DNA of 64,000 nucleotides. Origin: a virus. The notes beneath the pieces were generated by a model that saw nothing but the letters and a program-made list of their open reading frames with translations, ran no database searches and was not told the origin of the DNA. Where the stretch lies: positions 1 to 64,000 of the IMG/VR virus record IMGVR_UViG_3300023210_000011; one strand, 5' to 3'. Positions 1-64,000 of this stretch are shown here, piece by piece. A program made the position numbers and the translations under genes. Every line of letters starts with the position of its first letter. Within the stretch, counting starts at the first letter, position 1.

Positions 1-141
1 GTAGGCGCATGGAGGGTCCATAGTGCCGAGCTTCTCGCACTGCTTCTTGGTGAAGACCTGGAAGAGCCAGTAGGCTCCCAGGTACTCCTTGACGTAGGGG
101 CCCAGGCGCTTCAGGTCGCCGGGGCGGAGCGGCGCAGTCAT
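1..141 (-). CDS. hypothetical protein, truncated by window edge (MTAPLRPGDLKRLGPYVKEY...)
   Basis: ATG overlaps the stop of the upstream minus-strand gene (ATGA); frame open to position 1. Confidence 0.6.
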   Translation of the reverse strand, partial: MTAPLRPGDLKRLGPYVKEYLGAYWLFQVFTKKQCEKLGTMDPPCAY

Positions 142-641
142 GCAGACTCCTCGGTAGTCTTCATCTCGCGGAGCCAGTCGAGGCGCTTCTCGTAGAACCC
201 GACCTCGTGCTCCCACGAGCGGAATCTGCTGTACTCGACCGACCGGGTTCCCCCACGGGAGGGGTCGTTCTGGATGGCGCGCTGCAGCTTCCTCTCAGCC
301 TCGCGGATCGCGCCCTCGAGCTTCTTCTGGGTCTGCCTGCGGATGTCGTACCCCAGCGCATTGAGGCACATCTCGAGCGCATCGACCTGGTTCCTGGGCT
401 CATTGTGGCGGTACCCACGCCCGAGCCCGAGGACGGTGGCGGTGTTGCCGCCGACCAAGATCACGGCGGTCTGGTCGGCGTGATGCGTCTCGATGACCCC
501 GCTCTGCGAACCGTGGAAGTCCCGAGGGACAGGCCCGCGGGCCTGGCCGCTACCGGCCATCCGGCTCAACTCTCGGACGAAGCCTTCTTCGATCTCTCTC
601 AGCCGGTCATTCAAGACCAGCACAGTCGTGTTGAAGCCCAC
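138..641 (-). CDS. hypothetical protein
   Basis: ORF track 138..734; start refined to GTG at 641 preceded by AAGGAGG. Confidence 0.7.
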   Translation of the reverse strand: MGFNTTVLVLNDRLREIEEGFVRELSRMAGSGQARGPVPRDFHGSQSGVIETHHADQTAVILVGGNTATVLGLGRGYRHNEPRNQVDALEMCLNALGYDIRRQTQKKLEGAIREAERKLQRAIQNDPSRGGTRSVEYSRFRSWEHEVGFYEKRLDWLREMKTTEESA

Positions 642-661
642 CGGGCCTCCTTGTGGCTGCT

Positions 662-1183
662 CTAAACAGCGTAGGGGGTTTCTTTGAGGAATCGGGACGC
701 CCTCTCGAGGACCCCTTCTCGTACATCGCGCCACCCTCTGGACGCCGAATACCGAATCCGGTAGTCAGAGAAATCGTCGTACCTGGAGAAGCGGTCGCTG
801 TCCCAGAAGTCATCGACGAGATTCAGGGCGTCCGCGCATGCCTTCCAGGGCAAGTTCATCTGGATGAGAAGCGCCACGTTCACGGAACACGAAGGGAACT
901 CATTTCCGTCGGCGCGGAGCTCTTGGGCGCCGCCCTGCTCTGTTCCCCAGTTGCGGAGAGCGAGGAACTCTGGGGAGATCTTCCGGGTCACCAAGAAGTG
1001 CCCCACCTCATGCACCACCCACATCTTGGGGCAGGATTCTTCGATGACGAGCTCCTTCCCTGTCCAGTAGGTATCCCCGGGGGAAGACCCGAGCTCTTCG
1101 GGGGTGATGTGCTCTTTGGTTCGCCAGGGGATCCCGAAGTGCTCCAGGAGGCGGAGTGTGGCGGGGCCCCAGAGCCACCGCAT
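662..1183 (-). CDS. hypothetical protein (contains a VHEVGH HExxH-like motif)
   Basis: ORF track; start coupled to the upstream stop; VVHEVGHFL resembles a zincin motif. Confidence 0.7.
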   Translation of the reverse strand: MRWLWGPATLRLLEHFGIPWRTKEHITPEELGSSPGDTYWTGKELVIEESCPKMWVVHEVGHFLVTRKISPEFLALRNWGTEQGGAQELRADGNEFPSCSVNVALLIQMNLPWKACADALNLVDDFWDSDRFSRYDDFSDYRIRYSASRGWRDVREGVLERASRFLKETPYAV

Positions 1184-1434
1184 CAGATCACCTCCTTGAT
1201 GAACACGCCCTGCCAGATCTCACCGCTTGCCTGCCTCGACATGACCGCGAGGCACTCCAGGCAGAGAGACATGCTCCCCGCGTGTCCGTCCTCTCCGGGG
1301 CGCCGCTCCTCTACGATGACGTGCGGCGAAGTTTCGCACCGGACATGCTTCGGCCCAGGACCCATGCTGAGAAAACTGTGCCCTGTCGGAACATCTGCCT
1401 GGCAGCGTGCGCGATCAGGGGGAATCAGTGCCAT
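1183..1434 (-). CDS. hypothetical protein
   Basis: ORF track 1183..1536; start refined to MALIPP, overlapping the upstream gene end. Confidence 0.6.
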   Translation of the reverse strand: MALIPPDRARCQADVPTGHSFLSMGPGPKHVRCETSPHVIVEERRPGEDGHAGSMSLCLECLAVMSRQASGEIWQGVFIKEVI

Positions 1435-1915
1435 TTGGGGTTTCCTTTCTGTAGTTGAGTTTGTACAGGAAGGACTGGCCCACAGGGGAGCCAAGCCATT
1501 GGATTGCGGTTGCCGCAGCCACTCGCGCCTCATCACTCACAGGAGAGACGTACAAATCGTTGGGGTCTTCGGCCATCAGCTTGTCGATGTGGTGGTGTCC
1601 GCGCGCATCTTGGTACTTGGACGTACACTCCGCCCAGGCCTCTGCGAACCTGCGCTCCTCCGCATGGCTTCCCCACCGGTACGTCTTCGCTCCGTACAGA
1701 GTCTCGGCCTCCACCTCCCTGACTCGCAAGAGGGCGTCAACCTCCCGCAAGCGGCTGTGCGCCCAGTAGCGGAGAATCGTGCCTGCTGTGCCCAGCTTGA
1801 ACAGCCAGTGCAGCAGGTTGCTGAGGAGGGATCTGAGCTCTTCCAGGTGCACAGTCTCGATGTATGCCTCGTTGATCAGCCGCTCCAGGTGGCGGTCTAC
1901 ATCTTCTCGGGTCAT
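1415..1915 (-). CDS. hypothetical protein
   Basis: ORF track; first gene downstream of the promoter motif at 1967. Confidence 0.7.
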   Translation of the reverse strand: MTREDVDRHLERLINEAYIETVHLEELRSLLSNLLHWLFKLGTAGTILRYWAHSRLREVDALLRVREVEAETLYGAKTYRWGSHAEERRFAEAWAECTSKYQDARGHHHIDKLMAEDPNDLYVSPVSDEARVAAATAIQWLGSPVGQSFLYKLNYRKETPNGTDSP

Positions 1916-1966
1916 CGGGTCTCCGTGGGATGAATACGAGGAGTATGGGTCTCCTGTACAGATGGC

Positions 1967-1991
1967 TTATGGCGCAGAAAACCTAAAGTTT
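1967..1991 (-). promoter_or_regulatory. phage early-type promoter motif copy
   Basis: plus-strand TTATGG with AAAGTTT about 18 nt away; upstream of a minus-strand gene block. Confidence 0.6.
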
Positions 1992-2052
1992 ACTCGAGGT
2001 GTGTGGGGCCTCAAACGGGGCCCCACAGCACATTACGCGTCTCTGCAAGACG

Positions 2053-2352
2053 CTACTGGTACAGCCTCCGCAGCCCCTCCATGATGAACTCCCGCATACA
2101 GGTCAGCAGGATTCGCCACTTGATCGGGTCGTCATCACCCTCGAAGACGAAGATGAGGACAATGTTGCCCTCCTCCAACTCGTAGTCGGTGGTGAAGATG
2201 AGATCCATCAGACTCACGAGCTCTCCCCCGAGGTTGTTGAGGTCCTGGGGAGCCTGCGGGAAGACACTCCACCCCGGCGCAAGCAGGACATCTACGGAGA
2301 CATCTGCCCCCCGCGCCCGAAGGATGATCTTCGTATTCACGTCCATGTTCAC
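2053..2352 (-). CDS. hypothetical protein
   Basis: ORF track; coupled to upstream gene. Confidence 0.65.
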   Translation of the reverse strand: MNMDVNTKIILRARGADVSVDVLLAPGWSVFPQAPQDLNNLGGELVSLMDLIFTTDYELEEGNIVLIFVFEGDDDPIKWRILLTCMREFIMEGLRRLYQ

Positions 2353-3008
2353 TCCTTTTCTGTGGAATCGCGAGGGGTGCCCTCGTGCTTTTCGAAGTCT
2401 CTGGCACGTCTGTAGGCTTCCTCCTGCGCAGAGCCGTCATCCACACCCCAGAAGGTGGAATGCACTACCGCCCCGTCCGTGTCTCGCGTGAGCACGACAC
2501 GGAACCGGGTCTTGTCTTTGTTGAACTCGGTGGTCTGCGTCCAGGCCATGTGTTTGGGCCAGCGGGGGAGCGCAGGATCGCCGGTCATCCGGCGGCGCCA
2601 GTACATGCTGTTGACCGGCGCGGAAGAGCAGTCCGACGGTTGGATCTCTCTCCCCAGGCGCACTCCCATACATCTCGGGCACGCATGCCCGTTCTTGGGG
2701 TAGAGCCGCTCCCACAGGGCATCCTTCAGCATCACCATGTCGAAGTCCTCTCGATGGCAATCCTGGCAGAAGTACCGGTGGGTGTAGAACCACTTGTTGT
2801 TGGCCTTCACTCTCCGCTCGAGCTCCCCCGGCATCACAACTTCCCAGGGGGCAGCATTCAAGGTCTCCAGCACCCCAGGCTCATCCATCTCCAGGGCCGC
2901 GTACTCCTGGGATCCATAGTAGTAGTCGGACGACAGGTGGGTCCGATCGTCAGCACGGACGTAGATCGGCCCGGTCACCTCGGTGAGCAGCGCCTCGGGA
3001 AGGCTCAT
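2349..3008 (-). CDS. hypothetical protein with CxxC pairs
   Basis: ORF track; FCQDC and CPRC motifs; ATGA coupling. Confidence 0.7.
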   Translation of the reverse strand: MSLPEALLTEVTGPIYVRADDRTHLSSDYYYGSQEYAALEMDEPGVLETLNAAPWEVVMPGELERRVKANNKWFYTHRYFCQDCHREDFDMVMLKDALWERLYPKNGHACPRCMGVRLGREIQPSDCSSAPVNSMYWRRRMTGDPALPRWPKHMAWTQTTEFNKDKTRFRVVLTRDTDGAVVHSTFWGVDDGSAQEEAYRRARDFEKHEGTPRDSTEKE

Positions 3009-3358
3009 GGCCCTCTCCGACTCTCTGCGTAGTCCTTGCAGAGTGACTGGAACTTGGGGTCGCCTTCGATCTCAATACCCATCGCCTTGGCGCGGGCCAA
3101 GACTGCCTCGGGTCCGTGAGGAAACACGGACCCGATCAGCTTCTCCCGCACCGACGACTTCAGGTACCGGCTGCCGTCTCCCGACTCATTGGCCCGGTCG
3201 AAGGTGGCATTCATGTCCCTTCGCCACTCCTTGAGCATCTGCGCTTCGAGGTCGGCCAGCAGTTCCTCGCGCGTGTAGTTGTAGTGAGTGAAGCTGTCGA
3301 CGATGGAGCTCCAGCGGCAGAACTTGCCGTTGGGCTGCTTCATGATTCGGGATCCCAT
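3005..3358 (-). CDS. hypothetical phage protein
   Basis: ORF track; coupled starts and stops. Confidence 0.7.
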   Translation of the reverse strand: MGSRIMKQPNGKFCRWSSIVDSFTHYNYTREELLADLEAQMLKEWRRDMNATFDRANESGDGSRYLKSSVREKLIGSVFPHGPEAVLARAKAMGIEIEGDPKFQSLCKDYAESRRGP

Positions 3359-3813
3359 CAGTTCATCCCCTCCCGGCCGCTCAGGTTGTGGAAGCGGCCA
3401 CTCACCGCACTTCCTTCCTGGATCTCGACTTCTCCGAGGGTCTTGGGTCCCAGGATCTGCCGGGTCATCATGAGGTTCACACCCTCCCCGGAAGCGGTGA
3501 TCATGATGATCTCCATCCTCGCCGGGTCTTTACTGGGTGCCCCAGAGAGTGGGTTCATGCTCAACCAGGCCTCAGAGACCATGAAGACGCACTTGGCGCC
3601 CTTCTCCTCTGCGATCGACTGGACGATCGCCGCCAGGTGGTCCTTGTTCGCCGCAGGGAACACGGCGCCAGGGACCAGCTGCACCGTGTTGTCGATGAGG
3701 AAGCCGAACATCTGCTGGACCTCCTCTCCCTGCTCCTCACGAAAGCTCGAGGCGACGTCCATCAGGTCGTATGCGATGTTCTTCGCCCTGTCAGAGAGGC
3801 TCTGTTCTACCAT
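3358..3813 (-). CDS. hypothetical protein
   Basis: ORF track; GGAGG upstream; promoter motif at 3858. Confidence 0.7.
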   Translation of the reverse strand: MVEQSLSDRAKNIAYDLMDVASSFREEQGEEVQQMFGFLIDNTVQLVPGAVFPAANKDHLAAIVQSIAEEKGAKCVFMVSEAWLSMNPLSGAPSKDPARMEIIMITASGEGVNLMMTRQILGPKTLGEVEIQEGSAVSGRFHNLSGREGMN

Positions 3814-3857
3814 TTTGCACCTCCGGGCCGGCTACGGATGTCCGACCTCTGAGGGCT

Positions 3858-3883
3858 TTATGGCCTCATTAGGACTAAGATTT
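3858..3883 (-). promoter_or_regulatory. phage early-type promoter motif copy
   Basis: TTATGG with AAGATTT 19 nt away. Confidence 0.6.
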
Positions 3884-3891
3884 TGCCGCGA

Positions 3892-3919
3892 GGATGCGGG
3901 CCCCGAAGGGCCCGCATCC
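3892..3919 (-). terminator. cUUCGg hairpin, probable terminator or processing stem
   Basis: perfect 12-bp stem with TTCG loop on the minus strand, directly after the stop at 3920. Confidence 0.7.
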
Positions 3920-4522
3920 TCAATCCGCCATGTACAGACCACCGGGGTTGTGGTCCGTCAGCATCCCTACGATGTCGATGGGAATCGTTCCACGAATGCG
4001 CTCATCTCGGTAGCAGGCGTCGATGAGCTCTCTCAAGATGGGCGGGTTCGCCATCGGGCACTGGGAGAAGAACCTCATCCACCATCCGTAGCTCAGGGGC
4101 CCACCCACCTGGGCCTTCAGGAACGCCAGGAAGGCGGTCGCCCCGCCAGTGATCGGCTCTCGCGGGATCAGCTCATCGCCGCCGACAGACTGCGGACAGC
4201 TGAAGTCCCACAAGTCTCCCGCACCCTTCGGGGTGTGCCAAGGAGTCCCGCCGGCAGTGTTGAAGTACAGACCTTCGACATCATCTCGGTAGGTCCACAG
4301 TGTCGGATCGAGGATCGGCACCTTCTTCTCGAACATGGAACCCGGACGCCCAGAGAGGACGACCCAGCTGTGCTGACTGCCCACTCCCGAGCACATCCCT
4401 CTCGCGACCCGAGAAGGGCCATACAGCTTCTTCTGCGCGATGGCCAGGCTCACCTCGTGGCACTTGCCATGCCATGTGGCCAGGGGGATTCCGATGGCCG
4501 CGGCCACCTCTTCTTGGTTCAT
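3920..4522 (-). CDS. hypothetical protein
   Basis: ORF track 3920..4618; start refined to MNQEEVAA with AAAGGAAAAGG upstream. Confidence 0.7.
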   Translation of the reverse strand: MNQEEVAAAIGIPLATWHGKCHEVSLAIAQKKLYGPSRVARGMCSGVGSQHSWVVLSGRPGSMFEKKVPILDPTLWTYRDDVEGLYFNTAGGTPWHTPKGAGDLWDFSCPQSVGGDELIPREPITGGATAFLAFLKAQVGGPLSYGWWMRFFSQCPMANPPILRELIDACYRDERIRGTIPIDIVGMLTDHNPGGLYMAD

Positions 4523-4923
4523 GCCTTTTCCTTTGGGGCCCAGTCGATGTCGAGCTCTCGCGCCCTCTCTACGAGGCGCTCCTTCCAGTGAACCGGAGAG
4601 AAGGAGTCGTGCAGCCACTGGAGCCAGCTCAGGAGGTCGACGAGGTCGTGTCTGTCGATCTCCGCATCGGGGAGGCCCTGACTCTTCTGGATTGCACGCA
4701 GAACCTCGGACTCTACGGAGGCTTGTCCCTCGAGGTCCTCAGTGTAGAACTCACTGGTGATCAGACAGCCCAGGGCGCACTTCAGTCCTTCTGGGGATCG
4801 GTACCTGCAGGAGGAGGGCGGGGTGAGAGGCGTATCAAGGCCTACGATGGCCTTCTTTCCCTGCTTCATCAGGTGGTCGGCACTCTTGATGAAGATCTTC
4901 TTGACCACGTCAGTCGTCTGCAT
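4519..4923 (-). CDS. hypothetical phage protein
   Basis: ORF track 4519..5043; start refined to MQTTDVVK. Confidence 0.65.
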   Translation of the reverse strand: MQTTDVVKKIFIKSADHLMKQGKKAIVGLDTPLTPPSSCRYRSPEGLKCALGCLITSEFYTEDLEGQASVESEVLRAIQKSQGLPDAEIDRHDLVDLLSWLQWLHDSFSPVHWKERLVERARELDIDWAPKEKA

Positions 4924-5383
4924 TCTTGCTCCACGAATACGTCTGGCGCATCCTGCGTACGTGGGGGGTGTGCTCGTCCAAGGCAGGGATGTCTGCCATC
5001 TTGTCGATCTCCGGACCAAGGACTGAGCGGAGGTACTCCACATGCTCCCGGTTGAAGTCTATGGTCCAGCGCCAGCCTCGCAGGTCTCTGGCCCTTCGGC
5101 GCAGACATCTGCGGCATGTCGTATGTGTGATCTCCCAGGACAGCGGGTGTCGGTTCATCTGTGCCTGATCTGGGACGCAGTCCGGGTAGTAGTGAAGGCG
5201 GCGCGTCGCACGCTCCACCTGGGTCACTCCCTTGTAGATGTCGGACATGTTCTCGCGAAGGCCCAGCCCCTGAAATGTCCCATCGTTCAGTGCCCTCGCC
5301 TCCACGGCATCCAGGACATGCCCTACTCTCGTCTCCCCACTGTAGTGGAACCAGACAGCATCTCCCTCTTTGAACTCAGCCAT
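4910..5383 (-). CDS. hypothetical protein
   Basis: ORF track; AAGGAGG RBS. Confidence 0.7.
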   Translation of the reverse strand: MAEFKEGDAVWFHYSGETRVGHVLDAVEARALNDGTFQGLGLRENMSDIYKGVTQVERATRRLHYYPDCVPDQAQMNRHPLSWEITHTTCRRCLRRRARDLRGWRWTIDFNREHVEYLRSVLGPEIDKMADIPALDEHTPHVRRMRQTYSWSKNADD

Positions 5384-5566
5384 GTGGGGCCTCCTTGTCT
5401 TGTCCAGGCTTGTGGATGTTGCCGACGTGGATGATCCGGGCGGTGCCGTACACCTTCAGAGCCACATCATTCGCACGCTCCCACGTCGTGTAGGAACCCC
5501 ATCGCTGCCAGCTGGGGTTGCGTTCCCATCGCTGACTTCCACCCTCCAGGGGCGCTTCTTCGACAT
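5376..5566 (-). pseudogene. small gene apparently interrupted by a 1-nt deletion (MSKKRPWRVEVSDG // RNPSWQRWGSYTTWERAND...APHG*)
   Basis: 191-nt span; both halves read as plausible protein and are coupled to the flanking genes. Confidence 0.4.
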
Positions 5567-5647
5567 CAGTAGTCGTCCTCTCCGCGTGGGACCGGGAGCG
5601 CCCGGCCGGTGTCGTCGCTCACGAGGATGCGGGGCGCGGTTATGGGG

Positions 5648-6178
5648 TCAGCCATGGGGCGCCTCCGGGTACATCGCAGCGCACAGCCCATCGACCCCGT
5701 AGCCCTCAAACCACGCCGGCCAGCATTCGGGCCCATCGTCGTGCATCTTCACGACCTCATAGGCGGCGGAGATGGTGGCCGACTTCCAGGCCCGCAGTCC
5801 CTCGACCTCGGCGCGCAGGGCGTCGCGCTCCCTCTCGGCCGCCCGCAGCGCATCGGTCCGCCGGGTCAACAGTCGCTCGCGCGCGGCGGCGTTCTTCCGC
5901 TCCCGGGCGCGCTCCGCTCTGGCCAGATCAATGTGCCCCAGGGCGGAGTCCATATTGCTGTGCAGGAACTCGATATTCTCGTGCAGCGCGATGACTGTGC
6001 GGGCGAGGGCGGGGGCGGCGGCGAACAACGCCCCCGCCGCGCGCAAGGCGGCAGCCTCCTCGGGCGAGGTCGTCCACGTCCACTCCTTCAGCGTGAACAG
6101 TGCCGGACCAGACAGCCCCTCGACGGCGTCCAGCAGCGCCCGCGCCTCGGCGGCGGTCACGGCGTCGGCGGCGCTCAC
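5648..6178 (-). CDS. hypothetical coiled-coil protein
   Basis: ORF track; Ala/Arg/Glu-rich heptads; coupled. Confidence 0.7.
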   Translation of the reverse strand: MSAADAVTAAEARALLDAVEGLSGPALFTLKEWTWTTSPEEAAALRAAGALFAAAPALARTVIALHENIEFLHSNMDSALGHIDLARAERARERKNAAARERLLTRRTDALRAAERERDALRAEVEGLRAWKSATISAAYEVVKMHDDGPECWPAWFEGYGVDGLCAAMYPEAPHG

Positions 6179-6474
6179 GAGGTCACATCACCCTCGTCCG
6201 TCTCCGGCTTCCGGGGCTCCAAGAGCCCCACCGCGGCGCCGACCATGAGATCCCGCACCCTCAGGTGCTCGCTGGAGAGGATGAAGTCCCCCACTCTCTT
6301 GTCGGCAGCTACAGTCGTCATGGCGACTTCTTCCTCATCGAGCGACATGAAGTGCGGGCACTCCTTGCCTCCCTCGAAGTGAGCGACACTCTGTCGCTTC
6401 CCCCACTCCGCACGGTAGCGGAAGCACTTGTTCCGCACATCGCACCCGGCGTTCGTACACAGCGTGATGTCCAT
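6175..6474 (-). CDS. small Cys-containing phage protein (MDITLCTNAGCDVRNKCFRY)
   Basis: ORF track; AAGGAGG RBS; promoter motif at 6505. Confidence 0.7.
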   Translation of the reverse strand: MDITLCTNAGCDVRNKCFRYRAEWGKRQSVAHFEGGKECPHFMSLDEEEVAMTTVAADKRVGDFILSSEHLRVRDLMVGAAVGLLEPRKPETDEGDVTS

Positions 6475-6504
6475 GCTCACACCTCCTTAGATTGAGCAGA
6501 GAGC

Positions 6505-6535
6505 TTATGGCGCCTAATGACCTAAATTTCGCACC
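6505..6535 (-). promoter_or_regulatory. phage early-type promoter motif copy with extended AAATTTCGCACC element
   Basis: TTATGG-N13-AAATTTCGCACC. Confidence 0.65.
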
Positions 6536-6804
6536 CTAAGAGAGTGCCACGAGGGGGGGCCCCGAAGGACCCCCACCTCTACTCGCACTCTGCGTACTCA
6601 CGCAGCTCCTCGATCTCTGCCTCGAGCTCGACGATATGAACGACGATGCCCAGATTTTCGCACCTGTTCAGTGATCCTCCATGAAGGTACCAAGTCACTC
6701 CGTACCAGGGGCACACGCCAAGGCCGTGATTTCTCCTCGCAGCTGCTCTCGGAGCCCCTGAAGGTACTTGCACTCAACAGAGAGCTCCTGGGCGTGCGCG
6801 CTCC

Positions 6805-9270
6805 TTACTTCAGAAATCCGAAGTTGTAGACGCCATCCTTGAGCCGTGCGGCCAAGGTCTTGTGCGCTTCCTTGAGCGCATTCCATTCGCTCTCGTACAG
6901 CTCACGCCACAGGTGCTTGAGCTGGTACACGCCTGCATCCCATGCCACCAGGTGGAGCTCGGGATGCTCATCTGCGAACCGCTGACGATCGACCAGACTC
7001 TCTGCCCACAGGTCATCGAGAAGATCGAGCACCTTCTGCGCATCCGGCGAGAGCGTGAGCCCCTCCTTCAGCAGCTGTGCGAAGTACGGGTCGTTCTTGT
7101 GCTCTCGGCAGTCCTTCGAGATCTTCTTCGTGTACGCGCTCTGCTTCAAGAGCTTGTGCGCGTCTTCTCGAGTTCGCCAGAACCAGTGGTTGTGGATCTG
7201 CCAGTCCTCCCCCTTGTACGGCACATCGCGCATGGCCGTGCAGTTGTTCCGCCGTGGGTAGACGAGCGCGTAGACGTGGCAGTCATTCACCCACTGCTCG
7301 TAGCCAGGGGCGCCTCCGGAGGGGGCGAGGTATTCGTCCGCACGATTCACCCATGAGCTCTCAGTCAACAGCCGGGCCCCACAAAGAGACACCGCACGAC
7401 GCCAGTTGCTCGGGGCTATCCGGACCTCCCCATTTGCTCTATTGGAGCAAGGACCTATCCAGTACACGTCAGTATCCGATTTGGTTACTGAGTTGGAGTC
7501 GTTGTGGAGACAGGGGAGCCCACTCGGGTCTGCCTTGCCTGTGCCGCTGTCTCTCACCTTCAGCCCACTGCTCATCTGAGGGGCGTCCACACCCTTGCGC
7601 CCTCTGACGGGCTCGCGGACCCACTTGGAGGCCTCTCGACCGTCACTGTTGTAGACCTGCTTCAGCCCCGTAGGGTGTACGACTCCGTGCTCATCGTCCC
7701 GGGAGTACAACCACATCGGGAGATCTACATCCGTGTGGGTCATGCCGTGACCATCCCACACAGTGAAGCAGACACCCCAGCTCCCCTTCACATCCGCGAA
7801 CTGCGACGCCTGGAACATGAAGCCGCCGTCGTAGTGGTGCGCGCCGTACCACCACTCGCGGAACTTCCGGTATGAGCCGGAACACATGAACTTCGGCATC
7901 GAGAACAGCGCGACCGTGTAGTACTCGAACCCGAACTCCTCTGCGATCTGACGGCACTGGAACATGAACTGGACGTAGAGCTGGCGGGAAGCAAGGCCCA
8001 TCTTCTGGGACTTCATGGCGGCGTTCACTGCCGTCTGGGCCACACCCGTCTTTGCCTTTCCTGACGTACCTGCTGTGCTGTGTTCTGCATACGGCGGGTT
8101 GATGAAGAACACCAGCCGCTTTCCGGCCTTGGCCTTTTCGCGAAGAAGACGATCTACATCAGCAGGCACCTGACTGATGCCGTCGAAGAAGGGACTCTCC
8201 GCACCATCGTTGAGGAAGTCGTACTGGAAGACCGTGCCGCCCCAGCCGAATCGCTGCATCACAGCTACGTCCGTGCGTTCCACCGTCGAAGACAGCAGGC
8301 ACCCCCAGTCCAGGTCGCGCGTGAGGTTGCCGGTCCCGGCAGCGCAGTCCCACACCACGCATTCTTCCTTCCAGTTCGACCCCAGTGACTTTTCGATCTC
8401 CTTCACGGCTTCATTACGCCAGATTTCAGGAGTGTAGAAGGCACCCTGGAAGCGACGTGCCTCATCTTCAATCAGCTCATCTCGACGCGAAAGGAGGAGA
8501 GTGCTCTCCTCCTCAGAGTAGCCAGTCTTGTACGTGTTCCCGAAGAGCGCCAGCTGCATTTCCTTCACCTTGATCTTGCCGAAGCCGTCCACGTAGATCT
8601 GCCCGCCCGTGCGCGGAAGTTCAGAGATTCCCCGCTCGATGATCGCAAAGAACATCATCACGCGCTCGATCGGATTCGCAGGAGGGGAAACGATCACTCC
8701 CTTCTGCTTCCACACCTCGTACACCCGAGACAGGTTCGAGGGGGTGATGCAGATGGCGTAGCTCTGGCCCCCGCTCAGTGCCTCCGCATGACGAAGCACG
8801 TCCTCGAGGTCGAAGCCTTCTCGCACGGGATGGACGAAGTATTCCAGCTGTGCGTCCCTCAACAGCGCAGCCGTCAGCTTCTTGTTCCCTTTCGACGCCG
8901 CCGCTCCCCAGTCAATCCGCATCTTCGTGTGGGGCATCAACACGTCAGACGACACGATGAAGCACTCGTTCTTGTCCGCGACCATCACGACCGTCGGAGG
9001 CGCATGCCCCGCGCCCACGAACGCGCGCAAGTAGAAGACGGCCTGAGCCAAGACCTCACACGCGTCCTTCCGACTGAGCAGGTCCTTGTCCAGCTTCGCT
9101 TCCAGAAGAAGACGAGTCCGCCCCCACTTCGTGAACCCATCCAGCCGCGCCCCGACATCAGGCGTCTCCCATGAGCATCCGCGCAGTCGAGTGACCTCCT
9201 GCCGGTACACTCCCTCCACGAACTTCTCTTCTTGCGCTCGAGCAAGCTCTTCAATGGCTCGCTGCTTCAT
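6805..9270 (-). CDS. type IIG-like restriction endonuclease / N6-adenine methyltransferase fusion
   Basis: N-terminal LDG...LLLEAK followed by AQAVFY (PD-(D/E)xK plus QxxxY); FQGAFYTPEIW; motif I WDCAAGTGNL; motif IV FINPPY; start refined to ATG 9270 after AGGAGG. Confidence 0.8.
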   Translation of the reverse strand: MKQRAIEELARAQEEKFVEGVYRQEVTRLRGCSWETPDVGARLDGFTKWGRTRLLLEAKLDKDLLSRKDACEVLAQAVFYLRAFVGAGHAPPTVVMVADKNECFIVSSDVLMPHTKMRIDWGAAASKGNKKLTAALLRDAQLEYFVHPVREGFDLEDVLRHAEALSGGQSYAICITPSNLSRVYEVWKQKGVIVSPPANPIERVMMFFAIIERGISELPRTGGQIYVDGFGKIKVKEMQLALFGNTYKTGYSEEESTLLLSRRDELIEDEARRFQGAFYTPEIWRNEAVKEIEKSLGSNWKEECVVWDCAAGTGNLTRDLDWGCLLSSTVERTDVAVMQRFGWGGTVFQYDFLNDGAESPFFDGISQVPADVDRLLREKAKAGKRLVFFINPPYAEHSTAGTSGKAKTGVAQTAVNAAMKSQKMGLASRQLYVQFMFQCRQIAEEFGFEYYTVALFSMPKFMCSGSYRKFREWWYGAHHYDGGFMFQASQFADVKGSWGVCFTVWDGHGMTHTDVDLPMWLYSRDDEHGVVHPTGLKQVYNSDGREASKWVREPVRGRKGVDAPQMSSGLKVRDSGTGKADPSGLPCLHNDSNSVTKSDTDVYWIGPCSNRANGEVRIAPSNWRRAVSLCGARLLTESSWVNRADEYLAPSGGAPGYEQWVNDCHVYALVYPRRNNCTAMRDVPYKGEDWQIHNHWFWRTREDAHKLLKQSAYTKKISKDCREHKNDPYFAQLLKEGLTLSPDAQKVLDLLDDLWAESLVDRQRFADEHPELHLVAWDAGVYQLKHLWRELYESEWNALKEAHKTLAARLKDGVYNFGFLK

Positions 9271-9301
9271 CGGGTACCTCCTATGTCTTGTACCACCAGC
9301 C

Positions 9302-9332
9302 TTATCACTCGCGTCAAACAAAATTTCGCACC
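9302..9332 (-). promoter_or_regulatory. promoter motif variant upstream of the R-M gene
   Basis: TTATCAC with AAATTTCGCACC at the same 19-nt spacing as the 6505 copy. Confidence 0.5.
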
Positions 9333-9433
9333 ACCAGAGAACACCCCAAGTACATACACACCCTCCATGTACTCAAGAGACCCCAGTAACCAGAGAGGGT
9401 ATACTCGTGGCACAGAGTAGCGGAGTGGAGATC

Positions 9434-10012
9434 ATGGACTACGACCAGATGTACTTCTTTCGTGATGAACTCGAGAAGATCGCAGTGATCGCAGGAACCC
9501 TGGGGTTCCTCGGGAGGTACGCGGCCAAAGGCAGTCCGGTCTCCAGGGCGGCCTTGTCCGTGCTGGGTAAGACACCCACAGGCAGAGCCGCCATGGCCAA
9601 CTCCATTCCAAGAATCGCGAAAGGCCCTGCTCAGACGGCCGTGTCGAACTCCTGGATGTCTGCTCACCGGGCAAGGCCCCCCGCCGTCCCATCTTCCAAG
9701 ATGCTGGATGGGGTACCCGTACCCAAAGAAGCCCTGGGGGTCAGGGGAGCGGTGTCGAGGGCAGGCATGAGCGCAGTGAAGGGCACGCAGAAGGCATCGG
9801 ATACCGCACAACGACTCGCGGCCACCCCAACTGCGCAGAGGTTCGCCCAGGGGCTGCGCGGTGCTGATGGAGGGATCTTCGAGGCAGGAGTGGCGGCTGC
9901 CGCACCACACGTCGCCAAGGCCACCGCACCACACGTCGCGAAAGCATCCAAGACGCTCAAGGGAGCCATTCAGCCTCTGCGCCTACCCAGGACAGGCTTC
10001 GCTGGCGGGTGA
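9434..10012 (+). CDS. Ala/Lys-rich protein with FFRDELEKIA leader (putative virion internal protein)
   Basis: ORF track 9086..10012; start refined to ATG 9434 after GGAG; lone plus-strand gene in the minus-strand block; tandem APHVAKA repeat. Confidence 0.7.
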   Translation: MDYDQMYFFRDELEKIAVIAGTLGFLGRYAAKGSPVSRAALSVLGKTPTGRAAMANSIPRIAKGPAQTAVSNSWMSAHRARPPAVPSSKMLDGVPVPKEALGVRGAVSRAGMSAVKGTQKASDTAQRLAATPTAQRFAQGLRGADGGIFEAGVAAAAPHVAKATAPHVAKASKTLKGAIQPLRLPRTGFAGG

Positions 10013-10025
10013 CGTCCTCCACCGA

Positions 10026-10044
10026 TCAAACAAAATTTCGCACC
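10026..10044. repeat. 19-bp direct repeat TCAAACAAAATTTCGCACC (other copy at 9314-9332)
   Basis: identical 19-mers flank the plus-strand gene 9434..10012. Confidence 0.85.
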
Positions 10045-10165
10045 CTCTCGGTGATCTACCAATAGATACCTATACCAAGAGGTACCAGGAGAGGATGCGA
10101 AGCGTCCCCACGACACGAGGCATCCCCCAGTGGGGGGTGCCTTGACTGTCGTGATGTGGCTGCGT

Positions 10166-10207
10166 GTAGAGGAAGGTGCAGAGGAAGATGTAGAGGAATG
10201 AGCAGAG
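10166..10207. repeat. 3-4 tandem 12-bp purine-rich units (G(T/C)AGAGGAAG(G/A)T-like)
   Basis: gtagaggaaggt gcagaggaagat gtagaggaatga gcagag within a non-coding region. Confidence 0.6.
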
Positions 10208-10676
10208 AAAAAGAACCGGAAAGAGCCCGATGGGGGCGAGGAAAGAATGAGGGGAAAAGGTAAGTTAATCAGTATGCCCTTTAGAAGTCTAAAGGCCGTT
10301 AGGACCCTTTATAGGCCATTCCCCGATGGGACACGCGGTTAGAGCCTGTATTCCCCCGATGGGAAGGGTGCGAATAAGTGTACTCCAGACCCCCCCCTAT
10401 ACGGTGTAAGGCACTGCTTCCTACTGAAATCTCTTTTCGTACTCTTTCTATGGGCTAAGAAAAGGCCACGACTCATCCCTCTTCCGGGGGGGAGTCGCGC
10501 CTTACCGGGGTGAGGGAGAGGCTTACCCAAGGAGGTGCGAATGCTTGTTGGAAGACAGCAGGTAGTGTGCCCCTCCCTCGAGTTCCTTATGGCGCGGAAT
10601 CTTCCCTTTTTGTGAAACAGCTAAGAAGTGGGCCAGTGGCGCGGGACCCCCCGAAGGAGGCCCCGCACCGCGGTCT

Positions 10677-11054
10677 CTACATCATCGACAACTCGTCGGC
10701 CAGGTCCTTGAGCTTCCGTCCCTCCCCCGCGGGGACGGACGGGGCGGAAGCGATGGTCTTCATCGCCCCCGACAGCTGGCGGGACGCCTTGGCGGCGTAG
10801 TAGCCGTCACCGGACCCGAAGGCCCAATCTGCCGCGCCGTGGGCCACGGCAGTCACGCCCGCCCCGACCAGCCCACCGCCGACGACGTTGGCCCCGGCGA
10901 GGTGGGCGATGCCCGCCCCCGCCGCGCCCCCGAGCCCCGCCACCGCCAGGTGGCGGGGGATGCGGGAGCCCCCGAGAATCCCGTCCACATTCCCACTGTA
11001 CTTCTCGTACAGCGTCACGCCCGTCGCGCCCTTCTCGCCCGTGGTGTTACCCAT
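10677..11054 (-). CDS. glycine-zipper-like membrane protein
   Basis: ORF track 10677..11153; start refined after GAGGAGG; GLGGAAGAGIAHLAGANVVGGGLVGAGV GxxxG repeats. Confidence 0.7.
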   Translation of the reverse strand: MGNTTGEKGATGVTLYEKYSGNVDGILGGSRIPRHLAVAGLGGAAGAGIAHLAGANVVGGGLVGAGVTAVAHGAADWAFGSGDGYYAAKASRQLSGAMKTIASAPSVPAGEGRKLKDLADELSMM

Positions 11055-11481
11055 GATGTCCTCCTCAGGACAGTAGCGAGAGGGGGGTTTACTCCTCCCG
11101 CTACAATACTTATGCCCTCGAACACCCCCAAATTGAAGATCTGCGCACCTCAAAGAAAGACCTTCAAGCTCGGTGTATGTCCTTAGGAACCTCAGAAGGG
11201 CCCGAACCGTTACTTACGTGGGTCACAGGGGTCCCCATCGCACTGCCCCCATTTTACTTACCGGGGAAAATCCGAGAAGAAGCGCCTCCCCCTGGTAGCC
11301 GCCACTCCGGGAGCATTCTGCCAACCGTCACATTTCCCAGAAGAAGTCCTCCCTGCTCATCCGCCGCACCCCACGTGATAGGACACTGAGATATTTTCTG
11401 GGGTAGAATTTACTTCTTGGATATTTCTGGGCTAAGAAGTAAGAGAGGGGGCGGAGCCCCGCCCCCGGAGGGGCGGGGCCG

Positions 11482-11667
11482 CTACAGGGGCTCCATGTCC
11501 AGGCCCTCGACGGCCAGGACCAGAAGGTCCTGGGCTCGCCGGGCCTTGTGGTCCGCCTTCTGGAGGCCCTCGACGGCCTCCTCGAGGCGAGCCTTGGCCC
11601 GCTCGTGTCGGGCGGCCGAGGCCGCCTTGTGGTTCTCGAACCATGTCTTCATCTCGCTCGCGGTCAT
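11482..11667 (-). CDS. small coiled-coil hypothetical protein
   Basis: ORF track 11482..11679; GGAG precedes ATG 11667; promoter motif at 11719. Confidence 0.6.
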   Translation of the reverse strand: MTASEMKTWFENHKAASAARHERAKARLEEAVEGLQKADHKARRAQDLLVLAVEGLDMEPL

Positions 11668-11797
11668 GTCGAACTCCATAGAGAGAAAGGGGGGTTCAAT
11701 CCTTCCTCGCTACTATTATTATGCCTTTTTTGAGGGGTAAATTAAGGAATGGGCCGCCACCGCCTCCGGCCTGGAGAACCAGGCCGGAGGCAGTTGT

Positions 11798-12196
11798 CTA
11801 CCGGGCGGGGAGCAGCGTGCCCCCGCGGAGGACGCCGACCCCTCCGTAGAGGTCGGCCACCATGTTCGCCACTCGGGCGAACGTGACGTCCTCGTCCGTG
11901 ACGAAGTCGGGGCGGGGCAAGCCCGCCTGGACGACCTCGTCGACGAAGAACGTGACGTCCTCCGCCGACTTCGCCCCACGGGGCTGGAAGAAGAAGGTGA
12001 TCCGCAGGCCACCCCCCTGATCCTCAGTGCGGATGGCGAAGAAGCCCTCGCGGGCCTCCTCGCCGACCACCAGCTCTGCGCGAGCGCGGAGCTGGTGCCA
12101 GGGGGTGTCTCCCCCCAGCTGGATCACGCCCCGGCCGCAGCCGGGGCAGGTGGGGGTGAAAGTCTCGGTCTCGGTCCCACAGTGCATGCAATGCAT
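11798..12196 (-). CDS. zinc-ribbon hypothetical protein
   Basis: CMHC...CPGC; promoter motif at 12252. Confidence 0.65.
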   Translation of the reverse strand: MHCMHCGTETETFTPTCPGCGRGVIQLGGDTPWHQLRARAELVVGEEAREGFFAIRTEDQGGGLRITFFFQPRGAKSAEDVTFFVDEVVQAGLPRPDFVTDEDVTFARVANMVADLYGGVGVLRGGTLLPAR

Positions 12197-12335
12197 CAGA
12201 ACATCCAGTGAGGAGAGAAGGGGGTGAAATCTACCCTCGTCACTACTATTATTATGCCGTTTTCCAACCTGGATTTATGATAGGGAGGGATGCCCGCCCC
12301 CGGAGGGGCGAGGCGCGGAAGGTCACGTAGAGGGG

Positions 12336-12848
12336 CTACTTCTGCATGGCCCTCAGTCGGACCTCCGCTGGGGAGAGCACACAGCGCAGGTAGTAGATGT
12401 TGGTCCCCCGGACCATCTCCAGCGCGCTGCGCCAGTTCTGACTCTTCTGCCAGTCCCGCACCGCCGTCTCGTACTTTGAGCATCCCTTGCTGAAATGCTG
12501 CTCGCGGAACATCTCCTGAAGCTGCTCCTCGGAGAAGGGAGACTCCTCCCGCGTCTCGCTATCCAGGGGGCGCATCCACCAGACCGATCCCGACCTCCGG
12601 TTCTGATTCTTCTGCCCGACCCAGAACCGGAGGTCGAGCGTCTCTCCGTCCAGCTGGACGGTCAGGTTGAACCCATCCCGGATGGAGGCGACGGTTTCCT
12701 GGAGGACCTGATCCCACGTCTTGCACTTGAAGTGCGCCTCGAGCGCCACTGTCCGCGGGGAGCAGTGGGCCATGAAATCTGTGTTGATGAGGCTCTGCCT
12801 CTCGGAGTTGTCGGCGCTCGGGAGGCAGGGCAGCATGATGAGTGCCAT
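12336..12848 (-). CDS. hypothetical protein
   Basis: ORF track; start uncertain. Confidence 0.6.
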   Translation of the reverse strand: MALIMLPCLPSADNSERQSLINTDFMAHCSPRTVALEAHFKCKTWDQVLQETVASIRDGFNLTVQLDGETLDLRFWVGQKNQNRRSGSVWWMRPLDSETREESPFSEEQLQEMFREQHFSKGCSKYETAVRDWQKSQNWRSALEMVRGTNIYYLRCVLSPAEVRLRAMQK

Positions 12849-12912
12849 TATCGATCCTTGGATTGCACTTAGAGAGGCTCATCCTCTCTGTACGTTTTGT
12901 GGCGCGCGGGAG

Positions 12913-13365
12913 TCACCCCTCGCTGCCATCCGAGATGGTCGTGTCGAATTCGAAGGCGTCCAGCACAGCGAAGAGGGCCGCACTGCACGCGGCGTGGTCT
13001 GCGCTCTCGAAGGAGATGTGGCCCTCGCCAGGCGACCAGAAGTCACACGACCACCCATTCTCGTTGGCCTTCTCCCAGATCAGCTCCCGGCGAGCCGTCT
13101 CGTCCTTCGAGTCCTTGGGGACCGCATACCCGAAGGCGATCCGGGTGTTCCACCGACGGTGCACAACGGTGCGCCCGACCAGGATGTCCTGCCAGCGGTA
13201 ATCCTCGTGAATGGGGTTGTTGTTCAGACCGATCACCCCCGGGGAGATCTCCTTCGCCCACATGGTCTCGCCCGGGATCAGCCCGGTGCGGGTATCCTGG
13301 AGGTCCCACCACCCTTCGTAGATCTTGTTGATGTCGAGCCCTTCGGGCAGCTGTACTTCACTCAT
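12913..13365 (-). CDS. hypothetical protein
   Basis: ORF track 12913..13398; start refined to MSEVQL. Confidence 0.65.
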   Translation of the reverse strand: MSEVQLPEGLDINKIYEGWWDLQDTRTGLIPGETMWAKEISPGVIGLNNNPIHEDYRWQDILVGRTVVHRRWNTRIAFGYAVPKDSKDETARRELIWEKANENGWSCDFWSPGEGHISFESADHAACSAALFAVLDAFEFDTTISDGSEG

Positions 13366-13624
13366 CAGGGAGCTCCTGGTTGTACCCCGCCGTGGCATTG
13401 CGCAGGCGGAGCATCTCTTCTCGGTAGTTGCTGTGGTGAACGTCGGCGCGGAGATCGAGAGACCCCACGCTCATCCGGACCTCGAGACCGGGCACTACGA
13501 CCCAGCTCACGAACGCGTCAAGGTCCGCATCATCCGTGTTCGCGATCCAGTCTCCACCGGATGGCGCCCAATCTTCCGGCGCCACCAGGCTGGCGACGCT
13601 GTCTGCCCACTCAGGAGGCGGCAA
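13358..13624 (-). CDS. hypothetical protein
   Basis: ORF track; overlapping neighbours. Confidence 0.6.
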   Translation of the reverse strand: MPPPEWADSVASLVAPEDWAPSGGDWIANTDDADLDAFVSWVVVPGLEVRMSVGSLDLRADVHHSNYREEMLRLRNATAGYNQELPDE

Positions 13625-13928
13625 GGCCGAAGTCCTGCGGGTTCAGCCGGCACTCCTCGACGAAGCGCTCAGCGATGTAGTTGTACGCGCCCTGAATCAG
13701 CGCGTCGGACACCTCCGGAGCTTCCTTCCTCTCGTAGTACTCACGGTGGCGCCGACGGAACTCCGGGACGTGCCGCTCGATGACCGGACGGAACTTCCAG
13801 GCGAAGTGCCGCCACACCCTCTTCTCGTCGCTGACGAACGGCGCCAGCTCTCGGTACAGCTTCTCGAGCTCGGGGTAGAGCTCGGACTCGTTGAGAACCT
13901 GCTCAGCCAGGTTCCGGGACGTCAGCAT
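13611..13928 (-). CDS. hypothetical protein
   Basis: ORF track; AAGGAG RBS. Confidence 0.65.
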   Translation of the reverse strand: MLTSRNLAEQVLNESELYPELEKLYRELAPFVSDEKRVWRHFAWKFRPVIERHVPEFRRRHREYYERKEAPEVSDALIQGAYNYIAERFVEECRLNPQDFGLAAS

Positions 13929-14181
13929 TGGCGTTCTCCTTCAGTGGGGCCAGAGCCTCTGCGTAGCGTTCGACCAGGGCCAGATCATCGGGATGGACGT
14001 TGGACATGGCCTCGATGCAGTCGTTCTGGTGTGGGTCGTCCTCACACCCCAGCGCCAGCAGGCGCCGCAGGCCCGTGAGGGACCGCAGCGCCTGCGCAGC
14101 AGTGGCCTGCCCAGAGCAGATCTCCCAGACCTTCAGGCAGTCTTCGGCCTCCTTGTGGCCGATGAGGCGCTTGCTGTCCAT
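13903..14181 (-). CDS. hypothetical protein
   Basis: ORF track; coupled. Confidence 0.6.
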   Translation of the reverse strand: MDSKRLIGHKEAEDCLKVWEICSGQATAAQALRSLTGLRRLLALGCEDDPHQNDCIEAMSNVHPDDLALVERYAEALAPLKENANADVPEPG

Positions 14182-14495
14182 CAGGGAGCCTCAGTGAGTG
14201 CGGCGTGGATAGCTCGCGCCGCGGTGTAGCTGTCGTCCCCGGGATCACCCTGCGGTTCCCAGGGCACCTCCCCCGGAGGGGGCATCTCGCTGACCATCTC
14301 CACCAGCATGTCGCTGTCGATCTCAAGGACCCCCAGACGATCCATGTGCCGCAGCAGACGACGACAGAACGTGGCCGTATCGAGCCGAGGACGGGTCAGG
14401 GCGGCCTTCAGCTCGTCCCAGGCCCGATCACGCTCCTCCGGAGTCTCCGCCTCCTGGACGACGCCCAGAAGCGCATGCGCGCGCAGCTCATCCAT
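14181..14495 (-). CDS. hypothetical protein
   Basis: ORF track 14181..14639; start refined to MDELRAH (TGATG coupling). Confidence 0.6.
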   Translation of the reverse strand: MDELRAHALLGVVQEAETPEERDRAWDELKAALTRPRLDTATFCRRLLRHMDRLGVLEIDSDMLVEMVSEMPPPGEVPWEPQGDPGDDSYTAARAIHAALTEAP

Positions 14496-14731
14496 CAGCA
14501 GCTCCCGTGCCGGTAGGACTTGAAGCCCCCGTCGTCCTCGAAGAATCCGAGTTCGTCGAGCCTCTTCTTGTCCTCCTCGGACACCTTCTCTCCGTCGATG
14601 CAGAGCCACATCTCGTCGTGCTCGCAGTGGGTGATCCACTTCTTGTCCCCGTACTTGCTGGCGATGGTGAACACCTCGACCAGCTGCTCTGCGCCAGACA
14701 TGACGTCGGGGTTCTTCTTCTCAGTTGCCAC
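14495..14731 (-). CDS. small acidic hypothetical protein
   Basis: ORF track; GGAGG RBS. Confidence 0.65.
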   Translation of the reverse strand: MATEKKNPDVMSGAEQLVEVFTIASKYGDKKWITHCEHDEMWLCIDGEKVSEEDKKRLDELGFFEDDGGFKSYRHGSC

Positions 14732-14776
14732 TGGGTACCTCCCTCTTGGCGATTTCCTCGTCGCAGTGCGCGCACT

Positions 14777-15031
14777 TCACGGCGCCGCCTTCAGTCGGTC
14801 GATCTTCTCCTGCAGCTCTTCCTGGGTCTCGAAGGACCAGGAGCAGTGATAGGGCCCGTTGGGGTCATCCCAGCAGTTGAACTTCGCCAGACAGGGGAAC
14901 TCATCGGGCTTCCCGTCGTGCTCGTAGGCGTACTCATGGCTCACGAAACCATTGCCGGCATCGACATGGCCGCAGGCCTTCTCGAAGTCCTCCATCGTCT
15001 GGAGGAGGAACGGGTAGACATTGAGGTTCAT
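14777..15031 (-). CDS. hypothetical protein
   Basis: ORF track 14777..15076; start refined to MNLNVY after AAGGAGG. Confidence 0.65.
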   Translation of the reverse strand: MNLNVYPFLLQTMEDFEKACGHVDAGNGFVSHEYAYEHDGKPDEFPCLAKFNCWDDPNGPYHCSWSFETQEELQEKIDRLKAAP

Positions 15032-15399
15032 AGGACCTCCTTGAATGAGTGGATCTCGTCTGCGTTCTCCTCGCATGCCCGGATGGCAGCGCGGAGGCAG
15101 TCATGCACTCCCACGGGGGTGAGCCATTTCGCGTGCGGAAGCGGGACCACCCGGGCGAACCCGGGCTTGATCCACTGTCCGCTGCAGTGGAGGCCCCATC
15201 CGGTGGGGATGCACCCACAGCACCACCCCTCCTCATACCATTCCGCTTCTCCGATCTGGAACCAGCCCCCAGGCTCGGAGATGATGTGTCGAAGGTCCAC
15301 CGATTCGATCTCACCGATCTCGCGCTTCCCGCAGACCATGCAACGAAATGCCGGTCGTAGCCCCGCGGCATTCAGGAAGTCATGCGTGATCGTACTCAT
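15028..15399 (-). CDS. Cys-containing hypothetical protein
   Basis: ORF track; CMVC...WCCGC. Confidence 0.65.
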   Translation of the reverse strand: MSTITHDFLNAAGLRPAFRCMVCGKREIGEIESVDLRHIISEPGGWFQIGEAEWYEEGWCCGCIPTGWGLHCSGQWIKPGFARVVPLPHAKWLTPVGVHDCLRAAIRACEENADEIHSFKEVL

Positions 15400-15626
15400 C
15401 CCATGAATCCCTGCATGAAGGTGGTGCGAACCTTCCGAAAGCCTTCGGCCATGGCCTCCGCCTCGTAGTACAGGCCCATGCTGATCATCTGGCGGAGTCG
15501 GAGCTCAAAGCTCTCAGAGCTCACGAACCCTTGCCCCTCGAGGGCCCCGATGACCATCAGAACCTCGCGGGTCCTCTTGTCCAGCGGCTCGCCGGGATCG
15601 AAGGAGAACTCCGGCCCGGTCTTCAT
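15396..15626 (-). CDS. hypothetical protein (start uncertain)
   Basis: 3' part of ORF 15396..15815 reads as plausible protein; overlaps 15514..15867. Confidence 0.4.
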   Translation of the reverse strand: MKTGPEFSFDPGEPLDKRTREVLMVIGALEGQGFVSSESFELRLRQMISMGLYYEAEAMAEGFRKVRTTFMQGFMG

Positions 15627-15867
15627 TGAAGAGGGGCGAGCTGCATCCGGAGTCATCCCCGAATCCCCCGACTTCACTACCCCCCGCTGAGATCTTCCCG
15701 TCCTCTGCGAGGCCACAGCGGTATCCCCCGGGTCCTGTCCCCCGGAGGAAGTCACATGTTCTCCCATTGCCTTTTCTCCCGGTCCCCTCGGACCTGTGGT
15801 ACATGCCCGCAGCACAGGTGACCTGCTTGCAGCAGAACCCGCTCCGGACGCATGGTGCGAATTTCAT
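15514..15867 (-). CDS. Cys-rich putative Fe-S/Zn-binding protein (CVRSGFCCK...CDFL...YRCGL...GCSSPLFN)
   Basis: ORF track 15514..16038; start refined by ATGA coupling; CxxxxxCC cluster. Confidence 0.6.
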   Translation of the reverse strand: MKFAPCVRSGFCCKQVTCAAGMYHRSEGTGRKGNGRTCDFLRGTGPGGYRCGLAEDGKISAGGSEVGGFGDDSGCSSPLFNEDRAGVLLRSRRAAGQEDPRGSDGHRGPRGARVREL

Positions 15868-16370
15868 GCCTCCGCAGGACGACGCGCCCCACGGACCTGT
15901 ACATTCGGGCTCTGTGCGAGCTGCTGCAGGGCCGCATCCTGCCGGAGAGCTTCCTTCTTCCGGTACGGGAGCAGCCCGGCGAGGAACGTCTCTGCGTCCT
16001 CTCTTGTGAGTACGAGGAGCCCATAGATCTGCGACCACCGGTACGCCTCAAGCTTCCCGTAGAGCTTCGGAGGCTTCGCCAGGCGCTCCTCCAGCAGGGC
16101 GCATGCCACCGGCACCTTCGACGGCATCACACACATCGCCCAGCCACGAAGGCGGACCCGGATGAAGGGGTCCTGGAAGTTGAGCATCGGGCCCCCGGGG
16201 TCGAACATCCCCCTACGGACCCGCGAGGTAGCCTCTGGCGCCGCTTGGTACTCTTCTGTGATGTAGTTCCTGACCGCCGCTCCGAGCCCGGGGGCGCAGA
16301 GGTGGGTCTGGATCTGCGCGCCGTGCCGGACCCTCGGGTACTGCAACAACGCCGCACGGCGGTCGCTCAT
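15864..16370 (-). CDS. hypothetical protein
   Basis: ORF track; coupled. Confidence 0.65.
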   Translation of the reverse strand: MSDRRAALLQYPRVRHGAQIQTHLCAPGLGAAVRNYITEEYQAAPEATSRVRRGMFDPGGPMLNFQDPFIRVRLRGWAMCVMPSKVPVACALLEERLAKPPKLYGKLEAYRWSQIYGLLVLTREDAETFLAGLLPYRKKEALRQDAALQQLAQSPNVQVRGARRPAEA

Positions 16371-16516
16371 CGTCCCTGCATCCAGTGAGTGATCTCACTG
16401 TTGAGGAGCCGGATGAGCTTGTCGTCGCCGTCTTCCTGCGGCTCCGCCCGGCCCAGAAGGCGGAGAATCCGCAAAACCTCTTTCTCCGTGAGCGGGATGT
16501 TCTTGGTGTGCCGCAT
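16367..16516 (-). CDS. small hypothetical protein (MRHTKNIPLTEKEVLR...)
   Basis: AGGAG RBS; coupled. Confidence 0.55.
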   Translation of the reverse strand: MRHTKNIPLTEKEVLRILRLLGRAEPQEDGDDKLIRLLNSEITHWMQGR

Positions 16517-16524
16517 GTGGGCTC

Positions 16525-16698
16525 CTACTGTTGGACGTCGCCGGGTTTCCACCGGTCAAAGGTTGGGTTTCGTGGATAGAGGTCCCCGTAGAGGTACCGA
16601 CCCTCCCGCGAAACCTTGAACCGGATGCACGGGAAGTCCGCCGTTCCGGTCTCCTCAATGATCTCCTTCGCGCGAACTGCGCTCTCAGTGTCCGGCAT
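16525..16698 (-). CDS. 57-aa hypothetical protein (MPDTESAVRAKEIIEE...)
   Basis: translated by hand; below ORF-track cutoff; fills the gap in the operon. Confidence 0.5.
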   Translation of the reverse strand: MPDTESAVRAKEIIEETGTADFPCIRFKVSREGRYLYGDLYPRNPTFDRWKPGDVQQ

Positions 16699-16806
16699 TC
16701 ACCAGAAGTCTCCGTTCGGTGCGTACAGCCGCGCGCGACCTCCGATGAGGGGCCCGATGACGAGCTCCTCCCCGGGCGCCAGGTGTACGGGGAACTGGTG
16801 GTTCAC
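16699..16806 (-). CDS. 35-aa hypothetical protein (MNHQFPVHLAPGEELVIG...)
   Basis: translated by hand; GTGA coupling with the MazG stop. Confidence 0.4.
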   Translation of the reverse strand: MNHQFPVHLAPGEELVIGPLIGGRARLYAPNGDFW

Positions 16807-17567
16807 AGCTCCAACACGTCGATGTCGCCGTCCACCAAGGTCACCGTGTCCGCGGCGATGCTCCCCACGAGGGGGGAAGCGACCTCTCCTTCGAGGGCGG
16901 CCCGCTCTCCCTTGAGATCTCGGGTATTCGCGGCATCGTCGCTGTAGCCTTCAGGGAACCGCTTCTTGTGGAGCTTCGCGATGTTGCGCTCCATGGTCTT
17001 CTCGAGGTTGAACTCCCCGCCCCGGCCGAAGCGCAGGATGAGGAGGTCTTCCACTGCCCGCACGATCATCCCCAGGTGGAAGGCCAGCACGGGAGGATCG
17101 AGGGGACGGCGGTACATCGCCTTCTTCTTGGGGCCGTCTCCGAACGCGCTGATGTGATAGATCAGCCGCTTCTCCGCGTCTGTCGCCATCTCTCCCGTCC
17201 TGTCTACGGGCGGAGCTGACATCTGCCCGACCTGCCAGACGTGCAGAGGGTTGAGACCCAGAGCTGAGACGGCAACCGCCCAGTACCACAGGATGTCTCC
17301 GAGCTCCTCCATGACGTTGATGTCGTCTTCCGCGTCGCAGGCGTCCTGGTACTCGTGGATCTCCGAGCTCATGCCCATGCTGACATGAACCAGCCGGACA
17401 GTCTGTCCTCCGTAGATCGCCGGGACCGTCTCGTGGGTCTCGAAGACCTCACTGCTGTCCACGAGCTCTTGGAACTGGGGCGTCCAGGCCCCCGAATCGG
17501 TGTAGTTGAACGTCGGAACGCTCTCGGTGACGAGAGCATCGCGAACGTAGTTGTGTAGATGAGACAT
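16803..17567 (-). CDS. mazG: MazG-like nucleoside triphosphate pyrophosphohydrolase
   Basis: SSEIHEYQD...VMEELGDILWYW and MERNIAKLHKKRFPEGYS motifs. Confidence 0.8.
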   Translation of the reverse strand: MSHLHNYVRDALVTESVPTFNYTDSGAWTPQFQELVDSSEVFETHETVPAIYGGQTVRLVHVSMGMSSEIHEYQDACDAEDDINVMEELGDILWYWAVAVSALGLNPLHVWQVGQMSAPPVDRTGEMATDAEKRLIYHISAFGDGPKKKAMYRRPLDPPVLAFHLGMIVRAVEDLLILRFGRGGEFNLEKTMERNIAKLHKKRFPEGYSDDAANTRDLKGERAALEGEVASPLVGSIAADTVTLVDGDIDVLEL

Positions 17568-17616
17568 TATACCTCCGGCCTCTTTGGCCTTATGACGGGT
17601 AATAAGGGGGTTTCAA

Positions 17617-17645
17617 GCAGGGGGCCCACCGAAGTGGGGCCCCGC
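17617..17645 (-). terminator. cUUCGg hairpin
   Basis: GC stem with TTCG loop just after the stop at 17649. Confidence 0.6.
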
Positions 17646-17648
17646 TAT

Positions 17649-18236
17649 TCAACGAATGTACCGACGCTTCCGCTGCACGACGTAGTCCGCTTCTCCGTCG
17701 TCCACTCCGAGCTCTGCGAAGCTCTCGGCGAACTGGATGCACCACCCGTACGGGCCGTCCATCCCGAAGTCGTACTTCCCCTGGAGATCGTGACCTCCGT
17801 AGGAGCTGTGACGTCCCTCATGGACCACCGTACATCCGGCCGAAGCCACGCCATGCTGGACGTTCAGACTGGCGTGCCCCAATCGGATCTCGGAGGCACC
17901 TGGCTCGGAGGAGATGATCCCCGAGGCCACAGCGTCGTACTTCTCTTCTCGAGCGTGCAGATCGATCGGGGCGCGAGCCAAGGCCCACATCCCACGAATG
18001 ATGAACTCGAGATCACGCGCCTCGTCCTCCCAGTCCGTAGGCTCGATGCCCAGGTGAGAGATCAAAGCCTCCTCGCAGTCCGGGGCAGGGTAGCCCTCGT
18101 ACTCCCAGGAGTCCCCACACGCGACGTCCAGGTCCCGGAATCGGTCCCCGTCGTCTACCGTGCAGGCACTCAGCGCAAGCGACGCGCCGAGAAGACCTGC
18201 GACCCGAAGGTCACTTCCGCGTTGACGTGGTCCCAC
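17649..18236 (-). CDS. putative lipoprotein
   Basis: hydrophobic stretch ending in lipobox LALSA-C; acidic mature part. Confidence 0.6.
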   Translation of the reverse strand: MGPRQRGSDLRVAGLLGASLALSACTVDDGDRFRDLDVACGDSWEYEGYPAPDCEEALISHLGIEPTDWEDEARDLEFIIRGMWALARAPIDLHAREEKYDAVASGIISSEPGASEIRLGHASLNVQHGVASAGCTVVHEGRHSSYGGHDLQGKYDFGMDGPYGWCIQFAESFAELGVDDGEADYVVQRKRRYIR

Positions 18237-19771
18237 TGGAACTCCGTGCCCATGAAGGCGTTGAGGGAGTCAGCGGGGACCGTGACGATGTCACGGCGAC
18301 CGCTGAGCTGGAGGCGGAGCGCGCCGATGGGCGCATTCTCGCCGTTGTCGTGGTCGACGTGGGGGATCCACGTCTCGGTGACCAGGAGATCCTGGTCCCC
18401 GTAGATGTCCGTGACGAGCCAGGTGGGCTCATCACCGATCTCCGAGACCACCGTGGGATCGCAGTCCCACGCGATGGTGATCTCCGTACCGGGGTCCACC
18501 TCCGCGTAGGTGAGCCCGAGCGGCCAGGGTGCGCCCTGGATGTTGCCGAACTTGAAGTCCAGCCCGCTCTCCTGTCCTCGGACGTGCATCCGCAGGGACT
18601 CGGGCCCCTGCGTGATGACCGACCGCGCCCCCGGGGCGCCCTCGTAGATCTCGATCGGGACCAGCATGGCCCGGCCGCCCTTCGAAGGGGTCCGGCTGGG
18701 GAGAGCCATGAAGATGCCCTCACCCGGCACACAGTCGTCCTCGGCCTCCGGGATGAGCTCCTGCTCGAACGAGCAGTCCCGGGTCATGACTCCCTCGCCG
18801 TCATCGAGACACTGCTCGATGCACTCCGAGACCTCCACGGGGTCCGCGGTCATCTCCCGGCACCAGTCCTCGCAGTAGCTGCGGAGGGCCTCGTCCTCAT
18901 CCTCTCCCCCGTCCTCGTTGTCGTTGAGGTTCGGGATCTCAGCGGTGCATTCCGCCGACCGCTCCGTGCCATCGCCACCCCACTCGAGGGCAGTCTTGGC
19001 CACGTGCGCGACCAGGTCGCTCTCGATGTGGGTCGAGAGACCGAACTCGATCCCGGCACCGCCGCTGCCGAACTCGAGAGAGACGTCTTCCGCCTCCACC
19101 CAGTCGTCCGCGAGGTACCTCGTGAGGTGGAGCCCGCAGGGGGCGTCGTTGTAGATCTCGGAGATCTCGGTATTGACGACGCCGCTCTCGGCGAGGATGC
19201 GCGGGTCCGGGTGGCTGAACCGGAAGCTGGCCACCGCGCCGTAGGCGGCGAAGAGCTCACCCACGAAGCCCTGCGGCTTCTGGCTCTCCGTACCGGCCGT
19301 CTGTGCAGCTCGGTACGACCAGCCGTCCGTACGCCCCCGCCCGTCACGGTCGATGACCGTCCCGTGGAAGCGGTCGTTGGCCCAGATCATACGACCGTGG
19401 GCGGGGCACCAGGTCAGGAGTGCCGCGTTCGCCCGCATGGGGGCGGTGACCAGCTTGTGGTCTCCGGCGGAGTCGCCACCGCTGACGCTGGTGACCCAGC
19501 GGTTCAGGGTGTACATCTCCTCTCGCGCGTAGCTGTCGGGGGCCTCCTGCAGATGCTTCTCGAGGAGGCACGCGTACCCGTCCGGGTACGGCAGACCGAC
19601 GGTGCTCTCGTACGGGTACGAGAGCGCATCAGATCCAGCGTGCTTCTGCCCCCACCGGACCTCCTGGCACTCGTGGCGCCCCTGGACGAAGAGGCTGTCG
19701 GGCTCGGGGTCCTCCTTCCCGTTGCATGCGGCGAGGGTCGCGAGGGTCGCGAGCAAAATCAGACGATTCAT
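18170..19771 (-). CDS. large acidic putative lipoprotein
   Basis: MNRLILLATLATLAA-CNGK signal II/lipobox; promoter motif at 19819. Confidence 0.75.
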   Translation of the reverse strand: MNRLILLATLATLAACNGKEDPEPDSLFVQGRHECQEVRWGQKHAGSDALSYPYESTVGLPYPDGYACLLEKHLQEAPDSYAREEMYTLNRWVTSVSGGDSAGDHKLVTAPMRANAALLTWCPAHGRMIWANDRFHGTVIDRDGRGRTDGWSYRAAQTAGTESQKPQGFVGELFAAYGAVASFRFSHPDPRILAESGVVNTEISEIYNDAPCGLHLTRYLADDWVEAEDVSLEFGSGGAGIEFGLSTHIESDLVAHVAKTALEWGGDGTERSAECTAEIPNLNDNEDGGEDEDEALRSYCEDWCREMTADPVEVSECIEQCLDDGEGVMTRDCSFEQELIPEAEDDCVPGEGIFMALPSRTPSKGGRAMLVPIEIYEGAPGARSVITQGPESLRMHVRGQESGLDFKFGNIQGAPWPLGLTYAEVDPGTEITIAWDCDPTVVSEIGDEPTWLVTDIYGDQDLLVTETWIPHVDHDNGENAPIGALRLQLSGRRDIVTVPADSLNAFMGTEFQWDHVNAEVTFGSQVFSARRLR

Positions 19772-19892
19772 TGTGTTTCTCACATTCGCAGTGCGGGTCT
19801 AATTGTCCCGTATGCTCGTTATGACCCCTAATGATAGGATTTTAAGCTAAAGAACCACCCACGAGAGGCGGCCCCTCGCGGAGCCGCCTTCT

Positions 19893-20663
19893 CTACTTCA
19901 CGCGCCGCAAGTCCTTCTTGCTCGCGCTCTTGCACCTCATCACGATCTCCTCCGCATCCATTGGCGGGAGAGTGAGGTCCTCCGGGAACGACGCCGGGCT
20001 GTGGACCAGCTCCCTCACGACACCCTCGAGGGTGTCGATCTCCCGGTACTCCTGCCGGGCCACGGTGACCCGGAACCAGAGCTTGGAGCCCGGGTTCTGG
20101 CAGAGCCACTCCCCGCCTCCGAGGGAGAGTGCCGTGCTCGGGCGCGCGCCGGGGCGCTTCTTCGGCGCCACCCCCCGGCGGAGGATCCCCTGGTGGTCCT
20201 CCCAGAGCCAGGAGTTCCGGCGGGAGCCGGTGAACTCCAGGAGGGCCAGCCCCCCACCATATAGGCGGCGGCGGTGGGGAACTCCATCCACCACCACAAC
20301 TTCCGCCGCCGGGACGACGTAGTCCCAGAGGTGTTGGAAGATGTGCCCCCCGACCGCGCTTCGACGGTCCATGCCCTCGCAGAGCTCCGAGTACACGGAG
20401 CTCCAGTTCCGTCCTACCTGCGCGCACAGGTAGCGGAACAACGGGGAGAGGTTCTCCCCAGGGCTCTTTCGGTCGTGCGTCCGGCCCCGTGGCCGGATGC
20501 TGCCCCGTCGGGGGGCGCTGTCGTCCTCTCGGACGGGCCCCCGAAGGCTCTTGACGCTCCCGTTGAGCACCGTGCCCTTGCCGCGGCCCTTGCCGCTGCG
20601 CCGCTGCCAGGACGCGCCCTCACGGTAGGTCTCGACCAGCTTCCTGGCCATGTCTTTTCGCAT
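19893..20663 (-). CDS. basic conserved hypothetical protein (ENLSPLFRYLCAQVGRNWSSVYSE)
   Basis: ORF track; AGGAG RBS; resembles an uncharacterised bacterial family as recalled, not verified. Confidence 0.7.
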   Translation of the reverse strand: MRKDMARKLVETYREGASWQRRSGKGRGKGTVLNGSVKSLRGPVREDDSAPRRGSIRPRGRTHDRKSPGENLSPLFRYLCAQVGRNWSSVYSELCEGMDRRSAVGGHIFQHLWDYVVPAAEVVVVDGVPHRRRLYGGGLALLEFTGSRRNSWLWEDHQGILRRGVAPKKRPGARPSTALSLGGGEWLCQNPGSKLWFRVTVARQEYREIDTLEGVVRELVHSPASFPEDLTLPPMDAEEIVMRCKSASKKDLRRVK

Positions 20664-21036
20664 CTGACACTCCTAATGGAAGAGGGGTGAGAGGGGCAGG
20701 GGGGTACCCTGCCCCTCTCGGGTGTTGCGAAGGGGCGACTCTCCCGCCCGTGTTGTTTTGCCTCTACGAGGGATGTCTCGCGTCAACGGCCTTCTGTGCC
20801 CTCCAGCATCTGCTGGTTTCCCCTCTGGTCCGGCTGGGCAGCCGTAGTGCGCTTAAACATCCCGAATCCTTTCCGCGCTCTACGTCAGGGGGATGGAGGT
20901 CCCGTCACCGGGGGACCTCTTCCTGGCGCTGCCGCCAGGCGAGGACTTGATTGGGCGCGTCAGCGTCATACCCCCAGTCAAGCGTCAAGGCATAGCCTTC
21001 CCTCTACTACTATTATGCCGTTTTTCGGCGGGGAAT

Positions 21037-21630
21037 TTACTCCCCCGTCGGAGTCTCGAACGCCGCCGCGATCGCCTCGAAGACCCGGTCCGGGCAGAAC
21101 CCGTCGCGGGGCTGCGGCGATGAGATGTGGCAGTGGTCGCAGAACCACTGGAATCCGGAGGTTCCCGGGTTGTGTTCCCACTCGTGGTGACACCTGGACA
21201 TCACGTCCTGGACCCGCCACTTCAGTCCGGGATCTACGGTGGCCACATCCTCGCGCCACAGATCCTGCAGATCCCCCAGGCGGGACATCATATTGATTTC
21301 GGGCTGCCCCTTCTCGAAGACAGTCAGCTCGCCGCGCACGGCCGCCTCCGAGAGTCCGGGGAGGCGCGGCTCCCCCGTGTAGACCCAGCAGGAAGCGCAC
21401 CCCTGCTTCCGCGTGTCCCTCGACACGTCTGTCCAAAGACCCTCGAGGCCATCGGTGATCACCACCGACTTGGGCCCGATCTCGAGCATACTGAAGGCGG
21501 CATACGCCGCCTCACCGTTGTTCCCCGTCACCACCGTGATGGTGCTGTCGGGGAATCTGAGCCTGATCCGCCTCTTCAGGGCGTACGCCGCCCTGATGTC
21601 GTCTTCCACGATGTAGACATGCATCTGCAC
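21037..21630 (-). CDS. CheY-like receiver domain protein with C-terminal Cys/His finger
   Basis: VYIVEDD, VVITDG (phospho-Asp position), VYTG, FEKG; C-terminal CHHEW...CDHC. Confidence 0.7.
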   Translation of the reverse strand: MQMHVYIVEDDIRAAYALKRRIRLRFPDSTITVVTGNNGEAAYAAFSMLEIGPKSVVITDGLEGLWTDVSRDTRKQGCASCWVYTGEPRLPGLSEAAVRGELTVFEKGQPEINMMSRLGDLQDLWREDVATVDPGLKWRVQDVMSRCHHEWEHNPGTSGFQWFCDHCHISSPQPRDGFCPDRVFEAIAAAFETPTGE

Positions 21631-21690
21631 CTCCTACAGGTTGAGTCCTGTAGGAGACTTATGCCGTGATAGACAGCCGGTTTCGGGTGT

Positions 21691-21822
21691 CTACGCGATG
21701 GCGATGTCCGCGCAAACCGAGATCCAGTTCCACCAGATGATCACCATGGTGGGCTGCTCCTCCATCCAGTCCAGGAGCTCATCCCAGCTCTCAGATTCGA
21801 CTGTGTCAGCATCCGCCACCAT
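21691..21822 (-). CDS. small hypothetical protein
   Basis: 3' part of ORF 21691..21969; GGAGG upstream of ATG 21822. Confidence 0.4.
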   Translation of the reverse strand: MVADADTVESESWDELLDWMEEQPTMVIIWWNWISVCADIAIA

Positions 21823-21901
21823 ACTGCCTCCGGGGTCACAGCTAACGTATCGCGCGAGTGCGCCCTGGCCGCCCACAAGGGACGGCCAGGGCACGGAGAT
21901 C

Positions 21902-22363
21902 TCAGGAGGCGGAGCGGAGCGCCTTGATGCGCTCCGTCTCCGCGTTCTTCTGCTTGACCTCGAGCTCACCCTCGCGCGTCTGCGCGAGGGTGAGCTGCGC
22001 CTCGGCGAGGCGCAGCTGCGCCTCCGCCTCGGTCTCCCGCACCGCCGCCTCCTCGGCGGCGACGTCGAGCGCGCGCATCGCGACGCGCTCGGCGACGGGC
22101 AGGACCGCCGCCGTGAGATTGTTGAGACCCTTGAGGCTCACCTGGAGGGCCCTGCGGCCCTCCTTGGCGAGATTCGAGCGGAGGGCCACGTAGCCCTCCG
22201 CCCCGACGGAGGTGGCCAGGGCCACCTCCGCCTCGGCCATCTTACTGGCCAGCGTGATCTCGGCGAGGCCCAGGGCCTCGCCGACGTCCAGGGCCCGCAG
22301 GCCCAGGATGCGGACGAGCTTGCGCTCGCCCTCGTCCGACTTCATCCGCTTCTTCCGTCCCAT
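21902..22363 (-). CDS. coiled-coil hypothetical protein
   Basis: ORF track; AGGAGG RBS; promoter motif at 22418. Confidence 0.7.
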   Translation of the reverse strand: MGRKKRMKSDEGERKLVRILGLRALDVGEALGLAEITLASKMAEAEVALATSVGAEGYVALRSNLAKEGRRALQVSLKGLNNLTAAVLPVAERVAMRALDVAAEEAAVRETEAEAQLRLAEAQLTLAQTREGELEVKQKNAETERIKALRSAS

Positions 22364-22440
22364 TGTGCCCTCCTGGGCAAGTGGAGAGGTTGGTCATACT
22401 CCTCCCCACTACTATATTTATGCCCGAAATCAGCCTGTAT

Positions 22441-22728
22441 TTACAGACTGAGATCGATACCGTTGACTGCGAATGCCGCAGCGGCGTAGGAGATCTCAGT
22501 CTCCGTGGCTCCCATGGCCTGCCGGAGAACATGCCGCGTCATAGCGGCCGTCTGCGCCTCCTCCGTCAGGGAAGACCACCACTCCCGCGCCGCTCCGGGG
22601 TAGCCCTTGTAGGCCAGGTAGCCGACGTAGTCGGTGACCATGCGGAACTCTCGATCCGCCACCTTCAGGATCCCCTCGGGGACTCCGGTGACCTCTATTG
22701 AGGACTCGATCGTAGGAATACGAAGCAT
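22441..22728 (-). CDS. hypothetical protein
   Basis: ORF track; GGAGG RBS; promoter motif at 22765. Confidence 0.65.
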   Translation of the reverse strand: MLRIPTIESSIEVTGVPEGILKVADREFRMVTDYVGYLAYKGYPGAAREWWSSLTEEAQTAAMTRHVLRQAMGATETEISYAAAAFAVNGIDLSL

Positions 22729-22914
22729 TGGACGCCTCCAGTGTTGAAGTCCTTAGCTTCATTGTTATGCCTCCGTATAGGGAGAAATTGCACAAGCTAA
22801 GGCAACAAATCTGTACAGCCCGCACAGAGGCGGGCCCAGAAAAGTGCGGGGAGAGGGCAGCTTTTACCTGCTTTCCCGAGAGCTTTCGCTCTCCGTTACG
22901 TCTCCATCACCTCT

Positions 22915-23028
22915 TCAGAGGTTCAGGAGGGCGTGCAGTTTGCGCTGCGCCGCCGGGCGAGAGGTCGCGAAGACCACCTCGACACTGCCGTCGCTCATCA
23001 CAAACCGAAACGCACGAAGCTGGGGCAT
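22915..23028 (-). CDS. 37-aa hypothetical protein (MPQLRAFRFVMSDGSVEVV...)
   Basis: translated by hand; GGAGG RBS; promoter motif at 23094. Confidence 0.5.
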   Translation of the reverse strand: MPQLRAFRFVMSDGSVEVVFATSRPAAQRKLHALLNL

Positions 23029-23211
23029 TGAACCCTCCGTGAATTTCTCGAGAGACTACAGTACACCGCGTACTGCTCTCCTCTCTACTTATATTATGCC
23101 CGGAACTGACCCGTATTTTACGTTTCTGCATGATAGGATATGCAAGTTAAAGAGGAAGCCCAGCTTTTGCCTGGTACCTCTACCGCCAGACGAGAGCGGC
23201 ACTTTTCGACG

Positions 23212-23649
23212 TCAGCCTTCCAGCTCGAATCCGCCGACCAAGTCGGAGACCCAACCCCACTGCACGTCTTCGACGCCGTGGAACCCCAGAATCCGCGTCA
23301 CTTTCGTGCGCTTCCTGAAGTTGGACCCGCCTTTCAGCGACTCTGGATTGAACTCCACCCCGTGCTGCGTGCAGATCTCCGCCCAGGTGTCAAACCGGGC
23401 AGCGAACTTCACGCAGCTCGAGTGGCCGAGACCTTTCGGAATCGTCCACCCGAGCACACTCGGGACTGCTTGGCCGAGAAGAGCCCAGAGGCAGAACCAG
23501 ACGTCATTCCACTCCTCGCGGATGTGGGGGACGTCCAGGTCCCTGACTGCCTCGGCGAGTTCATGGAACTCCCCAAAACAGAACCTCCAGGTCATCGGAC
23601 CTGCCAGAAGATGACGCCTCAGGTCTGAGACCTTGAAGTGTTTCTTCAT
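23212..23649 (-). CDS. hypothetical protein, probably leaderless mRNA
   Basis: ORF track; ATG lies about 7 nt downstream of the -10-like element at 23657; no RBS. Confidence 0.65.
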   Translation of the reverse strand: MKKHFKVSDLRRHLLAGPMTWRFCFGEFHELAEAVRDLDVPHIREEWNDVWFCLWALLGQAVPSVLGWTIPKGLGHSSCVKFAARFDTWAEICTQHGVEFNPESLKGGSNFRKRTKVTRILGFHGVEDVQWGWVSDLVGGFELEG

Positions 23650-23656
23650 ATCTATG

Positions 23657-23682
23657 TTATGCCCGTTCTACGGGCTAAATTT
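23657..23682 (-). promoter_or_regulatory. phage early-type promoter motif copy
   Basis: TTATGC with AAATTT 20 nt away. Confidence 0.65.
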
Positions 23683-23720
23683 GACATCGGGGCGGGGGCC
23701 CGAAGGCCCCCACCCACGCT

Positions 23721-25160
23721 TCACGCCATCGCTCCGTCGATCAGCTCCTGAACGCTCCACTTGGGGTGCGCGTCCTGGAGCTCGAGACACTTCTCCAAGA
23801 TCGGGCCAAAGTGCCATCCCGGCTTCATCTTCCGTGCAATCAGGTCCCGGCCCTGCACCTTCGGATCCGGAGGAGCGTTCTCGAACTCCGCCGCCCGGTC
23901 CAGAACCAACTGGGAGGTCTTGTGGTTCCAGTCGGGACTGCCAGTCTTGAGGGACCGAGTCTTCCAGTCTGCCGAGGTGGCGCATGAATCGCACTGGCAG
24001 ACACTCGCCAGATGCCGCAGAGTGAGGCCGCACGCCCCGAGGCGCCGGTGGAGCCTCGCCCACGCACCGCCCGACGCGTTCCCCTGCATGAGGTTCCACG
24101 GCTGCATGTGCTCACCAACCAAGCACGTGACCTTCTGCCGGAGCTTCTTTCCGCCCCGCTCCCCCGTGAATCGGGAGAGGAATAGATCTGCGGGAGCCCT
24201 CCCCTTCTGGTCGTGTCCCCAGGCGGTCCACAGCCGCTCCTTGGGCGCCTCGTCCCGGGCCACCATCTCCGGAGTGATAGTGGTCAGCGGCTTTCCGATG
24301 TCATGCAGGAAAGCCGCCAGCATGATGACCAGGCGATCCTCCTCGGGCAAGAAGCTCCGGAGCTCAGCCGCCGCATCCAAGGCCAGCAGGCTGTGCACCA
24401 TGACATTGCCCTCTGGGTGGTGATCCGGGCTCTGACCGGTACTCGCCAGCGCCGACAGCTCCGGAGCCATGAACTCCCAGAGTCCGAGGTCGCTGGCCAG
24501 CTGGACCCCGATGCTCGGCTTCTCGGCCTTGAGCATCAGCTTCTCCAGCTCCGCGAAGAGCCGCTCCGGGGGCAGATGCTCCGTCTCCCGCACCATGCTG
24601 CGCATCAGCAGCATGGTGTGTGGGTCCACCGATAGGGCCTTCCGGGGAAGGAGCTGGACGGCCCTCCACACACGAAGGGAGTCCTCCCGGAAGAGGTCGG
24701 GATCCGTTGCCCGGAGAACCCCAAAAGACAGGTCCCGGAGCCCACCCCACTCATCCACAATCTCGCCCGTAGCGATGTCCATCGCCAGGGTGTTGATCGT
24801 GAAGTCGCGACGGCGGGCAGCCTCGCGCACAGACATCGTGGGGTCCACCTCCACCACGAAGTCCTTGTGTCCCTTGCCGACCTTGTTGTCGGTGCGCGGC
24901 ACGTTGATGTCGACGTCCACCCCATCGACGTTCAGCTTGAGGATGCCGAAGGCCCGACCAGCCTCCTTGACGGGATGGTCGGGGAAGAGGGCCGTGATCT
25001 GGTCGAAGTCGAGGCCGAACACCTCGAGATCCCAGTCCTTCGCGGCCCGGTCGCAAAGGAGGTCGATGACAGAGCCACCGACCAGAAGAGCGCGGCCCCC
25101 GCCGCGCTGGATTCGCCGAGCCACCATGTGGACCTCAGCAGGGATTGCGTGGGTGTTCAT
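23721..25160 (-). CDS. cca: class II tRNA nucleotidyltransferase (CCA-adding enzyme) with HD domain
   Basis: LVGGSVIDLL..KDWDLEV, RRRDFTINTL, FREDSLRVWRA, HPEGNVMVHS, AFLHDIGKP; start refined to ATG 25160 after AGGAGG. Confidence 0.92.
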   Translation of the reverse strand: MNTHAIPAEVHMVARRIQRGGGRALLVGGSVIDLLCDRAAKDWDLEVFGLDFDQITALFPDHPVKEAGRAFGILKLNVDGVDVDINVPRTDNKVGKGHKDFVVEVDPTMSVREAARRRDFTINTLAMDIATGEIVDEWGGLRDLSFGVLRATDPDLFREDSLRVWRAVQLLPRKALSVDPHTMLLMRSMVRETEHLPPERLFAELEKLMLKAEKPSIGVQLASDLGLWEFMAPELSALASTGQSPDHHPEGNVMVHSLLALDAAAELRSFLPEEDRLVIMLAAFLHDIGKPLTTITPEMVARDEAPKERLWTAWGHDQKGRAPADLFLSRFTGERGGKKLRQKVTCLVGEHMQPWNLMQGNASGGAWARLHRRLGACGLTLRHLASVCQCDSCATSADWKTRSLKTGSPDWNHKTSQLVLDRAAEFENAPPDPKVQGRDLIARKMKPGWHFGPILEKCLELQDAHPKWSVQELIDGAMA

Positions 25161-25224
25161 GTTCCCTCCTACTCCCTTATGCCGTGTTGTTTCGGCCTTT
25201 TGAGGGCTAAGATTTCGGCATGAT

Positions 25225-25540
25225 GGCGGGCCCCACCCGGGGCCCGCCTGGTCTCTTGGTCTCACACGCCCACGTGGGGCCAAGTGAGCTCGTGGGAGAG
25301 CACAGGACTCCCTTCTTCTACCTCCCGGCAAGCCGCCCAACTGGACAGCCTGCGCACAAAGGGGGCAGGAGTCCTGCGCCGTTACCGTACTACCAGCGAC
25401 CCCTCACCTTCCGGTGAGACAACACGCGCCCCGCGCTTTCGCGCTTAAGGTCCCGCCAAGGGACCAGGGTATCTCCCTTTCGGGGGCACGGTTGAGAGCG
25501 ACGTCACCACTGATGTTGGGCGCCCTCTGGTCACTATGTT
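25225..25540 (-). ncRNA. candidate structured RNA (ORF-poor unit with GNRA hairpins)
   Basis: own promoter motif (25555) and terminal hairpin (25226-25248); several GAAA/GGAA-capped hairpins and a 12-bp long-range helix. Confidence 0.45.
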
Positions 25541-25606
25541 CCTCTCTATACATATTATGCCCGAATACGGGCACTATTTAAGCCAGCGGCCCCGGCCCGC
25601 CCCCAT

Positions 25607-25753
25607 TCAGGGGCGGGCCGGCTTCTTCATCTTCTTTGGCTTGGTGTAGAACACCGGACAGCCCTTCCGACTGCACGCCACCGTCACGATGGTGGCCTTC
25701 TCTCGCTCGATTAGCTCGCCCCCGCAGCGGCTGCACCAATCCACTACCTTCAC
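25607..25753 (-). CDS. small zinc-ribbon protein
   Basis: CSRC...CSRKGC; GTGA coupling. Confidence 0.6.
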   Translation of the reverse strand: MKVVDWCSRCGGELIEREKATIVTVACSRKGCPVFYTKPKKMKKPARP

Positions 25754-26019
25754 GGCGTCCCTCGAAGCGCGGAAAGGAACTCGAGGTACGAGGTCTCGAA
25801 CTCCGGACACGGGACCGGATTCTTTCCCGAGTTCCCGGTCATGACCCGCTCCTGCGGGAGCTTCCACCCGCTGTCCTCAATCTCGACCGTGTCGCAGCGG
25901 TGAACCGTCCACACGCCCCGCCACTCAACCGAGGCCATCCCCGGGACGCCCTCACCAACGGGGACGGGGTCAGGCGGCGTCCCAATCCCAATACACCCAC
26001 ACGGGTACTTGTACAGCAT
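25750..26019 (-). CDS. hypothetical protein (YPCGC)
   Basis: ORF track; AGGAGG RBS; promoter motif at 26044. Confidence 0.65.
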   Translation of the reverse strand: MLYKYPCGCIGIGTPPDPVPVGEGVPGMASVEWRGVWTVHRCDTVEIEDSGWKLPQERVMTGNSGKNPVPCPEFETSYLEFLSALRGTP

Positions 26020-26070
26020 ATGAACCTCCTTGGCTCATACACCTTATGCCCCAATAGAGGTCGGTTTTGG

Positions 26071-26259
26071 CTATGTGGGATCGATGAGCCACAGGGGGCA
26101 CACCACCTCGACTCCCTCTTCGTAGTGCCGCTTCTTGGGGATCCAGACGTAGCCCTCGGGGGTGTCCACCAGGCAGGACTCCTCGGTGCATTGATCGATC
26201 ACACATTCGGGGACTGTGGGCTGCTTGAACGCGAGCAGAACAGCGAGGGCCATGAGCAT
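26071..26259 (-). CDS. small secreted or membrane hypothetical protein
   Basis: hydrophobic N-terminus MLMALAVLLAF. Confidence 0.5.
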   Translation of the reverse strand: MLMALAVLLAFKQPTVPECVIDQCTEESCLVDTPEGYVWIPKKRHYEEGVEVVCPLWLIDPT

Positions 26260-26367
26260 GATAGGGATCCCAGTGGAAGCCCTCTGGTGTAGCACGGCGG
26301 CTAAAGAGTTGTCCCGCGCCCAGGCGCAGGCGAGCCCCCGAAGGGACCCGCCTGCGCCACACTGTGC

Positions 26368-27183
26368 TCAGGCGAACTTCAGGAACACCGGCCAGACCGT
26401 GTCCCAGCCGAGGCTGGAACGCAGTCCGCCCTCCTTGCGGGGGGCGCCGCCGATGGTGCTGCCGCCGCCCCACCCGTCCTCGATCTCGTTCATGGCAGCC
26501 AGGAAGCCGGGGATGTCCCCGGGTGCGAAGTCCGACCGCTTGCCGACGGTCCAGCCGAAGGTCCCCTCCGGGCCGGGGACCTTCGCCAGCGCCATGATGG
26601 CGCCGGCGGCGTAGGCGGCGGCGAAGTCTCCGCTGACCTCCACCACATTGCCGTTCTTGTCCACGCCGTGCACGGGGCACGGCGGGAACGCGAAGGGCTC
26701 CGGGAGCTGCTCGTCTCCGTGGTCGTACCAGCAGCAGATGTGCTGCTGGTCCTCCCACATCATGTCCCGCGTCTGCGCGACGCGGGGATTCCGCGAGAGA
26801 ATCTTGTGGAGCTTCTCCGGCTTCCGAACCGGCCCGTGGCTGTCCACGAACCCGATGGCCCGGACCAGGTTCCGGACCCGGTCGTCGACCTTGTCCGGGT
26901 TCATCAGCAGCCACAGGCTCAGGCTGCCGTCGGCATCGAGGTCGTTCAAGACGATCTCCATGCCCTCGGGGTTGAACCCGAGGTCGAGGGCGAGCAAGAC
27001 CTGCTCGCAGGTGGAGAGGGTTGCGAAGCGCGAGCACTCCGCGTGGTGGTCGAAGGAGTACGACCGCTTCTCGACGTCGATCTTGGGGCCCCGGCAGGCC
27101 CCGTCGAGGTAGATGGTGCCCGGGGCCATCTCCTCGGGGTTGATGGTGGAACCATAGCGGAAAGTGACGACGGTGTCGCCCAT
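26368..27183 (-). CDS. DHH-superfamily phosphoesterase-like protein
   Basis: YLDG, SFDHH, LNDLDADG (DxD), VDSHG, C-terminal GWGGGSTIGG. Confidence 0.55.
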   Translation of the reverse strand: MGDTVVTFRYGSTINPEEMAPGTIYLDGACRGPKIDVEKRSYSFDHHAECSRFATLSTCEQVLLALDLGFNPEGMEIVLNDLDADGSLSLWLLMNPDKVDDRVRNLVRAIGFVDSHGPVRKPEKLHKILSRNPRVAQTRDMMWEDQQHICCWYDHGDEQLPEPFAFPPCPVHGVDKNGNVVEVSGDFAAAYAAGAIMALAKVPGPEGTFGWTVGKRSDFAPGDIPGFLAAMNEIEDGWGGGSTIGGAPRKEGGLRSSLGWDTVWPVFLKFA

Positions 27184-27310
27184 GTGATGTTCCGAAGCAG
27201 GCAGGGAAAGAACGCACCACTCACGAGCCCGAGGGCCGCCTGCGTGTGGGTGATGCGCGAATCAAGGTGCAGCCAGCCTCAACCCGTAGGGAGGCCAACC
27301 GCGGTATTTG

Positions 27311-27547
27311 CGGTGAGGAGGGGGACTCGAACCCCCCGAGCTCCAAATCACGGTCTCACACAGATCGGTCACGCTCCCCTTCGCCCCTCCCATTGGAGGT
27401 CGGCACGCCCGGCAGGTTGTCCGTCTTCTGCTCCGGCGGTGGCGTGTAGGGTAGACTGGTGCTTAGCAGAAGGGGAAGTTGCTACAGCAGCGCGACTGTG
27501 TGATTCCGATTTGGTGCTCCCCCCCGTATGCTTGGGGTCCTCTCACC
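27311..27547 (-). ncRNA. tRNA-like/tmRNA-shaped structured RNA (~237 nt), CCA not encoded
   Basis: 5' GGTGAG pairs with 3' CTCACC plus discriminator G; D-like arm CCCC-AAGCATAC-GGGG; T arm GGGGG-TTCGAGT-CCCCC; long interrupted helix replaces the anticodon arm. Confidence 0.7.
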
Positions 27548-27735
27548 ATATATGAAGTGTGGTCCGGGTTCCGGAGCCCCGTTGCCCCGTGTTCTCCGGA
27601 ACCCGGCCACACTTGAAATCTTCGAGCTGGTTACTCACCTCTGCTCTACTTACTTTATGCCCCAAACAGGTACGGAATTTAGGGTACGAGCTAAGAAGTG
27701 CGTGATAGGCGCCGCCCTTTCGGGCGACGCCATTC

Positions 27736-27939
27736 TCAGTCCTCTGGAATGGAGACCACGAAGTAGTCTCCCCTCCTGTGGATCTCCAGGTCCAGCTGGA
27801 CCGTCCAGGTCTCCCCGCACTGCGGGCAGGTGACCTCCCCTCTCCATGCGGGATCCCAGATAGACCCGCAGTGCGCTCCCTCTTGCAGGAAGGGGTCCCC
27901 TGTGACGGAGATCTCCTTCTCGCACGAGTCGCACGCCAC
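27736..27939 (-). CDS. small zinc-finger protein
   Basis: CDSC...CPQC; start uncertain. Confidence 0.55.
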   Translation of the reverse strand: MACDSCEKEISVTGDPFLQEGAHCGSIWDPAWRGEVTCPQCGETWTVQLDLEIHRRGDYFVVSIPED

Positions 27940-27977
27940 CGAGTCGATCTCTCGTCCTCGGTAGCGCGCGGGGGAGC

Positions 27978-28121
27978 TCACAGGAACGCCGCCCGAAGGG
28001 CGGCGTCGTGTTGTCCCACCCACCAGGCCCACATGACGAGCATGCTCGTCACGAGGAACCCGGCGGCGTAGAGGGCCGCAAGGTCGGCGGCCCTCTCCAG
28101 CTTCGCTTCTTTGCTACTCAT
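27978..28121 (-). CDS. 47-aa membrane peptide (MSSKEAKLERAADLAALYAAGFLVTSMLVMWAWW...)
   Basis: translated by hand; GAGGTGAG RBS; promoter motif at 28139. Confidence 0.55.
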   Translation of the reverse strand: MSSKEAKLERAADLAALYAAGFLVTSMLVMWAWWVGQHDAALRAAFL

Positions 28122-28175
28122 TCTCACCTCCACCTATATTATGACCTTTTGGGGCCAGAAATAAGGCAGTTGGGC

Positions 28176-28409
28176 CTATGGGACGATCTCGGAGATCTTG
28201 CCGGCCTTCACCAGTCGGTCTCTGATCTGCTTGATCATTTCCCCATCCCTCAAGAACTCCTCCACGAACATGGCGCACAGTCCCGTTGCCGAGAGGGGCG
28301 CGTCCGGAGAGGAAGGCCGCGGGAGGATCATGTCGAGATCCCCGGATTCCCGGAAGATGAGGGCTGCGTCCCCCTCCACCATGGTCATCTGCTGCATGCC
28401 GTCATCCAT
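28176..28409 (-). CDS. hypothetical protein
   Basis: ORF track; coupled. Confidence 0.6.
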   Translation of the reverse strand: MDDGMQQMTMVEGDAALIFRESGDLDMILPRPSSPDAPLSATGLCAMFVEEFLRDGEMIKQIRDRLVKAGKISEIVP

Positions 28410-29004
28410 TCTGGGGCCCCGGGAAGAGGAACCTACGGTGGTAGAAGATCCGCTGGTCGGCAGAATTCACGATCGAGAACGTGTAGCGGGGGGGCCCGTC
28501 GAGGAAGGCGTTCGCCATGACCGCTCCGGTCATGACCTCCGCGAGTGTTCCCGACACGATGACCCTCCGTGTCGCTGTGCAGGAGAAGCGGTAGTAGTAG
28601 CCGGGGACACCCACATCCCCCGGGTAGTCCTTGAGCGAGATCTTGACCTCCCGGAGTGATTGCCGCAGGCCCCCCGCATTCGAGACCACCGTATCCAGGG
28701 GGTCTCGAGGCTTCTCCACCTTCACCGCCTCCTCGTCTTCCTCATCGTCTTCGCCGAAGATTGCGACGTAGAGGTCCGCGATCTGATCGGGGGAGATCTT
28801 AATCGACTTCACTGTACCGGTGGGGAGCACCTCGAAGAGCTCGCTGATGTCCAGGTGGTACTTGATCTCGTCACTCACGTCGATCCGGCCCAGGGCTTCC
28901 TCAGCTTCGATCAGCTGTCGGGAGAGGTCTTCCCGCTGCCTCTCGAGCTCGGCGAGGGCATTCTCGCAGTATCGCTTGGCTTCCAGTGCGTCTTTGAACC
29001 CCAT
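28402..29004 (-). CDS. hypothetical protein with N-terminal coiled coil
   Basis: ORF track 28402..29085; start refined to ATG 29004 after GGAGG. Confidence 0.7.
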   Translation of the reverse strand: MGFKDALEAKRYCENALAELERQREDLSRQLIEAEEALGRIDVSDEIKYHLDISELFEVLPTGTVKSIKISPDQIADLYVAIFGEDDEEDEEAVKVEKPRDPLDTVVSNAGGLRQSLREVKISLKDYPGDVGVPGYYYRFSCTATRRVIVSGTLAEVMTGAVMANAFLDGPPRYTFSIVNSADQRIFYHRRFLFPGPQNG

Positions 29005-29017
29005 GGGGCCTCCAGTG

Positions 29018-29045
29018 AAAAGGCCCCTCCAGAGATGGAGGGGCC
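29018..29045 (-). terminator. intrinsic terminator downstream of tmRNA
   Basis: 10-bp stem GGCCCCTCCA/TGGAGGGGCC followed by TTTT. Confidence 0.75.
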
Positions 29046-29057
29046 TTACGATGAAAG

Positions 29058-29460
29058 TGGTGGACCTGGTGGGAGTCGAACCCACGTCCGCAGCATCATT
29101 CCTCAGTCCGTTCGCTACATCCCCGTACTTGACCCAGCGGGGCGGGTGTCCCAGGTGGCTTCCCCTGGCTCCAGTTGTCCTTCACGCGAGGCTCTAAAGG
29201 CCTCGCCGCATTCCAGCCCGCTGAGCAACTTCCTCTCTCTTGAGCTTGCGAAGTCTCGTTTTACACCTGGTGAAGCTCGACCAGCTTCCTCACCAAGCAC
29301 CGGGGCTCACGGAGTCCCCGGACTTCTCTCACGCGGCCGCGGCCACGGGAGCGAAGTGGTTGTTGTTGTTGGCAATTGTCGTTTGCCTCACCGTTAGGCC
29401 GGTGAGCACGCCGCAGCGCGAACTTTCGTGCAGATACCCCGTCGAAACCGTTTCAGGCCC
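29058..29460 (-). ncRNA. ssrA: tmRNA (transfer-messenger RNA), tag (A)ANNNNHFAPVAAAA
   Basis: 5' GGGCCTGAAACGGTTTCGACGGGG; 3' GACGTGGGTTCGACTCCCACCAGGTCC-A-CCA; G3.U70 alanine identity; tag ORF 29373..29329. Confidence 0.93.
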
Positions 29461-29595
29461 AGAGGGATGGAGCGATGTTTTTGCGTAAATCTACAGGCCG
29501 TAGATTATTTTCGCTTCCCCGATCGCTTCCACCGGGGAAAGGGACGAACCGGATGATTCGTCCTCCACCACCTCCCGCCTTGCGGCGGGAAGATC

Positions 29596-29883
29596 TTACG
29601 TCGCCGACCCGGGAGCCGACACCTGATTCGTGAGAACCGTCGAGGGAGGCGGAGCGTGACGCGCCTGGCGCTGCGCACGCTGCGTCTCCTCCCGATTCCG
29701 AACCCGCGGAGGAATCGGGGTCCGGGGGGTCCCCCTCTTCACCATCTCGATGTGATGGCTGATGCGCGCCTGGACGTAGTCCGACGCACCGCGGTCCTTC
29801 GCACGCCGGAGGCTGCGCCGCTGTCGGCGGAGCTCCCGGTTCTTGCGCGACTCCCGAGTCGCCTCGCTTGCCTTTCCTGCCAT
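29596..29883 (-). CDS. Arg-rich hypothetical protein
   Basis: ORF track; GGAGG RBS. Confidence 0.55.
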   Translation of the reverse strand: MAGKASEATRESRKNRELRRQRRSLRRAKDRGASDYVQARISHHIEMVKRGTPRTPIPPRVRNREETQRAQRQARHAPPPSTVLTNQVSAPGSAT

Positions 29884-29892
29884 GGGGCCTCC

Positions 29893-30249
29893 CTACTTGT
29901 TCCGCATCTGGCTGCGGGTGTGCGCGTTCTTCAGTCGACACTTCTTGGAGCAGTACTTCAACGGTTTCCCGCCCCTCCCCATCTTTGTGGGCTTATCGCA
30001 CTCGGTCCACGTGCAGCTGGGCCAGTTGGGGTCCGTGTTGACCTCTTCCTGAGCCTGGACTCTCTTGAGGTCCTTCAGAAGGACTTTGTGCCCGGCCCGC
30101 TGCTTCTCGACCAGTTCTTCGATCTTCTCATCTCCGTAGAGCGCCCACCCACAGGAGTAGCAGCTCACTATTCCAACCTTCGCCCTTCTGCCCCGTTCGT
30201 ATGCCAGCGGTTTGTGGCTACATTTCGGGCACCAAGGGCGGTAGGTCAT
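29893..30249 (-). CDS. double zinc-finger protein
   Basis: CPKC...CYSC and CTWTEC...YCSKKC. Confidence 0.7.
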   Translation of the reverse strand: MTYRPWCPKCSHKPLAYERGRRAKVGIVSCYSCGWALYGDEKIEELVEKQRAGHKVLLKDLKRVQAQEEVNTDPNWPSCTWTECDKPTKMGRGGKPLKYCSKKCRLKNAHTRSQMRNK

Positions 30250-30446
30250 CAGGAACGCTCGAGCTCAAGACTCAGCTGGCGGAGCTCCGGGAGGAGCTTG
30301 CGGAGCGCGCTGATACCCTGCCGGACTCGCTTGTTCGCCGCCTTCGAGCCACGTTCTCCGGAGAGGGCGGCTTCGCCGTCCTCGTCGAGCTGGTTGGCCA
30401 GCTGGAGAATCTCCGCCATCTTGTTCGAGAAGTCATCGTTGATCAA
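30249..30446 (-). CDS. small nucleoid-associated-like protein (histone H1/Hc1-like)
   Basis: GSKAANKRVRQGISALRKLLPELRQLSL resembles the GNKAAGTRARK...KEFRK.SL pattern of small bacterial Hc1-like proteins (from memory). Confidence 0.45.
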   Translation of the reverse strand: MINDDFSNKMAEILQLANQLDEDGEAALSGERGSKAANKRVRQGISALRKLLPELRQLSLELERS

Positions 30447-30513
30447 GGGTCACTCCAGTCGGGGTTAGATCTTCTGACATCAGCGTTATGCCGCGAAAAA
30501 TCGGGGGTTTTCG

Positions 30514-30834
30514 CTACTCCTTGAGCTGACGCCAGGTACCCGTCTCCTCTGTCCAGTTGTAGATGCGGAACTTCCCGCCCTCCACCTTGCGGCGGATGGT
30601 CTCCACTCCCAGGAGCCACCCCTTGTCCGTAGACGTGATGGGCTCGTAGATGGTGTCGTCATCTCCAGACATGGCACCTCGAAGGAGGCCGTACCGCACA
30701 GTATCATCCCCCTCAGAGAAGGTGTTGCTACGCACGCACTCCCAGACCACTCCCTCTCGGGGGTCCTCGAGCTGGTCCCCTGTTCCGGGGAAGTAGGTCT
30801 TGCGGCTCAGGGCGCCGATACGGCCTCGGGGCAT
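30514..30834 (-). CDS. hypothetical protein; last gene before the strand switch
   Basis: ORF track; AGGAGAG RBS. Confidence 0.7.
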   Translation of the reverse strand: MPRGRIGALSRKTYFPGTGDQLEDPREGVVWECVRSNTFSEGDDTVRYGLLRGAMSGDDDTIYEPITSTDKGWLLGVETIRRKVEGGKFRIYNWTEETGTWRQLKE

Positions 30835-30910
30835 GGGACTCTCCTTTGCTACATGGGTATTGGTAGCGTATTTTCTTCTCTAAATAGTTATGTGACCCTT
30901 TACCAGCTCT

Positions 30911-31150
30911 TTGGAGAAGAAAATGCCTTGTAGACCCGGAGAAACCGCAGCGGCCTACTTCCGGAGGCGGAAGCAGCTGAGCCTGGCATCGCGGCGCGGG
31001 GTCGAACGTGCAGAGGGGCGGCGCTGGGTGAAGGCGCCTCTCTCGTATGTGTGCCGTCCAGGGGATAGACTGCGGGTAGCCGCGTCGGAAGATCCTGGCG
31101 TGCTCGGTCCCCTCGTAGAAGCCCTGCAGCGCGTCGGAGTGAAACTGTGA
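30911..31150 (+). CDS. small basic hypothetical protein
   Basis: ORF track; first plus-strand gene; GGAG before an internal ATG. Confidence 0.55.
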   Translation: MEKKMPCRPGETAAAYFRRRKQLSLASRRGVERAEGRRWVKAPLSYVCRPGDRLRVAASEDPGVLGPLVEALQRVGVKL

Positions 31151-31803
31151 ACCTGGTCATCCCCGGCGAGGAACTCCCTATCACTGTGGCGGAGGCGTTC
31201 ACCGCGACCCCAGTGTCCCTTCCTGCGAAGCGGAAGATCTTGGAGGATGCCCGCCTGGGGCGCATCTCCGAGAGCTCCCCGGTGTCGGGAGCAGACATCG
31301 CACAGGTGGTGGATGGGATGCTGCAGCTACGAAAGGCGTGGGCAGCGCCGACCTCCAACACCTTCGTGGAGGCCCTACGTTCTGGGGTGGGACGGCGGCG
31401 GCTGGTGGTCTACCCGACCATCTTGGACTCGAGTGGGAGCTACGTCCCCTCAACCCGGCGGGCGCGCTCCCAGCAGGAGAAGACCCGGGACTATGAGCTG
31501 CCGGGAGCGAGCCCTTCAACGGTATGGGTACACGTCGGCTACGTCGATCGTGGTGCGGGAGTCCCCACCCTGATCGACATCACCGCGGACGTCGTGGCGG
31601 GGAACTCCACGGTGTCTTCCGCTGTGGAGGTCTCGCCCGGAGTCATCCAGGTCAAACTCCTCCCGGGGTCGGGCGACCTGGGAGTCGTACTCAGGCTTCG
31701 GGCTGTGGATGATCTGAAGTTCACCGATCCACGGTCGGGTGGGGCGTGGGATCTGGACGCGGCGAAGCCCCGGCTCGACCAGCAGATCTACATCGAATTC
31801 TGA
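31147..31803 (+). CDS. hypothetical protein
   Basis: ORF track; GTGA coupling. Confidence 0.7.
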   Translation: MNLVIPGEELPITVAEAFTATPVSLPAKRKILEDARLGRISESSPVSGADIAQVVDGMLQLRKAWAAPTSNTFVEALRSGVGRRRLVVYPTILDSSGSYVPSTRRARSQQEKTRDYELPGASPSTVWVHVGYVDRGAGVPTLIDITADVVAGNSTVSSAVEVSPGVIQVKLLPGSGDLGVVLRLRAVDDLKFTDPRSGGAWDLDAAKPRLDQQIYIEF

Positions 31804-31813
31804 TGGAAAATCC

Positions 31814-31842
31814 TTGACTGTGCTCACGAATGTCAGTACACA
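31814..31842 (+). promoter_or_regulatory. possible sigma70-like promoter (TTGACT-N17-TACACA)
   Basis: consensus-like hexamers just upstream of ATG 31849. Confidence 0.35.
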
Positions 31843-31848
31843 CTCGTC

Positions 31849-32274
31849 ATGGATCCAAACGACCCGCTCGATGAATTCCTGAAGCAAGAAAGCATCAAGG
31901 AGTTCCACAAGGACGCCCAGCAGACTGAGGCCAAGCCCCAGAGACTGCGCACGGCTGCCGATGAGATCATCGAGACCATCGGGGGCGAGCCCCCGAAGAA
32001 AGACGCGCGCAGGACTTGTCCTGTGTGCTCCGGGACCGAGTTCAAGATCCGTCGCCCCATCACCGGGCAGATGACCGCCAAGTGCCAGGGCTGCGGATTC
32101 AAGATGCACGGGCCAGGTCCACGAGTAGTGGACAGCACTCCGAAGATGCACGGCCAGCTCCCCCACGGGCCGACGTACCGGGGGACTCGTTCCCCTCCCA
32201 AGCAGGCTCCCCACTCCCCCATTGCCAGATTGAAGGGCCGTGACTACCGCGCCCTCAAGGCCAAGGACGACTGA
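31849..32274 (+). CDS. zinc-ribbon protein
   Basis: CPVC...CQGC. Confidence 0.7.
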   Translation: MDPNDPLDEFLKQESIKEFHKDAQQTEAKPQRLRTAADEIIETIGGEPPKKDARRTCPVCSGTEFKIRRPITGQMTAKCQGCGFKMHGPGPRVVDSTPKMHGQLPHGPTYRGTRSPPKQAPHSPIARLKGRDYRALKAKDD

Positions 32275-32275
32275 C

Positions 32276-33043
32276 ATGCCCAAGAAGCAGCCGGTGCGAC
32301 CCAGCTCCGCGCCCGTATCTTTCCATGACGCCCCTGCCGGCAAGTCCGGAAAGTACAAGGCGATCATCGAGCGGGCGAAGGCCGCCCAGGTCCCCGACCG
32401 TCCAGGAGACCTGACGGGTACGCCGAACTTCGAGGACACCCAGAAGAGCTGGGAGTCTCGGCAGCCTGCCCAGACCCATCTCTCTCCGAACACCGCCGCG
32501 CAGCTCGAGGCGGTCGCCCACGCGACCGCGAACGCCCCTGTGCCGGAGGAGGAGCCGGAGGAGGAGGAGTTCTCTGCACCGCCGGAGCCTGAGGAGGAGC
32601 TCTCCGATGATGAGCGCCTCCGGCGTGCCGTAGAGGACCGGATCACCAACACGATCGACATCGGCCGGTACCTGATGAACGGGGAGACCACGCAGACGGT
32701 TCCGATCATCCCGGGGAAGCTGGAGGTCACCTTCCGGACGGTCACGGACCTGGAGGAGTCGTACGTGGACGGGAAGCTGGCGGAGGACAAGGGGGCCACC
32801 GCCCGCGTGTTCCTCCGTCAGTCCAACGAGTGGGCGCTGGCGTTTCACATCGCGGCGGTCAACGGCAAGTCGTGGCCGGCGACCACCATCCAGGGGGACA
32901 TCAATGACGTCTCCCTGCAGAAGCGCCTCGGCCACATCAAGAAGCTGTCCTCCCCCGTGTTCTCCATGATCACGCAGAACCTCGTCTGGTTCCTCGAGCG
33001 GGTCAACTCCGCCCTGACCGTGGAGGCCCTGGGAAATGGATAG
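32276..33043 (+). CDS. tail assembly chaperone (short form, lambda gpG-like)
   Basis: acidic protein with LEVTFRTVT..EE motif; ends at slippery G GGA AAT; start refined to ATG 32276. Confidence 0.65.
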   Translation: MPKKQPVRPSSAPVSFHDAPAGKSGKYKAIIERAKAAQVPDRPGDLTGTPNFEDTQKSWESRQPAQTHLSPNTAAQLEAVAHATANAPVPEEEPEEEEFSAPPEPEEELSDDERLRRAVEDRITNTIDIGRYLMNGETTQTVPIIPGKLEVTFRTVTDLEESYVDGKLAEDKGATARVFLRQSNEWALAFHIAAVNGKSWPATTIQGDINDVSLQKRLGHIKKLSSPVFSMITQNLVWFLERVNSALTVEALGNG

Positions 33044-33060
33044 CCACCCCGGTGGGGTGG
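33031..33060 (+). promoter_or_regulatory. programmed -1 ribosomal frameshift signal
   Basis: in-frame heptamer G GGA AAT (33031-33037), 6-nt spacer, hairpin CCACCCC-GGT-GGGGTGG. Confidence 0.75.
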
Positions 33061-33396
33061 GCCCGCGCGAATGTCATCTACGACACCGCGCCCGGACCTC
33101 CGAGGTTCGGCACCCTCTCGGAAGCGATGTTCCTGATGGTCTGGCAGACCAGGATCTCGCAGGATGTGGCAGCCACCCGGGCCGTAGCACAGGCCGCCAT
33201 CGGCGGTGAGAAGGCCACTGAGGCTTTCAGCGACTACACGAACCTCATCAACCGCACCACCACAACCACCGACAAGAAGAAGATGGCAACCAGGCTCGAG
33301 GACCTCAAGAAGATGCAGGCGGTCAAGTTCCGCCCAGCAGAGAGGGCCATGGGGCAGAAGGCCAGTAGTCTTCGCACCGTACGGAGGAAGCAGTGA
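33052..33396 (+). CDS. -1 frame extension of the tail chaperone (gpT-like)
   Basis: -1 frame is open from the slippery site (KWIATPVGWARAN...); no own RBS. Confidence 0.65.
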   Translation: MGWARANVIYDTAPGPPRFGTLSEAMFLMVWQTRISQDVAATRAVAQAAIGGEKATEAFSDYTNLINRTTTTTDKKKMATRLEDLKKMQAVKFRPAERAMGQKASSLRTVRRKQ

Positions 33397-33701
33397 AAAT
33401 GATCGGAATCGTCGAGTTCCACCCACTCGACGGGACAGAACGGGGACTATTTCTACTGGCGCATGGCCCCTCGGGAGAGTTCCGGGTGCCCGTCACCCAG
33501 GATCAGGCCGTCGCGCTTCTCTCTCGGATCCAGGAGGCCCCTGCCCCCGCGGAGGAGGAGGAGGAGGAGGAGGAGGAGTTCGGTGGGTACGAGGAGTTCG
33601 AGCAGGCTCTGCACGGAGAGCCCTCGTCCAGTCCGGCCCCTGATGGGTTCAGGATGGGGGCTGCTGAGCTCGACGACGACGACGACGACGGTGATCTGTG
33701 A
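33393..33701 (+). CDS. highly acidic hypothetical protein (poly-Glu, poly-Asp)
   Basis: ORF track; (GAG)9 at 33552-33578. Confidence 0.65.
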   Translation: MKMIGIVEFHPLDGTERGLFLLAHGPSGEFRVPVTQDQAVALLSRIQEAPAPAEEEEEEEEEFGGYEEFEQALHGEPSSSPAPDGFRMGAAELDDDDDDGDL

Positions 33702-34021
33702 ACCTCGATCGGATGAGACTCGAGTACAAGCTCGACCTGATCATCCGTGCCCTGCAGCAGAGCGGGGCCATGCTGGGGGAACTCCCCGGCCTCGAGGGAA
33801 TCGAGAAGGACTGCTGCCCCATCTGTGAGACTCCGGTTCGCGTCATCGCGGACATGGAGACCGAGACCCCCCTCTACACCTGTGAATGCCGGTCCCCCAA
33901 GGTGATCGTGACCGGCATCTCCGCCCTCGTTCCCCCCAGGAGCCATGATGTCTACGCCGACCGGAATCCAGAAGAAGAAGTTCCACACGAACGCACGCCG
34001 CCAGGTGATCGCGACAGCTGA
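33698..34021 (+). CDS. zinc-ribbon hypothetical protein
   Basis: CCPIC...CECR. Confidence 0.6.
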   Translation: MNLDRMRLEYKLDLIIRALQQSGAMLGELPGLEGIEKDCCPICETPVRVIADMETETPLYTCECRSPKVIVTGISALVPPRSHDVYADRNPEEEVPHERTPPGDRDS

Positions 34022-34334
34022 TGTGTCCATTCGGCAGGTCCAGGTGATCGACAAGGTCGGTGCCGTTCGCGGCATCGTGGTGTGGCAGTGTGGCCCCGAC
34101 ATCTTCTGGGCGGACACCATGGACGGCATGTTCGACGCAGCGCGTCGGAAGTCCGCCCCTCCGTGGCTGGTGGAGCAGATCAAGAACCTGCCGCAGTCGC
34201 AGAAGTTCTTCAGCGACGGGACCGCGTACGACTCCGCCGTGGAGGTCTCCACACCGGTGGGCTCCGTGGATACGTCCCCAGATCACGTCCCCGGAGACGC
34301 GGACACCGACCTCCCCAGCTTCGCGCAGGCCTGA
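33945..34334 (+). CDS. hypothetical protein
   Basis: ORF track; AGGAG RBS. Confidence 0.7.
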   Translation: MMSTPTGIQKKKFHTNARRQVIATADVSIRQVQVIDKVGAVRGIVVWQCGPDIFWADTMDGMFDAARRKSAPPWLVEQIKNLPQSQKFFSDGTAYDSAVEVSTPVGSVDTSPDHVPGDADTDLPSFAQA

Positions 34335-34335
34335 C

Positions 34336-34680
34336 ATGTCCGGACTCCGACCCATGCCGGGGTGGGCGCTGTGCAGAGCAGCCCCGCACTCTCTGAAGAC
34401 CAAGTCCGGGCTCTACCTGGCCACAGAGATCGACAAGAACGTCCAGTCTGAGGGCGTCGCAGTCATCGAGAGCGTGGTGCCCCGTGAGGGGATGCCTGCT
34501 GGGGTCTCGGCAGGAGACCAGGTCATCTACCGAGGGTTCCTGAGGTTCGCCAACCAGGTGGGGAATCTCATGGGGGTAGACCGAGACTGCGAGTTCTTCC
34601 TGCTCAACCTGCAGGACATCCTTGCAGTGGTCTCGGGTCCCGGGACTGTGGGTGTCCACGGAGAATACGAGGTGCAGTGA
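34336..34680 (+). CDS. groES: GroES/Cpn10-like co-chaperonin
   Basis: LRPMPGWAL...KTKSGLYL...GDQVIY...LQDILAVV pattern. Confidence 0.75.
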   Translation: MSGLRPMPGWALCRAAPHSLKTKSGLYLATEIDKNVQSEGVAVIESVVPREGMPAGVSAGDQVIYRGFLRFANQVGNLMGVDRDCEFFLLNLQDILAVVSGPGTVGVHGEYEVQ

Positions 34681-34844
34681 TGGGCAAGAAGAGCCGCCGG
34701 CTTCAGGTTCGGCTGGAGGGGGAGGACCATGACTTCCTCCTCCTCTACGCGGAGCGCAACGGACTGACCATCAGCCAGATGGTCCGGGACTTCATTCAGT
34801 GGCTGAAGCGGAGGGAGGAATCTGATGGATCTTCGACGTCGTAG
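34680..34844 (+). CDS. 54-aa ribbon-helix-helix DNA-binding protein
   Basis: translated by hand: KSRRLQVRLEGEDHDFLLLYAERNGLTISQMVRDFI; TGATG coupling. Confidence 0.7.
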   Translation: MGKKSRRLQVRLEGEDHDFLLLYAERNGLTISQMVRDFIQWLKRREESDGSSTS

Positions 34845-35349
34845 TCGCGTTGTCGTCTCGGAAGAGGTTCCGCTCCAGCGGAATACTGTTCAGGCGTTGA
34901 TGGACGCCCTGGGGTCCCTGTTCGGAAGGAAGGACAAGCCCACACGACTCCTCTACGTGAAGGGGGAGGCGCTGCAGGTGGAGACGCCCAAGCTCCTGGA
35001 TGCTCCAGACATTGAAGGTCTGGATAGCGGCCTGTTCACCCCGTACCAGGCAATCCGGCAGCACTGCGAGGTAGACGTGATGGAGACCGAAGCCAGCCCA
35101 TTGATGGCCGCGTGTCTGGCGGTGGCCAAGGTTCGGGGACAGGCAGACGTTCTCTCGGGGGTAGTCATCCAGTCCAAGGACTCCCTCGATGACTGGCTGC
35201 CTGGGGTGAAGCTGGACGAGATCTTCGGGATCCCGGTCTACATCGACCCCGAGACTCCAGAGGGCTTCGTGTTTTTCTGCAGTAGCTCCCGCAGTACGAT
35301 GGTTCGTGACTTCGAGCAGGCGGTCGCCTGCCACACCAACGGGAGCTGA
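34825..35349 (+). CDS. hypothetical protein
   Basis: ORF track; GGAGG RBS. Confidence 0.7.
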   Translation: MDLRRRSRVVVSEEVPLQRNTVQALMDALGSLFGRKDKPTRLLYVKGEALQVETPKLLDAPDIEGLDSGLFTPYQAIRQHCEVDVMETEASPLMAACLAVAKVRGQADVLSGVVIQSKDSLDDWLPGVKLDEIFGIPVYIDPETPEGFVFFCSSSRSTMVRDFEQAVACHTNGS

Positions 35350-35351
35350 CC

Positions 35352-35693
35352 ATGGCGTGTGTAGGACGTTGCGGGGACTACGAGTCCCGACCCCAGTTCT
35401 GCAAGGACTACCCACAGGTGACGGACTTCGTCCCTTCGGGCTGTACCTTCTCGTTCCTCGGTGCAGAGCGGCAGGGGTCGTGCCAGCCGGAGGAGTGCCA
35501 GCAGGACATCTGTTGCGGCTACCCCCGGGAGGGGGGAGAGCCGGAAGGGACGTCCCTCGACGCCATGATCGGCGGAGAGCCCTGCAAGCATCTGACATGG
35601 ATCGAGATCACCACCAAGGAAGCCTCAGATGAGGAGGTAGCCCCGATGGAGGTCCTTCACTCCCTGATCGCTGACGCTCTCGGAGGATTCTGA
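35352..35693 (+). CDS. Cys-rich YkgJ-like metal/Fe-S cluster protein
   Basis: CGDYESRPQFCKDYP matches the C..Y..RP..C..YP pattern. Confidence 0.5.
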   Translation: MACVGRCGDYESRPQFCKDYPQVTDFVPSGCTFSFLGAERQGSCQPEECQQDICCGYPREGGEPEGTSLDAMIGGEPCKHLTWIEITTKEASDEEVAPMEVLHSLIADALGGF

Positions 35694-35695
35694 GC

Positions 35696-36229
35696 ATGTT
35701 CGCCCCCTATATGACTCGCTCGAAGAGCCTCGAGATGATCGAGGAGGAAAGCAGCGAGGACGGGCTGGCCCACAAGGTCACCTTTCGCGTCACAGATCTC
35801 ACTGCGTGGAACTCGCAGCTGGTCGATGTCCTGAAGTTCGCGGAGGACGAGGAAGACTACGTCTTGTCCGTGCGCAAGGAGTACTACGTCCTGGACGGCG
35901 CTCCTCGATTCGTCTGGAACATGATGATCTGGGGCGACTACGCCTCTGCTGCTCGAGATCTCGGTCCTCTGATGCAGATCGTTCCGCAAAGGGCGTCGCC
36001 CCCGGCACCCGCGGAGAAGGCGGCGGCCCCCGCTGCGCAGCGAGGCCGTGCATCGATCCTGGCCGTCCGGAAGATCGGCGTAGAGGATGACGGCACCACT
36101 CGGGTCGTGAAGAAAGTGCGGCTGCCGCACCGTCGCGGAAACCGCGACAACCCCGGAGAGGGGATCACCAAGAAGATGGGAGACAAGCGCATGGGCGCCT
36201 ATGTGTCTACTGCCAGTGGAGCGATCTGA
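35696..36229 (+). CDS. hypothetical protein
   Basis: ORF track; coupled. Confidence 0.7.
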   Translation: MFAPYMTRSKSLEMIEEESSEDGLAHKVTFRVTDLTAWNSQLVDVLKFAEDEEDYVLSVRKEYYVLDGAPRFVWNMMIWGDYASAARDLGPLMQIVPQRASPPAPAEKAAAPAAQRGRASILAVRKIGVEDDGTTRVVKKVRLPHRRGNRDNPGEGITKKMGDKRMGAYVSTASGAI

Positions 36230-36873
36230 TGGACATGAATCTCGCCACCCGCCGCTTCCACGCGAAGCTGGCGCAAGAGCAGGAAGCGCACGCAGCCGAG
36301 ATGGCCAAGCGCGCCAAGTACAAGATTCAGATCTGGTTCCGCTCCGACCGGTCCCTGCATCGTCCGATGACCTTCTCGATGTCCTTCTGGGAGTCTGGGA
36401 AGCGTCTGCACGGAGGAGGGGACGAGCTCCTCTTCATCTGTCGTCGGCACGCCGACGCCCCCAAGATCTCCCCCTTCGAGATGGCCAACGCCGCCAAGAA
36501 GAAGGGAAGCGACACGGGGTGTGGGGGGTTGATCTCCGGAGACAGCATCAGCCCAGAGGGGATCGTGGTCTGCCCCCACTGCTTCCTCCAGCACCGCACG
36601 GAGCAGATCGGGGACTCGATCTTCTACAGGGTCCAGGTGGGCCAGGCTGCGAAGATCCTCGCGGACTGGTGGCGCAAGGTCGGCAGCAACGCTGACATCT
36701 ACGCCAAGTACAGTCCCGAAGATCCACGTACGGTTATGATGAGCCGTACCTACTCTCCCCGCAAGGCGCGGGAGAGGAAGGGCCTGACCATCTACCCCCT
36801 GGCCAACATCCTCAAGGACACCCTCAACGGTGCGTCCCTCGAGTCCAGGATGAGGGCCTTCATCACGGCGTGA
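36229..36873 (+). CDS. hypothetical protein with CPHC motif
   Basis: ORF track; TGATG coupling. Confidence 0.75.
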   Translation: MDMNLATRRFHAKLAQEQEAHAAEMAKRAKYKIQIWFRSDRSLHRPMTFSMSFWESGKRLHGGGDELLFICRRHADAPKISPFEMANAAKKKGSDTGCGGLISGDSISPEGIVVCPHCFLQHRTEQIGDSIFYRVQVGQAAKILADWWRKVGSNADIYAKYSPEDPRTVMMSRTYSPRKARERKGLTIYPLANILKDTLNGASLESRMRAFITA

Positions 36874-36876
36874 GAC

Positions 36877-39753
36877 ATGGACCACTTCTACCCGGAGTTC
36901 GAAAAGGAGGCGGACCTCGCCTCCTTCCTCGCCCCGGTAACGGAGAGAATCCAGGGCTTCTTCCAGTCCAAGGAGAAGAAGCGCGCGGCTCGCCGGGTGG
37001 AGGGGTTCCACAAGACGGAAGACAAGGACTGGGACGGGTTCACCGACCAGACTTCCCGCAAGAGCTTCGTCAAGCAGCTGGGGTCGGACACGCGCTCCGA
37101 TCCCAAGCTCCTGCAGTACGCCGACAACATGAACCGCCTCAAGACGGGCAAGCAGGTCGGAGAGGTCCAGGGAAGCCGGGGCACCTACAAGATCGTGAAG
37201 CTGCGGGGCCAGGATCGACTGGGGTGCTCCTGCAACGACTGGCGCTACAAGAAGTCCGTCGCGCAGCCTGGTGAGCAGGTGGACTGCAAGCACATCCGGC
37301 AGTTTCAGCAGCTGAAGGTTGCGGGTGTGAAGAAGCTCGAGCCCTCGCAGGGCGAGCGGGCTGAGTGGGAAAAGCGGGTAGCGCAGGCTGCGCTCTCGGG
37401 CGGGGACGGCGCCTCTCTGATGAAGACGGAAGAGGGCTTCGCAGCCTACACGCACCGCTCCCGTTCGAAGTTCTACCCAAGCCCCGCCTCCATTCCTCTT
37501 GGGAAGATCCGCTCCGTCGCGAAGACGGCGTCCTACCGCGAGGGCGGATCTTTCACGCACGACGGGCAGAAGTACTCTCTTGACGCCGCACTTCGATCCG
37601 CGGAGTCTCGCCCAGCCCTGCAGTTCTCGGTGGACGAGCTCAAGTGGGTGCTTCAGCATGACCGCCCCGACCCTTCGCGGGTACGAGCGGCAGACCTGCG
37701 TGCCCCTCTCTTGCTCGCACCCGACCGCAGGGGGCGGTGGACAGTCATTGATGGGCTGCACCGGCTCGCAAAGGCCGTGCGCGCAGGGAAAGACTCGGTC
37801 CCGGTCAAGATCTTGGCGCTGAGTGAGCTCCAGAAGACGGCCGCAGCAGTCACCTCCACGCTCAAGCCGCACCAGGAGCGGGTGCTGCGCAAGCTCGAGG
37901 ACAGCGACGGAGTCATCGTCGCGCACCGCGTAGGCGCCGGGAAGACGCTGACATCGATCGCCGCGGGCGTAGCGAGTGGCCGTCCCATGGAGGTCATCAC
38001 CCCTGCCTCCCTGACCAAGAACTACGAGAAGGAGCTCAAGAAGCACGTGAAGGGTGAGGTGAAGGCTCGTATCAGCTCCTACGAGAAGGCTGTACGGCGC
38101 GGAGCCAAAGAAGGGGAAGACAGCGTCGAGCCGGGATCTTTCCTGGTGCTCGACGAGGCGCACCGGCTGCGGAACGGAGGGACGCTAACCTCGAAGACCC
38201 TCCGTCCCGCGGCGCTGGAGGCCCACAAGCGGCTCCTCCTCACAGGCACCACGCTCTACAACCGCCCCTCTGATGTGGGGCCCCTGGCGAACGTGGCGGC
38301 GGGAGAGACAGTGCTCCCAGCGGACCCCACCAGGTTCGATCAGAAGTTCATCCAGGAGTCCGAGGTGTCCCCCGGGCTCTGGAACAGGCTGCGAGGGGTG
38401 AAGCCCGGTCTGCGGAAAGATCTGAAGAACGCCTCTCTTCTCCGCAAGGCGCTGTCAGGGCGCATTGATGTCCACTCAGAGGCATCGGCGGAGGACTTCC
38501 CTGAGCAGATCGAAGAGCGGATCGCAGTTCCGATGTCTCCGAAGCAGGAGCAGGTCTACGAGGCCGTGATGGGTGCCGCCCCGGCCCATGTGCGGAGGAA
38601 GATCCGCGCAGGGCTCCCGCCGTCGAAGCAGGAGTCCCGAATGTTGAACGCATTCACTACTGCAGGCCGGCAGGCTTCCCTCTCTCCGCGCCCCTATGTC
38701 GACGACATGACGAACGCGCAGGAGGCGGAGAACACCCCCAAGATCCAAGAGGCTGCGCGGCGGCTCCTGGACGCGCGGAAGACGGATCGAAGGTTCCGGG
38801 GGGTGGTGTACTCGAACTACATCGAGGCGGGCCTGAAGCCCTACGAGCGTGCCCTGAAGAGGCGGAAGATCAAGTTCAACACCCTCACGGGCAAGCTCAA
38901 CGCCAAGCAGAAAGCCCGCATGGTGGATGAGTACAACTCGGGGCAGACGCCCATCCTCCTCGTCTCGAGCTCGGGGACTGAGGGGCTGGACCTGAAGGGC
39001 ACGAAGATGGTCCAGGTCTTGGAGCCGCACTGGAACAACTCCAAGATCGACCAGGTGATTGGACGAGGAGTCCGGTACCAGAGCCACGCCCACCTCCCGA
39101 AGAAGGAGCGCAAGGTTCAGGTCCAGCGGTTCTACTCATCGCTGCCGAAGGGCTTCTTGGGCCGGAACAAGGGCAAGTCCACTGAGCAGTGGATCCAAGA
39201 TCGGGCGGACGACAAGACGCGCCTCTCCAACCAGCTGCGGGAAGTGTTCCAGCAGGCGAGTGACGAGCCCCCGCAGTCGCTACAGGGCCATGTGGCTCAG
39301 CGCATCCAGGAGCGCGCCCCCGGTTCCGGGTACGAGGTCGCCAAGATCCAGGCGCGCATCCCCAAGATGACGCTCCGCCCAGGAAAGACCTACCATGTGC
39401 CGCTCGCCAGAGGGCGGGGCTGGGTCGTGATAGGCGACATCGGTGGCCGGCACGTCGTGAAGACGGTCTTCGGTCCCAATATGCGGCCCCCGGGAGAGCG
39501 CGTGCTGGTCAAGCAGGCCCGCGCACCCCGCGACTACAAGAAGGAGTATGCGGAGTACCACGCCACCCCAGAGCAGCGGAAGAACCGTAGCCTCCGGAAC
39601 CAGGCCCGCCGGAAGGTGGGGCTAAGCAAAGGTGATCCCCGAGAGGTAGACCACAAGACTCCGCTCTCTCGTGGCGGCGGAAATGGCTCTGGGAACCTGC
39701 GTGCAGTTAGCTTCGAGCTCAACCGCAAAAAGTCAAACGGAGAAGCACGATGA
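36877..39753 (+). CDS. multidomain protein: SWIM zinc finger + ParB-like + SNF2-family helicase + HNH endonuclease
   Basis: CSCNDW...DCKH; VIDGLHR; AHRVGAGKT, LDEAH, LLTGT, GTEGLDL, QVIGRGVR; VDHKTPLSRGG...NL...N. Confidence 0.85.
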   Translation: MDHFYPEFEKEADLASFLAPVTERIQGFFQSKEKKRAARRVEGFHKTEDKDWDGFTDQTSRKSFVKQLGSDTRSDPKLLQYADNMNRLKTGKQVGEVQGSRGTYKIVKLRGQDRLGCSCNDWRYKKSVAQPGEQVDCKHIRQFQQLKVAGVKKLEPSQGERAEWEKRVAQAALSGGDGASLMKTEEGFAAYTHRSRSKFYPSPASIPLGKIRSVAKTASYREGGSFTHDGQKYSLDAALRSAESRPALQFSVDELKWVLQHDRPDPSRVRAADLRAPLLLAPDRRGRWTVIDGLHRLAKAVRAGKDSVPVKILALSELQKTAAAVTSTLKPHQERVLRKLEDSDGVIVAHRVGAGKTLTSIAAGVASGRPMEVITPASLTKNYEKELKKHVKGEVKARISSYEKAVRRGAKEGEDSVEPGSFLVLDEAHRLRNGGTLTSKTLRPAALEAHKRLLLTGTTLYNRPSDVGPLANVAAGETVLPADPTRFDQKFIQESEVSPGLWNRLRGVKPGLRKDLKNASLLRKALSGRIDVHSEASAEDFPEQIEERIAVPMSPKQEQVYEAVMGAAPAHVRRKIRAGLPPSKQESRMLNAFTTAGRQASLSPRPYVDDMTNAQEAENTPKIQEAARRLLDARKTDRRFRGVVYSNYIEAGLKPYERALKRRKIKFNTLTGKLNAKQKARMVDEYNSGQTPILLVSSSGTEGLDLKGTKMVQVLEPHWNNSKIDQVIGRGVRYQSHAHLPKKERKVQVQRFYSSLPKGFLGRNKGKSTEQWIQDRADDKTRLSNQLREVFQQASDEPPQSLQGHVAQRIQERAPGSGYEVAKIQARIPKMTLRPGKTYHVPLARGRGWVVIGDIGGRHVVKTVFGPNMRPPGERVLVKQARAPRDYKKEYAEYHATPEQRKNRSLRNQARRKVGLSKGDPREVDHKTPLSRGGGNGSGNLRAVSFELNRKKSNGEAR

Positions 39754-40688
39754 AACCCGACTACCGAGGCCTGCGGGCGCACATGCAGAAGGCGAGTCCG
39801 TTCCAGGAAAAGGCGGGCGGCATCCATGGGAGCCCTCATGGAGGCCACAGCCGAGAGGCCCTCCTCGCAGAGCAGGAGCGGGTACGCAGGCAGTTGGCCG
39901 GGGAGAAGGTAGCGGGCGCCCGAGAAGCTCTGCGAGTTTTTCTCACGGGAAAGGTTCCGGTCCGCCACGGAACTACCAAGGCGGTGGCAAAGAAGATTCG
40001 CGCCACCGGCCTGCGTCCGCAGGGGTCAGCAGGCATCTCTTCGTTGCTCGCCGTTCCCGGAGAAGAAGGACTTGCCTTCACTACGAGGTCGAAGGCCATG
40101 GCGAAAAACTACGCTCAGCAGGCTGAAGGCCTCGCCAAGGCGAAGGCGCTGAGGAGGCACATACCGATTGAGCAGAAGCGGCAGATCCTGAACTCCCCTG
40201 CGGTGCAGGGCATGCAGCGCCAGTTCGAGGCTACCGGAAGCTCTGCGAATATGGGAGACGTGTTGCAGGCTCAAGCGGGCAGGGCCCTATCCTTCTTCGG
40301 CAAGGGAGATGTTGTGGAGGCCCGCGTTCCCTGGAAGAAGCTGCGGGCGCGCGAGGCTCCTGGGAGGGAACTCCATGCACCCGTGGTAAAGAGCCAGAGG
40401 GAGGCGCTGTCCCAGATTCACCCCTCTCTCGAACAAGTCCCGGCCGCAGCGTTCATGACTGATGTTCCTGTTCGCGGGGGCTTGCCGGCTGAGTACATCA
40501 AAGGGTCTCCCTCGTATATGCGCACGAGTGTGGGCAGCCTCCGTGACCACCTTCGGAGCATCAAGGACGAGCCCAAGGCCTTTGGCAAGGAGGTTCTTCG
40601 CGCCTACGCCGGCATGCAGCATCGTCCCTCGACTCTGCTGGGCCAGGATCCTGCTCTCCGCAGAAGGCTCCTCGGAGTAGCCGAGTAG
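39750..40688 (+). CDS. putative ADP-ribosyltransferase-fold protein
   Basis: VRHGTT..VA..I...GLRP and LAFTT....AKNYA motifs. Confidence 0.55.
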   Translation: MKPDYRGLRAHMQKASPFQEKAGGIHGSPHGGHSREALLAEQERVRRQLAGEKVAGAREALRVFLTGKVPVRHGTTKAVAKKIRATGLRPQGSAGISSLLAVPGEEGLAFTTRSKAMAKNYAQQAEGLAKAKALRRHIPIEQKRQILNSPAVQGMQRQFEATGSSANMGDVLQAQAGRALSFFGKGDVVEARVPWKKLRAREAPGRELHAPVVKSQREALSQIHPSLEQVPAAAFMTDVPVRGGLPAEYIKGSPSYMRTSVGSLRDHLRSIKDEPKAFGKEVLRAYAGMQHRPSTLLGQDPALRRRLLGVAE

Positions 40689-40886
40689 TCAACACCGCGA
40701 ATAGTCCATTTGCCCTTGGCATGAAAAAGAAGATAATTCGCTTCATCGTGGCCCCTGTAAAGGTGTCACACCAGGCTTTCCCGGACAATCCAGTACGTCC
40801 CTGGTGCGGTGAATACTCCTTCGATTTCTCCGGAGATTTCTCGGTTTCCTCACACCGATGTTATACCGGAAAAACGGAGGGAATTT

Positions 40887-41150
40887 ATGCCGCCACAGAA
40901 GAAGACCATTGCGGTCCTGCTGACGCAGGTGACGGAGCTCCGGCAGCGTGCTGCGGTCCAGACTGCCCTCGTGCAGATCTTGCGGACCCGGTATCTGCCG
41001 AGGGATGGGGTCCCGGAGGCCCTGGCCCAGATTGACTGCGAGGGGGCACCCGTCTCTGCCGACATCATCGAGGAGATGGTGGAGGAGTTGGAGGATGTGG
41101 TGTCGGAAATCAACAAGGAAGTCCGCTCGATTCTGAGCCAGGAGGCCTGA
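40887..41150 (+). CDS. hypothetical protein
   Basis: ORF track 40809..41150; start refined after GGAGGG. Confidence 0.65.
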   Translation: MPPQKKTIAVLLTQVTELRQRAAVQTALVQILRTRYLPRDGVPEALAQIDCEGAPVSADIIEEMVEELEDVVSEINKEVRSILSQEA

Positions 41151-41531
41151 ATGCCATCGCGCACCGAACGACTCGAAGCCAAGTTCACTGAGCTCGAGCA
41201 GCGCATCGCCCTACTGGAGAAGATCCAGTCCGAGGGCATCGATCACCTGATCACCGAGATCCAGAGGCTGTCAGAGAATGACGGAGTACTCGGGGAAGTC
41301 GCAGAGCAGCATGACAACCTCCTCGCAGCACTGCGAGCACTGCTCGATGAGAAGAAGGTCGTGAGTGACGCCGAGGTCACCGCGAAGACCCAGGAGATCT
41401 CAGATCTCCGAGAGCGTGCTCAGAAGAGCCGGGACCAAGAGGCCGAGCTCCGGCAGGTGGCCTTCCGCGCAGAGGAAGCAGCCAAGGAAGAGGCAGGTCA
41501 CCCGAAGGAAGCGTTCATCTTCGGGAGCTAA
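41151..41531 (+). CDS. coiled-coil hypothetical protein
   Basis: ORF track; AGGAGG RBS. Confidence 0.7.
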   Translation: MPSRTERLEAKFTELEQRIALLEKIQSEGIDHLITEIQRLSENDGVLGEVAEQHDNLLAALRALLDEKKVVSDAEVTAKTQEISDLRERAQKSRDQEAELRQVAFRAEEAAKEEAGHPKEAFIFGS

Positions 41532-41541
41532 GGCCTTCGAG

Positions 41542-41573
41542 GCGTACGGGGGTCCCGAAGGACCCCCGTACGC
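41542..41573. terminator. 14-bp hairpin between convergent genes (cUUCGg on the minus strand)
   Basis: GCGTACGGGGGTCC-CGAA-GGACCCCCGTACGC. Confidence 0.75.
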
Positions 41574-41579
41574 TCTTGC

Positions 41580-42065
41580 TCACCGCTGGCCGCACTGCCC
41601 GCAGTAGCTCTCGGTCTCTGTTCCGTGACGGCAGAAATCTCCAGACTGGAGAATTCGCTGTTGGATGGCATCTTCTCTCTCGACAAGAACTCCATCGAGA
41701 GTCTCTACCCGCAACTCCATATTGCCGAGGTCTCCGTCCCACATGCGGTCTCGCACGATGCGGTGTGCCCGAGAGTCTACGAAGTCGCGCGGGCCTGTCT
41801 GCTTTACCCAGTCTCGTGCCGGCCAAGAGGCAAAGCGCCAGCGGACCTGGAAGGTAGCAGGCGAGGGTGAGGATGGCTGATCGGGCTTCCGGACCCGGAC
41901 CCATGCGAGGGTCCAGACTTCTCCTGTCTCTGGATCTTTCCGTCCCAGGTCTTCGTCAGTGGCGAAGGTCTGGTCACTCGAGTCGATGATCGTGGAGATC
42001 TCACGATCGAAGAGCCCGCAGGGCTCAAACGTGTCGAGGTCGGGGACCTCCAGGGTACGGGGCAT
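41580..42065 (-). CDS. hypothetical protein
   Basis: ORF track; GGAGG RBS. Confidence 0.65.
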   Translation of the reverse strand: MPRTLEVPDLDTFEPCGLFDREISTIIDSSDQTFATDEDLGRKDPETGEVWTLAWVRVRKPDQPSSPSPATFQVRWRFASWPARDWVKQTGPRDFVDSRAHRIVRDRMWDGDLGNMELRVETLDGVLVEREDAIQQRILQSGDFCRHGTETESYCGQCGQR

Positions 42066-42102
42066 CAGTCCTCCAGGTATTTGCTGTGCCAGTCCGGGAT
42101 CT

Positions 42103-42336
42103 TCATGTAGACCTCAAAACGTGATTGAAATGGCGCGTGGTTCGGCGTGTCCTGGTGAGGAACCCCGAGAACAGGGGGGAGTAGCCACAGCTCTTGCACT
42201 GCAGCGTGGGGGTCAGCTGGTAGCCGCCCGGAGGGGGCGTGCCTCGCTGGTTCCACGGGCACTGGACGAGCACCTGGCCCATCTTGTAGTGCTTCTTTCC
42301 GCAGTCGGGGCAGGGAATGTAGGAAGGACGCCTCAT
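42103..42336 (-). CDS. zinc-ribbon protein
   Basis: CPDC...CKSC; ATGA coupling. Confidence 0.55.
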   Translation of the reverse strand: MRRPSYIPCPDCGKKHYKMGQVLVQCPWNQRGTPPPGGYQLTPTLQCKSCGYSPLFSGFLTRTRRTTRHFNHVLRST

Positions 42337-42599
42337 GTCGTTCCCCACCGCTCTACGGCCGTGAGCGGTGCCTTGCATCCCCAGAACCGGAGCCGAATGA
42401 CCAGTCCCCGGCCCCGGTTCTGCTCCCAGGCTCCGTGCCTGAAGTCGAGCACTCCGGCGTACACGCGCTCGGCTACTCGACGCTCAATCGGAGCACCCGG
42501 GCAGTGCGTGGTGAGCTCTCCTTCTGCGAGGTCGCAGACCACGCACTCAGAGATGCCCTCGTGTCCGGGGACATCTCTGAGCTTGTGCTCTCGGGACAT
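42333..42599 (-). CDS. hypothetical phage protein (CVVCDLAEGELTTHCPG)
   Basis: ORF track; TAGATG coupling. Confidence 0.65.
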   Translation of the reverse strand: MSREHKLRDVPGHEGISECVVCDLAEGELTTHCPGAPIERRVAERVYAGVLDFRHGAWEQNRGRGLVIRLRFWGCKAPLTAVERWGTT

Positions 42600-42764
42600 C
42601 TACCGCCCGCCCCAAGGGAGGAGAGTGCCTCCCCGGATCTCGCGTTCTACGCCGCACTCACAGCGGCACCACCAGGTCACTTGGCCGTTTTTCTTTCCGT
42701 GTCTTCGAAGTACAGACCACTTCCCATAGGCGTGCCCAGTTTCATCTTTCACTTTTGCTGCCAT
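42600..42764 (-). CDS. 54-aa remnant resembling the N-terminal CxC domain of AP2/HNH homing endonucleases
   Basis: translated by hand: DETGHAYGKWSVL...WWCRCECG...IRGGTL; GAGGAG RBS. Confidence 0.5.
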   Translation of the reverse strand: MAAKVKDETGHAYGKWSVLRRHGKKNGQVTWWCRCECGVEREIRGGTLLPWGGR

Positions 42765-44052
42765 AGGTCAGACTCTCCTCGATGCACTCTTCTGCCTCCT
42801 TGTCGTCGCGAAATCGAACGACCCGAGGGAACTGAAGTGCGTTGGTGGCCTCCCCGTCGGCGATGAAGGTCCGGCTGGCGAATTGAATCTCTGCGACCAC
42901 AGGGAACACGCCAGGAGTGCTGAGCCAGTTCCTGTGGTCCTGGGTGAGTCCTCCTCCGCAGTCGCACAAGTAGACCAGTTCTCCGTCGGCGTCGTATTGG
43001 TGGAGGGCTACGGACCCTACCTTTCCACGGTTCTTCCCGCGGCCGTACTTGCCGACGCCCTGTTCGGGGTCCCATAGGCAGACAGCATCCAGTTCGAAGA
43101 CGGGCTTCAGCTTGCAGCAGGTGTTCGGGCGGTCGGGCTTGCCGCGCAGGTTGAAGGACTTCTCGCCGTAGGTGGAGTGCGGGTCCACGATGACGAAGCC
43201 CTCCCACCCCTGAGCGACCAGGGTGTTGCGGAGTCCCTCGACCCCCTTGTAGTCGCCTTCGATGAAGGTCTCCGGCGGATGTACGAACTGGCCGGAGAAC
43301 AGGTCCGCGTGGTCCAGGCGGAACCGGTACTGCATCTCTCCGAGCAGCTGGAGCCCGGCAGCCCAGGCCACGTCCCAGCAGATGAAGTGCAGGAACCCGG
43401 TCTTCTCCTGGATCTCGAGGGCCTTCGGAGTCAACGACTTCATCACCTTCGCGACCCGCCATCGATCATCCGCGTCAGGCCCGTTCACGATCTCGCCCAA
43501 CAGGATGGTGTTGTTCGGGATCTCGTCGTTCTCCTCGATCTCCGTGGCGATGTGGTCGAAGCGCTCGCGCCAGGTGTGCTGATCTTCGAGGTGGTGATTC
43601 GTCAGCATCCGTCGGCTGAAGAAGATCGCCTCCCCCTCGGAGTTCTTGACGATGACCATCATCTCGCCATCGTACTTCCGCACCGCCCACGCCTTCCCGT
43701 CCTCGACCATCTTCTCCATCTTCTTGTTCAGCGAGTTCTGAGGCTTGTAGAAGGACAGGTTGTCCACGATGCCGTGCTCGAAGGGGCTGTAGTCAGCGGT
43801 CTCCTCCAGCTTCGTGTCGTAGCCCTTCCGCATCTTCTTCGAGATCAGGCGATCCATCATGTTCTGCGCGTCTTGCTCAGCCGAGACCTCGTTGCTGCGC
43901 CCCGCGTGCTTGGCGGTTCCGTAGTCCGTGACCTCCTGCATCTTCCCGTCGAGCTGGCCGAAGCGCGTGTGGACCGCGTTCCCCTCGACAGCGATTTCCC
44001 AGACCCGCACAGCGCCGGTGCGCGCACGGTTATAGAGTGTGGTGTAGTTCAT
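42742..44052 (-). CDS. lig: ATP-dependent DNA ligase with N-terminal WGR-like domain
   Basis: motif I RKYDGE, III LLGEI, IIIa CWDV, IV WEGFVI, V KLKP; N-terminal VHTRFGQLDG...KMRKGY. Confidence 0.88.
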   Translation of the reverse strand: MNYTTLYNRARTGAVRVWEIAVEGNAVHTRFGQLDGKMQEVTDYGTAKHAGRSNEVSAEQDAQNMMDRLISKKMRKGYDTKLEETADYSPFEHGIVDNLSFYKPQNSLNKKMEKMVEDGKAWAVRKYDGEMMVIVKNSEGEAIFFSRRMLTNHHLEDQHTWRERFDHIATEIEENDEIPNNTILLGEIVNGPDADDRWRVAKVMKSLTPKALEIQEKTGFLHFICWDVAWAAGLQLLGEMQYRFRLDHADLFSGQFVHPPETFIEGDYKGVEGLRNTLVAQGWEGFVIVDPHSTYGEKSFNLRGKPDRPNTCCKLKPVFELDAVCLWDPEQGVGKYGRGKNRGKVGSVALHQYDADGELVYLCDCGGGLTQDHRNWLSTPGVFPVVAEIQFASRTFIADGEATNALQFPRVVRFRDDKEAEECIEESLTYGSKSER

Positions 44053-44070
44053 TGTGCCTCCGGGGGACTT

Positions 44071-44274
44071 ATGGCCGGGAAAACTGAAATCTTGCAGCGC
44101 GCCGATGTGGACATCGATGCCTTCGACAAGTGGTTTCAGGAGCAGGGAGCTCAGCCTCTTGTCAGATCAGAGCGCGCTATCATCAAGACATTCTTGGTGG
44201 CGCTCCGGTCAGGCAAGCTCGCGCCCCCCGCACACGAGGGCACGACTGAAATGCCGCCGTGCCGGCTAACGTGA
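44071..44274 (+). CDS. small hypothetical protein
   Basis: 3' end of ORF 43177..44274 starting MAGKTEIL; followed by a hairpin at 44284. Confidence 0.5.
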   Translation: MAGKTEILQRADVDIDAFDKWFQEQGAQPLVRSERAIIKTFLVALRSGKLAPPAHEGTTEMPPCRLT

Positions 44275-44283
44275 GAGCCGCTA

Positions 44284-44309
44284 CGCCCCCGCACCGAAGT
44301 GCGGGGGCG
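44284..44309. terminator. 11-bp hairpin between convergent genes
   Basis: CGCCCCCGCAC-CGAA-GTGCGGGGGCG. Confidence 0.65.
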
Positions 44310-44318
44310 GGTTTCCGC

Positions 44319-44669
44319 TCATCCGACCTGGGCGTACCCATCTCGGACCAGCCCCAGTCGGCGGGGCTGGTCCATGATGATGTGACGCACCTTTCTCGAC
44401 ACATCCTCCTTACTCCTGTTGGGCCAGCCTTCCGCCAGCCACCACATCGCCTCCCTGCCGGTCATCAAGACCGAGATGTCGAGCACCTCGATCTTGACGT
44501 CGAGGAACTCAGGCCTTTGAGTAACTGGCTCCCTGCCCGTCCCCGACGACAAGTTCTTCGCGAACTTGTCGTCGTCCCGGCGGGCCTGGCGGCCCGCCTG
44601 GTTCTGGCTGTCGATTGCCTGGATGGCGCCGACAGCCGCGGCAACGATGCCGCAAGTCACAAAGAACAT
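44319..44669 (-). CDS. membrane-anchored hypothetical protein
   Basis: hydrophobic N-terminus; AGGAGG RBS; promoter motif at 44691. Confidence 0.65.
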   Translation of the reverse strand: MFFVTCGIVAAAVGAIQAIDSQNQAGRQARRDDDKFAKNLSSGTGREPVTQRPEFLDVKIEVLDISVLMTGREAMWWLAEGWPNRSKEDVSRKVRHIIMDQPRRLGLVRDGYAQVG

Positions 44670-44716
44670 CGTTCCTCCTGTGTACTATACTTATGCCCGA
44701 TTCCGAGGTGTAATCC

Positions 44717-47700
44717 ATGATTACCGCCCAGCAGGTGGCCCAGGGAATGGCCCTTCAGCAGCAGCAGCACTCGATGCTGACCGCTGGCGCGTCCGGAATG
44801 ATGCAGGCACAGCCTGCGATGGGCATGTCGCAGTACCCGCCGCAGTTCAGCTACGCGATGCCGAGCAACCCCAACCACGGTCGTGCGGCGCTGGGCAGTT
44901 CAATGGTGATGGGCGGCATGACGGGCGGCATCAACGCTGCCAGCTCCATCGCCAACCTCGCGGCGATCCCGGCGACTGCTGCGGGAATCGGCAGTTTGGG
45001 ATTCGCAGGGGCCAACTTCCTCGGACTGGGCGGCGGCGCTACCGCGGCCTCTCTCGGGGCCATGTCCGGAGGATTCATGACAGGGGCTGCCCTTCCCATG
45101 GCGGGCCTCGGCGTTGCTGCGGGCACGGCCTCGGCGATGAGATCTGGCATGCAGCAGACGCAGCAGGTCAACCAGCTCTTCGGCGGGATGCAGTTCGCCA
45201 ACATGGGCGGAGACCCTCGAACAGGTCGAGGATTCAGCCAGAACGACCTCGGGCAGATTCAGAGAGGAATCCGGGCTATCAACGCCAACAATCCCTTTGT
45301 GTCCATGTCGGATGCGCTCCGCTCATCCGAGCAGTTCACCGATATGGGGATGCACCAGGGGGTGCAGGACGCCGAGAAGATGGCGCGCAAGCTCACAGAG
45401 ATGGGCAAGACGATGCACCAGATGGCGCGGATCATGGGCACTTCCATGGAGGAGGCCGGCAAGGCGATGGGTTCGATGCGTTCTTCCGGGTTCTACTCGG
45501 CCTCCGATGTCATGGGGAACACGGCAGACATGAACTTGATGCGCGGCTACGGCATGACCTCAGACCGGTTCGCCGGCATGCAGGCTTCCGGGGCTGCCGC
45601 GACTCGAGGAGCACAGCTCTCCGGACGCGCAGGCGCCGGATTCGTCACGGGGGCTGCCCAGGACATCATGAGCGGCATCCGTACGGGCGCGCTGTCTGGT
45701 GAGCAGATCATGGACATCACAGGGGGCCGGGATCCCCTGGAAGCGGCACAGATGATGGCGCAGCAGTCCCTCGGGGCCACCATGCAGGGGCTCTCCGGTC
45801 CTGGAGGGACTGCGATGTTGGCCGCTATGGGGACCATGAAAGACGGGAAGTTCACGGGAGGGATCGACGCAGGGGTGATGCGTCAGATGGCCGAAGGGAA
45901 GCTGGGCCTCCGGGACCTGAGTGCCCGAGGCCAGAAGAAGGTCGGGTCAAGTCGGAGCTCGCAGGTGTCCTTTGTCGCGAACCAGAAGGACATCATGGAT
46001 ACTGCTCTCCAGAGTCCCGAGATGTCGGAGGCGCTGCTCAACGTCATCCGAACCGAGGCCCGTGAGATGGGGGACGAGAGCGAGGAGTACCTGCAGGTCC
46101 TGGCACAGACACAGTTCAACATGGATCGACGCCAGTTCCGCATCCTCTCTCGCATGGCTGAAGATCGGAAGAAGGGCCACCGTGAGCGCCTGTCGAGCCT
46201 GAAGCGCGAGGTGGACACTTCATCGCGCTCTGCCTACCTCCGTGAGAATCGCACCCTCGGTGGATTTGTCCAGAAGGCGACGGGCGGGGCCGCAGATCTG
46301 TGGCAGCAGGGCGCCGTTGACTTCTTCAGTGACGCCTCTCGGGACATTACCGAGGGGTTCCAGGAGGCCGAGCGTCGGATCTACGGGGACACGGAGGTTT
46401 CGGTCTCCAGATCTGCCATCCAGGACGTAATCATGGCGGGGAAGGGCAACTCCTCCGCGCTGTCGAAGGTGAGCCCCACGGTGGCTGCACGCCACGCGAT
46501 GTCCACGGGGAACATGGATGCGTTCACCGGGACGCTGGGGGTCTCGGATGAGCTCCTGGGCAGTGTAGACCTCGAGGGGGTCAACCAAGGAGCGCGGGCG
46601 GCGATGTCTGCCGAGCGTGGCGGAGTGGCGGCCCGTAAGCTGGGCCTCCCAAGCGGGCGGAGTGCCAAATTGGAAGCCCTGCGCGCCGAGGTGCGCGACC
46701 AGGTAAGGGGGAAGGGGTCAGTTGCAACCCCTGCCGAGATCGACGCCATCATCGCGAAGTCCGGGGCTGCCGGGGCGCGGTTGATTGCCCAGGACAAGTC
46801 CCAGACCCGGGTGTGGGAGGACGGATGGAACAAGGTCCCATCCTTCGGCGCCAGAGGCGGTGCCGCGGACAGTGTCATCGCCAGTCAGAAGAGCCTGGCG
46901 GCCGAGTCGGGCCTGGACGACCTCTCCAACGAGGCCGCTGGCGCCGCCGTGGCCTTCTTGGGCTCTCGTATGGTGGCAACCGGCGCCGTGCTGGCGGTGG
47001 TAGGAGGGCCGATGGGTTGGGCTGCGGGAGCAACGACCATCGCAGCTGGAGTGGCCGTTGGCGGCGTGGGGATACTCATGGGTTTGGGGGACTCAGACCT
47101 GGATGACATGCAGGAGGACTTCACCTCTGGCAAGGCGGGCACCGAGCTTGTTGCCGACTACGCGGACAAGGACAAGCAGGTCAAGATCGATGAGATCATC
47201 GCGGACGCCGCCGCGTCATCCAACACCCTGGCCGAGGGCCGAGAGAAGGCCGCCAAGAACCTCTCAAAGCTCTTGGGCCGTCCGGTGTCCGCGCGAGACG
47301 TGGAGATCGCGGACACGGTGATGCAGAAGCGCACCAACAAGAATGCGGCGGAGCGCAAGACCCTCACTTCCGCAGAGCGGGAGAAGATGGTCAAGGTCGC
47401 CAAAATGGGGAAGGCGCAGGTCGGCCTGGTCGCCACCAAGCGGGTAGCGGAGAGCCTCAAAGGTCTCGGGAACGAGATCGGAATGGCGGATGTGGATGAG
47501 ACTACGAGAGCTGCATTCCGGAAGGCCACCTCGGGGCTTGCCGGAGGGGATGGAGACGCCTTCGAGAACCTGGGCTCCGCCCTGCGTGCAGCTGCGGGAG
47601 GAGGATTTGAGGTCGGGGAGAATGCCTCGGGCACACGGCAGATCTTCGGGCTGGGCGTGGACGCCTACAACGAGCTGCAGGGGATGGGAGAAGACGGCCT

Positions 47701-48064
47701 CACCCTCGAAGAGATGGCCACGGTCACGAACTACAAGAAGGAGGATCTCGAGAAGATCCTCAAGAGGGTCGGGGTCTCGGCTACTGGTGGCGTAGTTAAG
47801 GGCCGCCGCGACATCGAGAAGGTCACTGGAGCCCTCTCCTCCCAGATGGTTGCAGGGGTACTCACGGAGGGGAAGGAGGGCATCCAGAGGGTCCTTGACT
47901 CTGGGAAGACACAGGAGCAGATCACAGCGGAGGCTGTGACTGCCATGACCACCGCGGTCAACCAGTCGGTCGAGATGACTGAAGCCCTCTACAAGACCGT
48001 GAGGAACGAGGGCCTTGACGTCCAGCTCGTAGATCCTGACAGCGCAGCTAAGGGGGAGAAGTAG
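44717..48064 (+). CDS. tape measure protein
   Basis: 1115 aa, Ala/Gly/Met/Ser-rich, helical with hydrophobic GxxxG stretches; precedes baseplate genes. Confidence 0.75.
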   Translation: MITAQQVAQGMALQQQQHSMLTAGASGMMQAQPAMGMSQYPPQFSYAMPSNPNHGRAALGSSMVMGGMTGGINAASSIANLAAIPATAAGIGSLGFAGANFLGLGGGATAASLGAMSGGFMTGAALPMAGLGVAAGTASAMRSGMQQTQQVNQLFGGMQFANMGGDPRTGRGFSQNDLGQIQRGIRAINANNPFVSMSDALRSSEQFTDMGMHQGVQDAEKMARKLTEMGKTMHQMARIMGTSMEEAGKAMGSMRSSGFYSASDVMGNTADMNLMRGYGMTSDRFAGMQASGAAATRGAQLSGRAGAGFVTGAAQDIMSGIRTGALSGEQIMDITGGRDPLEAAQMMAQQSLGATMQGLSGPGGTAMLAAMGTMKDGKFTGGIDAGVMRQMAEGKLGLRDLSARGQKKVGSSRSSQVSFVANQKDIMDTALQSPEMSEALLNVIRTEAREMGDESEEYLQVLAQTQFNMDRRQFRILSRMAEDRKKGHRERLSSLKREVDTSSRSAYLRENRTLGGFVQKATGGAADLWQQGAVDFFSDASRDITEGFQEAERRIYGDTEVSVSRSAIQDVIMAGKGNSSALSKVSPTVAARHAMSTGNMDAFTGTLGVSDELLGSVDLEGVNQGARAAMSAERGGVAARKLGLPSGRSAKLEALRAEVRDQVRGKGSVATPAEIDAIIAKSGAAGARLIAQDKSQTRVWEDGWNKVPSFGARGGAADSVIASQKSLAAESGLDDLSNEAAGAAVAFLGSRMVATGAVLAVVGGPMGWAAGATTIAAGVAVGGVGILMGLGDSDLDDMQEDFTSGKAGTELVADYADKDKQVKIDEIIADAAASSNTLAEGREKAAKNLSKLLGRPVSARDVEIADTVMQKRTNKNAAERKTLTSAEREKMVKVAKMGKAQVGLVATKRVAESLKGLGNEIGMADVDETTRAAFRKATSGLAGGDGDAFENLGSALRAAAGGGFEVGENASGTRQIFGLGVDAYNELQGMGEDGLTLEEMATVTNYKKEDLEKILKRVGVSATGGVVKGRRDIEKVTGALSSQMVAGVLTEGKEGIQRVLDSGKTQEQITAEAVTAMTTAVNQSVEMTEALYKTVRNEGLDVQLVDPDSAAKGEK

Positions 48065-48319
48065 ATGAGTGACGACACCCAGATCGCTTCCAGGATTTCC
48101 GACACCCGCCCGGAGTCTTCTTTCGCATACCGAGACGAGCGAGGGATCAACCGGGAGGTCCGCATCGTGGACTACCCGACCCCCGACGACATCGCTCGGC
48201 AGGGGATGATGCAGGCGGCAGGGGAGATCGCCCTGGGTACCGGATACTCTTCCACCATGGACTACGACATGGTGACGGAGATGATCCGTACTCGAGTCCC
48301 TGTGCGGAGGACCCGATGA
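48065..48319 (+). CDS. hypothetical protein
   Basis: ORF track; coupled. Confidence 0.6.
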   Translation: MSDDTQIASRISDTRPESSFAYRDERGINREVRIVDYPTPDDIARQGMMQAAGEIALGTGYSSTMDYDMVTEMIRTRVPVRRTR

Positions 48320-49989
48320 GCACACCTGCGATCTTCCAGGCTCCCCTCGCGGCGGACTTCGCGGGAAGGCAGGGTCTCCATGTCTACGACGCCACCGATA
48401 CCGCAACTGTGGCCATCGAAGGTGTGGCGAGTTCCAAATTCGTACGCCGGCCCATGCGAGGGATCGTCGTCAAGAAAGACACGTACGCCAGCATCACGGT
48501 CGTCACTGCTGGGGGCGCGGCAGGGCTGTCGCTGCGGAATAGCAGTCATCCCCCCGGCACTCCCCCGAACTACACGTCGAACTTCGTCCTGCAGTCCGTG
48601 ACAGAGACCCGGAACGAGAAGGCGCAGTTCGTCACCACCTTCGGGGCCACCTACGCGTTCTTCTTCGGGGAGCAGCCACGGATCATCAACTGCTCTGCGA
48701 TCCTGCCGAACACGGCGGACTTTGAGTGGAGCAAGGAGTGGTGGCTCAACTACGAAGAGCGGCTCCGTGGGACCTCCCTGGCGAGCACGAACACGAAGGT
48801 GCGACTCCAGTACGATGAGCAGGTGGTCACCGGCTACCTGACAAACTGCACCACCATCCAGACCTCCATGGAGCCCAACTCCCTGCAGGTCAACTTCTCC
48901 CTCTTCGTAGAGAGCATCACCCGAGGTGGAGGTTCGAGAGAGTCTGATGCGCGGGCGTACCGTCGCTCGGGAACCTCAGACTACCTGGGAGTCGGTGCCT
49001 TGGATGATGTCCAGGATACCGCGCTGCTGGCCGACAGCTCCACGGCGGCTGTCCGCAAGACGAACATCAAGCTGTCCCCTCTGTCCGCTGGTGCTCCCGG
49101 GGCGATGAGCAAGTTCCTCTCTGCTCTGAACGAGATCGACGCAGCGATGGACAACGGAGTCCGCAAGATCCGGAATGCCCTCTACGGGCGGAACTTGGTC
49201 GTGCCGGTCAGCTTCACTTCCAGTCGAGCGAGCCGTGCCATCTTCGCGTCGGGCTCGGCGTCGGAAGACCTGGCGGGCCTGGAGGTCACGAACTTCTTTG
49301 GCGCGTCTCTCCTGGCGTTCAGCGACGGCACACCCCGTCCGGGACAGAACTCCGTGACGCTTCGCACGAACACGGATGGGTTCCTGGCCCTGGATGCGGC
49401 GCGCAAGGTCCAGAACGACGCGGTCTTCAACTTCCAGAACTTCGACGAGTACGTCAACTACCCGACTGCGACCTATGTGTCTGAGATCGGAGACCAGGCG
49501 ATCCGGGAATCTGAGCTCCGTGAGCTCGGCAGTGAGGAGGCCTTCTACAGCAACCGCGGGATCGCGGCATTCCAGGCATTTGGAATCAACGTGGCACCCT
49601 TCCCGCAGGTCCCCGGGGTGCCTCTTGAGCGCCAGGACACCGACATGGTGGTGCAGACCGCCCTCGGCTACCGGAGTGCGGCTGCGGCCAAGCAGCGCAC
49701 CGGGGAGATCGTGAGGACGATCGCCCGTGCGGCATTCGGCGTCGCAGTGCTCGGCTACGGGTACAGCGTGGTGAACGCACGGCGCCGTCTGCAGGAGAGT
49801 GTGAACAACCCGAACTCCGGAGGGCTCTCCGCATCTCAGCGTCAGGAGCTCCAGGGCAAGATCGACCGTGCTCAGAGGACTGAGGAGCAGCGCCGCTTGG
49901 TCAGCGAGGCTGCGGCGGCAGACCTCCGGGGCGAGACCGGCACGGTCTACCCGGGGACCCTGGGTGCGGCCCTCTCGGTGGTGCTGTGA
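48316..49989 (+). CDS. tail tube initiator / baseplate-associated protein
   Basis: position after tape measure; LQSVTETRNEKAQFVTTFG..Y.FFFGEQPR beta-rich tube-like segment. Confidence 0.55.
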   Translation: MSTPAIFQAPLAADFAGRQGLHVYDATDTATVAIEGVASSKFVRRPMRGIVVKKDTYASITVVTAGGAAGLSLRNSSHPPGTPPNYTSNFVLQSVTETRNEKAQFVTTFGATYAFFFGEQPRIINCSAILPNTADFEWSKEWWLNYEERLRGTSLASTNTKVRLQYDEQVVTGYLTNCTTIQTSMEPNSLQVNFSLFVESITRGGGSRESDARAYRRSGTSDYLGVGALDDVQDTALLADSSTAAVRKTNIKLSPLSAGAPGAMSKFLSALNEIDAAMDNGVRKIRNALYGRNLVVPVSFTSSRASRAIFASGSASEDLAGLEVTNFFGASLLAFSDGTPRPGQNSVTLRTNTDGFLALDAARKVQNDAVFNFQNFDEYVNYPTATYVSEIGDQAIRESELRELGSEEAFYSNRGIAAFQAFGINVAPFPQVPGVPLERQDTDMVVQTALGYRSAAAAKQRTGEIVRTIARAAFGVAVLGYGYSVVNARRRLQESVNNPNSGGLSASQRQELQGKIDRAQRTEEQRRLVSEAAAADLRGETGTVYPGTLGAALSVVL

Positions 49990-52900
49990 GCTCCCCCGGG
50001 TTCCACCTGCATCTCCGGCTGTTCCTCGAGGGCCTCGAGGTCCCGGTGATTGGTGCGTCGGTCACCACGCAGATCGGCTCCGCGGCGACCGCGAACATCC
50101 AGGTGGTGCCGGACGACGCGCTACTCGAGCTGCTGCCCCGCACGGTGGTCCATCTCTTCGTACTGGACTCCATGGAGTTCGCAGCCAGTGGCCGGACTCA
50201 GAGAGCCGGGGACGACTTCTACAAGCTGCTCTTCTGTGGGGAAGTCTCTGGGGTCCAGTTCTCGAAGGCAGGGGCCGGTTCACGGTCGGCCTCGCTGAAC
50301 TGCATGGATTTCTCGAACGTCTGGGACACGAACTACGCGTTCTCCCTGAACTTCGGAGCCAGCAGCGGGGACGCCACGACCATCGAGAACCGCTCAGCGT
50401 TCTTGGCGATCTCTCAGCCGTCGTTCGACAACATCATCCAGACTCCCGCGACGCTCGTGCGGTTGATCTCTCAGCAGAGGCCGCAGGCAGCGGGCCAAGC
50501 AGGGGCGCAGTCTGTGCTCGGAGGGCTGTTCAGCGTCCTGGAGGCGCTCAGTGGCGTCCAGGGGGCCTTCATGGGCGCAGGGCCCTGGCCCACAGTCCAG
50601 GAGAGGCGCACACGCGTCCTGGACTCCATCGTGTCCGATTCTGGGGAGACCGCTGCGGCGCTCTACTCCGCTGCGACGTTCTCTGAGTGGCTGAAGGGCC
50701 GACAGGGGCAGGTGGGAGCAGTCAGCTCGTTCCGCGACACCATCAACATGATCCTCGGGTTCATCTTCTACGATTTCGTGCCGAATCCGGCACCGAAGTA
50801 CATCAGAGGAGAGGACGCGGAGAAGGAGCACCCTGGTCGGGATGTGCCCTATTCATCCAAGGGCGCCCTCCGAGAGAAGATCCTGTCGGAGTTCTCTGCC
50901 AAGGACGGTGTGGTCAGCGATCCGCGAAAGCTGATCAACCTCAACCTCGAGTTCTTGGAGAAGGTGGTCATCCTGCTGTCCGGCCTCAAGGAGCGGGTCG
51001 GAGACCCTCTGATCTACAAAGGGCCGGGATCTGCCCCTGGTGGAGAGGACACGGGGTACAAGTTCGATTTCCGGATCCACGACGGGTGGCGCGAAGATGA
51101 CGTCATCAGCACGGCGCACGAGCGTGGGTTCGCAATTGACATCGGGCATCCCCAGTTCTCCGGGAGGCTGTTCGCAGGAAGTATGCCCTTCAACCTCAAA
51201 GATGGGGTGGCCCAGCCGACTCTGCTGGAAGAGGCCGTTGGTGTGCAGGGGAAGTTCCGGCACGTCATGTACCAGTGGGAGGCGCTGGGAAAGGGTAAAC
51301 TGTCGAATCTCTGGGATCTGGAGATGGCCGCGCAGGACGAGGCATACCGGCGCCTCTGGGCATCTGGTCAGGAGATCTACGACGATATTCAGATGCTGAA
51401 GGCGCTTAGCGCCTGGGTGGACGTGGTCCTGGTAGAGACCGACAAAGATCCAGACCTCCAGTCGGGAGGGGACCCCCTCGATTGGCCCTTGACCCCAGAT
51501 CCGCTCTTCGCGCTGGTCGGCGTGGCCAACGATCCTGTTCATGTCCAGGACCGGCACCACAAGACCAAGTTCTCCGAAGCTGAGGGAACCCTCCAGGCGG
51601 GGGCGACCGGAAGGGGAGTCAGAGAGAGGCTCAACTCTTTCATCTTCCGGCCCAACATCTGGTTTGCGGCACCGCCGCGGTGCAATGTCATCTACCCAGA
51701 TCAGGTCACATCTTTCAGCATGCAGCGGGCCATGCTCCGAGAGACTACGCGACTGCAGCTCAACATCGCGTTCGACCAGATCAAGGAGAAGACGAAGCAG
51801 TTGGACCGTCTGGCGTTCGCCCCCAAGCTGGTGGGAGAGGAGCAGAACGTCCAGAAGGGGCTCGGGAGCGCAGACAAGGTGATCATCCACGATCACGAGG
51901 TCTACAGCGGCGTCATCCCGAAGTTCGAGCGAGCCTCGGACCTCCTCTACTACCGGCTGAAGGGAGTGGAAACGGGAAGCGGCACGGAGTCTGAGTCTCG
52001 GATCGACACTTTCGCAGACCGCCTCGCGCACTTCCACCTGCTCTCGAATCGGTACCTGTCGCGCAGTGCGTCTGTGGCCGGAGTGTTCAACCTGAACCTC
52101 GTCTGCGGGTTCCCTGGCGTCGTGGTTGGGGCCCCCCTGTCTGCCTACGAACTGCAGAAGACGGAGAAGGGAGCCCGCTCTGACAGAGTCCACTGGTTGG
52201 GGATGCTCTCGTCAGTCACGCACTCGATCACGCAGGGCGGCGCCCAGACAAACGTGTCGCTCACGCATGTCCGGTCGCACCGTACGGGTGATAGGACGGA
52301 CGATCTCTTCTCTGAGAACATCAATAGCAGCGGGCAGCTGACGATCCAGAGCCGCGCAGAGATTCTTCAGGGGCAGGGGATCTTCTCCGTGGAGTCCGGG
52401 ACCTCTATCGGGGTCTTGAACTCCACCCCCGAGTCGGTGCCTTCGCGCCTGGGGCTGCCGCTGGACGAAGATCCGAACTCCCTCTACTTCTGGGAGGCCC
52501 TCGGAGTCCTCATCGGAGACTTTCGGACGTACCTCAGAAACCTGCCGAAAATCTACGGGGATCGTGCGGGCTTCCTCATCGACCCGAGCACGTTCCCTCC
52601 CACTGACCTGACCGCGACAGGGGTGCAGGCCGGGCAGTCTGTAGCGATCCCAGAAGTTCCAGTGCCCGGGGGCAAGACCACCAAGGGCGTCATCTGGACG
52701 GGGCCGCCCACCACGGTGGCAATCCGTGCCCGGGGGTCCATGCCTCCAGGAGAGGAAGTTGTAGCGGTACTCGAGGTGGACTCTCCCTTTTCCATACAGA
52801 ATCAGACCGGCGGCACCATCACGCAGTTCGTGAAGGAGAAGAAGTCCGCTGCGTTCTGGGACTCTGAGGACGTCCACGGCGTCGTAGAATTCCTGGTCAC

Positions 52901-53648
52901 GCTGCCCGGAAGTACGCTGACGGTAGAGGAAGTTGACGCGGACGCGCGCCTTGGCTTGCCGGTGGAGGAGGCCATCCGTCCCTCTTGGATCTCGTCGGAC
53001 TACAGCACCGAGAAGGTAGAGACGGGCAACATCACCAAGATCTCAGAGCGGGTGTACCTGCCGTTCTTCGGCTCACCGTGTATCGTCGACCGGGTCTTGT
53101 CTGAGGATCCGCCGGAAGGCCTGGTTCGCCATTCTGTGGAGCAGGCCGTAGACCGCCTGGTGTGGGACTACTCCGAGGCTGTGGACAAGGGTTCCCGCTA
53201 CGTTCTCCAGTTCATCCATGGGTCTACCCACAGGAAGGTGGCCACTCTCCGCGAGGTGCTTGCGGACAAGACCCAGAAGCTCGGACCCGATGGGTGGGTC
53301 CATGAGCCTCGTGGGCCAGGTGGATTCAAGGACAGGAAGTACGCCCGGTACGGGGGATTCCACTCCAACGCTGTGAACTTCGGTCTTGTGGACTATGGAT
53401 CCGAGCTCGAGTTCCTCGACTTGGAGGGTCCGCTACGTTCCCGATATGGGTCGGGGCGGGAAGATCTGTCCAAGCAGATCACCAACGAGCTCGATCCCCG
53501 GGCTGAGCGTGCCCGCCGGGTAATCCGGTACCGGGGCCAGGTCCGGGCAGCGACATCGCTGACCAAGCGGCCCCGAGTGTCCTTGAGCCCCGATGGCGAG
53601 GATGCTACGATCCAAAATACTCCCCTCGGCATCGCCAAAAGAGGCTGA
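49986..53648 (+). CDS. baseplate hub protein (gp27/gp44-like) with inserted M15-like peptidase segment
   Basis: N-terminal LRLFLEGLEVPVIGASV...ATANIQV; internal DGWR...AHERGFAIDI. Confidence 0.6.
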   Translation: MSSPGFHLHLRLFLEGLEVPVIGASVTTQIGSAATANIQVVPDDALLELLPRTVVHLFVLDSMEFAASGRTQRAGDDFYKLLFCGEVSGVQFSKAGAGSRSASLNCMDFSNVWDTNYAFSLNFGASSGDATTIENRSAFLAISQPSFDNIIQTPATLVRLISQQRPQAAGQAGAQSVLGGLFSVLEALSGVQGAFMGAGPWPTVQERRTRVLDSIVSDSGETAAALYSAATFSEWLKGRQGQVGAVSSFRDTINMILGFIFYDFVPNPAPKYIRGEDAEKEHPGRDVPYSSKGALREKILSEFSAKDGVVSDPRKLINLNLEFLEKVVILLSGLKERVGDPLIYKGPGSAPGGEDTGYKFDFRIHDGWREDDVISTAHERGFAIDIGHPQFSGRLFAGSMPFNLKDGVAQPTLLEEAVGVQGKFRHVMYQWEALGKGKLSNLWDLEMAAQDEAYRRLWASGQEIYDDIQMLKALSAWVDVVLVETDKDPDLQSGGDPLDWPLTPDPLFALVGVANDPVHVQDRHHKTKFSEAEGTLQAGATGRGVRERLNSFIFRPNIWFAAPPRCNVIYPDQVTSFSMQRAMLRETTRLQLNIAFDQIKEKTKQLDRLAFAPKLVGEEQNVQKGLGSADKVIIHDHEVYSGVIPKFERASDLLYYRLKGVETGSGTESESRIDTFADRLAHFHLLSNRYLSRSASVAGVFNLNLVCGFPGVVVGAPLSAYELQKTEKGARSDRVHWLGMLSSVTHSITQGGAQTNVSLTHVRSHRTGDRTDDLFSENINSSGQLTIQSRAEILQGQGIFSVESGTSIGVLNSTPESVPSRLGLPLDEDPNSLYFWEALGVLIGDFRTYLRNLPKIYGDRAGFLIDPSTFPPTDLTATGVQAGQSVAIPEVPVPGGKTTKGVIWTGPPTTVAIRARGSMPPGEEVVAVLEVDSPFSIQNQTGGTITQFVKEKKSAAFWDSEDVHGVVEFLVTLPGSTLTVEEVDADARLGLPVEEAIRPSWISSDYSTEKVETGNITKISERVYLPFFGSPCIVDRVLSEDPPEGLVRHSVEQAVDRLVWDYSEAVDKGSRYVLQFIHGSTHRKVATLREVLADKTQKLGPDGWVHEPRGPGGFKDRKYARYGGFHSNAVNFGLVDYGSELEFLDLEGPLRSRYGSGREDLSKQITNELDPRAERARRVIRYRGQVRAATSLTKRPRVSLSPDGEDATIQNTPLGIAKRG

Positions 53649-53650
53649 TC

Positions 53651-53893
53651 ATGATCGACCCGAACATCTCTGCGTTCTTCTTCGACGAGCTCACGAAGGA
53701 GGCCCTGAGTGGCAAACACCTCGGCGGAGCAGCTCTCGTCGGCGGCGGCGTCATCGCCGGTGCCGTGGGCAAGGATGCTCTCCAGGACCGCAAGGAGGGT
53801 CGCGTCATCCGCGCGCAGCGCGAGATGCAGCAGCGTCAGATGATGCAGGCCATGAAGCGTCGGAAGTCGGGCGCCTCCCAGGGGGGCTACTGA
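53651..53893 (+). CDS. small protein with FFFDELTKEA leader and glycine zipper
   Basis: ORF track; leader resembles that of 9434..10012. Confidence 0.7.
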   Translation: MIDPNISAFFFDELTKEALSGKHLGGAALVGGGVIAGAVGKDALQDRKEGRVIRAQREMQQRQMMQAMKRRKSGASQGGY

Positions 53894-54135
53894 TGGCCAA
53901 CGACCTCTTCCAGCGAGACCATCACCTGTCTCACGCCGCAGAGATGTCGAACGTGGCCAACACGAACGAGATCTTGGATGATCTCTTCACCCGACGTGAC
54001 GATCTGGCCGCCCGGTCCTACCGGCAGCTCTCGGGCCTGTTCTCCGGCAAGGAGCACTACGGGCGCAACACCCGCTTGGGCATGTCTGCTCGCGAGGCCG
54101 GTCGCCTGGTGAACCGGGCATTCTCGGATGGCTGA
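53893..54135 (+). CDS. hypothetical protein
   Basis: 3' part of ORF 53593..54135; TGATG coupling. Confidence 0.6.
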   Translation: MANDLFQRDHHLSHAAEMSNVANTNEILDDLFTRRDDLAARSYRQLSGLFSGKEHYGRNTRLGMSAREAGRLVNRAFSDG

Positions 54136-54940
54136 CCTCCGGAGCCGACTCGAGAAGATCGCGGCAAAGGACCCGTACCAGTTCCCGACTTCTTGGACGT
54201 CCGGGCAGCCGATGTCGTCTCGGGCCGCTCAAGATCTGGACCTGTGGCGGCAGTGGAAGACCTCCAAGGAAGACCCAGAGAAGCTGGCTCCGCTCCTCAC
54301 GTCGCTCAATCCAGTCATCTCTTCGCAGGTGAACCGGCACCGGGCCCCGAGGATCTACAAGCCTGCGATCGAGGCCCACGCGCGCACCCTGGCAGTCCAG
54401 GCACTCCGTCGGTATGACCCGACCCGGAAGGCTGCGGTCGCATCGCACGTCCAGAACAACCTCAAGGGTCTCAACCGCTACGTGAAGAAGCATCAGAACT
54501 TCACGCGGATCGTAGAGGCACAGGCCAACAAGATCGGGCCGTACTCGCGGGCCAAGGCTGTGCTCGAGGAGGAGCTGGGCAGGGAGCCCACCACCTTCGA
54601 GCTCGCAGACAAGCTCAAGATGAGCCCGAAGAAGGTCGAGCGCCTGGCGAAAGAGATCCGGCCGGACATCTTCAACCTGCCGGCAGTCGGAGAAGATGCG
54701 TTCGAGTCCTCCCCCTTCGAGGAGGAGTCCCCCAGGCACCGCGAGGTCATCGCGATGCTGCCCTACGAGCTCACAACCGACGAGACAGCAGTGTTCAACT
54801 ACCTCTTCGGTAAGGGAGGGAAGCGCAAGATGGAGGTGATGAACGACATCGCGCGTGAACTCGGGTGGTCTGCGTCCAAGGTCTCCCAGGTCAAGAACTC
54901 GATCTCGAAGAAGTACCGCGACTACCTGAGAAGCTTCTGA
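54128..54940 (+). CDS. sigma-70 family RNA polymerase sigma factor (FliA/WhiG-like)
   Basis: region 2 ALRRYDPTRKAAVASHV; region 3 LEEELGREPTTFELADKLKMSPKKV; region 4 HTH MNDIARELGWSASKVSQVK. Confidence 0.85.
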   Translation: MADLRSRLEKIAAKDPYQFPTSWTSGQPMSSRAAQDLDLWRQWKTSKEDPEKLAPLLTSLNPVISSQVNRHRAPRIYKPAIEAHARTLAVQALRRYDPTRKAAVASHVQNNLKGLNRYVKKHQNFTRIVEAQANKIGPYSRAKAVLEEELGREPTTFELADKLKMSPKKVERLAKEIRPDIFNLPAVGEDAFESSPFEEESPRHREVIAMLPYELTTDETAVFNYLFGKGGKRKMEVMNDIARELGWSASKVSQVKNSISKKYRDYLRSF

Positions 54941-55176
54941 TGGCGTACCCGGAGACTGTCGCGCGGGTGATCCGTCTGCGGGCACAGCTCGAGTCCGAGC
55001 TCCTCGCGGCGGAAGCAGAGGTTGCTCGCGAGGTTGCGCTGCTCAAGATCATTCATGAGGGGCGCACGGGCGATGGCGCCCTCAGTGCGCGCACGGTAGA
55101 GTTGACCACTGCGCAGACCGTGGGTTTCTTGTCGAAATACCTTCCAGATCTGTCTGCTGCGCTTGCCTCGGGTTGA
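54940..55176 (+). CDS. hypothetical protein
   Basis: 3' part of ORF 54865..55176; TGATG coupling. Confidence 0.6.
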   Translation: MAYPETVARVIRLRAQLESELLAAEAEVAREVALLKIIHEGRTGDGALSARTVELTTAQTVGFLSKYLPDLSAALASG

Positions 55177-55391
55177 TTGTGCCGTTCACTACTCAGGATA
55201 TGTCGTTCGCCGCATTCTTGGTGCAGCGGGGATTCTCGATCTCAGACGTGTCGCGGTCCAGTCGTCGGACCTCCTGGACCTTCAACATTACCCAAGAAGA
55301 CCTGTCCAAGATGGAAGCAGAGTGGCCGGGCACGCAGGAGTGCCGCTTCTTCAACTGCTACCAGACTCTCAAGAATCAGGTCCGAAAATAG
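55173..55391 (+). CDS. small hypothetical phage protein (FTTQDMSFAAFL)
   Basis: ORF track; coupled. Confidence 0.6.
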   Translation: MIVPFTTQDMSFAAFLVQRGFSISDVSRSSRRTSWTFNITQEDLSKMEAEWPGTQECRFFNCYQTLKNQVRK

Positions 55392-55403
55392 TAGGGAGGC
55401 GTC

Positions 55404-56075
55404 ATGTCGTTCACGACGGTTGGCCTGGCCACCACTGCCACCCTGCGGGTCACCTTCGATGGCGGCTCCGGCACCGAGACGTTCCTCAACGCCGACGATG
55501 ATCCCAGCCTCGCGGTCATCCTCGACGATGAGACCCTTGAGACGATCACCAGCTTCGTCAACGACGTCACCGGGATCTACAGTGCGCTGTGGACTCCCCT
55601 CATTGCGGGACAGTACACGCTGACCTGGACCTTCGGGGTCGCAGGCACTGAGTACACCCGCAGCGACACCGTGGACGCGCTGGACTCTGGAGATCTCCCC
55701 CCGGGGGCAGTAGACCCCGACCCAGATGTGGGGGTAGACAACACCTGTACGCTGACCGGCACATTCGTGGACTCCGCAGGGAACTTCCTGCCGGGCCACC
55801 ACGTCCGATTCAGTCCCGATCTCGCCACCTCTCAGGTCACCGGAGTCGGCTTCGTAGCTGACGATGTCACGGCCACCTCAGATGCCAATGGTGAGATCTC
55901 CTTCACGGCCGTTCGCGGCCTGACAGGCTTGCTCGCCGTCTCAGGATCTTCCCTGGTTCGGCGCGTCACCATCCCTGACCAAGCCACCATCGATATCTTC
56001 GAGCTTGCGGCTACCGCAGACGATCTGCTCGAAATCCAGGAGATTGAGCTGGTCGAGCTGCCTCGGAGATCTTGA
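55404..56075 (+). CDS. beta-rich virion structural protein
   Basis: Thr/Asp/Gly-rich Ig-like composition; AGGGAGG RBS. Confidence 0.7.
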   Translation: MSFTTVGLATTATLRVTFDGGSGTETFLNADDDPSLAVILDDETLETITSFVNDVTGIYSALWTPLIAGQYTLTWTFGVAGTEYTRSDTVDALDSGDLPPGAVDPDPDVGVDNTCTLTGTFVDSAGNFLPGHHVRFSPDLATSQVTGVGFVADDVTATSDANGEISFTAVRGLTGLLAVSGSSLVRRVTIPDQATIDIFELAATADDLLEIQEIELVELPRRS

Positions 56076-56968
56076 TGAGCGCGGTCACCCTCTACGTCTA
56101 CGACTCCTCAGACGAGACCAAGAACACCCCCCTCGAGTCCTGCACGGTCTTCGTCTTCTCTGAGGATGGATCTACGTTCATCACCCAGGGGAACACCACC
56201 GTTGAAGGACAGGTCGTGTTCGACCTGCCCGACGCCACCTACTGGGTCCGCTTCTTCAAGACTGGGTTCTCCTTCGACACCGGACTGAGTGTCGTAGTCG
56301 AGGAGGATTCAGAGTTCGAGGTGGGCGGCGAGAACCTCGATGACCGACCTCCCGCGACGCTGAGTCACCTCTGCCGGGTGAGCGGCTTCATCATCGGGGC
56401 TGCGGGACAGCATCTGGCCAACGTGACCGCGGAGTTCATGCTCAACGAGCGCGTCCGCATCAGTGGCGGCAACGCCACCGGCAACTCCAAGGTGATCGTG
56501 GTGTCTAACGCCGCGGGCTACTTCGAGTTCGATCTCCTCCGGGGAGCCGTGTACGAAGTGGTGGTGGAGTCCTACGAGCCGGACGTCTTCGTAGTCACTG
56601 TCCCGGACAAGGTCTCTACGGGGTTCACCGACCTCATCTGGCCCTACGTCTCCCGGGTCGATCTGACTCCCTCATCTGTCAGCATCGATGAGGAGGATGA
56701 GGTCGAAGTAGAAGCCGAAGTGGTCCTGTCGAGTGGACGCGCCGCGCCGTACAAGAAGATCCAGGGCGAGGCGGTGGGGTCGAGCCTCGTGTCCGTGTCC
56801 TCCACCGATCCAGCTGTGGCCACCGCATCCATGAGTGGGTCCACGGTCACCATCGTCGGTGTCGGCGCCGGAACCTGCGAGATTGAGTTCTCGTCCTCCT
56901 TGGCGGAGGCTGAGAGAGTCCCCGCAGTGGACGTCACCTTCGACAGCATCTCCGTTACGGTGGCTTGA
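56072..56968 (+). CDS. virion protein with prealbumin-like repeats and C-terminal Ig-like domain
   Basis: SSTDPAVATAS...VTIVGVGAGTCEI pattern of Big_2-type domains. Confidence 0.7.
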   Translation: MMSAVTLYVYDSSDETKNTPLESCTVFVFSEDGSTFITQGNTTVEGQVVFDLPDATYWVRFFKTGFSFDTGLSVVVEEDSEFEVGGENLDDRPPATLSHLCRVSGFIIGAAGQHLANVTAEFMLNERVRISGGNATGNSKVIVVSNAAGYFEFDLLRGAVYEVVVESYEPDVFVVTVPDKVSTGFTDLIWPYVSRVDLTPSSVSIDEEDEVEVEAEVVLSSGRAAPYKKIQGEAVGSSLVSVSSTDPAVATASMSGSTVTIVGVGAGTCEIEFSSSLAEAERVPAVDVTFDSISVTVA

Positions 56969-58086
56969 TGCCGCTGAAACTCTCTGATGCTGACCTCCAG
57001 CGGAGCGCCAAGAGTGCTCTGTCCCCGGTGCCCCCTTCTGGGGCCAGCCGGGCGGAAGATCGGGAGTTCGCGTGGGACCGTTTCCGGGCGTCAGCAGCCC
57101 AGGCCGTGCTCTCCGACCCAGACACGATGCTCTACCTCAAGCTCCGCAAGATGCGGGGTCTGGTGCGTCCCGCAGCAGAGATGCACGGTCTACTCTGTAC
57201 GGCTGTCATGCTGACCGAGCTCGCAGTCCGGCCGGCAGATGTGGGCGTCTCTGACGCGCCCTCCGATGTATCGCAGATTGAGGCAGTGCTCTCTCGAGGC
57301 ACTACCCCAGACCTGGCAGCCCTCCAGGCAGCGACTGCAGCAGCGTTCCGGGACGAGGTGAAGAGAGAGGTCCGAAAGGGCTACGCCCGTCCGAGTGACG
57401 CGGGGGCGTCACTGTCTGTGGTTGTGCAGGAGATCGTCAGACGGGCGGAGGATCTCTACGAGATCTGCGTGCAGGTCAAGAGTCGGATCCCAGACCACCG
57501 CGCGATCCTCCTGGCTACCGCCGCAGGCCCGGTCAAGGATCGGGCGCTGCTGGCGCTGAGCGAGCGAGACGGGCTGGACAGGGTGCTGGCGGTCAGCAAC
57601 GCGGTGGGGGCGCTGCAGGCCCTCCAGGCTGATCCACCGACCCAGGTGCTGCTGTCCCGTCACGCCGCAGCCGGGGCACACATGGCGACACTGATGCGCG
57701 CCCTGTCCGGGCTGCTGCGGCCACGCAAGCTGGCGGCGTCACGGGCGGAGGCCGCGAGGGAAGTGGCCTTCTACGGGGAGTCGGCCTCTCTGATCTCTTC
57801 CCTCACTCCCGAGGCCTCCCGGGCGTTCGGTCTCCTGTTCTTGGACACTCCGGACTCGGTAGACACCCTGGGGAGCCTCCGGGAGATCTCGCTCGAAGCA
57901 GCCGCAGGTACGGTGTCCTCTGCCCAGCAGCTCCTGAAGTCATGTGCTGCCGAGGGATTCGACGCAGCATACCGAGACCTCGAGATGGGGAACCCCCTCC
58001 GGCTGGTGCGCTCGGGCTTCCTCTCTGGGACGCGGGTTGGGAGCATCTCTGCGGTTACCGGAGACCTCACCTACCGCTCAGGGTGA
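56965..58086 (+). CDS. hypothetical helical protein
   Basis: ORF track; coupled. Confidence 0.7.
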   Translation: MMPLKLSDADLQRSAKSALSPVPPSGASRAEDREFAWDRFRASAAQAVLSDPDTMLYLKLRKMRGLVRPAAEMHGLLCTAVMLTELAVRPADVGVSDAPSDVSQIEAVLSRGTTPDLAALQAATAAAFRDEVKREVRKGYARPSDAGASLSVVVQEIVRRAEDLYEICVQVKSRIPDHRAILLATAAGPVKDRALLALSERDGLDRVLAVSNAVGALQALQADPPTQVLLSRHAAAGAHMATLMRALSGLLRPRKLAASRAEAAREVAFYGESASLISSLTPEASRAFGLLFLDTPDSVDTLGSLREISLEAAAGTVSSAQQLLKSCAAEGFDAAYRDLEMGNPLRLVRSGFLSGTRVGSISAVTGDLTYRSG

Positions 58087-58090
58087 CCAC

Positions 58091-58435
58091 ATGCCCGACA
58101 CCAAGACCCTGGACCTGGCGACTCAGCAGCTCCTCGCCCTCGTCGGAGATGCGATCACAGAGGTCAGCACCGCCCAGGCACTGAACCAGGTCGCTTCGGC
58201 AAGCCTTCGGTCCTCCTTGGAGGATGCGATCCTGCTGCTGGACTCCGAAGCATTCGGTGAAGTGGGAGCTTTCGCGGTAGGAGGAGAGGCGTCGCCTATC
58301 ACTGGTACGCTTCCCTCCCGCACCGTGGGTGGTAAGATCCAGAGAATCCGTGAGCTCCGGGCGGCCCTTTTCGGTTCCGCTGGGAACTCAGTAGGTGCCA
58401 TGGACATCCTCCTGCAGGCCGCCTCGGTGGAGTGA
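58091..58435 (+). CDS. hypothetical protein
   Basis: 3' part of ORF 57944..58435 starting MPDTKTLD. Confidence 0.65.
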   Translation: MPDTKTLDLATQQLLALVGDAITEVSTAQALNQVASASLRSSLEDAILLLDSEAFGEVGAFAVGGEASPITGTLPSRTVGGKIQRIRELRAALFGSAGNSVGAMDILLQAASVE

Positions 58436-58436
58436 C

Positions 58437-59078
58437 ATGGACTACCCCCTTCTCGCGTTCCAGCAGACCAAGAACATCCAGCGGGTGACGTTCTTCGGTC
58501 AGGGCACCGCCCTGGACATTCGCGGGCTGAACTTCCGCGACATCACTGGGGTGATCGTCAACGGGGTCCGCTCTCCGGTGTTCGTCACGGTCAGTCCGAC
58601 GCGGATCCTGGCCGACATCCCAGCCGGGGAGGTTGGGGTCATCATCCGGTCGGTGGCGGTCCTCACTGCGAACGTCAGTGGCAGCAAGGCGTCCATTGTC
58701 AGCTTTGAAGCTGCGGTCTCGGCGCAGCAGTTGGGGGACTCTGGGCTCCTCGTTCAGCGATTCCTCAAGGTGCTCCTGACTACGCAGGGGTCGGACATCT
58801 TCGCTCCGCAGGCCGGAGGAAACCTCTTGGCGTTGATCGGGGAGATCTCCGAATCAGAGCGCCAGAATGTGGAAGCACTGGCCATGCTGTACGTTCAGCA
58901 GGCGGAAGAGGTAATGATCACCTCGCAGGCACGGAACCCGCAGCTCCCCGACTCCGCCAAGCTGGGGCGGGTCACCGTTCTTCGGGCGTCATATAGTCCC
59001 CAAGAAACCGCCCTCGATATTCGGCTGCGGATCCAGTCCCTTGACGGGACGGTCGCGATCGCAGGACTCGCCCTCTAA
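58437..59078 (+). CDS. baseplate wedge subunit (gp25/GPW-like) with N-terminal IPT/TIG-like part
   Basis: LVQRFLKVLLTTQGSDIFAPQAGGNL pattern; directly upstream of the baseplate J-like gene. Confidence 0.7.
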   Translation: MDYPLLAFQQTKNIQRVTFFGQGTALDIRGLNFRDITGVIVNGVRSPVFVTVSPTRILADIPAGEVGVIIRSVAVLTANVSGSKASIVSFEAAVSAQQLGDSGLLVQRFLKVLLTTQGSDIFAPQAGGNLLALIGEISESERQNVEALAMLYVQQAEEVMITSQARNPQLPDSAKLGRVTVLRASYSPQETALDIRLRIQSLDGTVAIAGLAL

Positions 59079-59087
59079 GGAAGACCC

Positions 59088-62000
59088 ATGGCCAACACCG
59101 GTACGCAGGCTGATCAGATCCGTGATCTCCTCGTGGAGCTCCTCGAGGCGTACGATCCGACGCTCAATCTGGCCCCGGGTGGGGCGGTGTACGACCGTGT
59201 TGTCGCTCCGCTCTACTCCTCCCTCGGTGTGGACGCGTTCGATACGGACCTCGAGCTCTTCCTCCTGACCCGACTGCGCCAGGAGTTCCCGAGTCTGCCT
59301 GCTGAGCAGGGCGACGCCATCGTTGACCTGGTCATTCGTCCTCTGCAGCTCCTTCTTGAGGGATTCAAGCGGGAACTGCAGATCATCCGACGGGGGCAGT
59401 CCGTCCGCAACTCGGGTCAGATGCGGATCCAGGATGCAGAAGACCTGGCTGCCAACTTCTTCGTGAGCCGCCGAGAGGGGTCCCGGGCGGGAGGCACCGT
59501 CCGGATCTTCTTCGCGAACCCCACGTTCGTCTCGCTGCTGGCTTCGACCGAGCTCCGTACCTCTTCAGGGCTGGTCTTCTACCCGCGCGTTCCTCAGTTC
59601 TTCCGCCCAGAGGTGATGGCTGCTCAGCGTTCGGGGCAGCTCTACTACCTCGATGTGGGCGTAGTCGCGGCAGAAGCCGGCGAGGAGTACAACGTCGAAG
59701 AGGGTGCGATCTCCTCGGTCATCGGGCTCGCCTCTGCCGTGCGCGCCACCAACCGGTTCGCATTCAACGGGGGCAGTTACCAGGAGACGGCCGAGCAGCT
59801 CCTCCAGAGGACGCAGACCTCTCTCACGGAGCGCAGCCTGAACACCCGCCGCGGAGTTCGCGCTCGGCTGTTCTCGGAGTTTCCCACAATCCGGAATATG
59901 GAAGTCGTCGGATTCGGGGATCCGGAGATGCAGCGGGATGTGATCACAGGATCCGGCGGCGGAGATGTGATCACGTCGGGCATGAGCTTCGTTCTGGGTC
60001 GCTACGTGCTCCTGCTGTCGATGTTCGAGAATCGTGGCCGGGATGGGGCTCGTCGAATCCGAGCCGGGAGCCGGATCGAGCTCAACTTCTGGAACTTCCT
60101 CTACGGAACGCGCCCGGAGGAGGCGAACCAGTTCTTCGGGGTCGACGAGGTGGTCTACGAGAGCTCGGAGGACCTGGTTGGGCTGCCCACGATCTACCTG
60201 CTGAAGCTGGACGCGGTTCCTGATGTCGATCCCCCTTCCGTCAGCCTGATCCCTGGCCTCCTTCCTGGGGTGTTCGCTGCTGCGTACGACCGGGCGGAGA
60301 TCCGGATCTCAGACATTCCCGGGGGCATCACGAACCCCGACGCGAATGAGCAGATCATCATCCAGGACGGAGAGGTCCACATCGGCGGGCACTACGACGT
60401 GTACGTCCGCCCGTCTGCGTCCAGTTCGACCTCTACGCAGTACGCCCCGCAGGCCAGCGAGGTTGCGGTGTACGAGGGAGAGGAGCTCACCCTCTCTGGG
60501 CAGATCGATGCAACGGCTCTGCGCGACTACGGGGCCCTCAAGAACAAGGTGCATTCGCGGCTCCGGATCCACTACCGGCCCATCTCAGGAACGCTCACCG
60601 AGACCGAGGTGGTCAACCTCTTCGACGGCTCGAGCATCGAGGAGGACACCGGGGCCTACCTCCTGGATCTGAACACCGCAGAGCGGTACCTGGACCTGTG
60701 CTGCCTGACGTCCGACAACGACTGGTCTTCCGGCCAGATCAAGGGCGCGACCAGTGGTGCCGTCGTCGCCATCTCGAGCGTGGAGCAGGTCATCTGGGAG
60801 GACGTTGGGGTCTCTCGTGGGATGACCCTCAATGTGCTCACGGGACCTGATGCCGGGGTCTACAAGATCTTGGATGTGCGGGGTGTTGAGCTGGTGCTCG
60901 ACCTGGACATGACTGCGTTGTCGTCTGATGTGCGATTCCGCATCATCGACGAGACCGTAGTGGATGCGTTCTCGCCCCAGTCCCCGGTCTACCCGTTCAA
61001 CGCGGACTCTGCGACGGGACTCCGCACGACCATTGGGTCTGCGACGGTCCGGGTCTCCGAAGACCTGCAGCAGTTCGGAGTCGCCACCGGGCACACCTTC
61101 GAGATCCTCGATGGGGGCAACCAGGGGGTCTACCAGATCACCGGATTCGGCGCGAACGGGGGACGTAGCCCCATCCTGAACTCCGAGATGCGGTCTACCG
61201 ACTCCAGTGCGTCCTTCAAGATCTACAGCTCTTCCGGTGGCCTCACCCGGCCGCTGGTCCGGGTGGCTCCCGGTGGCGTGGCGCTGCTCGATACGAGCGG
61301 GCAGGACACGGGCTACACCGTGCCTCCGGCCCTCCCGGTCGGGGCCGCTGCGTACGAAGGCTTCTCCGGCGCTCGGATCACGTACAGCGGGCTCAACGGG
61401 TTCGTGCTGGCAGATGCGGGCACCTCCTGGGCGCCGCAGAGCCATACGCGGCTGCAGGTCTACGACATCGACTCCGCAACAGGTGAGCTGACGAACCCGT
61501 CTGCTGTGAGTCCGCGGTCCCCGGACGGTACGATCACGCAGAAGGACATGAAGACGATCTCCCAGTACTCTGGGCGTCCCGGCACTTGCTACACGGACGA
61601 GTGCCTCCCCAGCGATGACGACTACGTCGCTGTGATGTCTCTTGTGGAGCAGGGGCTGGGTTCTGGGTCTTTCCAGACGCACCTGGCGATTGACCTGCCC
61701 ACGGCGGCCACCGACTTCCTGCAGTCGCTCCGCGATTGGATGGTGGAGCTCACCAGCATCTCAGGCTTCGACCTGGGCGCAGACTTCGAGGCGCTGGCGA
61801 CGCTGTTCGCTCCGTTCACCCTCGACCCAGTGGATGCGGCCAACCCGATCATCGCCCAGTACGAGGTGTTGATCCCGAAGGCCATCTTCGATGGCTGCAA
61901 CAACGTCTTCATCGCCGCCCCAGAGTTCGACTGGAACAAGGCCTTCTCGGGATCCACGTTCGAAGATGCGATGGACGACTACAACAACGGAGAGCTGCGC

Positions 62001-64000
62001 AACACGCCTGCTGCGCTCTCAAACGCGAAGTCGGGGGACGTCCTCACCATCGATGTGGGAGTGAACGCCGGTTCATACGTCATCGACAAGGTCTATACCT
62101 ACAAGATCTACCACGGCGGGAGCATCGTCTCGACCGATCCGTCGTCGTCCGCCGACGACTACTTGGATGCCCGCGTGGCTTACACGTTCTCCGTGGTCAC
62201 GGTCAAGGGTGAGTTCCCGGTGGCGCCCCTTGAGGGCCTGGCGGACTTCTTCTCCACGAGGACCGCATCTCCCCTGGCCTTCCCGTCAGCTCCGAGCTTC
62301 GACGTGGAGAGCAAGATCACGACGGGCCCCTCAGCGGGCAAGGAGCTGGGACCGTGGGAAGTGGTCCAGGAGTCCTTCACCTGGCTGTTCGCGACTCTGG
62401 GCAGCGCCGGTTTCGACGTCCCCAGCGAGTTCGTCCTCGACGCCGGGGCGGTCCTGAAGAGCTTGACCAAGGGCTTCTTCGGCTCCTACCAGGTGGGCAG
62501 GCCGACGGCAGAGCAGATCGTACGGCTCTTCTTCACCGAGCCCACCTCCGTCACGACGTTCGGCCCCACCAGCTGCGCGAACTACTCCTGGAATGAGGAG
62601 GTGACCAGCCCGGCAGATGTCACCGGAGGGGACATCACCCTCCCAGTGGCCAGCAGTGAGGGCCTCGAGGCGGCGCTCACGTTCGTGGGTGCAGCTTCAC
62701 GTACCACCCTGACCGGCACAGTGACCGCTGCCATCGCGGCGCTGACCTCCTTCACTGAGCTGGCAACGGCGCTCCAAGAGCTGCTGGACCCGGACGAAGA
62801 TCTGGTCCGGTTCACGGGTGCCGAGTCTTCCTGGGGAAGCACCACCGGATCGATCACCGTGAGTCCGATTGAGCGCGGGGTGGGGACCACTCTGACAATC
62901 GCTGCAGAGGACCGTGAAGACGGATTCCGCCACTTCGGCTTCTCAGACGAGGAGGGAGGCGGAGTGCTCCAGATTCCGAACTCGGTGGCGTTCCCTGCCG
63001 CGGGCTTCCTGTCTCTGAGCGCAGAGATCGATACGACCCCGTTCGGGGTCTATTACGTCGAAGATGACGTAGTGATCGTGGTGGGAGAGACTCTCACGAT
63101 CACCCAGACTCCTGGGGACTTCGACATCACGCCGCTGGCGGTGATGCGCGTAGACGATCCGGTGTTCGGCGGCATCAAGACGGTGGTTCTGTTCGACCCG
63201 GCCAGCTTCGCGGTGCTGGACCCGGGGGACACTCCGCAGGTCACTCTGGGCTCGGGTACCTACGACATCCTGAGTGCGTCGTCGGTTCTTGGCATCAACA
63301 CCACCTCCGGCGCCACCTACCTGTACCTGGGGTACTCGGCTCTCGAAGAGACCCTGCTCACTGGAATGCAGGCATCCATCGTCTCCGCGATTCTGGCCGT
63401 GGCCATCTCCGACGGGATTCTGGGTGCGGCGACGAGCTACGAGTCCTGGGAGCAGGAGCTGATCACAGGGTTCAGCGTGGCGGGAGACGGCCTCGACCTT
63501 GAGATCTCCGTGGAGTCAGAATCGGACTGGATGGTCTTCGAGTTCCGGACCAAGCTCTACGACGGGACCACCCTCCTGTCGGTGAACATCGACACCTCCG
63601 CAGCCCTCACAGGGACGCTGACCCTCACGGAGATCTTCACCCTTGAGGTCACGCAGCTGGATGCCACGACGCTGACTGCCGCGCTGGCAGACAGTGGGGC
63701 CTCTGCGCTTGAGTTCGAGCAGGCCATTCTGGCGAACATCGCCAACGCCGATGACCTGGCGAGTGCGCTCAACGCCCTCAATGTGGCGGGAGATCTCGGT
63801 CAGTTCGTCTCCCTGTCTGCCGACGGGGGTGATCCTCAGGACGAGCTCGTCCTGCGGGTGCTGGCCGCTGACCAACAGGATGCGGTTCTGGAAGCTGCCA
63901 CGTCGCTCTGCTTCGACGCTGCTACGCCGCACACCACTCTCGAGAGCGTGGTGTGGACTGCTGACGGAACTTCAGAGCCTGGAGAACTCCAGGAAGGAGT
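59088..64000 (+). CDS. giant baseplate J-like protein (>1637 aa, runs off window; missing from ORF track)
   Basis: ATG 59088 after AAGGAAG; N-terminus DLAANFFVSRREGSRAGGTVRIFF...ATNRFAFNGG...ET.EQLLQR...VGFGDPEM; ORF track reports nothing in this frame and the window ends in frame (...VWTADGTSEPGELQEG). Confidence 0.8.
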   Translation, partial: MANTGTQADQIRDLLVELLEAYDPTLNLAPGGAVYDRVVAPLYSSLGVDAFDTDLELFLLTRLRQEFPSLPAEQGDAIVDLVIRPLQLLLEGFKRELQIIRRGQSVRNSGQMRIQDAEDLAANFFVSRREGSRAGGTVRIFFANPTFVSLLASTELRTSSGLVFYPRVPQFFRPEVMAAQRSGQLYYLDVGVVAAEAGEEYNVEEGAISSVIGLASAVRATNRFAFNGGSYQETAEQLLQRTQTSLTERSLNTRRGVRARLFSEFPTIRNMEVVGFGDPEMQRDVITGSGGGDVITSGMSFVLGRYVLLLSMFENRGRDGARRIRAGSRIELNFWNFLYGTRPEEANQFFGVDEVVYESSEDLVGLPTIYLLKLDAVPDVDPPSVSLIPGLLPGVFAAAYDRAEIRISDIPGGITNPDANEQIIIQDGEVHIGGHYDVYVRPSASSSTSTQYAPQASEVAVYEGEELTLSGQIDATALRDYGALKNKVHSRLRIHYRPISGTLTETEVVNLFDGSSIEEDTGAYLLDLNTAERYLDLCCLTSDNDWSSGQIKGATSGAVVAISSVEQVIWEDVGVSRGMTLNVLTGPDAGVYKILDVRGVELVLDLDMTALSSDVRFRIIDETVVDAFSPQSPVYPFNADSATGLRTTIGSATVRVSEDLQQFGVATGHTFEILDGGNQGVYQITGFGANGGRSPILNSEMRSTDSSASFKIYSSSGGLTRPLVRVAPGGVALLDTSGQDTGYTVPPALPVGAAAYEGFSGARITYSGLNGFVLADAGTSWAPQSHTRLQVYDIDSATGELTNPSAVSPRSPDGTITQKDMKTISQYSGRPGTCYTDECLPSDDDYVAVMSLVEQGLGSGSFQTHLAIDLPTAATDFLQSLRDWMVELTSISGFDLGADFEALATLFAPFTLDPVDAANPIIAQYEVLIPKAIFDGCNNVFIAAPEFDWNKAFSGSTFEDAMDDYNNGELRNTPAALSNAKSGDVLTIDVGVNAGSYVIDKVYTYKIYHGGSIVSTDPSSSADDYLDARVAYTFSVVTVKGEFPVAPLEGLADFFSTRTASPLAFPSAPSFDVESKITTGPSAGKELGPWEVVQESFTWLFATLGSAGFDVPSEFVLDAGAVLKSLTKGFFGSYQVGRPTAEQIVRLFFTEPTSVTTFGPTSCANYSWNEEVTSPADVTGGDITLPVASSEGLEAALTFVGAASRTTLTGTVTAAIAALTSFTELATALQELLDPDEDLVRFTGAESSWGSTTGSITVSPIERGVGTTLTIAAEDREDGFRHFGFSDEEGGGVLQIPNSVAFPAAGFLSLSAEIDTTPFGVYYVEDDVVIVVGETLTITQTPGDFDITPLAVMRVDDPVFGGIKTVVLFDPASFAVLDPGDTPQVTLGSGTYDILSASSVLGINTTSGATYLYLGYSALEETLLTGMQASIVSAILAVAISDGILGAATSYESWEQELITGFSVAGDGLDLEISVESESDWMVFEFRTKLYDGTTLLSVNIDTSAALTGTLTLTEIFTLEVTQLDATTLTAALADSGASALEFEQAILANIANADDLASALNALNVAGDLGQFVSLSADGGDPQDELVLRVLAADQQDAVLEAATSLCFDAATPHTTLESVVWTADGTSEPGELQEG

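Follow-up and report, generated by a model that had tools for sequence, protein, structure and literature searches.

The question raised by this locus is what a CCA-adding enzyme does in a phage that encodes no tRNA, as the usual explanation of such enzymes in phages is that they service the phage's own CCA-less tRNAs. The window analysed here, a stretch of 64 kb, belongs to a marine phage genome of ~167.4 kb that is closed through a 166-kb scaffold (131,435 + 35,992 bp; scaffold loci L115, L122, L123 and L124). Within 5.7 kb of its minus strand lie a tmRNA, a tRNA-shaped RNA (RNA-A), a gene for a DHH-like protein, a cca gene and two ORF-free leaders that fold strongly. The initial annotation had listed Cca with an HD domain, the DHH-like protein, the tmRNA and the two structured leaders on this strand, and its inventory is borne out by Pfam, ARAGORN, Rfam, folding and a structure model. 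The reading that we favour, with a probability of roughly 40%, is that of a row of accessory cassettes, each promoted separately, in a tRNA-less phage, with a conserved core made of one unit (promoter, RNA-A, DHH gene and terminator) and cca beside it.

The lack of tRNA genes, first remarked for the window, extends to the complete genome: none was found in the 64-kb window, the 131-kb record, the 36-kb remainder or the four scaffold loci, and an Rfam search of the remaining genome gave no match. Since the complete genome is devoid of tRNA genes, cca is not explained by phage tRNAs, and the possibility that many CCA-less tRNAs elsewhere in the genome would account for it falls away. A complete phage genome with a CCA enzyme and no tRNA gene therefore offers a concrete test case for the role of phage Cca. 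The enzyme itself (23721-25160, minus strand, 479 aa) is, judging from its domains and motifs, a class II CCA-adding enzyme with an HD phosphohydrolase domain. In particular, it matches PolyA_pol (PF01743; 1.7e-16, 61.1 bits, cut-off 23), PolyA_pol_RNAbd (PF12627; 8.9e-11, 41.8 bits, cut-off 22) and, at residues 255-298, HD (PF01966; 6.5e-06, 26.9 bits, cut-off 22), together with phrog_2244 (4.9e-57). Class II CCA-adding enzymes are characterized by GGxVRD/DxD, RRD and EDxxR as catalytic and template motifs; the translation reads GGSVID, DWDLE, RRRDF and EDSLR, and it also has VMVH and LHD, as expected of an HD domain with its H...HD metal ligands. Among NCBIfam models, those for CCA enzymes score higher (136.7 and 130.3 bits) than PcnB (97.3 bits), all under their curated cut-offs, and the match to the 'multifunctional CCA addition/repair protein' (9e-40) does not reach the cut-off set for that model. 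E. coli Cca (NCBIfam PRK10885) has its head, RNA-binding and HD domains and its template motifs in common with the phage protein, which is a distant relative, its score being 136.7 bits where the cut-off stands at 451.

Among related phages, cca tracks CCA-less tRNA genes. Specifically, in G012, where cca is present, four of the four tRNAs inspected lack CCA, whereas in G001, from whose whole record cca is absent, CCA is encoded in 13 of 14 tRNAs. In the window, cca is preceded by RNA-B, a 390-nt ORF-free structured leader (25161-25550, minus strand; fold z -6.1), which is represented by one RNA contig (25251-25402) of mRNA-like depth. No homologue of RNA-B was found, and it is absent from L142, a related locus whose cca is 76% identical, and from G011.

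The leader of the DHH gene (27650-27184, z -4.6) contains RNA-A (27311-27547, minus strand), a 237-nt RNA that is predicted to fold in the shape of a tRNA. The acceptor stem would pair 27547-27542 with 27317-27312, followed by a D-like hairpin, an arm of ~175 nt in the position of the anticodon arm and a T arm (27337-27319) with the loop UUCGAGU. The discriminator, G27311, is followed by CAA and not by CCA. RNA-A received no ARAGORN call and no RF00005 match at E <=10; its sole Rfam match is tRNA-Sec (E 3.3; 19.7 bits, cut-off 47). A long near-perfect hairpin (27555-27614, minus strand), recognized by folding and alignment, lies 5′ of RNA-A in the same leader and is absent from L142. The CCA-less tRNA mimic of the initial annotation is expressed: contigs of its core were assembled from two metatranscriptome runs of two studies with matching ends (27341-27535, depth 3.9; 27341-27537, depth 4.3), although contigs of this kind can reveal neither where the RNA truly ends nor whether a CCA was added without a template. 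In these two runs, the tmRNA and the RNA-A core are the only exact-match pieces assembled across 5.9 kb. Counting against the idea of a functional unit, the RNA-A core was not assembled from run X8, the one of the four RNA runs whose tmRNA contig is deepest.

A homologue of RNA-A is found in L142 (nhmmer 7e-12), and the independent minimum-energy folds of the two sequences share the same layout. The sequence of the long arm diverges in L142 with its helix retained, the inner domain has conserved single-stranded blocks, and RNAalifold on the two sequences identifies six pairs changed on both sides; covariation support is thin, as only two sequences are known. RNA-A resembles tmRNA (SsrA, RF00023) in overall topology, where acceptor stem and T arm enclose a long helix and an inner multi-branch domain, and in its abundance in RNA data. 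It differs from tmRNA in having U3-A70 instead of G3.U70, a D stem and no encoded CCA, and it shows neither a sequence or covariance-model match to tmRNA nor a convincing tag reading frame. A further analogy is offered by RNAC and RNAD of T4, stable small RNAs from the tRNA region of that phage (PMC3014915), which are likewise phage-encoded stable RNAs in a region of translation RNAs; T4, however, has tRNA genes and the present phage has none. Expressed, conserved and 225-240 nt long, RNA-A is a candidate new stable RNA beside tmRNA.

The gene downstream of RNA-A (26368-27183, minus strand) encodes a 271-aa protein of an uncatalogued family, A1, comprising at least 474 clusters at 50% identity. 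The protein has no match in Pfam, PHROG, NCBIfam or PADLOC, and none of 42 family members matches Pfam DHH (PF01368) or DHHA1 (PF02272), while one of them weakly matches DUF6687 (E 0.0033). Its AlphaFold model (pLDDT 95.1) aligns with PAP phosphatase 8a8k (VIA-align Z 9.1, 217 residues) and RecJ2 (Z 8.5), the two alignments covering 217-219 residues, then with RecJ, NrnA, GdpP and Cdc45, the top matches all being DHH/DHHA1 proteins; on this model, it has the two-domain fold of a DHH + DHHA1 phosphoesterase. The canonical motifs of the superfamily are DxD, D, DHH, D and GGGH. Those of the family are LDG, SFDHH, NDxDAD, VDxHGP and WGGGSTIGGxPR; in the alignment, D45 is invariant, and at least 90% of members keep H46, H47, D83, D85, D114 and G239-G240. 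The gene that follows RNA-A in L142 is not an orthologue but a member of a sister family, A4, which aligns with A1 motif for motif (hhalign 90.9%, E 1e-6, 227 columns) and whose model (pLDDT 96.5) has DHH/DHHA1 folds as its best 24 structural matches. Both proteins share the two-domain fold (Z 8.5-10.3) and the conserved acidic and His motifs with enzymes of the NrnA/GdpP/PggH/RecJ type, but they are shorter (271-291 aa) and lack a Pfam DHH/DHHA1 match. At the canonical GGGH position, the window's family reads GGGS and the sister family GGH. For these two DHH/DHHA1 families, both large and uncatalogued (at least 474 clusters and at least 815 proteins), the locus provides a genomic context, the first one open to bench experiments.

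As regards transcription, the genes of the locus are predicted to be separate units, each with its own promoter. A common motif precedes RNA-A, RNA-B and neighbouring genes; its putative copy for the RNA-A/DHH unit (TAAATT, ~14 nt, GGGGCATAA) lies at 27655-27681 on the minus strand, and the motif also precedes RNA-A in L142. All 14 GGNCATAA sites of the genome are on the minus strand, most of them with a TAAAT-like upstream box. The cca unit is set off by a terminator hairpin (25592-25621) followed by its own promoter motif (TAAATA ... GGGCATAAT; the two spanning 25555-25621, minus strand), and the DHH gene by a GC-rich hairpin on its 3′ side (26323-26358, minus strand). The latter is part of 73 nt (~26299-26371) that are 90% identical by blastn in L142, where they lie behind the sister-family DHH gene. 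Moreover, the 166-kb scaffold lacks exactly 26287-27301, that is, the DHH cassette.

The one-piece tmRNA (29058-29460, minus strand; tag ANNNNHFAPVAAAA) is called by ARAGORN and by Rfam RF00023 (77.4 bits, cut-off 47). Its 5′ GGGCCUG pairs with CAGGUCC, with the G3.U70 pair, and CAGGUCC is followed by ACCA, so that the CCA is gene-encoded; a hairpin and a U-run come after the gene. Contigs of the tmRNA (29061-29448, 29070-29442, 29090-29450) were obtained in four RNA runs. The tmRNA is a mere neighbour and lies outside the conserved unit, since it is cut down to an 84-nt tRNA-like stub in L142 and sits, in G001, within an array of 14 tRNAs in a record without cca.

Synteny was a check proposed in the initial annotation, and its outcome is divided. 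In L142 a promoter, RNA-A, a DHH-fold gene and the conserved terminator are directly followed by cca, so that these parts do occur together, plausibly as a small conserved unit; the tmRNA does not share in this linkage, and G001 retains a DHH-like gene without cca. Gene order varies among G001, G011, L036-L039 and L142. An RNA-A-like T arm is absent from G001, a collinear genome, and from the 89.5 kb of G011 despite its having the nearest cca in IMG/VR, and both results count against a unit. A linkage of DHH gene and cca across families is not upheld either: among 123 other loci (95 of family A1 and 28 of the sister family), a PolyA_pol-type neighbour occurs in no more than two lineages, which is close to background (A1, two lineages in 741 kb; sister family, none in 324 kb). 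Neither DHH family is enriched beside PolyA_pol enzymes, which again speaks against the unit.

In the favoured reading, the phage promoter would transcribe the RNA-A/DHH unit, as motif and RNA contigs suggest. The 12-bp acceptor/T-arm minihelix of RNA-A may then be cut on its 5′ side by host RNase P and on its 3′ side by a nuclease, leaving a stable RNA-A and a separate DHH mRNA. The phage CCA enzyme would complete and maintain the 3′ end of RNA-A, a role proposed because RNA-A lacks an encoded CCA and the phage lacks tRNAs, and it probably also services the 3′ ends of host tRNAs and tmRNA. In the same pathway, the DHH enzyme might act on RNA 3′ trailers or on short RNA or nucleotide products, while the tmRNA would be a separate ribosome-rescue gene, nearby by happenstance. 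A bolder extension, which we consider unlikely, is that RNA-A founds a new class of phage tRNA-/tmRNA-shaped RNAs, excised like a tRNA, given its CCA by the phage enzyme and charged by a host synthetase blind to the anticodon. Such an RNA could act on stalled ribosomes, or it could divert, in the manner of a decoy or sponge, defence nucleases and toxins whose target is the ends of tRNAs; the DHH enzyme, as its constant downstream neighbour, would be its dedicated maturation or turnover nuclease.

The same parts could also be independent cassettes with no common pathway, RNA-A being a mere tRNA-shaped tag within the DHH mRNA's 5′ leader that serves processing or stability (a cut site for host RNase P and 3′ nucleases), cca topping up host tRNA and tmRNA ends, and the clustering reflecting a recombination hot-spot. 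This explanation, doubtful in our judgement, accommodates the promoter and hairpin that each unit has of its own, the exchange of the DHH ORF between flanks conserved on both sides in L142, the precise absence of the cassette from the scaffold, the varied gene order and the lack of enrichment of nucleotidyltransferase neighbours. It is harder to reconcile with the fact that the slot, after the exchange, once more holds a gene for a DHH/DHHA1 enzyme, which would be rare by chance, with single-stranded blocks conserved in the inner domain of RNA-A, needless for a mere cutting tag, and with an RNA-A core that accumulates like tmRNA where neighbouring mRNA is not seen. A cassette hot-spot alone could also put two common accessory genes in one slot, a point that counts against the unit.

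Improbable, in turn, is the proposal of the initial annotation that tmRNA, RNA-A, DHH protein and Cca-HD form an integrated RNA-repair and ribosome-rescue module, healing RNA ends after the attack of tRNA-cleaving host defences. The parts do share one strand within 5.7 kb, Cca does carry an HD domain, surveys of jumbo phages list CCA enzymes, phosphoesterases and tRNAs among the presumed means of countering attacks on translation (PMC7824862), and a defence that cuts tRNA 3′ tails exists in Cas12a3 (PMC12851939). Nevertheless, the parts are not one operon, L142 keeps RNA-A, DHH gene and cca with the tmRNA stub only, G001 keeps tmRNA and DHH-like gene without cca, and the 131-kb record contains no RtcB (PF01139), no Rnl2-type ligase (RNA_ligase, PF09414) and no SmpB; in the 36-kb remainder, no gene call has a Pfam label for RtcB or RNA_ligase. 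Phage RNA repair of the T4 Pnkp/Rnl or RtcB type includes an RNA ligase that joins the healed ends; given what is missing from the 131-kb record, a tRNA once cleaved would find no enzyme here to seal it. None of the analyses connects the locus with anticodon nucleases or with another defence. Equally improbable is that the DHH-fold enzymes are unrelated to RNA-A and cca and degrade signals of host defence, namely cyclic oligonucleotides or related messengers. GdpP, PggH, NrnA/Pde2 and the CRISPR-associated NrN among the structural neighbours would fit such a function, as would a 61% identical homologue two genes from an mCpol gene in a Patescibacteria MAG and the proposal that DHH phosphodiesterases of jumbo phages counter SMODS and type III CRISPR signals (PMC7824862). 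On the other hand, the mCpol neighbour is found at one locus only, PADLOC is silent, the window's family has GGGS for GGGH, and such a function would not account for the fixed place after RNA-A in two phages.

Large phages with tRNAs, tmRNA and a CCA-adding enzyme have been described (Al-Shayeb et al. 2020, PMC7162821; Iyer et al. 2021, PMC7824862). The present phage resembles the translation sets of these jumbo and huge phages in encoding a tmRNA and a class II CCA-adding enzyme of its own, and DHH-type phosphodiesterases occur in some jumbo phages; it differs from them in lacking tRNA genes, RNA-A being its only CCA-less tRNA-like gene.

The remaining genes of the locus are small and all on the minus strand. 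An ORF of 200 aa without a family match (28402-29004), called in near-identical contigs, has a 37% identical homologue in L142 that likewise adjoins the tmRNA position. Between it and RNA-A lie ORFs of 73, 47 and 81 aa (27736-28397), the 81-aa product being Cys-rich and zinc-ribbon-like. Three more, of 62, 89 and 48 aa, occupy 25607-26259; the first comes directly after the tmRNA in G011, and the last, in three loci from relatives at 68-70%, immediately precedes the DHH-like gene. Finally, the gene of a 145-aa protein (23212-23649) is next to the DHH-like gene in both G001 and L039; in L142, it comes two genes past cca.

The minus strand carries all parts of the locus, which runs from 29.5 to 23.7 kb, and the clustering of cca, a DHH-like gene, a tmRNA and structured RNAs described in the initial annotation was recovered there in every part (23.7-29.5 kb). 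The tmRNA (29058-29460, minus strand) is called by ARAGORN with the tag ANNNNHFAPVAAAA and scores 77.4 bits in Rfam against a cut-off of 47; it displays G3.U70 and a gene-encoded CCA. Downstream of it, and always on the same strand, lie four ORFs of 200, 73, 47 and 81 aa without family match, an ORF-free leader (27650-27184, fold z -4.6) containing the tRNA-shaped RNA-A, the DHH-like gene of 271 aa (27183-26368), three small ORFs, a second ORF-free leader (25550-25161, fold z -6.1), whose structured RNA is termed RNA-B, and finally cca (25160-23721). The latter encodes a PolyA_pol head, an RNA-binding domain and an HD domain, and the CCA-enzyme motifs GGSVID, DWD, RRRD and EDSLR can be read in its translation. 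With 7 kb as query, Megablast retrieved no close match from 50,697 phage records, and the near-identical contigs L002-L007 show 0 or 1 mismatch across the 4.4-7 kb that each has in common with the 7-kb region, thus offering no usable variation.

The IMG/VR record comprises 131,435 bp with 63% G+C, the window covering its first 64 kb, and neither ARAGORN nor the Rfam tRNA model detects a tRNA gene in it. The genome was closed by walking, via four loci, along a scaffold of this phage that measures 166,412 bp. A stretch of 35,992 bp links the right end of the record back to the left one and, consequently, the genome is circular or circularly permuted, with a size of about 167.4 kb. No tRNA is present in the 35,992-bp gap, and an Rfam scan of all the genome outside the window returned no family whatever. 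In other words, the presence of cca is not explained by many CCA-less tRNAs elsewhere in the genome, the objection that the initial annotation had itself raised. The usual pattern of cca versus tRNA-encoded CCA is found in two relatives: the phage record G012 (including L025) has cca, and four of four inspected tRNAs lack CCA; the collinear relative G001 (164.6 kb; L032 = G001:138000-157500) has no cca in the record, and 13 of its 14 tRNAs, which flank the tmRNA, encode CCA. Phage tmRNA and cca genes are already known (PMC7162821, PMC7824862); a complete phage with cca yet without tRNA genes is new.

RNA-A spans 237 nt (27547-27311) in the leader behind a phage promoter. It folds into a 6-bp acceptor stem, a 4-bp D-like hairpin and a canonical T arm with the loop UUCGAGU, while an arm of about 175 nt replaces the anticodon arm; the discriminator is G, followed by CAA instead of CCA. 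RNA-A is not called as a tRNA by ARAGORN or Rfam, and covariance-model and nhmmer comparisons revealed no similarity to tmRNA, so that a second tmRNA was discarded. It contains short frames (for example APNRNHTVALL), which were considered as tmRNA tags; they start too near the 5' end for the layout of a tmRNA and were taken as chance. For the top half, derivation from a cellular tRNA and an attP-like origin were likewise rejected: none of 185,579 species genomes contains its exact 25-mer, and a looser pattern found a single Nocardioides site, where ARAGORN calls no tRNA. A likeness to the acceptor and T arm of tRNA-Ser received no support from the 25-mer and pattern searches and was dropped.

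The tmRNA is present in four marine metatranscriptome runs. In two of these, from different studies, the core of RNA-A is the only other exact-match piece from the 5.9 kb, in contigs (27341-27535 and 27341-27537) whose ends are alike in both runs, contigs being no proof of RNA ends. The tmRNA contigs likewise stop a few to about 30 nt inside the gene ends. This pattern, resembling that of tmRNA, fits a stable, excised RNA. The core was unassembled in run X8; contigs drop parts, hence this is not evidence of absence. By nhmmer across about 140 loci, a single RNA-A homologue was found, in the closer relative L142, and none of RNA-B; orphan T arms were found neither in G001 nor in G011, a further relative.

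The 271-aa protein has no match to any Pfam, PHROG, NCBIfam or PADLOC model, its profile gave no match to PDB sequences, and the ESM Atlas returned other hypothetical clusters and DUF6687 only. Its family comprises 474 clusters at 50% identity, with members in large phages and Patescibacteria genomes, and the family alignment conserves the motifs LDG, SFDHH, NDxDAD, VDxHGP and WGGGSTIGGxPR. Foldseek with the confident AlphaFold model (pLDDT 95.1) found nothing at E <= 0.001, and the fold was revealed solely by exhaustive structural alignment, in which the top matches are DHH/DHHA1 proteins only: PAP phosphatase (Z 9.1 over 217 residues) and RecJ2 (Z 8.5), followed by RecJ, NrnA, GdpP and Cdc45. 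Because of these matches, the label "DHH-like" proposed from sequence is valid at the level of the fold, as seen in the predicted model.

The cca of L142 is 76% identical to that of the window. There, too, the promoter motif precedes RNA-A (homologue at nhmmer 7e-12); next come a gene of 291 aa, a terminator with 90% identity to its counterpart in the window, a promoter and cca. Folded independently, the two RNA-A molecules adopt a like architecture; the long arm has diverged in sequence with its helix retained, and in the alignable half 6 pairs are changed on both sides in this comparison of two sequences. Rather than an orthologue of the DHH-like gene, the 291-aa gene is a member of another uncatalogued family, which counts more than 815 proteins and is a remote sister of the first (hhalign 90.9%, E 1e-6), the motifs of the two corresponding one by one. 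For the model of the 291-aa protein (pLDDT 96.5), 24 of the 24 best structural matches are DHH/DHHA1 proteins (TM1595 Z 10.3, NrnA 9.8, PggH 9.1 over 217 residues). Sister-family membership and structural matches together indicate that, at the level of the predicted models, the slot behind RNA-A is occupied by a DHH-fold enzyme in both phages, the gene having been exchanged between conserved flanks. Two uncatalogued DHH/DHHA1 families in one slot are a new finding, as is an expressed, conserved tRNA-shaped RNA without catalogue entry.

The tmRNA, included in the cluster by the initial annotation, does not share this conservation. At its position L142 carries an 84-nt tRNA-like stub (L142:5639-5722; Rfam tmRNA 33.5 bits, E 8e-11) that keeps the acceptor stem, T arm and encoded CCA, with 41 nt replacing the whole message domain; it may be what a deletion left behind, or a mini-tmRNA that still functions. 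In G001, with no cca, the tmRNA lies within the 14-tRNA array and the DHH-like gene is 12 kb off. RNA-B is absent from L142. The tmRNA and RNA-B are therefore outside the conserved unit, and the best-supported view is that RNA-A and a DHH-fold gene form one such unit, with cca kept as a neighbour.

In distant relatives the linkage is mostly lost. The DHH-like family was surveyed at 95 loci (741 kb), and only two lineages have a PolyA_pol-type enzyme in the vicinity, about the background density of whole phage records. In L042/L043 (L042:4050-6619) the DHH-like gene has a head-only nucleotidyltransferase of 246 aa directly upstream and a Metallophos phosphoesterase directly downstream; in L047 (864-4867) a full 552-aa cca-HD gene lies 1.5 kb downstream. 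The sister family has neither cca as a neighbour nor RNA-A at any of 28 other viral loci. Within IMG/VR, the cca closest to that of the window (49% identical) is found in G011; it lies 17 kb from the tmRNA of G011, whose 89.5 kb contain no tRNA. Moreover, GGNCATAA occurs at 14 genome sites, on the minus strand only and mostly with a TAAAT-like box upstream; 9 of the 14 fall in 19.8-28.2 kb, including those before RNA-A and RNA-B. The resulting promoter-like motif (TAAAT, about 14 nt, GGGCATAAT; for example 27655-27681, 25555-25580, 23101 and 22425) is also found in L142. Since units have their own GGNCATAA sites, the locus is, to judge from these motifs, a row of separately promoted cassettes and no operon. 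The 166,412-bp scaffold comprises the entire 167.4-kb genome except for precisely 26287-27301 (DHH gene, leader tail and terminator), which is consistent with a swappable cassette, and two other contigs begin within RNA-A, at 27441 and 27355. These observations suggest that the cassette varies between strains; no direct repeats surround it. Such independence is what would be expected if the cassettes were unrelated and RNA-A merely a processing tag, a doubtful though serious alternative that has to accommodate the replacement of one DHH-fold gene by another behind the same RNA in L142.

In this phage without tRNA genes, the CCA enzyme probably finishes RNA-A by CCA addition; RNA-A would first be excised by RNase P, and the DHH enzyme may act in trimming or clean-up. 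The CCA enzyme may also maintain the 3' ends of host tRNAs and of the tmRNA. RtcB, an Rnl2-type RNA ligase and SmpB are all absent from the 131-kb record. That the DHH enzymes are instead signal degraders appears improbable and would leave their shared position behind RNA-A without explanation. For jumbo phages, the countering of defences has been put forward in general terms (PMC7824862), and defences cutting tRNA tails exist (PMC12851939).

Several minor observations concern the surroundings of these genes. Just behind each leader promoter (27640-27540; 25535-25445) stands a Shine-Dalgarno-like GAGG, then a GTG with a short reading frame, of about 33 codons in the first leader and about 29 in the second. 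The frame of the first leader reaches its stop where RNA-A begins. Both frames may encode leader peptides or have arisen by chance. In the Patescibacteria MAG locus L008 (1683-10179) an mCpol gene lies two genes away from the DHH-like gene, with a DEAD/HA2 helicase of 1323 aa in the vicinity, and in L121 (6001-9320) a 671-aa DEAD/HA2 helicase directly follows it; in bacterial-type loci (L008, L009, L119) a non-coding gap of 0.5-1.4 kb often precedes the gene. The 5.8-kb contig L071 (1-5940), also carrying it, is probably circular, because its 125-nt ends are identical. It contains five copies of a 64-nt repeat, between ORFs or at ORF starts, each with a T-arm-like hairpin whose pairing is kept despite stem changes and a second GGCGC...GCGCC hairpin; its five orphan T-arm hits belong to this separate element and were rejected as RNA-A.

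Downstream of cca, a 145-aa protein (23212-23649) contains an EEWNDVW segment that recalls MazG-type pyrophosphohydrolases, a putative likeness without Pfam match; in G001 and L039 its gene immediately precedes the DHH-like gene, and in L142 it lies two genes past cca. Finally, a 182-nt metatranscriptome contig of run X13, with 8 mismatches to 28320-28501 of the window, points to expression of a closely related phage in those waters.

What the first reader, a model, noticed from the sequence alone, without database searches (positions are those of the whole stretch)
27311..27547. Unclassified ~240-nt RNA with tRNA-like ends, no anticodon loop and no encoded CCA
On the minus strand, 5' GGTGAG(AG) pairs with 3' (TC)CTCACC, followed by discriminator G and then CAA instead of CCA. 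There is a D-like arm (CCCC/GGGG) and a canonical T arm (GGGGG-TTCGAGT-CCCCC). The anticodon arm is replaced by a long interrupted helix (GAGC/GCTC, CCAAATC/GATTTGG, TCACACAG/CTGTGTGA, TCGCGCT/AGCGTGA, CCCCTTC/GAAGGGG). That helix encloses inner hairpins (CACGCC/GGCGTG, CCTCC/GGAGG) and a possible pseudoknot (TTCTGCT with AGCAGAA). The topology resembles the tmRNA tRNA-like domain plus P2, but it lacks the G3.U70 alanine identity, has no tag-like ORF, and a real tmRNA sits 1.5 kb away. Inference: an undescribed tRNA-mimic RNA, for example a decoy for SmpB, EF-Tu, synthetases or anticodon nucleases, matured by the phage CCA enzyme.
Basis: partly seen in the sequence, partly recalled or inferred. 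Interest (0 to 1): 0.88.

Follow-up and report, generated by a model that had tools for sequence, protein, structure and literature searches.

The report
Anticodon-less tRNA-like phage RNA gene
An uncultured, GC-rich large phage carries a gene for a ~237-base RNA that has a tRNA's acceptor stem and T arm but a long helix and three-way junction where the anticodon arm should be; it lies between the phage's tmRNA and CCA-adding enzyme genes, one distant relative has it at the same spot, no catalogued RNA family matches it, and its job is unknown.

Summary
ARAGORN (with and without introns) and Rfam 15 do not recognise the element. Thermodynamic stability alone is unremarkable within this genome, so the case rests on architecture and conservation.

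Ten assemblies of the same phage carry it unchanged. A distant syntenic phage (L067; CCA enzyme 76% identical, neighbouring protein 37%) has a 188-nt homolog at the same position (single-sequence CM 21.8 bits, E 1.5e-4). Shared features:
- acceptor GUGAG/CUCAC
- T arm with UUCGAGU loop
- a helix abutting the T arm
- an inner three-way junction with an AAUG-loop hairpin that shows compensatory changes
- no encoded CCA
- a UNCG-capped 3' hairpin

The D-like arm, the 28-bp helix register and the pseudoknot are not conserved. A third syntenic phage (L070) lacks the RNA, so it is an accessory cassette placed between a phage promoter motif and the leader of a DHH-like phosphoesterase gene.

It is not a tmRNA (no G3.U70, no conserved ORF), not a decoding tRNA and not a YrlA RNA. 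Best reading: a new family of the long-known but unexplained non-decoding tRNA-like phage RNAs, probably cut by RNase P and CCA-tailed. Its function and expression are untested.

The parts
27636..27660 (-). Phage promoter-like motif (GGGCATAAAGTAAGTAGAGC...), 113 nt upstream of the RNA 5' end
   Evidence: The motif GCATAAWRK..RGAG occurs 4 times in the 131-kb record. All copies are intergenic and on the - strand (27660, 25560, 23099, 21018). The same motif precedes the homolog in L067 and the DHH gene leader in L070.
27555..27614 (-). Leader hairpin, 21 bp with one bulged A, ending 7 nt before the RNA
   Evidence: Read. L067 has a different, 8-bp hairpin in its ~60-nt leader. Not conserved in sequence.
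27311..27547 (-). tRNA-like RNA, 237 nt including the discriminator-like G; followed by CAA, not CCA
   Evidence: CM R1/R2 give one hit in the whole record. Homolog at L067:11223-11410.
27542..27547 (-). Acceptor 5' strand GGUGAG (pairs with 27312-27317 CUCACC)
   Evidence: GUGAG/CUCAC is invariant in L067. The first pair is G-C here and A.C there. Pair 7:66 is A.C here and C-G there.
27522..27537 (-). D-like hairpin CCCC-AAGCAUAC-GGGG
   Evidence: Present here. L067 has no equivalent hairpin in its own MFE, so this is lineage-specific.
27489..27519 (-). 5' strand of the long P2-like helix (3' strand 27338-27375), 28 bp in five segments
   Evidence: In L067 only a short helix next to the T arm (GCCGC/GUGGC plus CGC/GCG) is predicted. 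The CM-forced long helix is energetically poor there.
27376..27475 (-). Inner domain: closing helix CCCCUUC/GAAGGGG, hairpin A (CACGCC/GGCGUG), hairpin B (CCUCC-AAUG-GGAGG), conserved GGCGA and GUGACCGA blocks
   Evidence: The separate MFE folds of both homologs predict the same three-way junction. In hairpin B, two of five pairs change on both sides and stay paired, and the AAUG loop is invariant.
27320..27336 (-). T arm GGGGG-UUCGAGU-CCCCC
   Evidence: GGGG-UUCGAGU-CCCC is identical in L067.
27275..27296 (-). 3' hairpin GGCCUC-CC-UACG-GG-UU-GAGGCU, 14 nt after the discriminator
   Evidence: L067 has CCGCUC-CC-UUCG-GG-UU-GAGCGG at the same distance. The three outer pairs change on both sides and still pair, and the UNCG loop is kept (read; MAFFT misaligns the outer stem).
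27213..27258 (-). Conserved 5'-UTR hairpin of the downstream DHH-like gene (not part of the RNA; marks where the cassette is inserted)
   Evidence: Alignable in the window, L067 and L070. In L070 the promoter motif is followed directly by this element, with no tRNA-like RNA.
26368..27183 (-). DHH/DHHA1-like phosphoesterase gene (271 aa), immediately downstream
   Evidence: 87 homologs. Invariant SFDHH, DxD and GGG..GG.PR. AF2 pLDDT 92. VIA-align top hits are all DHH-family: 8a8k Z 8.8, 7ykv Z 8.1. No Pfam or PDB sequence hit.
23721..25160 (-). Phage CCA-adding enzyme gene (class II nucleotidyltransferase with HD domain)
   Evidence: Pfam PolyA_pol 2e-16, PolyA_pol_RNAbd, HD. PHROG 2244 tRNA nucleotidyltransferase 7e-57.
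29058..29460 (-). Full-length tmRNA with encoded CCA, tag ANNNNHFAPVAAAA
   Evidence: ARAGORN. Rfam RF00023 77.4 bits. The CCA and terminator are read.

Best explanation
This is a real gene for a stable, non-decoding tRNA-like RNA. It is an accessory cassette of one lineage of large uncultured GC-rich phages.

Shown:
- It sits in an ORF-free gap behind a phage promoter-like motif.
- It has an acceptor helix stacked on a canonical T arm, a helix that replaces the anticodon arm, and an inner three-way junction.
- These features recur, some of them with compensatory changes, in a distant syntenic phage.
- Neither homolog encodes CCA.

Inferred:
- The precursor carries a ~95-nt leader and a 3' trailer ending in a UNCG hairpin.
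- Host RNase P cuts it at the acceptor/T-arm minihelix. The 3' end is then trimmed and CCA-tailed, plausibly by the phage's own CCA-adding enzyme encoded 2 kb downstream.
- The tRNA frame provides processing sites, protected ends and a tRNA elbow.
- The working part is the conserved three-way junction (AAUG-loop hairpin, GGCGA and GUGACCGA blocks), displayed where an anticodon loop would be.
- It acts in trans by binding a host or phage protein that handles tRNA, tmRNA or small RNAs.

Whether it is aminoacylated is open.
For: - No ORF and no Rfam, tRNA or tmRNA call at the site.
- All helices are present.
- The sequence is identical in 10 independent assemblies of the phage.
- A homolog lies at the syntenic position in L067 (CM 21.8 bits, E 1.5e-4; 62% identity over 169 aligned columns), although the flanking protein is only 37% identical.
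- Separate MFE folds of the two homologs give the same modules.
- Compensatory changes occur in hairpin B and in the 3' hairpin (read).
- On the CM-fitted alignment, 95% of cells pair and 14 pairs change on both sides, against 7.0 +/- 1.9 in shuffles and at most 6 in slid controls.
- A promoter motif is shared with three other intergenic sites and with L067 and L070.
- The tmRNA encodes CCA and this RNA does not, in both phages.
- A CCA-adding enzyme gene is present in both.
- No tRNA gene was found in the 131-kb record, so this RNA is the only CCA-less tRNA-shaped substrate seen in it.
- Precedents for a tRNA-like non-tRNA being cut by RNase P and CCA-tailed, and for phage tRNA-like RNAs of unknown role: M. 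smegmatis YrlA (PMC4201824); T4 RNA C and RNA D (PMC9697503).
Against:
- Only two lineages are known, so covariation is thin, and part of it comes from an alignment fitted to the model. The forced long helix is unfavourable in L067 (-39 vs -80 kcal/mol).
- Folding energy is ordinary for this genome.
- The D-like arm and the pseudoknot are not conserved.
- The number of stacked layers from T loop to helix end differs by one between the homologs (13 vs 12), so the RNase P site cannot be placed.
- A syntenic relative (L070) does without the RNA.
- The record is about 70% complete, so tRNA genes may lie in the unseen part.
Confidence: 0.5

Rival explanations
1. It is a tag-less tmRNA analogue or trans-translation modulator. 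The RNA would be charged, bind EF-Tu and/or SmpB, and either enter stalled ribosomes or titrate the host rescue system. The CDS-less tmRNA of mycobacteriophage DS6A is reported to inhibit endogenous tmRNA in this way.
For: - The topology matches a tmRNA tRNA-like domain plus P2: acceptor, T arm, no variable loop, and a helix abutting the T arm.
- It sits 1.5 kb from a tmRNA gene, and in L067 next to a tmRNA remnant.
- CDS-less tmRNAs exist in a phage and in organelles (PMC11915505).
Against: - Neither homolog has G3.U70 (U3-A70 or G3-C70, depending on register).
- The Rfam tmRNA model scores below the 19.7-bit tRNA-Sec hit at this site.
- The tmRNA-type GAC junction motifs are not visible in the sequence.
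- The phage already has a complete tmRNA.
- No smpB gene is in the record.
- No ORF is conserved between the homologs.
Confidence: 0.13
2. It is a cis-acting processing or regulatory module of the downstream DHH-like phosphoesterase mRNA. The tRNA-like fold would serve only as an RNase P/RNase Z cutting signal ('punctuation') that sets the 5' end or stability of that mRNA, and the excised piece would have no role.
For: - It lies between the promoter motif and the conserved 5'-UTR hairpin of the DHH gene, on the same strand.
- The 3' hairpin has no clear U-tract, so read-through is likely (one search found no terminator there).
- Both carriers have a DHH-like gene downstream.
Against: - L070 expresses the same gene from the same promoter-leader arrangement without the RNA.
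- A cutting signal needs only the acceptor/T-arm minihelix, yet the ~100-nt inner junction has conserved sequence blocks and compensatory changes.
- 87 homologs of the DHH-like protein were found, and in L005-L009 none has the RNA upstream.
Confidence: 0.15
3. It is a decoy or sponge against a tRNA-directed host defence (anticodon nucleases, tRNA 3'-end nucleases, tRNA-acetylating or tRNA-cleaving toxins). It would work together with the CCA-adding (repair) enzyme.
For: - It clusters with a CCA-adding enzyme that carries an HD domain, and with a DHH phosphoesterase.
- The acceptor/T-arm half is the part recognised by enzymes that act on tRNA 3' ends.
Against: - It has no anticodon stem-loop, so it cannot mimic the substrate of anticodon nucleases.
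- No defence or counter-defence gene was identified nearby.
- The idea is speculative.
Confidence: 0.1
4. It is a decaying remnant, or a DNA-level element, with no RNA function. Candidates are a degenerate tRNA or tmRNA gene, an attP-type copy of a host tRNA 3' end, or inverted repeats used in replication or packaging.
For: - Folding energy is not exceptional.
- The tmRNA itself is decaying in this lineage: L067 keeps only its 3' 50 nt and L070 has none.
- The RNA is absent from L070.
- Two assemblies break inside the element.
Against: - The acceptor, T loop and inner blocks are conserved between phages whose neighbouring protein is 37% identical, while the surrounding intergenic sequence is not alignable.
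- Changes in hairpin B and the 3' hairpin are compensatory.
- The 22-nt 3' end matches none of the 185,579 species genomes, which argues against a copied host tRNA end.
- No integrase is adjacent.
Confidence: 0.08
5. It is a decoding tRNA gene interrupted by an intron (group I or other) in the anticodon loop.
For: The ends are tRNA-like, with a ~160-nt insert at the position of the anticodon arm.
Against: - ARAGORN in intron mode (0-400 nt) finds no tRNA.
- No group I or group II intron hit from Rfam, even at E <= 10.
- No 5-bp stem plus 7-nt loop with U33 can be assembled from the flanks of the insert (read).
- 160 nt is, from general knowledge, below the size of known group I introns.
- The insert differs by 49 nt between homologs, with no conserved anticodon-loop remnant.
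Confidence: 0.03

Closest known systems
tmRNA (Rfam RF00023), especially CDS-less forms such as the mycobacteriophage DS6A tmRNA and organellar mini-tmRNAs (PMC11915505)
   Same: The 5' and 3' ends form an acceptor helix stacked on a canonical T arm. There is no variable loop. A helix directly abutting the T arm replaces the anticodon arm and leads to an inner structured domain. It is encoded by a phage next to a tmRNA gene.
   Different: No G3.U70 alanine identity pair, no tag ORF and no encoded CCA. It does not score with the tmRNA covariance model. The inner domain is a three-way junction rather than PK1-ORF-PK2-4. It is much longer than the ~65-85-nt TLD-only forms.
Phage T4 RNA C and RNA D (species 1 and 2 RNAs) and similar stable RNAs of phage tRNA clusters
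   Same: These are phage-encoded, non-decoding small stable RNAs of unknown function (PMC9697503 calls them 'RNAs of yet unknown functions'). From my own knowledge, they have tRNA-like ends and are processed with the tRNAs.
   Different: The T4 RNAs sit inside a tRNA gene cluster, whereas no tRNA gene was found in this record. No sequence or structure comparison could be run here. This RNA is larger and has a tmRNA-like topology.
Bacterial and phage Y RNAs of the YrlA type (PMC4201824)
   Same: They are tRNA mimics with a T arm and a D arm. M. smegmatis YrlA is cut by RNase P and receives CCA, which shows that tRNA enzymes accept such mimics. They also occur in phages.
   Different: In YrlA the acceptor-like stem is a closed stem-loop, and the RNA ends lie in the Ro60-binding helix. 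YrlA genes lie next to a Ro60 (TROVE) gene, and none is in this record. No Rfam hit.
Bacterial tRNA-Sec and allo-tRNAs with 8/5, 8/4 or 9/3 acceptor-T branches (Rfam RF01852; PMC5389517)
   Same: tRNA-Sec is the best, though sub-threshold, Rfam hit. In the window RNA the acceptor helix can be read as 8 layers on a 5-bp T stem with discriminator G, as in tRNA-Sec.
   Different: The score is 19.7 bits against a gathering score of 47. There is no anticodon arm and no long variable arm. The 13-layer reading does not hold in L067 (12 layers).

Membership tests
tmRNA | G3.U70 wobble pair in the acceptor stem (alanine identity) | tested here: not met
   Pair 3:70 is U-A (register with discriminator G) or G-C (register with discriminator C) in both the window RNA and L067.
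tmRNA | Match to the tmRNA covariance model at or above its gathering score | tested here: not met
   Rfam gathering run: the only tmRNA hit is at 29058-29460. In the E<=10 run the best clan hit at the site is tRNA-Sec at 19.7 bits. L067:11223-11410 also has no hit.
tmRNA | mRNA-like domain with a tag reading frame ending in a stop codon | tested here: not met
   ARAGORN reports no tag. Frames opened after the junction hairpins end differently and shift at an indel between the two homologs (read). CDS-less tmRNAs do exist, so this alone would not exclude membership.
tmRNA | tRNA-like domain topology: acceptor + T arm, with P2 helix abutting the T arm | tested here: met
   MFE folds of both homologs.
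tmRNA | Binding by SmpB and charging by AlaRS | not testable with these tools
   No smpB gene in the 131-kb record. Biochemistry is needed.
decoding tRNA (including intron-containing) | Anticodon stem-loop (5 bp, 7-nt loop) in a cloverleaf, with or without an intron | tested here: not met
   ARAGORN default and -i0,400 find no tRNA at the site or anywhere in the record. Rfam tRNA clan is below threshold.
decoding tRNA (including intron-containing) | Acceptor stem and T arm with a canonical T loop | tested here: met
   GGUGAG/CUCACC; GGGGG-UUCGAGU-CCCCC with G53-C61. Conserved in L067.
decoding tRNA (including intron-containing) | D arm with a G18 G19-type loop able to pair with the T loop | tested here: inconclusive
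   A 4-bp hairpin with loop AAGCAUAC (no GG) exists in the window RNA. It has no counterpart in L067.
YrlA / bacterial Y RNA | Encoded next to a Ro60 (TROVE) gene | tested here: not met
   PF05731 search of the own record: no match. Positive controls responded. The record is ~70% complete.
YrlA / bacterial Y RNA | RNA ends in the Ro60-binding helix; acceptor-like stem closed by a loop | tested here: not met
   Here the ends form the acceptor helix and the inner helix is closed. YrlA layout is taken from PMC4201824.
Phage non-decoding tRNA-like stable RNAs (T4 RNA C/D kind) | Phage-encoded, tRNA-like ends, no anticodon, not translated | tested here: met
Phage non-decoding tRNA-like stable RNAs (T4 RNA C/D kind) | Accumulates as a discrete stable RNA during infection | not testable with these tools
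Phage non-decoding tRNA-like stable RNAs (T4 RNA C/D kind) | Sequence or structure homology to T4 rnaC/rnaD | tested here: inconclusive
   No direct sequence or structure comparison with T4 rnaC/rnaD was run. blastn against 50,697 phage records, which should include T4-like phages, gave no match for either homolog. That speaks against close homology only.

The most novel reading that the evidence does not exclude
The RNA is a new class of chargeable, tag-less tRNA/tmRNA hybrid. [quoted passage not shown] It is then delivered to ribosomes or to another aminoacyl-tRNA-using enzyme. The conserved three-way junction would take the place of SmpB/mRNA-domain functions. That would be a phage-specific route for manipulating translation or ribosome rescue.
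Probability: 0.08. Interest if true: 0.88.

Novelty: new variant of a known kind. Interest (0 to 1): 0.55.

Why it matters
Phages have been known for fifty years to make small tRNA-shaped RNAs that decode nothing, such as T4 RNA C and RNA D, and their purpose is still unknown. This element adds a family with a distinct build: a tmRNA-like frame carrying a conserved three-way junction. It sits in a telling neighbourhood of tmRNA, CCA-adding enzyme and DHH phosphoesterase, in a phage record with no ordinary tRNA genes.

If it is processed and CCA-tailed, it would be the only tRNA-shaped, CCA-less substrate for the phage's CCA enzyme found in this record. It would also offer a tractable case for asking what such RNAs bind. 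The covariance model built here can be used to look for further members.

Tried and rejected
- **Known families.** Rfam at gathering and at E<=10 and ARAGORN with and without introns found nothing at the site.
- **Thermodynamics.** I dropped stability as an argument after the within-genome control.
- **Homologs by sequence.**
  - blastn against 50,697 phage records: none.
  - Exact and gapped patterns over IMG/VR: searches found none; one search gave one chance hit, an ordinary tRNA.
  - The 22-nt 3' end against 185,579 species genomes: none. This also weakens the attP/host-tRNA-copy idea.
- **Homologs by context.**
  - Upstream of 271-aa protein homologs (L005-L009): absent.
  - Around CCA-enzyme relatives of <=54% identity (L020-L045), and in G001-G003 whole records: absent.
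  - Around tmRNA 3'-end matches (L047-L057): absent.
  - With the two-sequence model R2 over 0.54 Mb of loci: only true tRNAs, at about 20 bits.
  - Two further CCA-enzyme contigs (L072/L077, L078) were not syntenic or lacked the upstream region.
- **Host identification** via the tmRNA 5' end gave only coincidental Lachnospiraceae hits.
- **Pseudoknot** (76-83 with 116-123). The 3' partner lies in a stretch absent from L067, and no equivalent is seen there, so I do not claim it.
- **Long P2 covariation from the CM-fitted alignment.** I discounted it because the projected structure is unfavourable in L067.
- **Target search.** A 10-nt complement of the conserved CCAGUCUNCC block lies inside the CCA gene, but it does not covary in L067. 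I treat it as coincidence.
- **Partners.** SmpB and Ro60 genes were not found in the record.
- **Foldseek against PDB** for the 271-aa protein gave nothing clear.

Full report
**What is at the site.** The window belongs to a 131-kb IMG/VR virus record, 63% G+C and estimated about 70% complete. Around the finding all likely genes are on the - strand, as judged by GC3:
- a CCA-adding enzyme at 23721-25160 (Pfam PolyA_pol head, RNA-binding and HD domains; PHROG tRNA nucleotidyltransferase)
- three small ORFs
- a 271-aa gene at 26368-27183
- a 550-nt ORF-free gap
- a 98-aa zinc-ribbon ORF, two more ORFs, and a full-length tmRNA at 29058-29460

The candidate occupies 27547-27311 of the gap. The unconstrained MFE fold reproduces a 6-bp acceptor helix, a 4-bp D-like hairpin, a 28-bp interrupted helix, inner hairpins and a canonical T arm. 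ARAGORN finds no tRNA in the whole record, even with introns allowed up to 400 nt. Rfam 15 has no family for it. The best sub-threshold hit is tRNA-Sec at 19.7 bits against a cut-off of 47, and it covers only the 3' third.

**Is it more than chance?** Stability is not the argument. The dinucleotide-shuffle z-score is -2.97. Against real 237-nt windows of the same genome, however, 281 of 2188 fold at least as well, and the GC-corrected z is -1.3. The case rests on two other things.
- First, a canonical T arm (5-bp stem closed by G53-C61, loop UUCGAGU) stacked on an acceptor helix is rare. There are four T-arm motifs on both strands of the record against 0.6 expected. Two of them are this element and the tmRNA.
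- Second, and more important, the element is conserved.

**Conservation.** Ten independent assemblies of the same phage carry the region without a single change. That gives no covariation information.

Searches by sequence and pattern in INPHARED phages, IMG/VR and 185,579 species genomes found no other copy. Neighbourhoods of distant CCA-enzyme relatives and of homologs of the 271-aa protein also lack it.

The 200-aa protein encoded between the tmRNA and the RNA led to a second lineage. A 37%-identical homolog lies on ~168-kb Logan contigs. The gene order there is the same: tmRNA remnant, 194 aa, 98 aa, 44 aa, a 470-nt gap, a 291-aa gene, and a CCA enzyme that is 76% identical. A covariance model built from the window sequence alone hits that gap (L067:11223-11410, 188 nt, 21.8 bits, E 1.5e-4). 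Identity is 62% over the 169 alignable columns.

Features shared by the two RNAs:
- acceptor core GUGAG/CUCAC followed by CG
- T arm GGGG-UUCGAGU-CCCC
- a helix immediately 5' of the T arm, GAGC/GCUC here and GCCGC/GUGGC in L067
- an inner three-way junction: a CCUUC/GAAGG closing helix, a hairpin A, and a hairpin B with an invariant AAUG loop
- the blocks GGCGA and GUGACCGA
- no encoded CCA (G-CAA here, G-CGA in L067)
- 14-18 nt downstream, a hairpin capped by a UNCG tetraloop

Separate MFE folds of the two sequences give this same set of modules.

Compensatory changes that do not depend on alignment choices:
- In hairpin B, C-G becomes G.U and U-A becomes G-C.
- The three outer pairs of the 3' hairpin change on both sides and still pair: GGC...GCU here, CCG...CGG in L067 (read).

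On the model-fitted alignment, 95% of cells pair. Fourteen pairs change on both sides, against 7.0 +/- 1.9 in shuffles and at most 6 in slid controls. I discount the part of this that comes from the long helix. Forcing that register on L067 costs about 40 kcal/mol relative to its own fold.

Three features are not conserved: the D-like hairpin, the 28-bp length of the helix, and the pseudoknot. The pseudoknot's 3' partner lies in a stretch L067 lacks. The stack from T loop to helix end is 13 layers here and 12 in L067, so the exact 5' end and discriminator cannot be fixed.

**Transcription unit.** A motif GGGCATAAWAKnnGTAGAG occurs four times in the record. All four copies are intergenic and on the - strand. 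One ends 113 nt upstream of the RNA and one precedes the CCA gene. The same motif precedes the L067 homolog.

A third syntenic phage, L070 (CCA enzyme 72% identical), has neither the tmRNA nor the RNA. There the motif is followed directly by a conserved 5'-UTR hairpin and the downstream gene. So the RNA is an accessory cassette inserted between a promoter and the leader of the next gene. It must be released from a precursor that has a ~95-nt leader, which contains a 21-bp hairpin. That arrangement fits RNase P processing, but nothing here shows it.

**Neighbours.**
- The 271-aa protein has 87 homologs and no Pfam or PDB sequence match.
- Its family has invariant SFDHH, DxD and GGG..GG.PR motifs.
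- A confident model (pLDDT 92) aligns best to DHH/DHHA1 enzymes: PAP phosphatase 8a8k at Z 8.8, RecJ2 at Z 8.1, then NrnA, PDE and GdpP.
- These Z values are only just above the tool's background level, but the hits are consistent and cover the whole model.
- The L067 and L070 proteins at that position show the same motifs only weakly.
- No SmpB or Ro60 gene is in the record.

**What it is not.**
- Not a tmRNA. It has no G3.U70, no hit with the tmRNA model and no ORF conserved between the homologs, while a genuine tmRNA with encoded CCA sits nearby.
- Not a decoding or intron-bearing tRNA.
- Not a YrlA Y RNA. In YrlA the ends lie in the Ro60-binding helix, the acceptor-like stem is closed, and the gene accompanies Ro60 (PMC4201824).
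- Not a copy of a host tRNA 3' end.

**What it most likely is.** It is a member of the old but unexplained kind of phage-encoded, non-decoding tRNA-like stable RNAs, here with a tmRNA-like topology. T4 RNA C and RNA D are still described as RNAs of unknown function (PMC9697503). A CDS-less tmRNA of phage DS6A is reported to inhibit the host tmRNA (PMC11915505). [quoted passage not shown]

The mechanism I commit to has confidence 0.5. The acceptor/T-arm half is a processing and end-protection frame that RNase P, 3' trimming and the phage CCA enzyme use. The conserved three-way junction is the working part and binds a protein partner in trans.

Rival readings are a trans-translation modulator (0.13), a mere cis processing signal for the DHH mRNA (0.15), a decoy against tRNA-directed defences (0.10), a functionless remnant (0.08) and an intron-bearing tRNA (0.03).

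Earlier notes of this scan report other anticodon-less tRNA-like RNAs in unrelated phages. I used them only as leads. None shares sequence with this family.

**Limits.** The record is incomplete, so tRNA genes may lie in the unseen third. The host is unknown.

Noticed in passing
window 27660, 25560, 23099, 21018 (- strand); L067:11143-11165; L070:4655-4680 and 4862-4885: A conserved promoter-like motif GGGCATAAWAKnnGTAGAG occurs before several genes of this block and in two related phages. It may be a phage-specific promoter class.
   Followed up: partly
window 26368-27183 (-): The 271-aa protein belongs to a widespread family (87 homologs) that Pfam does not cover. It has an invariant SFDHH motif and a DHH/DHHA1-like predicted fold (PAP phosphatase, RecJ2, NrnA).
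   Followed up: yes
window 27213-27258 (-); L067:11462-11510; L070:4903-4950: A conserved hairpin lies in the 5' UTR of the DHH-like gene in three phages. It may be a cis-regulatory element.
   Followed up: partly
L067:9614-9990: The relative keeps only the last ~50 nt of the tmRNA (T arm, acceptor 3' strand, CCA, terminator). A 92-aa ORF runs into it. ARAGORN's 248-nt 'tmRNA' call, with tag AKEEPATIGSLA, is the end of that ORF. This could be a tmRNA in decay or a TLD-only form.
   Followed up: partly
G001 = IMGVR_UViG_3300028177_000003, 58317-58682: An unrelated 89-kb phage with a 49%-identical CCA enzyme carries a tmRNA (tag ANNNNAFRAAA, like the window's ANNNNHFAPVAAAA) that lacks an encoded CCA. 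It has no tRNA genes.
   Followed up: no
window 25340-25560 (-): A ~220-nt untranslated leader lies between the promoter motif and the CCA-enzyme start. It contains several hairpins, and I could not explain it.
   Followed up: no
window ~21800-22400 and ~10900-12200: 237-nt windows here fold at -140 to -164 kcal/mol on both strands, the most stable in the genome. I could not explain this.
   Followed up: no
L016 and L017 (same phage), starting at window 27441 and 27355: Two independent assemblies begin inside the RNA gene, and two others end about 1.1 kb away. This may be an assembly break point or lie near a genome end.
   Followed up: no
window 9607-10676, 39969-40808; G000 101066-101895: There are further ORF-poor gaps of 0.8-1.1 kb in the record. 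The window gaps have no Rfam gathering hit; the gap at G000 101066-101895 lies outside the window and was not scanned.
   Followed up: no
L004:5270-5341 and L004 tRNA genes: A 198-kb phage with a 36%-identical CCA enzyme has tRNA genes without encoded CCA. It also has one tRNA-like stretch (anticodon-loop CUCUGAA) whose acceptor strands do not pair.
   Followed up: no

Follow-up and report, generated by a model that had tools for sequence, protein, structure and literature searches.

P0001, a 958-aa protein of a large, uncultured marine phage, is built from separate modules that meet at K-x-A tripeptides, and among its relatives these modules are shuffled at the same tripeptides. The phage also uses the motif in its head proteins and encodes a candidate protease with the fold of T4 gp21 and the herpesvirus assemblins. 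We consider it reasonably probable that P0001 is a capsid-loaded polyvalent protein, which is cut at K-x-A by this prohead protease.

Module organization of P0001

The P0001 gene lies in the window, the 64,000-nucleotide stretch of phage DNA analysed here, on the late strand and adjoining structural genes. Terminase, baseplate and capsid genes define the phage context, and Pfam and PHROGs searches of the neighbouring genes and of the large downstream ORFs gave almost no matches. A prophage beside a host tmRNA had been considered as the source and was dropped, as the entire 131-kb contig is phage. The features are as follows:

36877..39753, + strand: whole ORF of P0001, putative polyvalent cargo protein with modules, 958 aa
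36877..36912, + strand: N-terminal leader, aa 1-12, MDHFYPEFEKEA, with K10-E-A12 at its end; disordered in the model
36913..37323, + strand: M1, aa 13-149, a helical part and a SWIM-type CxC...CxH finger, with K147-V-A149 at the end
37324..37530, + strand: M2, aa 150-218, spacer with K216-T-A218 at the end; mostly low confidence
37531..37842, + strand: ParB/Srx-like module, aa 219-322, with an IDGLHR motif and K320-T-A322 at the end
37843..39276, + strand: SNF2-family helicase module, aa 323-800
39268..39285, + strand: degenerate SNF2/M5 junction, aa 798-803, QSLQGH
39277..39519, + strand: M5, aa 801-881, with K879-Q-A881 at the end
39520..39753, + strand: HNH-type nuclease module, aa 882-958, starting with RAPRDY; stop codon included

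The initial annotation described P0001 as a fusion of SWIM, ParB-like, SNF2 and HNH domains, and these modules are present in the order given, although M5, a sixth module, and the sixth junction, near aa 800, had been overlooked. The SNF2 part is borne out by Pfam, with PF00176 (SNF2-rel_dom) at 67 bits (cut-off 24.9) and PF00271 (Helicase_C) at 53.6 bits (cut-off 23.5). Both the N-lobe and the C-lobe score above the curated cut-offs, as would be expected of an SNF2/SWI2 helicase, and the PDB sequence matches of the module include Rad54-like, NPH-I and ISWI proteins. The HNH region matches phrog_4590 and phrog_1035 (endonuclease VII, E 1.5e-5), the HNH module of the relative P0081 matches PF01844 and PF13395 (E 0.002-0.004), and the atlas structure rows for this module point to viral HNH clusters. 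A Pfam search of P0001 itself gave no HNH match, and the C-terminal part of the module is modelled with low confidence.

The SWIM and ParB labels are more tentative. The ParB-like region matches phrog_17560 and, weakly, SbnI (E 0.004) and ParB (E 0.087) in a phmmer search of the PDB; it has a pLDDT of 44-69 and no ParB match in Pfam. The SWIM label is based on a C-S-C...C-K-H pattern, which is conserved among relatives, and on a predicted strand-strand-strand-helix arrangement (E92-99, E102-108, E115-117, H138-150); Pfam and PDB sequence searches gave no match for the finger. For M5, family and fold searches returned no match. M5 is a 76-aa unit, which in relatives is almost always found alongside the HNH module. 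M1 is N-terminal in almost all relatives that possess it, the ParB/Srx-like unit is 104-105 aa long in relatives, and the M2 spacer was found in P0001 alone among the relatives compared. In homologs, the leader retains its K-E-A-(G/D) end (aa 10-13). No paralogs of the P0001 modules are present elsewhere in the genome. P0001 combines at least two disparate effector-type domains in one phage chain, as polyvalent proteins do. An embedded MPTase, which is common but not obligatory in such proteins, is absent from P0001, and a Pfam search up to E 0.1 detected no peptidase family.

K-x-A tripeptides mark the module junctions

All five tripeptides to which the initial annotation had drawn attention were confirmed: K10-E-A (36904-36912), K147-V-A (37315-37323), K216-T-A (37522-37530), K320-T-A (37834-37842) and K879-Q-A (39511-39519). 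K-x-A is not enriched in P0001 overall (7 observed, 7.5 expected), and the informative feature is its placement rather than its frequency. In the AlphaFold model the domains are separate, and the junction sites fall within low-confidence linkers or next to them; four of the seven K-x-A sites lie in segments with pLDDT<50 and a fifth is 2 aa away, for which our binomial estimate is P about 0.003-0.03. The remaining two sites, K35 and K517, are located within folded domains. The first belongs to the conserved E-K-K-R-A sequence of M1 (aa 33-37), which lies within a predicted helix, and the second, K517-N-A-S, is missing from the SNF2 modules of 60 homologs at ≥37% identity. At the SNF2/M5 joint, relatives have E-K-x-A-G-H in place of the QSLQGH of P0001, in which a low-confidence linker nevertheless persists in the model (aa 801-805). 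Due to the loss of this site, SNF2 and M5 would remain joined in P0001.

The relatives of P0001 provide a broader view of the junctions. BLAST alignments end on P0001 at the K-x-A sites (aa 146, 208-216, 318-325, 799-804 and 875-885), and the segments between sites are of constant length (76, 76, 104/105, 134 and 113/114 aa). Among 54 relatives we distinguished 75 segment clusters, and modules are permuted, inserted and deleted at K-x-A, with the tripeptide retained whatever modules flank it. This amounts to extensive architectural mosaicism, as in polyvalent proteins; the shortest architecture is SWIM-M5-HNH with 298 aa, and other relatives carry GNAT, NUDIX, P-loop kinase or papain-like C92/NlpC modules, each bounded by K-x-A sites. 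We also looked for homologs that keep the fusion and lack K-x-A at the junctions, the case that would speak against processing, and found none. It is very improbable that the coincidence of the tripeptides with domain borders is an accident of a sequence rich in Lys and Ala. The count in P0001 is indeed that expected by chance and the placement test on this protein alone is moderately significant, but 46% of 220 breakpoint clusters from 35 relatives fall ≤3 aa from a K-x-A, compared with 5% at random positions, the inter-site lengths are constant, and both relatives and phage Arash show the pattern again.

Lys and Ala are invariant at the joints, whereas the residue between them goes with the module upstream and the one after Ala with the module downstream. 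The codons used at the joints are variable, which indicates that selection acts at the protein level. A recombination scar as the origin of K-x-A was ruled out by the variable codons together with the variable middle residue.

P0001 could also be an uncut multi-domain enzyme, in which K-x-A is a favoured linker or helix cap and the parts cooperate on one DNA substrate, and we regard this as unlikely. Established domain surveys have recorded SWIM-SNF2 and nuclease-helicase fusions, K-x-A occurs in P0001 at chance frequency, and the SNF2/M5 site could vanish without decay of the gene, all of which would suit such an enzyme. However, a passive linker would not be expected to hold Lys and Ala invariant while the flanking modules change and permute. 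In one relative, the gene is broken exactly at the SNF2 junction, and in Arash the helicase stands alone. In addition, K-x-A appears to be depleted within the SNF2 modules of relatives (35 observed, 196 expected), and K-x-A-[SAG] is absent from them (0 observed, 42 expected). Other K-A spacings have observed/expected ratios of 0.7-1.15, so that the K+1 spacing alone is singled out, which a passive linker would not explain. This depletion is suggestive, as K-x-A ranks third of 264 residue pairs in an all-pairs control and relatedness alone depletes several pairs equally.

The motif in head proteins and the candidate prohead protease

The same motif crowds the head proteins of the phage, marks the N-terminal region of its capsid protein and flanks its candidate protease. 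The extended pattern [LFMIVY]-x-K-x-A-[SAG] occurs 28 times in 22 head-region genes, with 3.1 expected (~9-fold), where both the gene group and the pattern were selected after inspection of the data. Elsewhere it is found below expectation, with 2 in minus-strand genes (3.6 expected), 1 in tail genes (2.2 expected) and 0 in the RNA polymerase (1.1 expected). In a spacing control on the head region, K+1 alone was elevated, and the crowding recurs in related contigs. Scaffold-like head proteins carry many copies, and the capsid protein has ...TKTAAAS at aa 23. P0001 matches the full head consensus at just two of its five junction K-x-A sites; Ala is followed by Arg at the HNH joint, and at two joints the hydrophobic residue is shifted from -2 to -1.

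The candidate protease is encoded at 124403-126340 of the genome, ~85 kb from the P0001 gene. Pfam and PDB sequence searches of this protein were empty and its identity comes from the fold search: the model of aa 1-304 (pLDDT 87) aligned in VIA-align with T4 gp21 (Z 9.2, rmsd 2.9, 133 aa aligned) and with the proteases of the herpesviruses VZV (Z 7.9) and HCMV (Z 6.1), and the top Foldseek rows were assemblins and gp21 throughout, with moderate E values of about 0.01. Homologs in Gordonia phage Stormageddon and phage G bear a maturation-protease annotation. Among the homologs, His138 is invariant and Ser194 is kept in ≥90%. The phage thus encodes a putative protease of the gp21/assemblin fold. 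K-x-A is present at both ends of the protease domain, which spans about aa 40-293, and the preceding copy, K37-x-A39, is kept in ≥90% of 43 homologs with 34-82% identity. A passive linker in an uncut enzyme would neither be enriched in head-region proteins only nor border the protease domain throughout so divergent a family.

Proposed processing of P0001

We propose that the leader and the SWIM module act as the carrier of several cargo modules in a row, namely the ParB/Srx-like, SNF2 helicase, M5 and HNH modules. The joints would serve as the recognition signal, a hydrophobic residue-x-K-x-A followed by a small residue, of the gp21/assemblin-fold protease. The chain probably enters the assembling prohead together with the scaffold-like proteins that bear many copies of this signal and is then probably cut, most likely after Ala, and the products would be delivered to the host together with the DNA. 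Cut in this way, P0001 would give, from the N-terminus, the leader peptide, the SWIM module, a spacer of 69 aa, a ParB-like protein of 104 aa, a single SNF2+M5 protein of 559 aa, which would result from the lost SNF2/M5 junction, and a 77-aa HNH protein. The initial annotation had raised the possibility of a polyprotein processed at K-x-A into separate injected enzymes; the structural model and the homologs support this idea. That the chain is cut, at which bond, that it is packaged and injected, and what the modules do in the host are all inferred. As the joint is universal, we further propose that modules can be swapped between phages with loading and release left undisturbed.

One might also speculate that the joints are cut by a host protease or another phage protease in the cytoplasm, or after injection, in which case the products may not be virion cargo. 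We judge this to be quite improbable. Processing by an embedded peptidase, before or after delivery, was proposed by Iyer et al. 2017 (PMC5512222), and papain-like C92/NlpC modules are indeed found in some relatives. Moreover, the split-gene products P0016-18 and the Arash helicase Gp217 are leaderless, suggesting that the leader is not obviously required for loading. P0001, however, is without a peptidase domain, the presence of the motif on scaffold-like proteins, at the capsid N-terminus and at both ends of the protease domain points to the head protease, and the Arash helicase has been reported in virion preparations. We therefore favour processing of P0001 by the prohead protease.

The protease is not confined to this phage. 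Its clade comprises >2,400 representatives at 50% clustering, the cultured phage Arash among them. There is about an even chance, in our view, that a large clade of tailed phages has a gp21-fold protease with a new, assemblin-like specificity, in which P3 is Lys, P1 is Ala and P1' is small, and that the site serves as a universal plug-and-play joint for capsid-loaded polyproteins, whose modules are exchanged among phages and are freed to act as individual injected enzymes. If true, this would represent a polyprotein strategy in double-stranded DNA phages and would provide a concrete mechanism for the processing of polyvalent phage proteins, namely the head protease of the virus itself acting on a joint signal shared with scaffold and capsid. 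It would explain how disparate enzymes can be made as one gene product and yet act apart, and why their modules are freely exchanged. It would also mean a prohead protease with a new specificity, for K-x-A instead of x-x-E, which is legible from sequence, so that virion cargo and the ends of mature proteins could be predicted across thousands of uncultured phages. A literature search with incomplete journal coverage found no published K-x-A motif for a prohead protease.

Comparison with known systems

The polyvalent proteins of phages and conjugative elements (Iyer, Burroughs, Anand, de Souza and Aravind 2017, PMC5512222) resemble the P0001 family in that disparate effector domains (SWI2/SNF2, ParB-like, nucleases, GNAT, NUDIX, kinases, peptidases) are combined in one chain. 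They also share the extreme mosaicism of homologs, a late or virion gene context, and a proposed delivery with DNA followed by processing. For these proteins an embedded zincin-like metallopeptidase was proposed and no inter-domain cleavage signal was described (PMC5512222), whereas P0001 lacks a peptidase and its K-x-A joints are common to the head proteome and the prohead protease. The Dar proteins of phage P1 (DarB, DdrB) are large helicase/methylase and ParB-like anti-restriction proteins that are packaged in the head, and DdrB is proteolytically processed (summarised in PMC5512222). In contrast to P0001, the Dar proteins have no repeated junction motif and use another loading pathway, and they are likened here by description, not by sequence.

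T4 gp21 with its substrates IPI-III and Alt, and the phiKZ gp175 and SPN3US gp245 systems (PMC10052503), offer a parallel for the proposed cleavage. The protease fold is shared, and so is a short motif of the P3-x-P1 type that recurs many times in scaffold or propeptide regions. In these systems, proteins that enter the head carry N-terminal leaders and enzymes are ejected as cargo, as is proposed for P0001. The motifs differ, since those of T4 (L/I-x-E) and SPN3US (A-x-E) end in Glu, whereas here K-x-A is followed by a small residue. In addition, substrates of gp21-type proteases mostly lose an N-terminal propeptide, whereas here the motif separates as many as six or more independent, swappable modules in one chain. 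The maturation and release sites of the herpesvirus assemblins, structural relatives of the protease, are (V/L/I)-x-A followed by Ser. They are thus similar in having Ala and then Ser or a small residue at the presumed scissile bond, but differ from the invariant Lys two residues before Ala found here, and the host and virion type differ as well.

The cultured relative is Salmonella phage Arash, whose Gp217 shares 39% identity with the SNF2 module of P0001 (E 8e-100) and was recovered with 100% coverage by mass spectrometry of virion preparations (PMC10585845). That study lists 116 virion proteins, its authors allow for carry-over of some abundant proteins, and the paper makes no mention of a protease or of cleavage (PMC10585845). 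Gp217 differs from P0001 in being a stand-alone protein of 472 aa, without SWIM, ParB, M5 and HNH modules and without a leader. Arash also encodes a homolog of the candidate protease, Gp222, and K-x-A is crowded in gp220 (10 observed, 3.0 expected), gp223 (8 observed, 3.0 expected) and gp225 (7 observed, 1.8 expected). Arash is thus a cultured relative in which the idea of K-x-A cleavage can be tested now.

Architecture and genomic setting of P0001

The ORF at window positions 36877-39753 (+) is intact and codes for the 958-aa protein P0001; its start lies 4 nt behind the upstream gene and its N-terminus is common to the relatives. The initial annotation had described P0001 as a SWIM, ParB-like, SNF2 and HNH fusion. 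The SNF2-rel_dom and Helicase_C assignments are secure, and the entire central part of the protein also matches phrog_62, a 'DNA helicase' profile of 1881 positions. By sequence, the C-terminal 77 aa are probably an HNH-type module: the region matches phrog_1035, the same module in the homolog P0081 matches Pfam HNH, and the Atlas structure rows agree. Residues 219-322 are labelled ParB/Srx-like with modest confidence because of their IDGLHR motif and weak matches to SbnI and ParB, and the putative SWIM label is drawn from a conserved CxC...CxH pattern and predicted secondary structure only. Missed in the initial annotation was M5, a 76-aa module (aa 801-881), which in relatives is almost always paired with the HNH module.

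The source contig (131 kb, GC ~63%), of which the window is a part, belongs to an uncultured large phage and carries a large terminase (phrog_675, E 1e-58), baseplate genes and its own tmRNA; its capsid gene runs off the contig end. The P0001 ORF shares its strand with the structural genes, and the tail and baseplate block follows downstream. Relatives keep the gene order of a 214-aa gene, the P0001 gene, several small genes, a minus-strand ligase and a 1114-aa gene.

Window 29058-29460 (-): phage-encoded tmRNA gene, tag peptide ANNNNHFAPVAAAA
Window 42742-44052 (-): ATP-dependent DNA ligase (phrog_114, E 5e-27), position kept in relatives

Three late ORFs (44717-48064, 48316-49989 and 49986-53648, all +; 1115, 557 and 1220 aa) gave no Pfam or PHROG match, and their synteny is conserved in relatives.

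K-x-A tripeptides mark the joints of shuffled modules

The tripeptide K-x-A is not enriched in P0001 (7 observed vs 7.5 expected), and the main evidence is its pattern across the family. The initial annotation had placed K-x-A at the domain junctions, and an AlphaFold model (pLDDT 76.7) agrees with linkers at these sites: K10, K216, K320 and K879 fall within low-confidence stretches (aa 1-18, 151-157, 173-246, 315-320, 801-805 and 879-885), and K147 ends a helix 2 aa ahead of one. K35 and K517 are in folded parts; the latter, K-N-A-S within the SNF2 fold (window 38425-38433), does not occur in the SNF2 module of any of the 60 homologs of at least 37% identity.

We found 106 homologs, highly varied in length and extra domains. 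In BLAST alignments to P0001, breaks fall at aa 146, 208-216, 318-325, 799-804 and 875-885, which are the K-x-A sites of P0001 plus one extra junction, between SNF2 and M5 (window 39268-39285), where relatives read E-K-x-A-G-H and P0001 reads QSLQGH; this joint is retained by all relatives compared and lost in P0001. When 35 members were compared all against all, a K-x-A was no more than 3 aa away from 46% of the 220 breakpoint clusters and from 5% of random positions, as anticipated if modules are shuffled at these sites. The architectures are permuted. The smallest is SWIM-M5-HNH (298 aa), one protein has its HNH module first, and longer chains carry GNAT, NUDIX, P-loop kinase, papain-like C92/NlpC and glycine-zipper modules, each with K-x-A on both sides; SWIM is N-terminal in nearly all proteins having it. 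A second leader type, a glycine-zipper-like hydrophobic N-terminus such as MRIPGPKSILGAGGLTLGIGG (P0109, P0110, P0112, P0114-P0116), stands in for the F-x-K-E-A leader ahead of the same SWIM module.

K and A never vary at the joints, and the segments between sites are of constant length. The middle residue tracks the upstream module (SWIM K-T-A, ParB K-E-A, M5 K-V/L-A) and the residue after Ala the downstream one (HNH starts RAPRDY, M5 GHVEDRIA, ParB (A/S)YEEGGSF), so that module identity switches right after Ala; solely on this basis, we would place the cut there. A DNA recombination signal might also have produced such joints; the codons of the joint K and A vary, which rules this out and argues for selection at the peptide level. 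In a Tara Oceans relative (L003:769-5704) the polyvalent gene consists of two ORFs with an 8-nt overlap, broken at the pre-SNF2 junction: one ends just past a K-E-A; the other, like two additional proteins, has the SNF2 module at its start. The arrangement could reflect a genuine split, or else a frameshift or an error in sequencing.

Within the SNF2 modules of 61 homologs (at least 37% identity), K-x-A occurs 35 times vs 196 expected, other K-A spacings have ratios of 0.71-1.15, and R-x-A and E-x-A stand at 0.76 and 1.08; in more distant homologs the K-x-A ratio is 0.66. As the sequences are related, two of the 264 residue pairs are depleted more strongly than K-x-A, and the depletion only suggests an exposure of the cargo to the putative cutting activity.

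A candidate protease and K-x-A in head-region proteins

C1, the whole contig, encodes a candidate for this activity upstream of K-x-A-rich scaffold-like genes.

C1 124403-126340 (L002, the C1 head end, 11403-13340): candidate prohead protease, 645 aa, gp21/assemblin fold

A PHROG search gave only a weak match to head maturation protease. The N-terminal domain (model pLDDT 87) is related to 2,457 of the 50%-identity representatives, whose C-terminal extensions are highly variable and reach ~1,500 aa; 'maturation protease' is the annotation given to homologs from Gordonia phage Stormageddon and phage G. Its closest folds are T4 gp21 (Z 9.2, rmsd 2.9, 133 aa) and herpesvirus proteases (Z 7.9, 6.1 and 4.6), with following rows at or below 4.4; the top Foldseek rows are all assemblins and gp21 (E ~0.01-0.04). 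The invariant His138 and near-invariant Ser194 would correspond to the His/Ser centre typical of such proteases. K-T-A-S at aa 37 and K-T-A-G at aa 294 surround the catalytic domain, with further K-x-A sites after it and a conserved C-terminal region; of 43 homologs (34-82% identity), at least 90% retain K37-x-A39, which lies directly ahead of the domain. Such an arrangement would fit self-processing.

Using a crude GC3-based gene call, we counted 28 matches to [LFMIVY]-x-K-x-A-[SAG] vs 3.1 expected in the 22 plus-strand genes of the head region (contig 96-131 kb), both gene group and extended pattern having been picked after the counts were known. Minus-strand genes, tail genes and the RNA polymerase are at or under expectation. 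Only the K+1 spacing is raised in head proteins, half of which have a K-x-A within their first 40 aa (7/60 minus-strand proteins), and K-x-A is likewise abundant in these genes in related contigs (62-76% identity). Two further window proteins have leaders of this kind. A sigma-70-like factor (54128-54940, +; Sigma70_r3, E 2e-11), whose leader ends in L-E-K-I-A-A, a match to the head motif, may also be capsid-loaded, since the virion proteome of Salmonella phage Arash lists a sigma factor (PMC10585845). An 80-aa protein (53651-53893, +) with the N-terminal leader FFFDELTKEA and then a glycine-rich stretch is a further candidate cargo.

In the cultured phage Arash (L020, OQ632216.1 132806-161423), K-x-A is frequent in gp220 (10 vs 3.0 expected), gp223 (8 vs 3.0) and gp225 (7 vs 1.8), and occurs at aa 27 of the capsid protein gp226 and aa 30 of the protease homolog gp222, annotated in the published record as 'structural protein' only. 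Arash Gp217 is 39% identical to the P0001 SNF2 module (E 8e-100). Purified particles were reported to contain RNA polymerase subunits, the sigma factor and the helicase Gp217, the last with 100% coverage and 1,148 spectra, with the authors' caution that abundant proteins were possibly carried over; neither a protease nor cleavage is mentioned in their paper (PMC10585845). The SNF2 module may serve to counter host defence. Another possibility is that it assists a packaged RNA polymerase, since gp217 is the neighbour of gp216, which codes for RNA polymerase, and PDB matches of the module include vaccinia NPH-I.

Comparison with known systems

The most economical account is that P0001 is a polyprotein, which would be loaded into the capsid and cut at K-x-A by the prohead protease. 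Our literature search found no publication on a K-x-A prohead-protease motif. The joints recall herpesvirus assemblin sites, in which Ala is followed by a small residue. P0001 can be placed among the polyvalent proteins of Iyer et al. 2017, for which an embedded metallopeptidase was proposed as the processing enzyme (PMC5512222); no domain of that type was found in P0001. Its processing would parallel that in T4 and phiKZ/SPN3US, where the motifs have Glu as their last residue (PMC10052503); here the motif is K-x-A.
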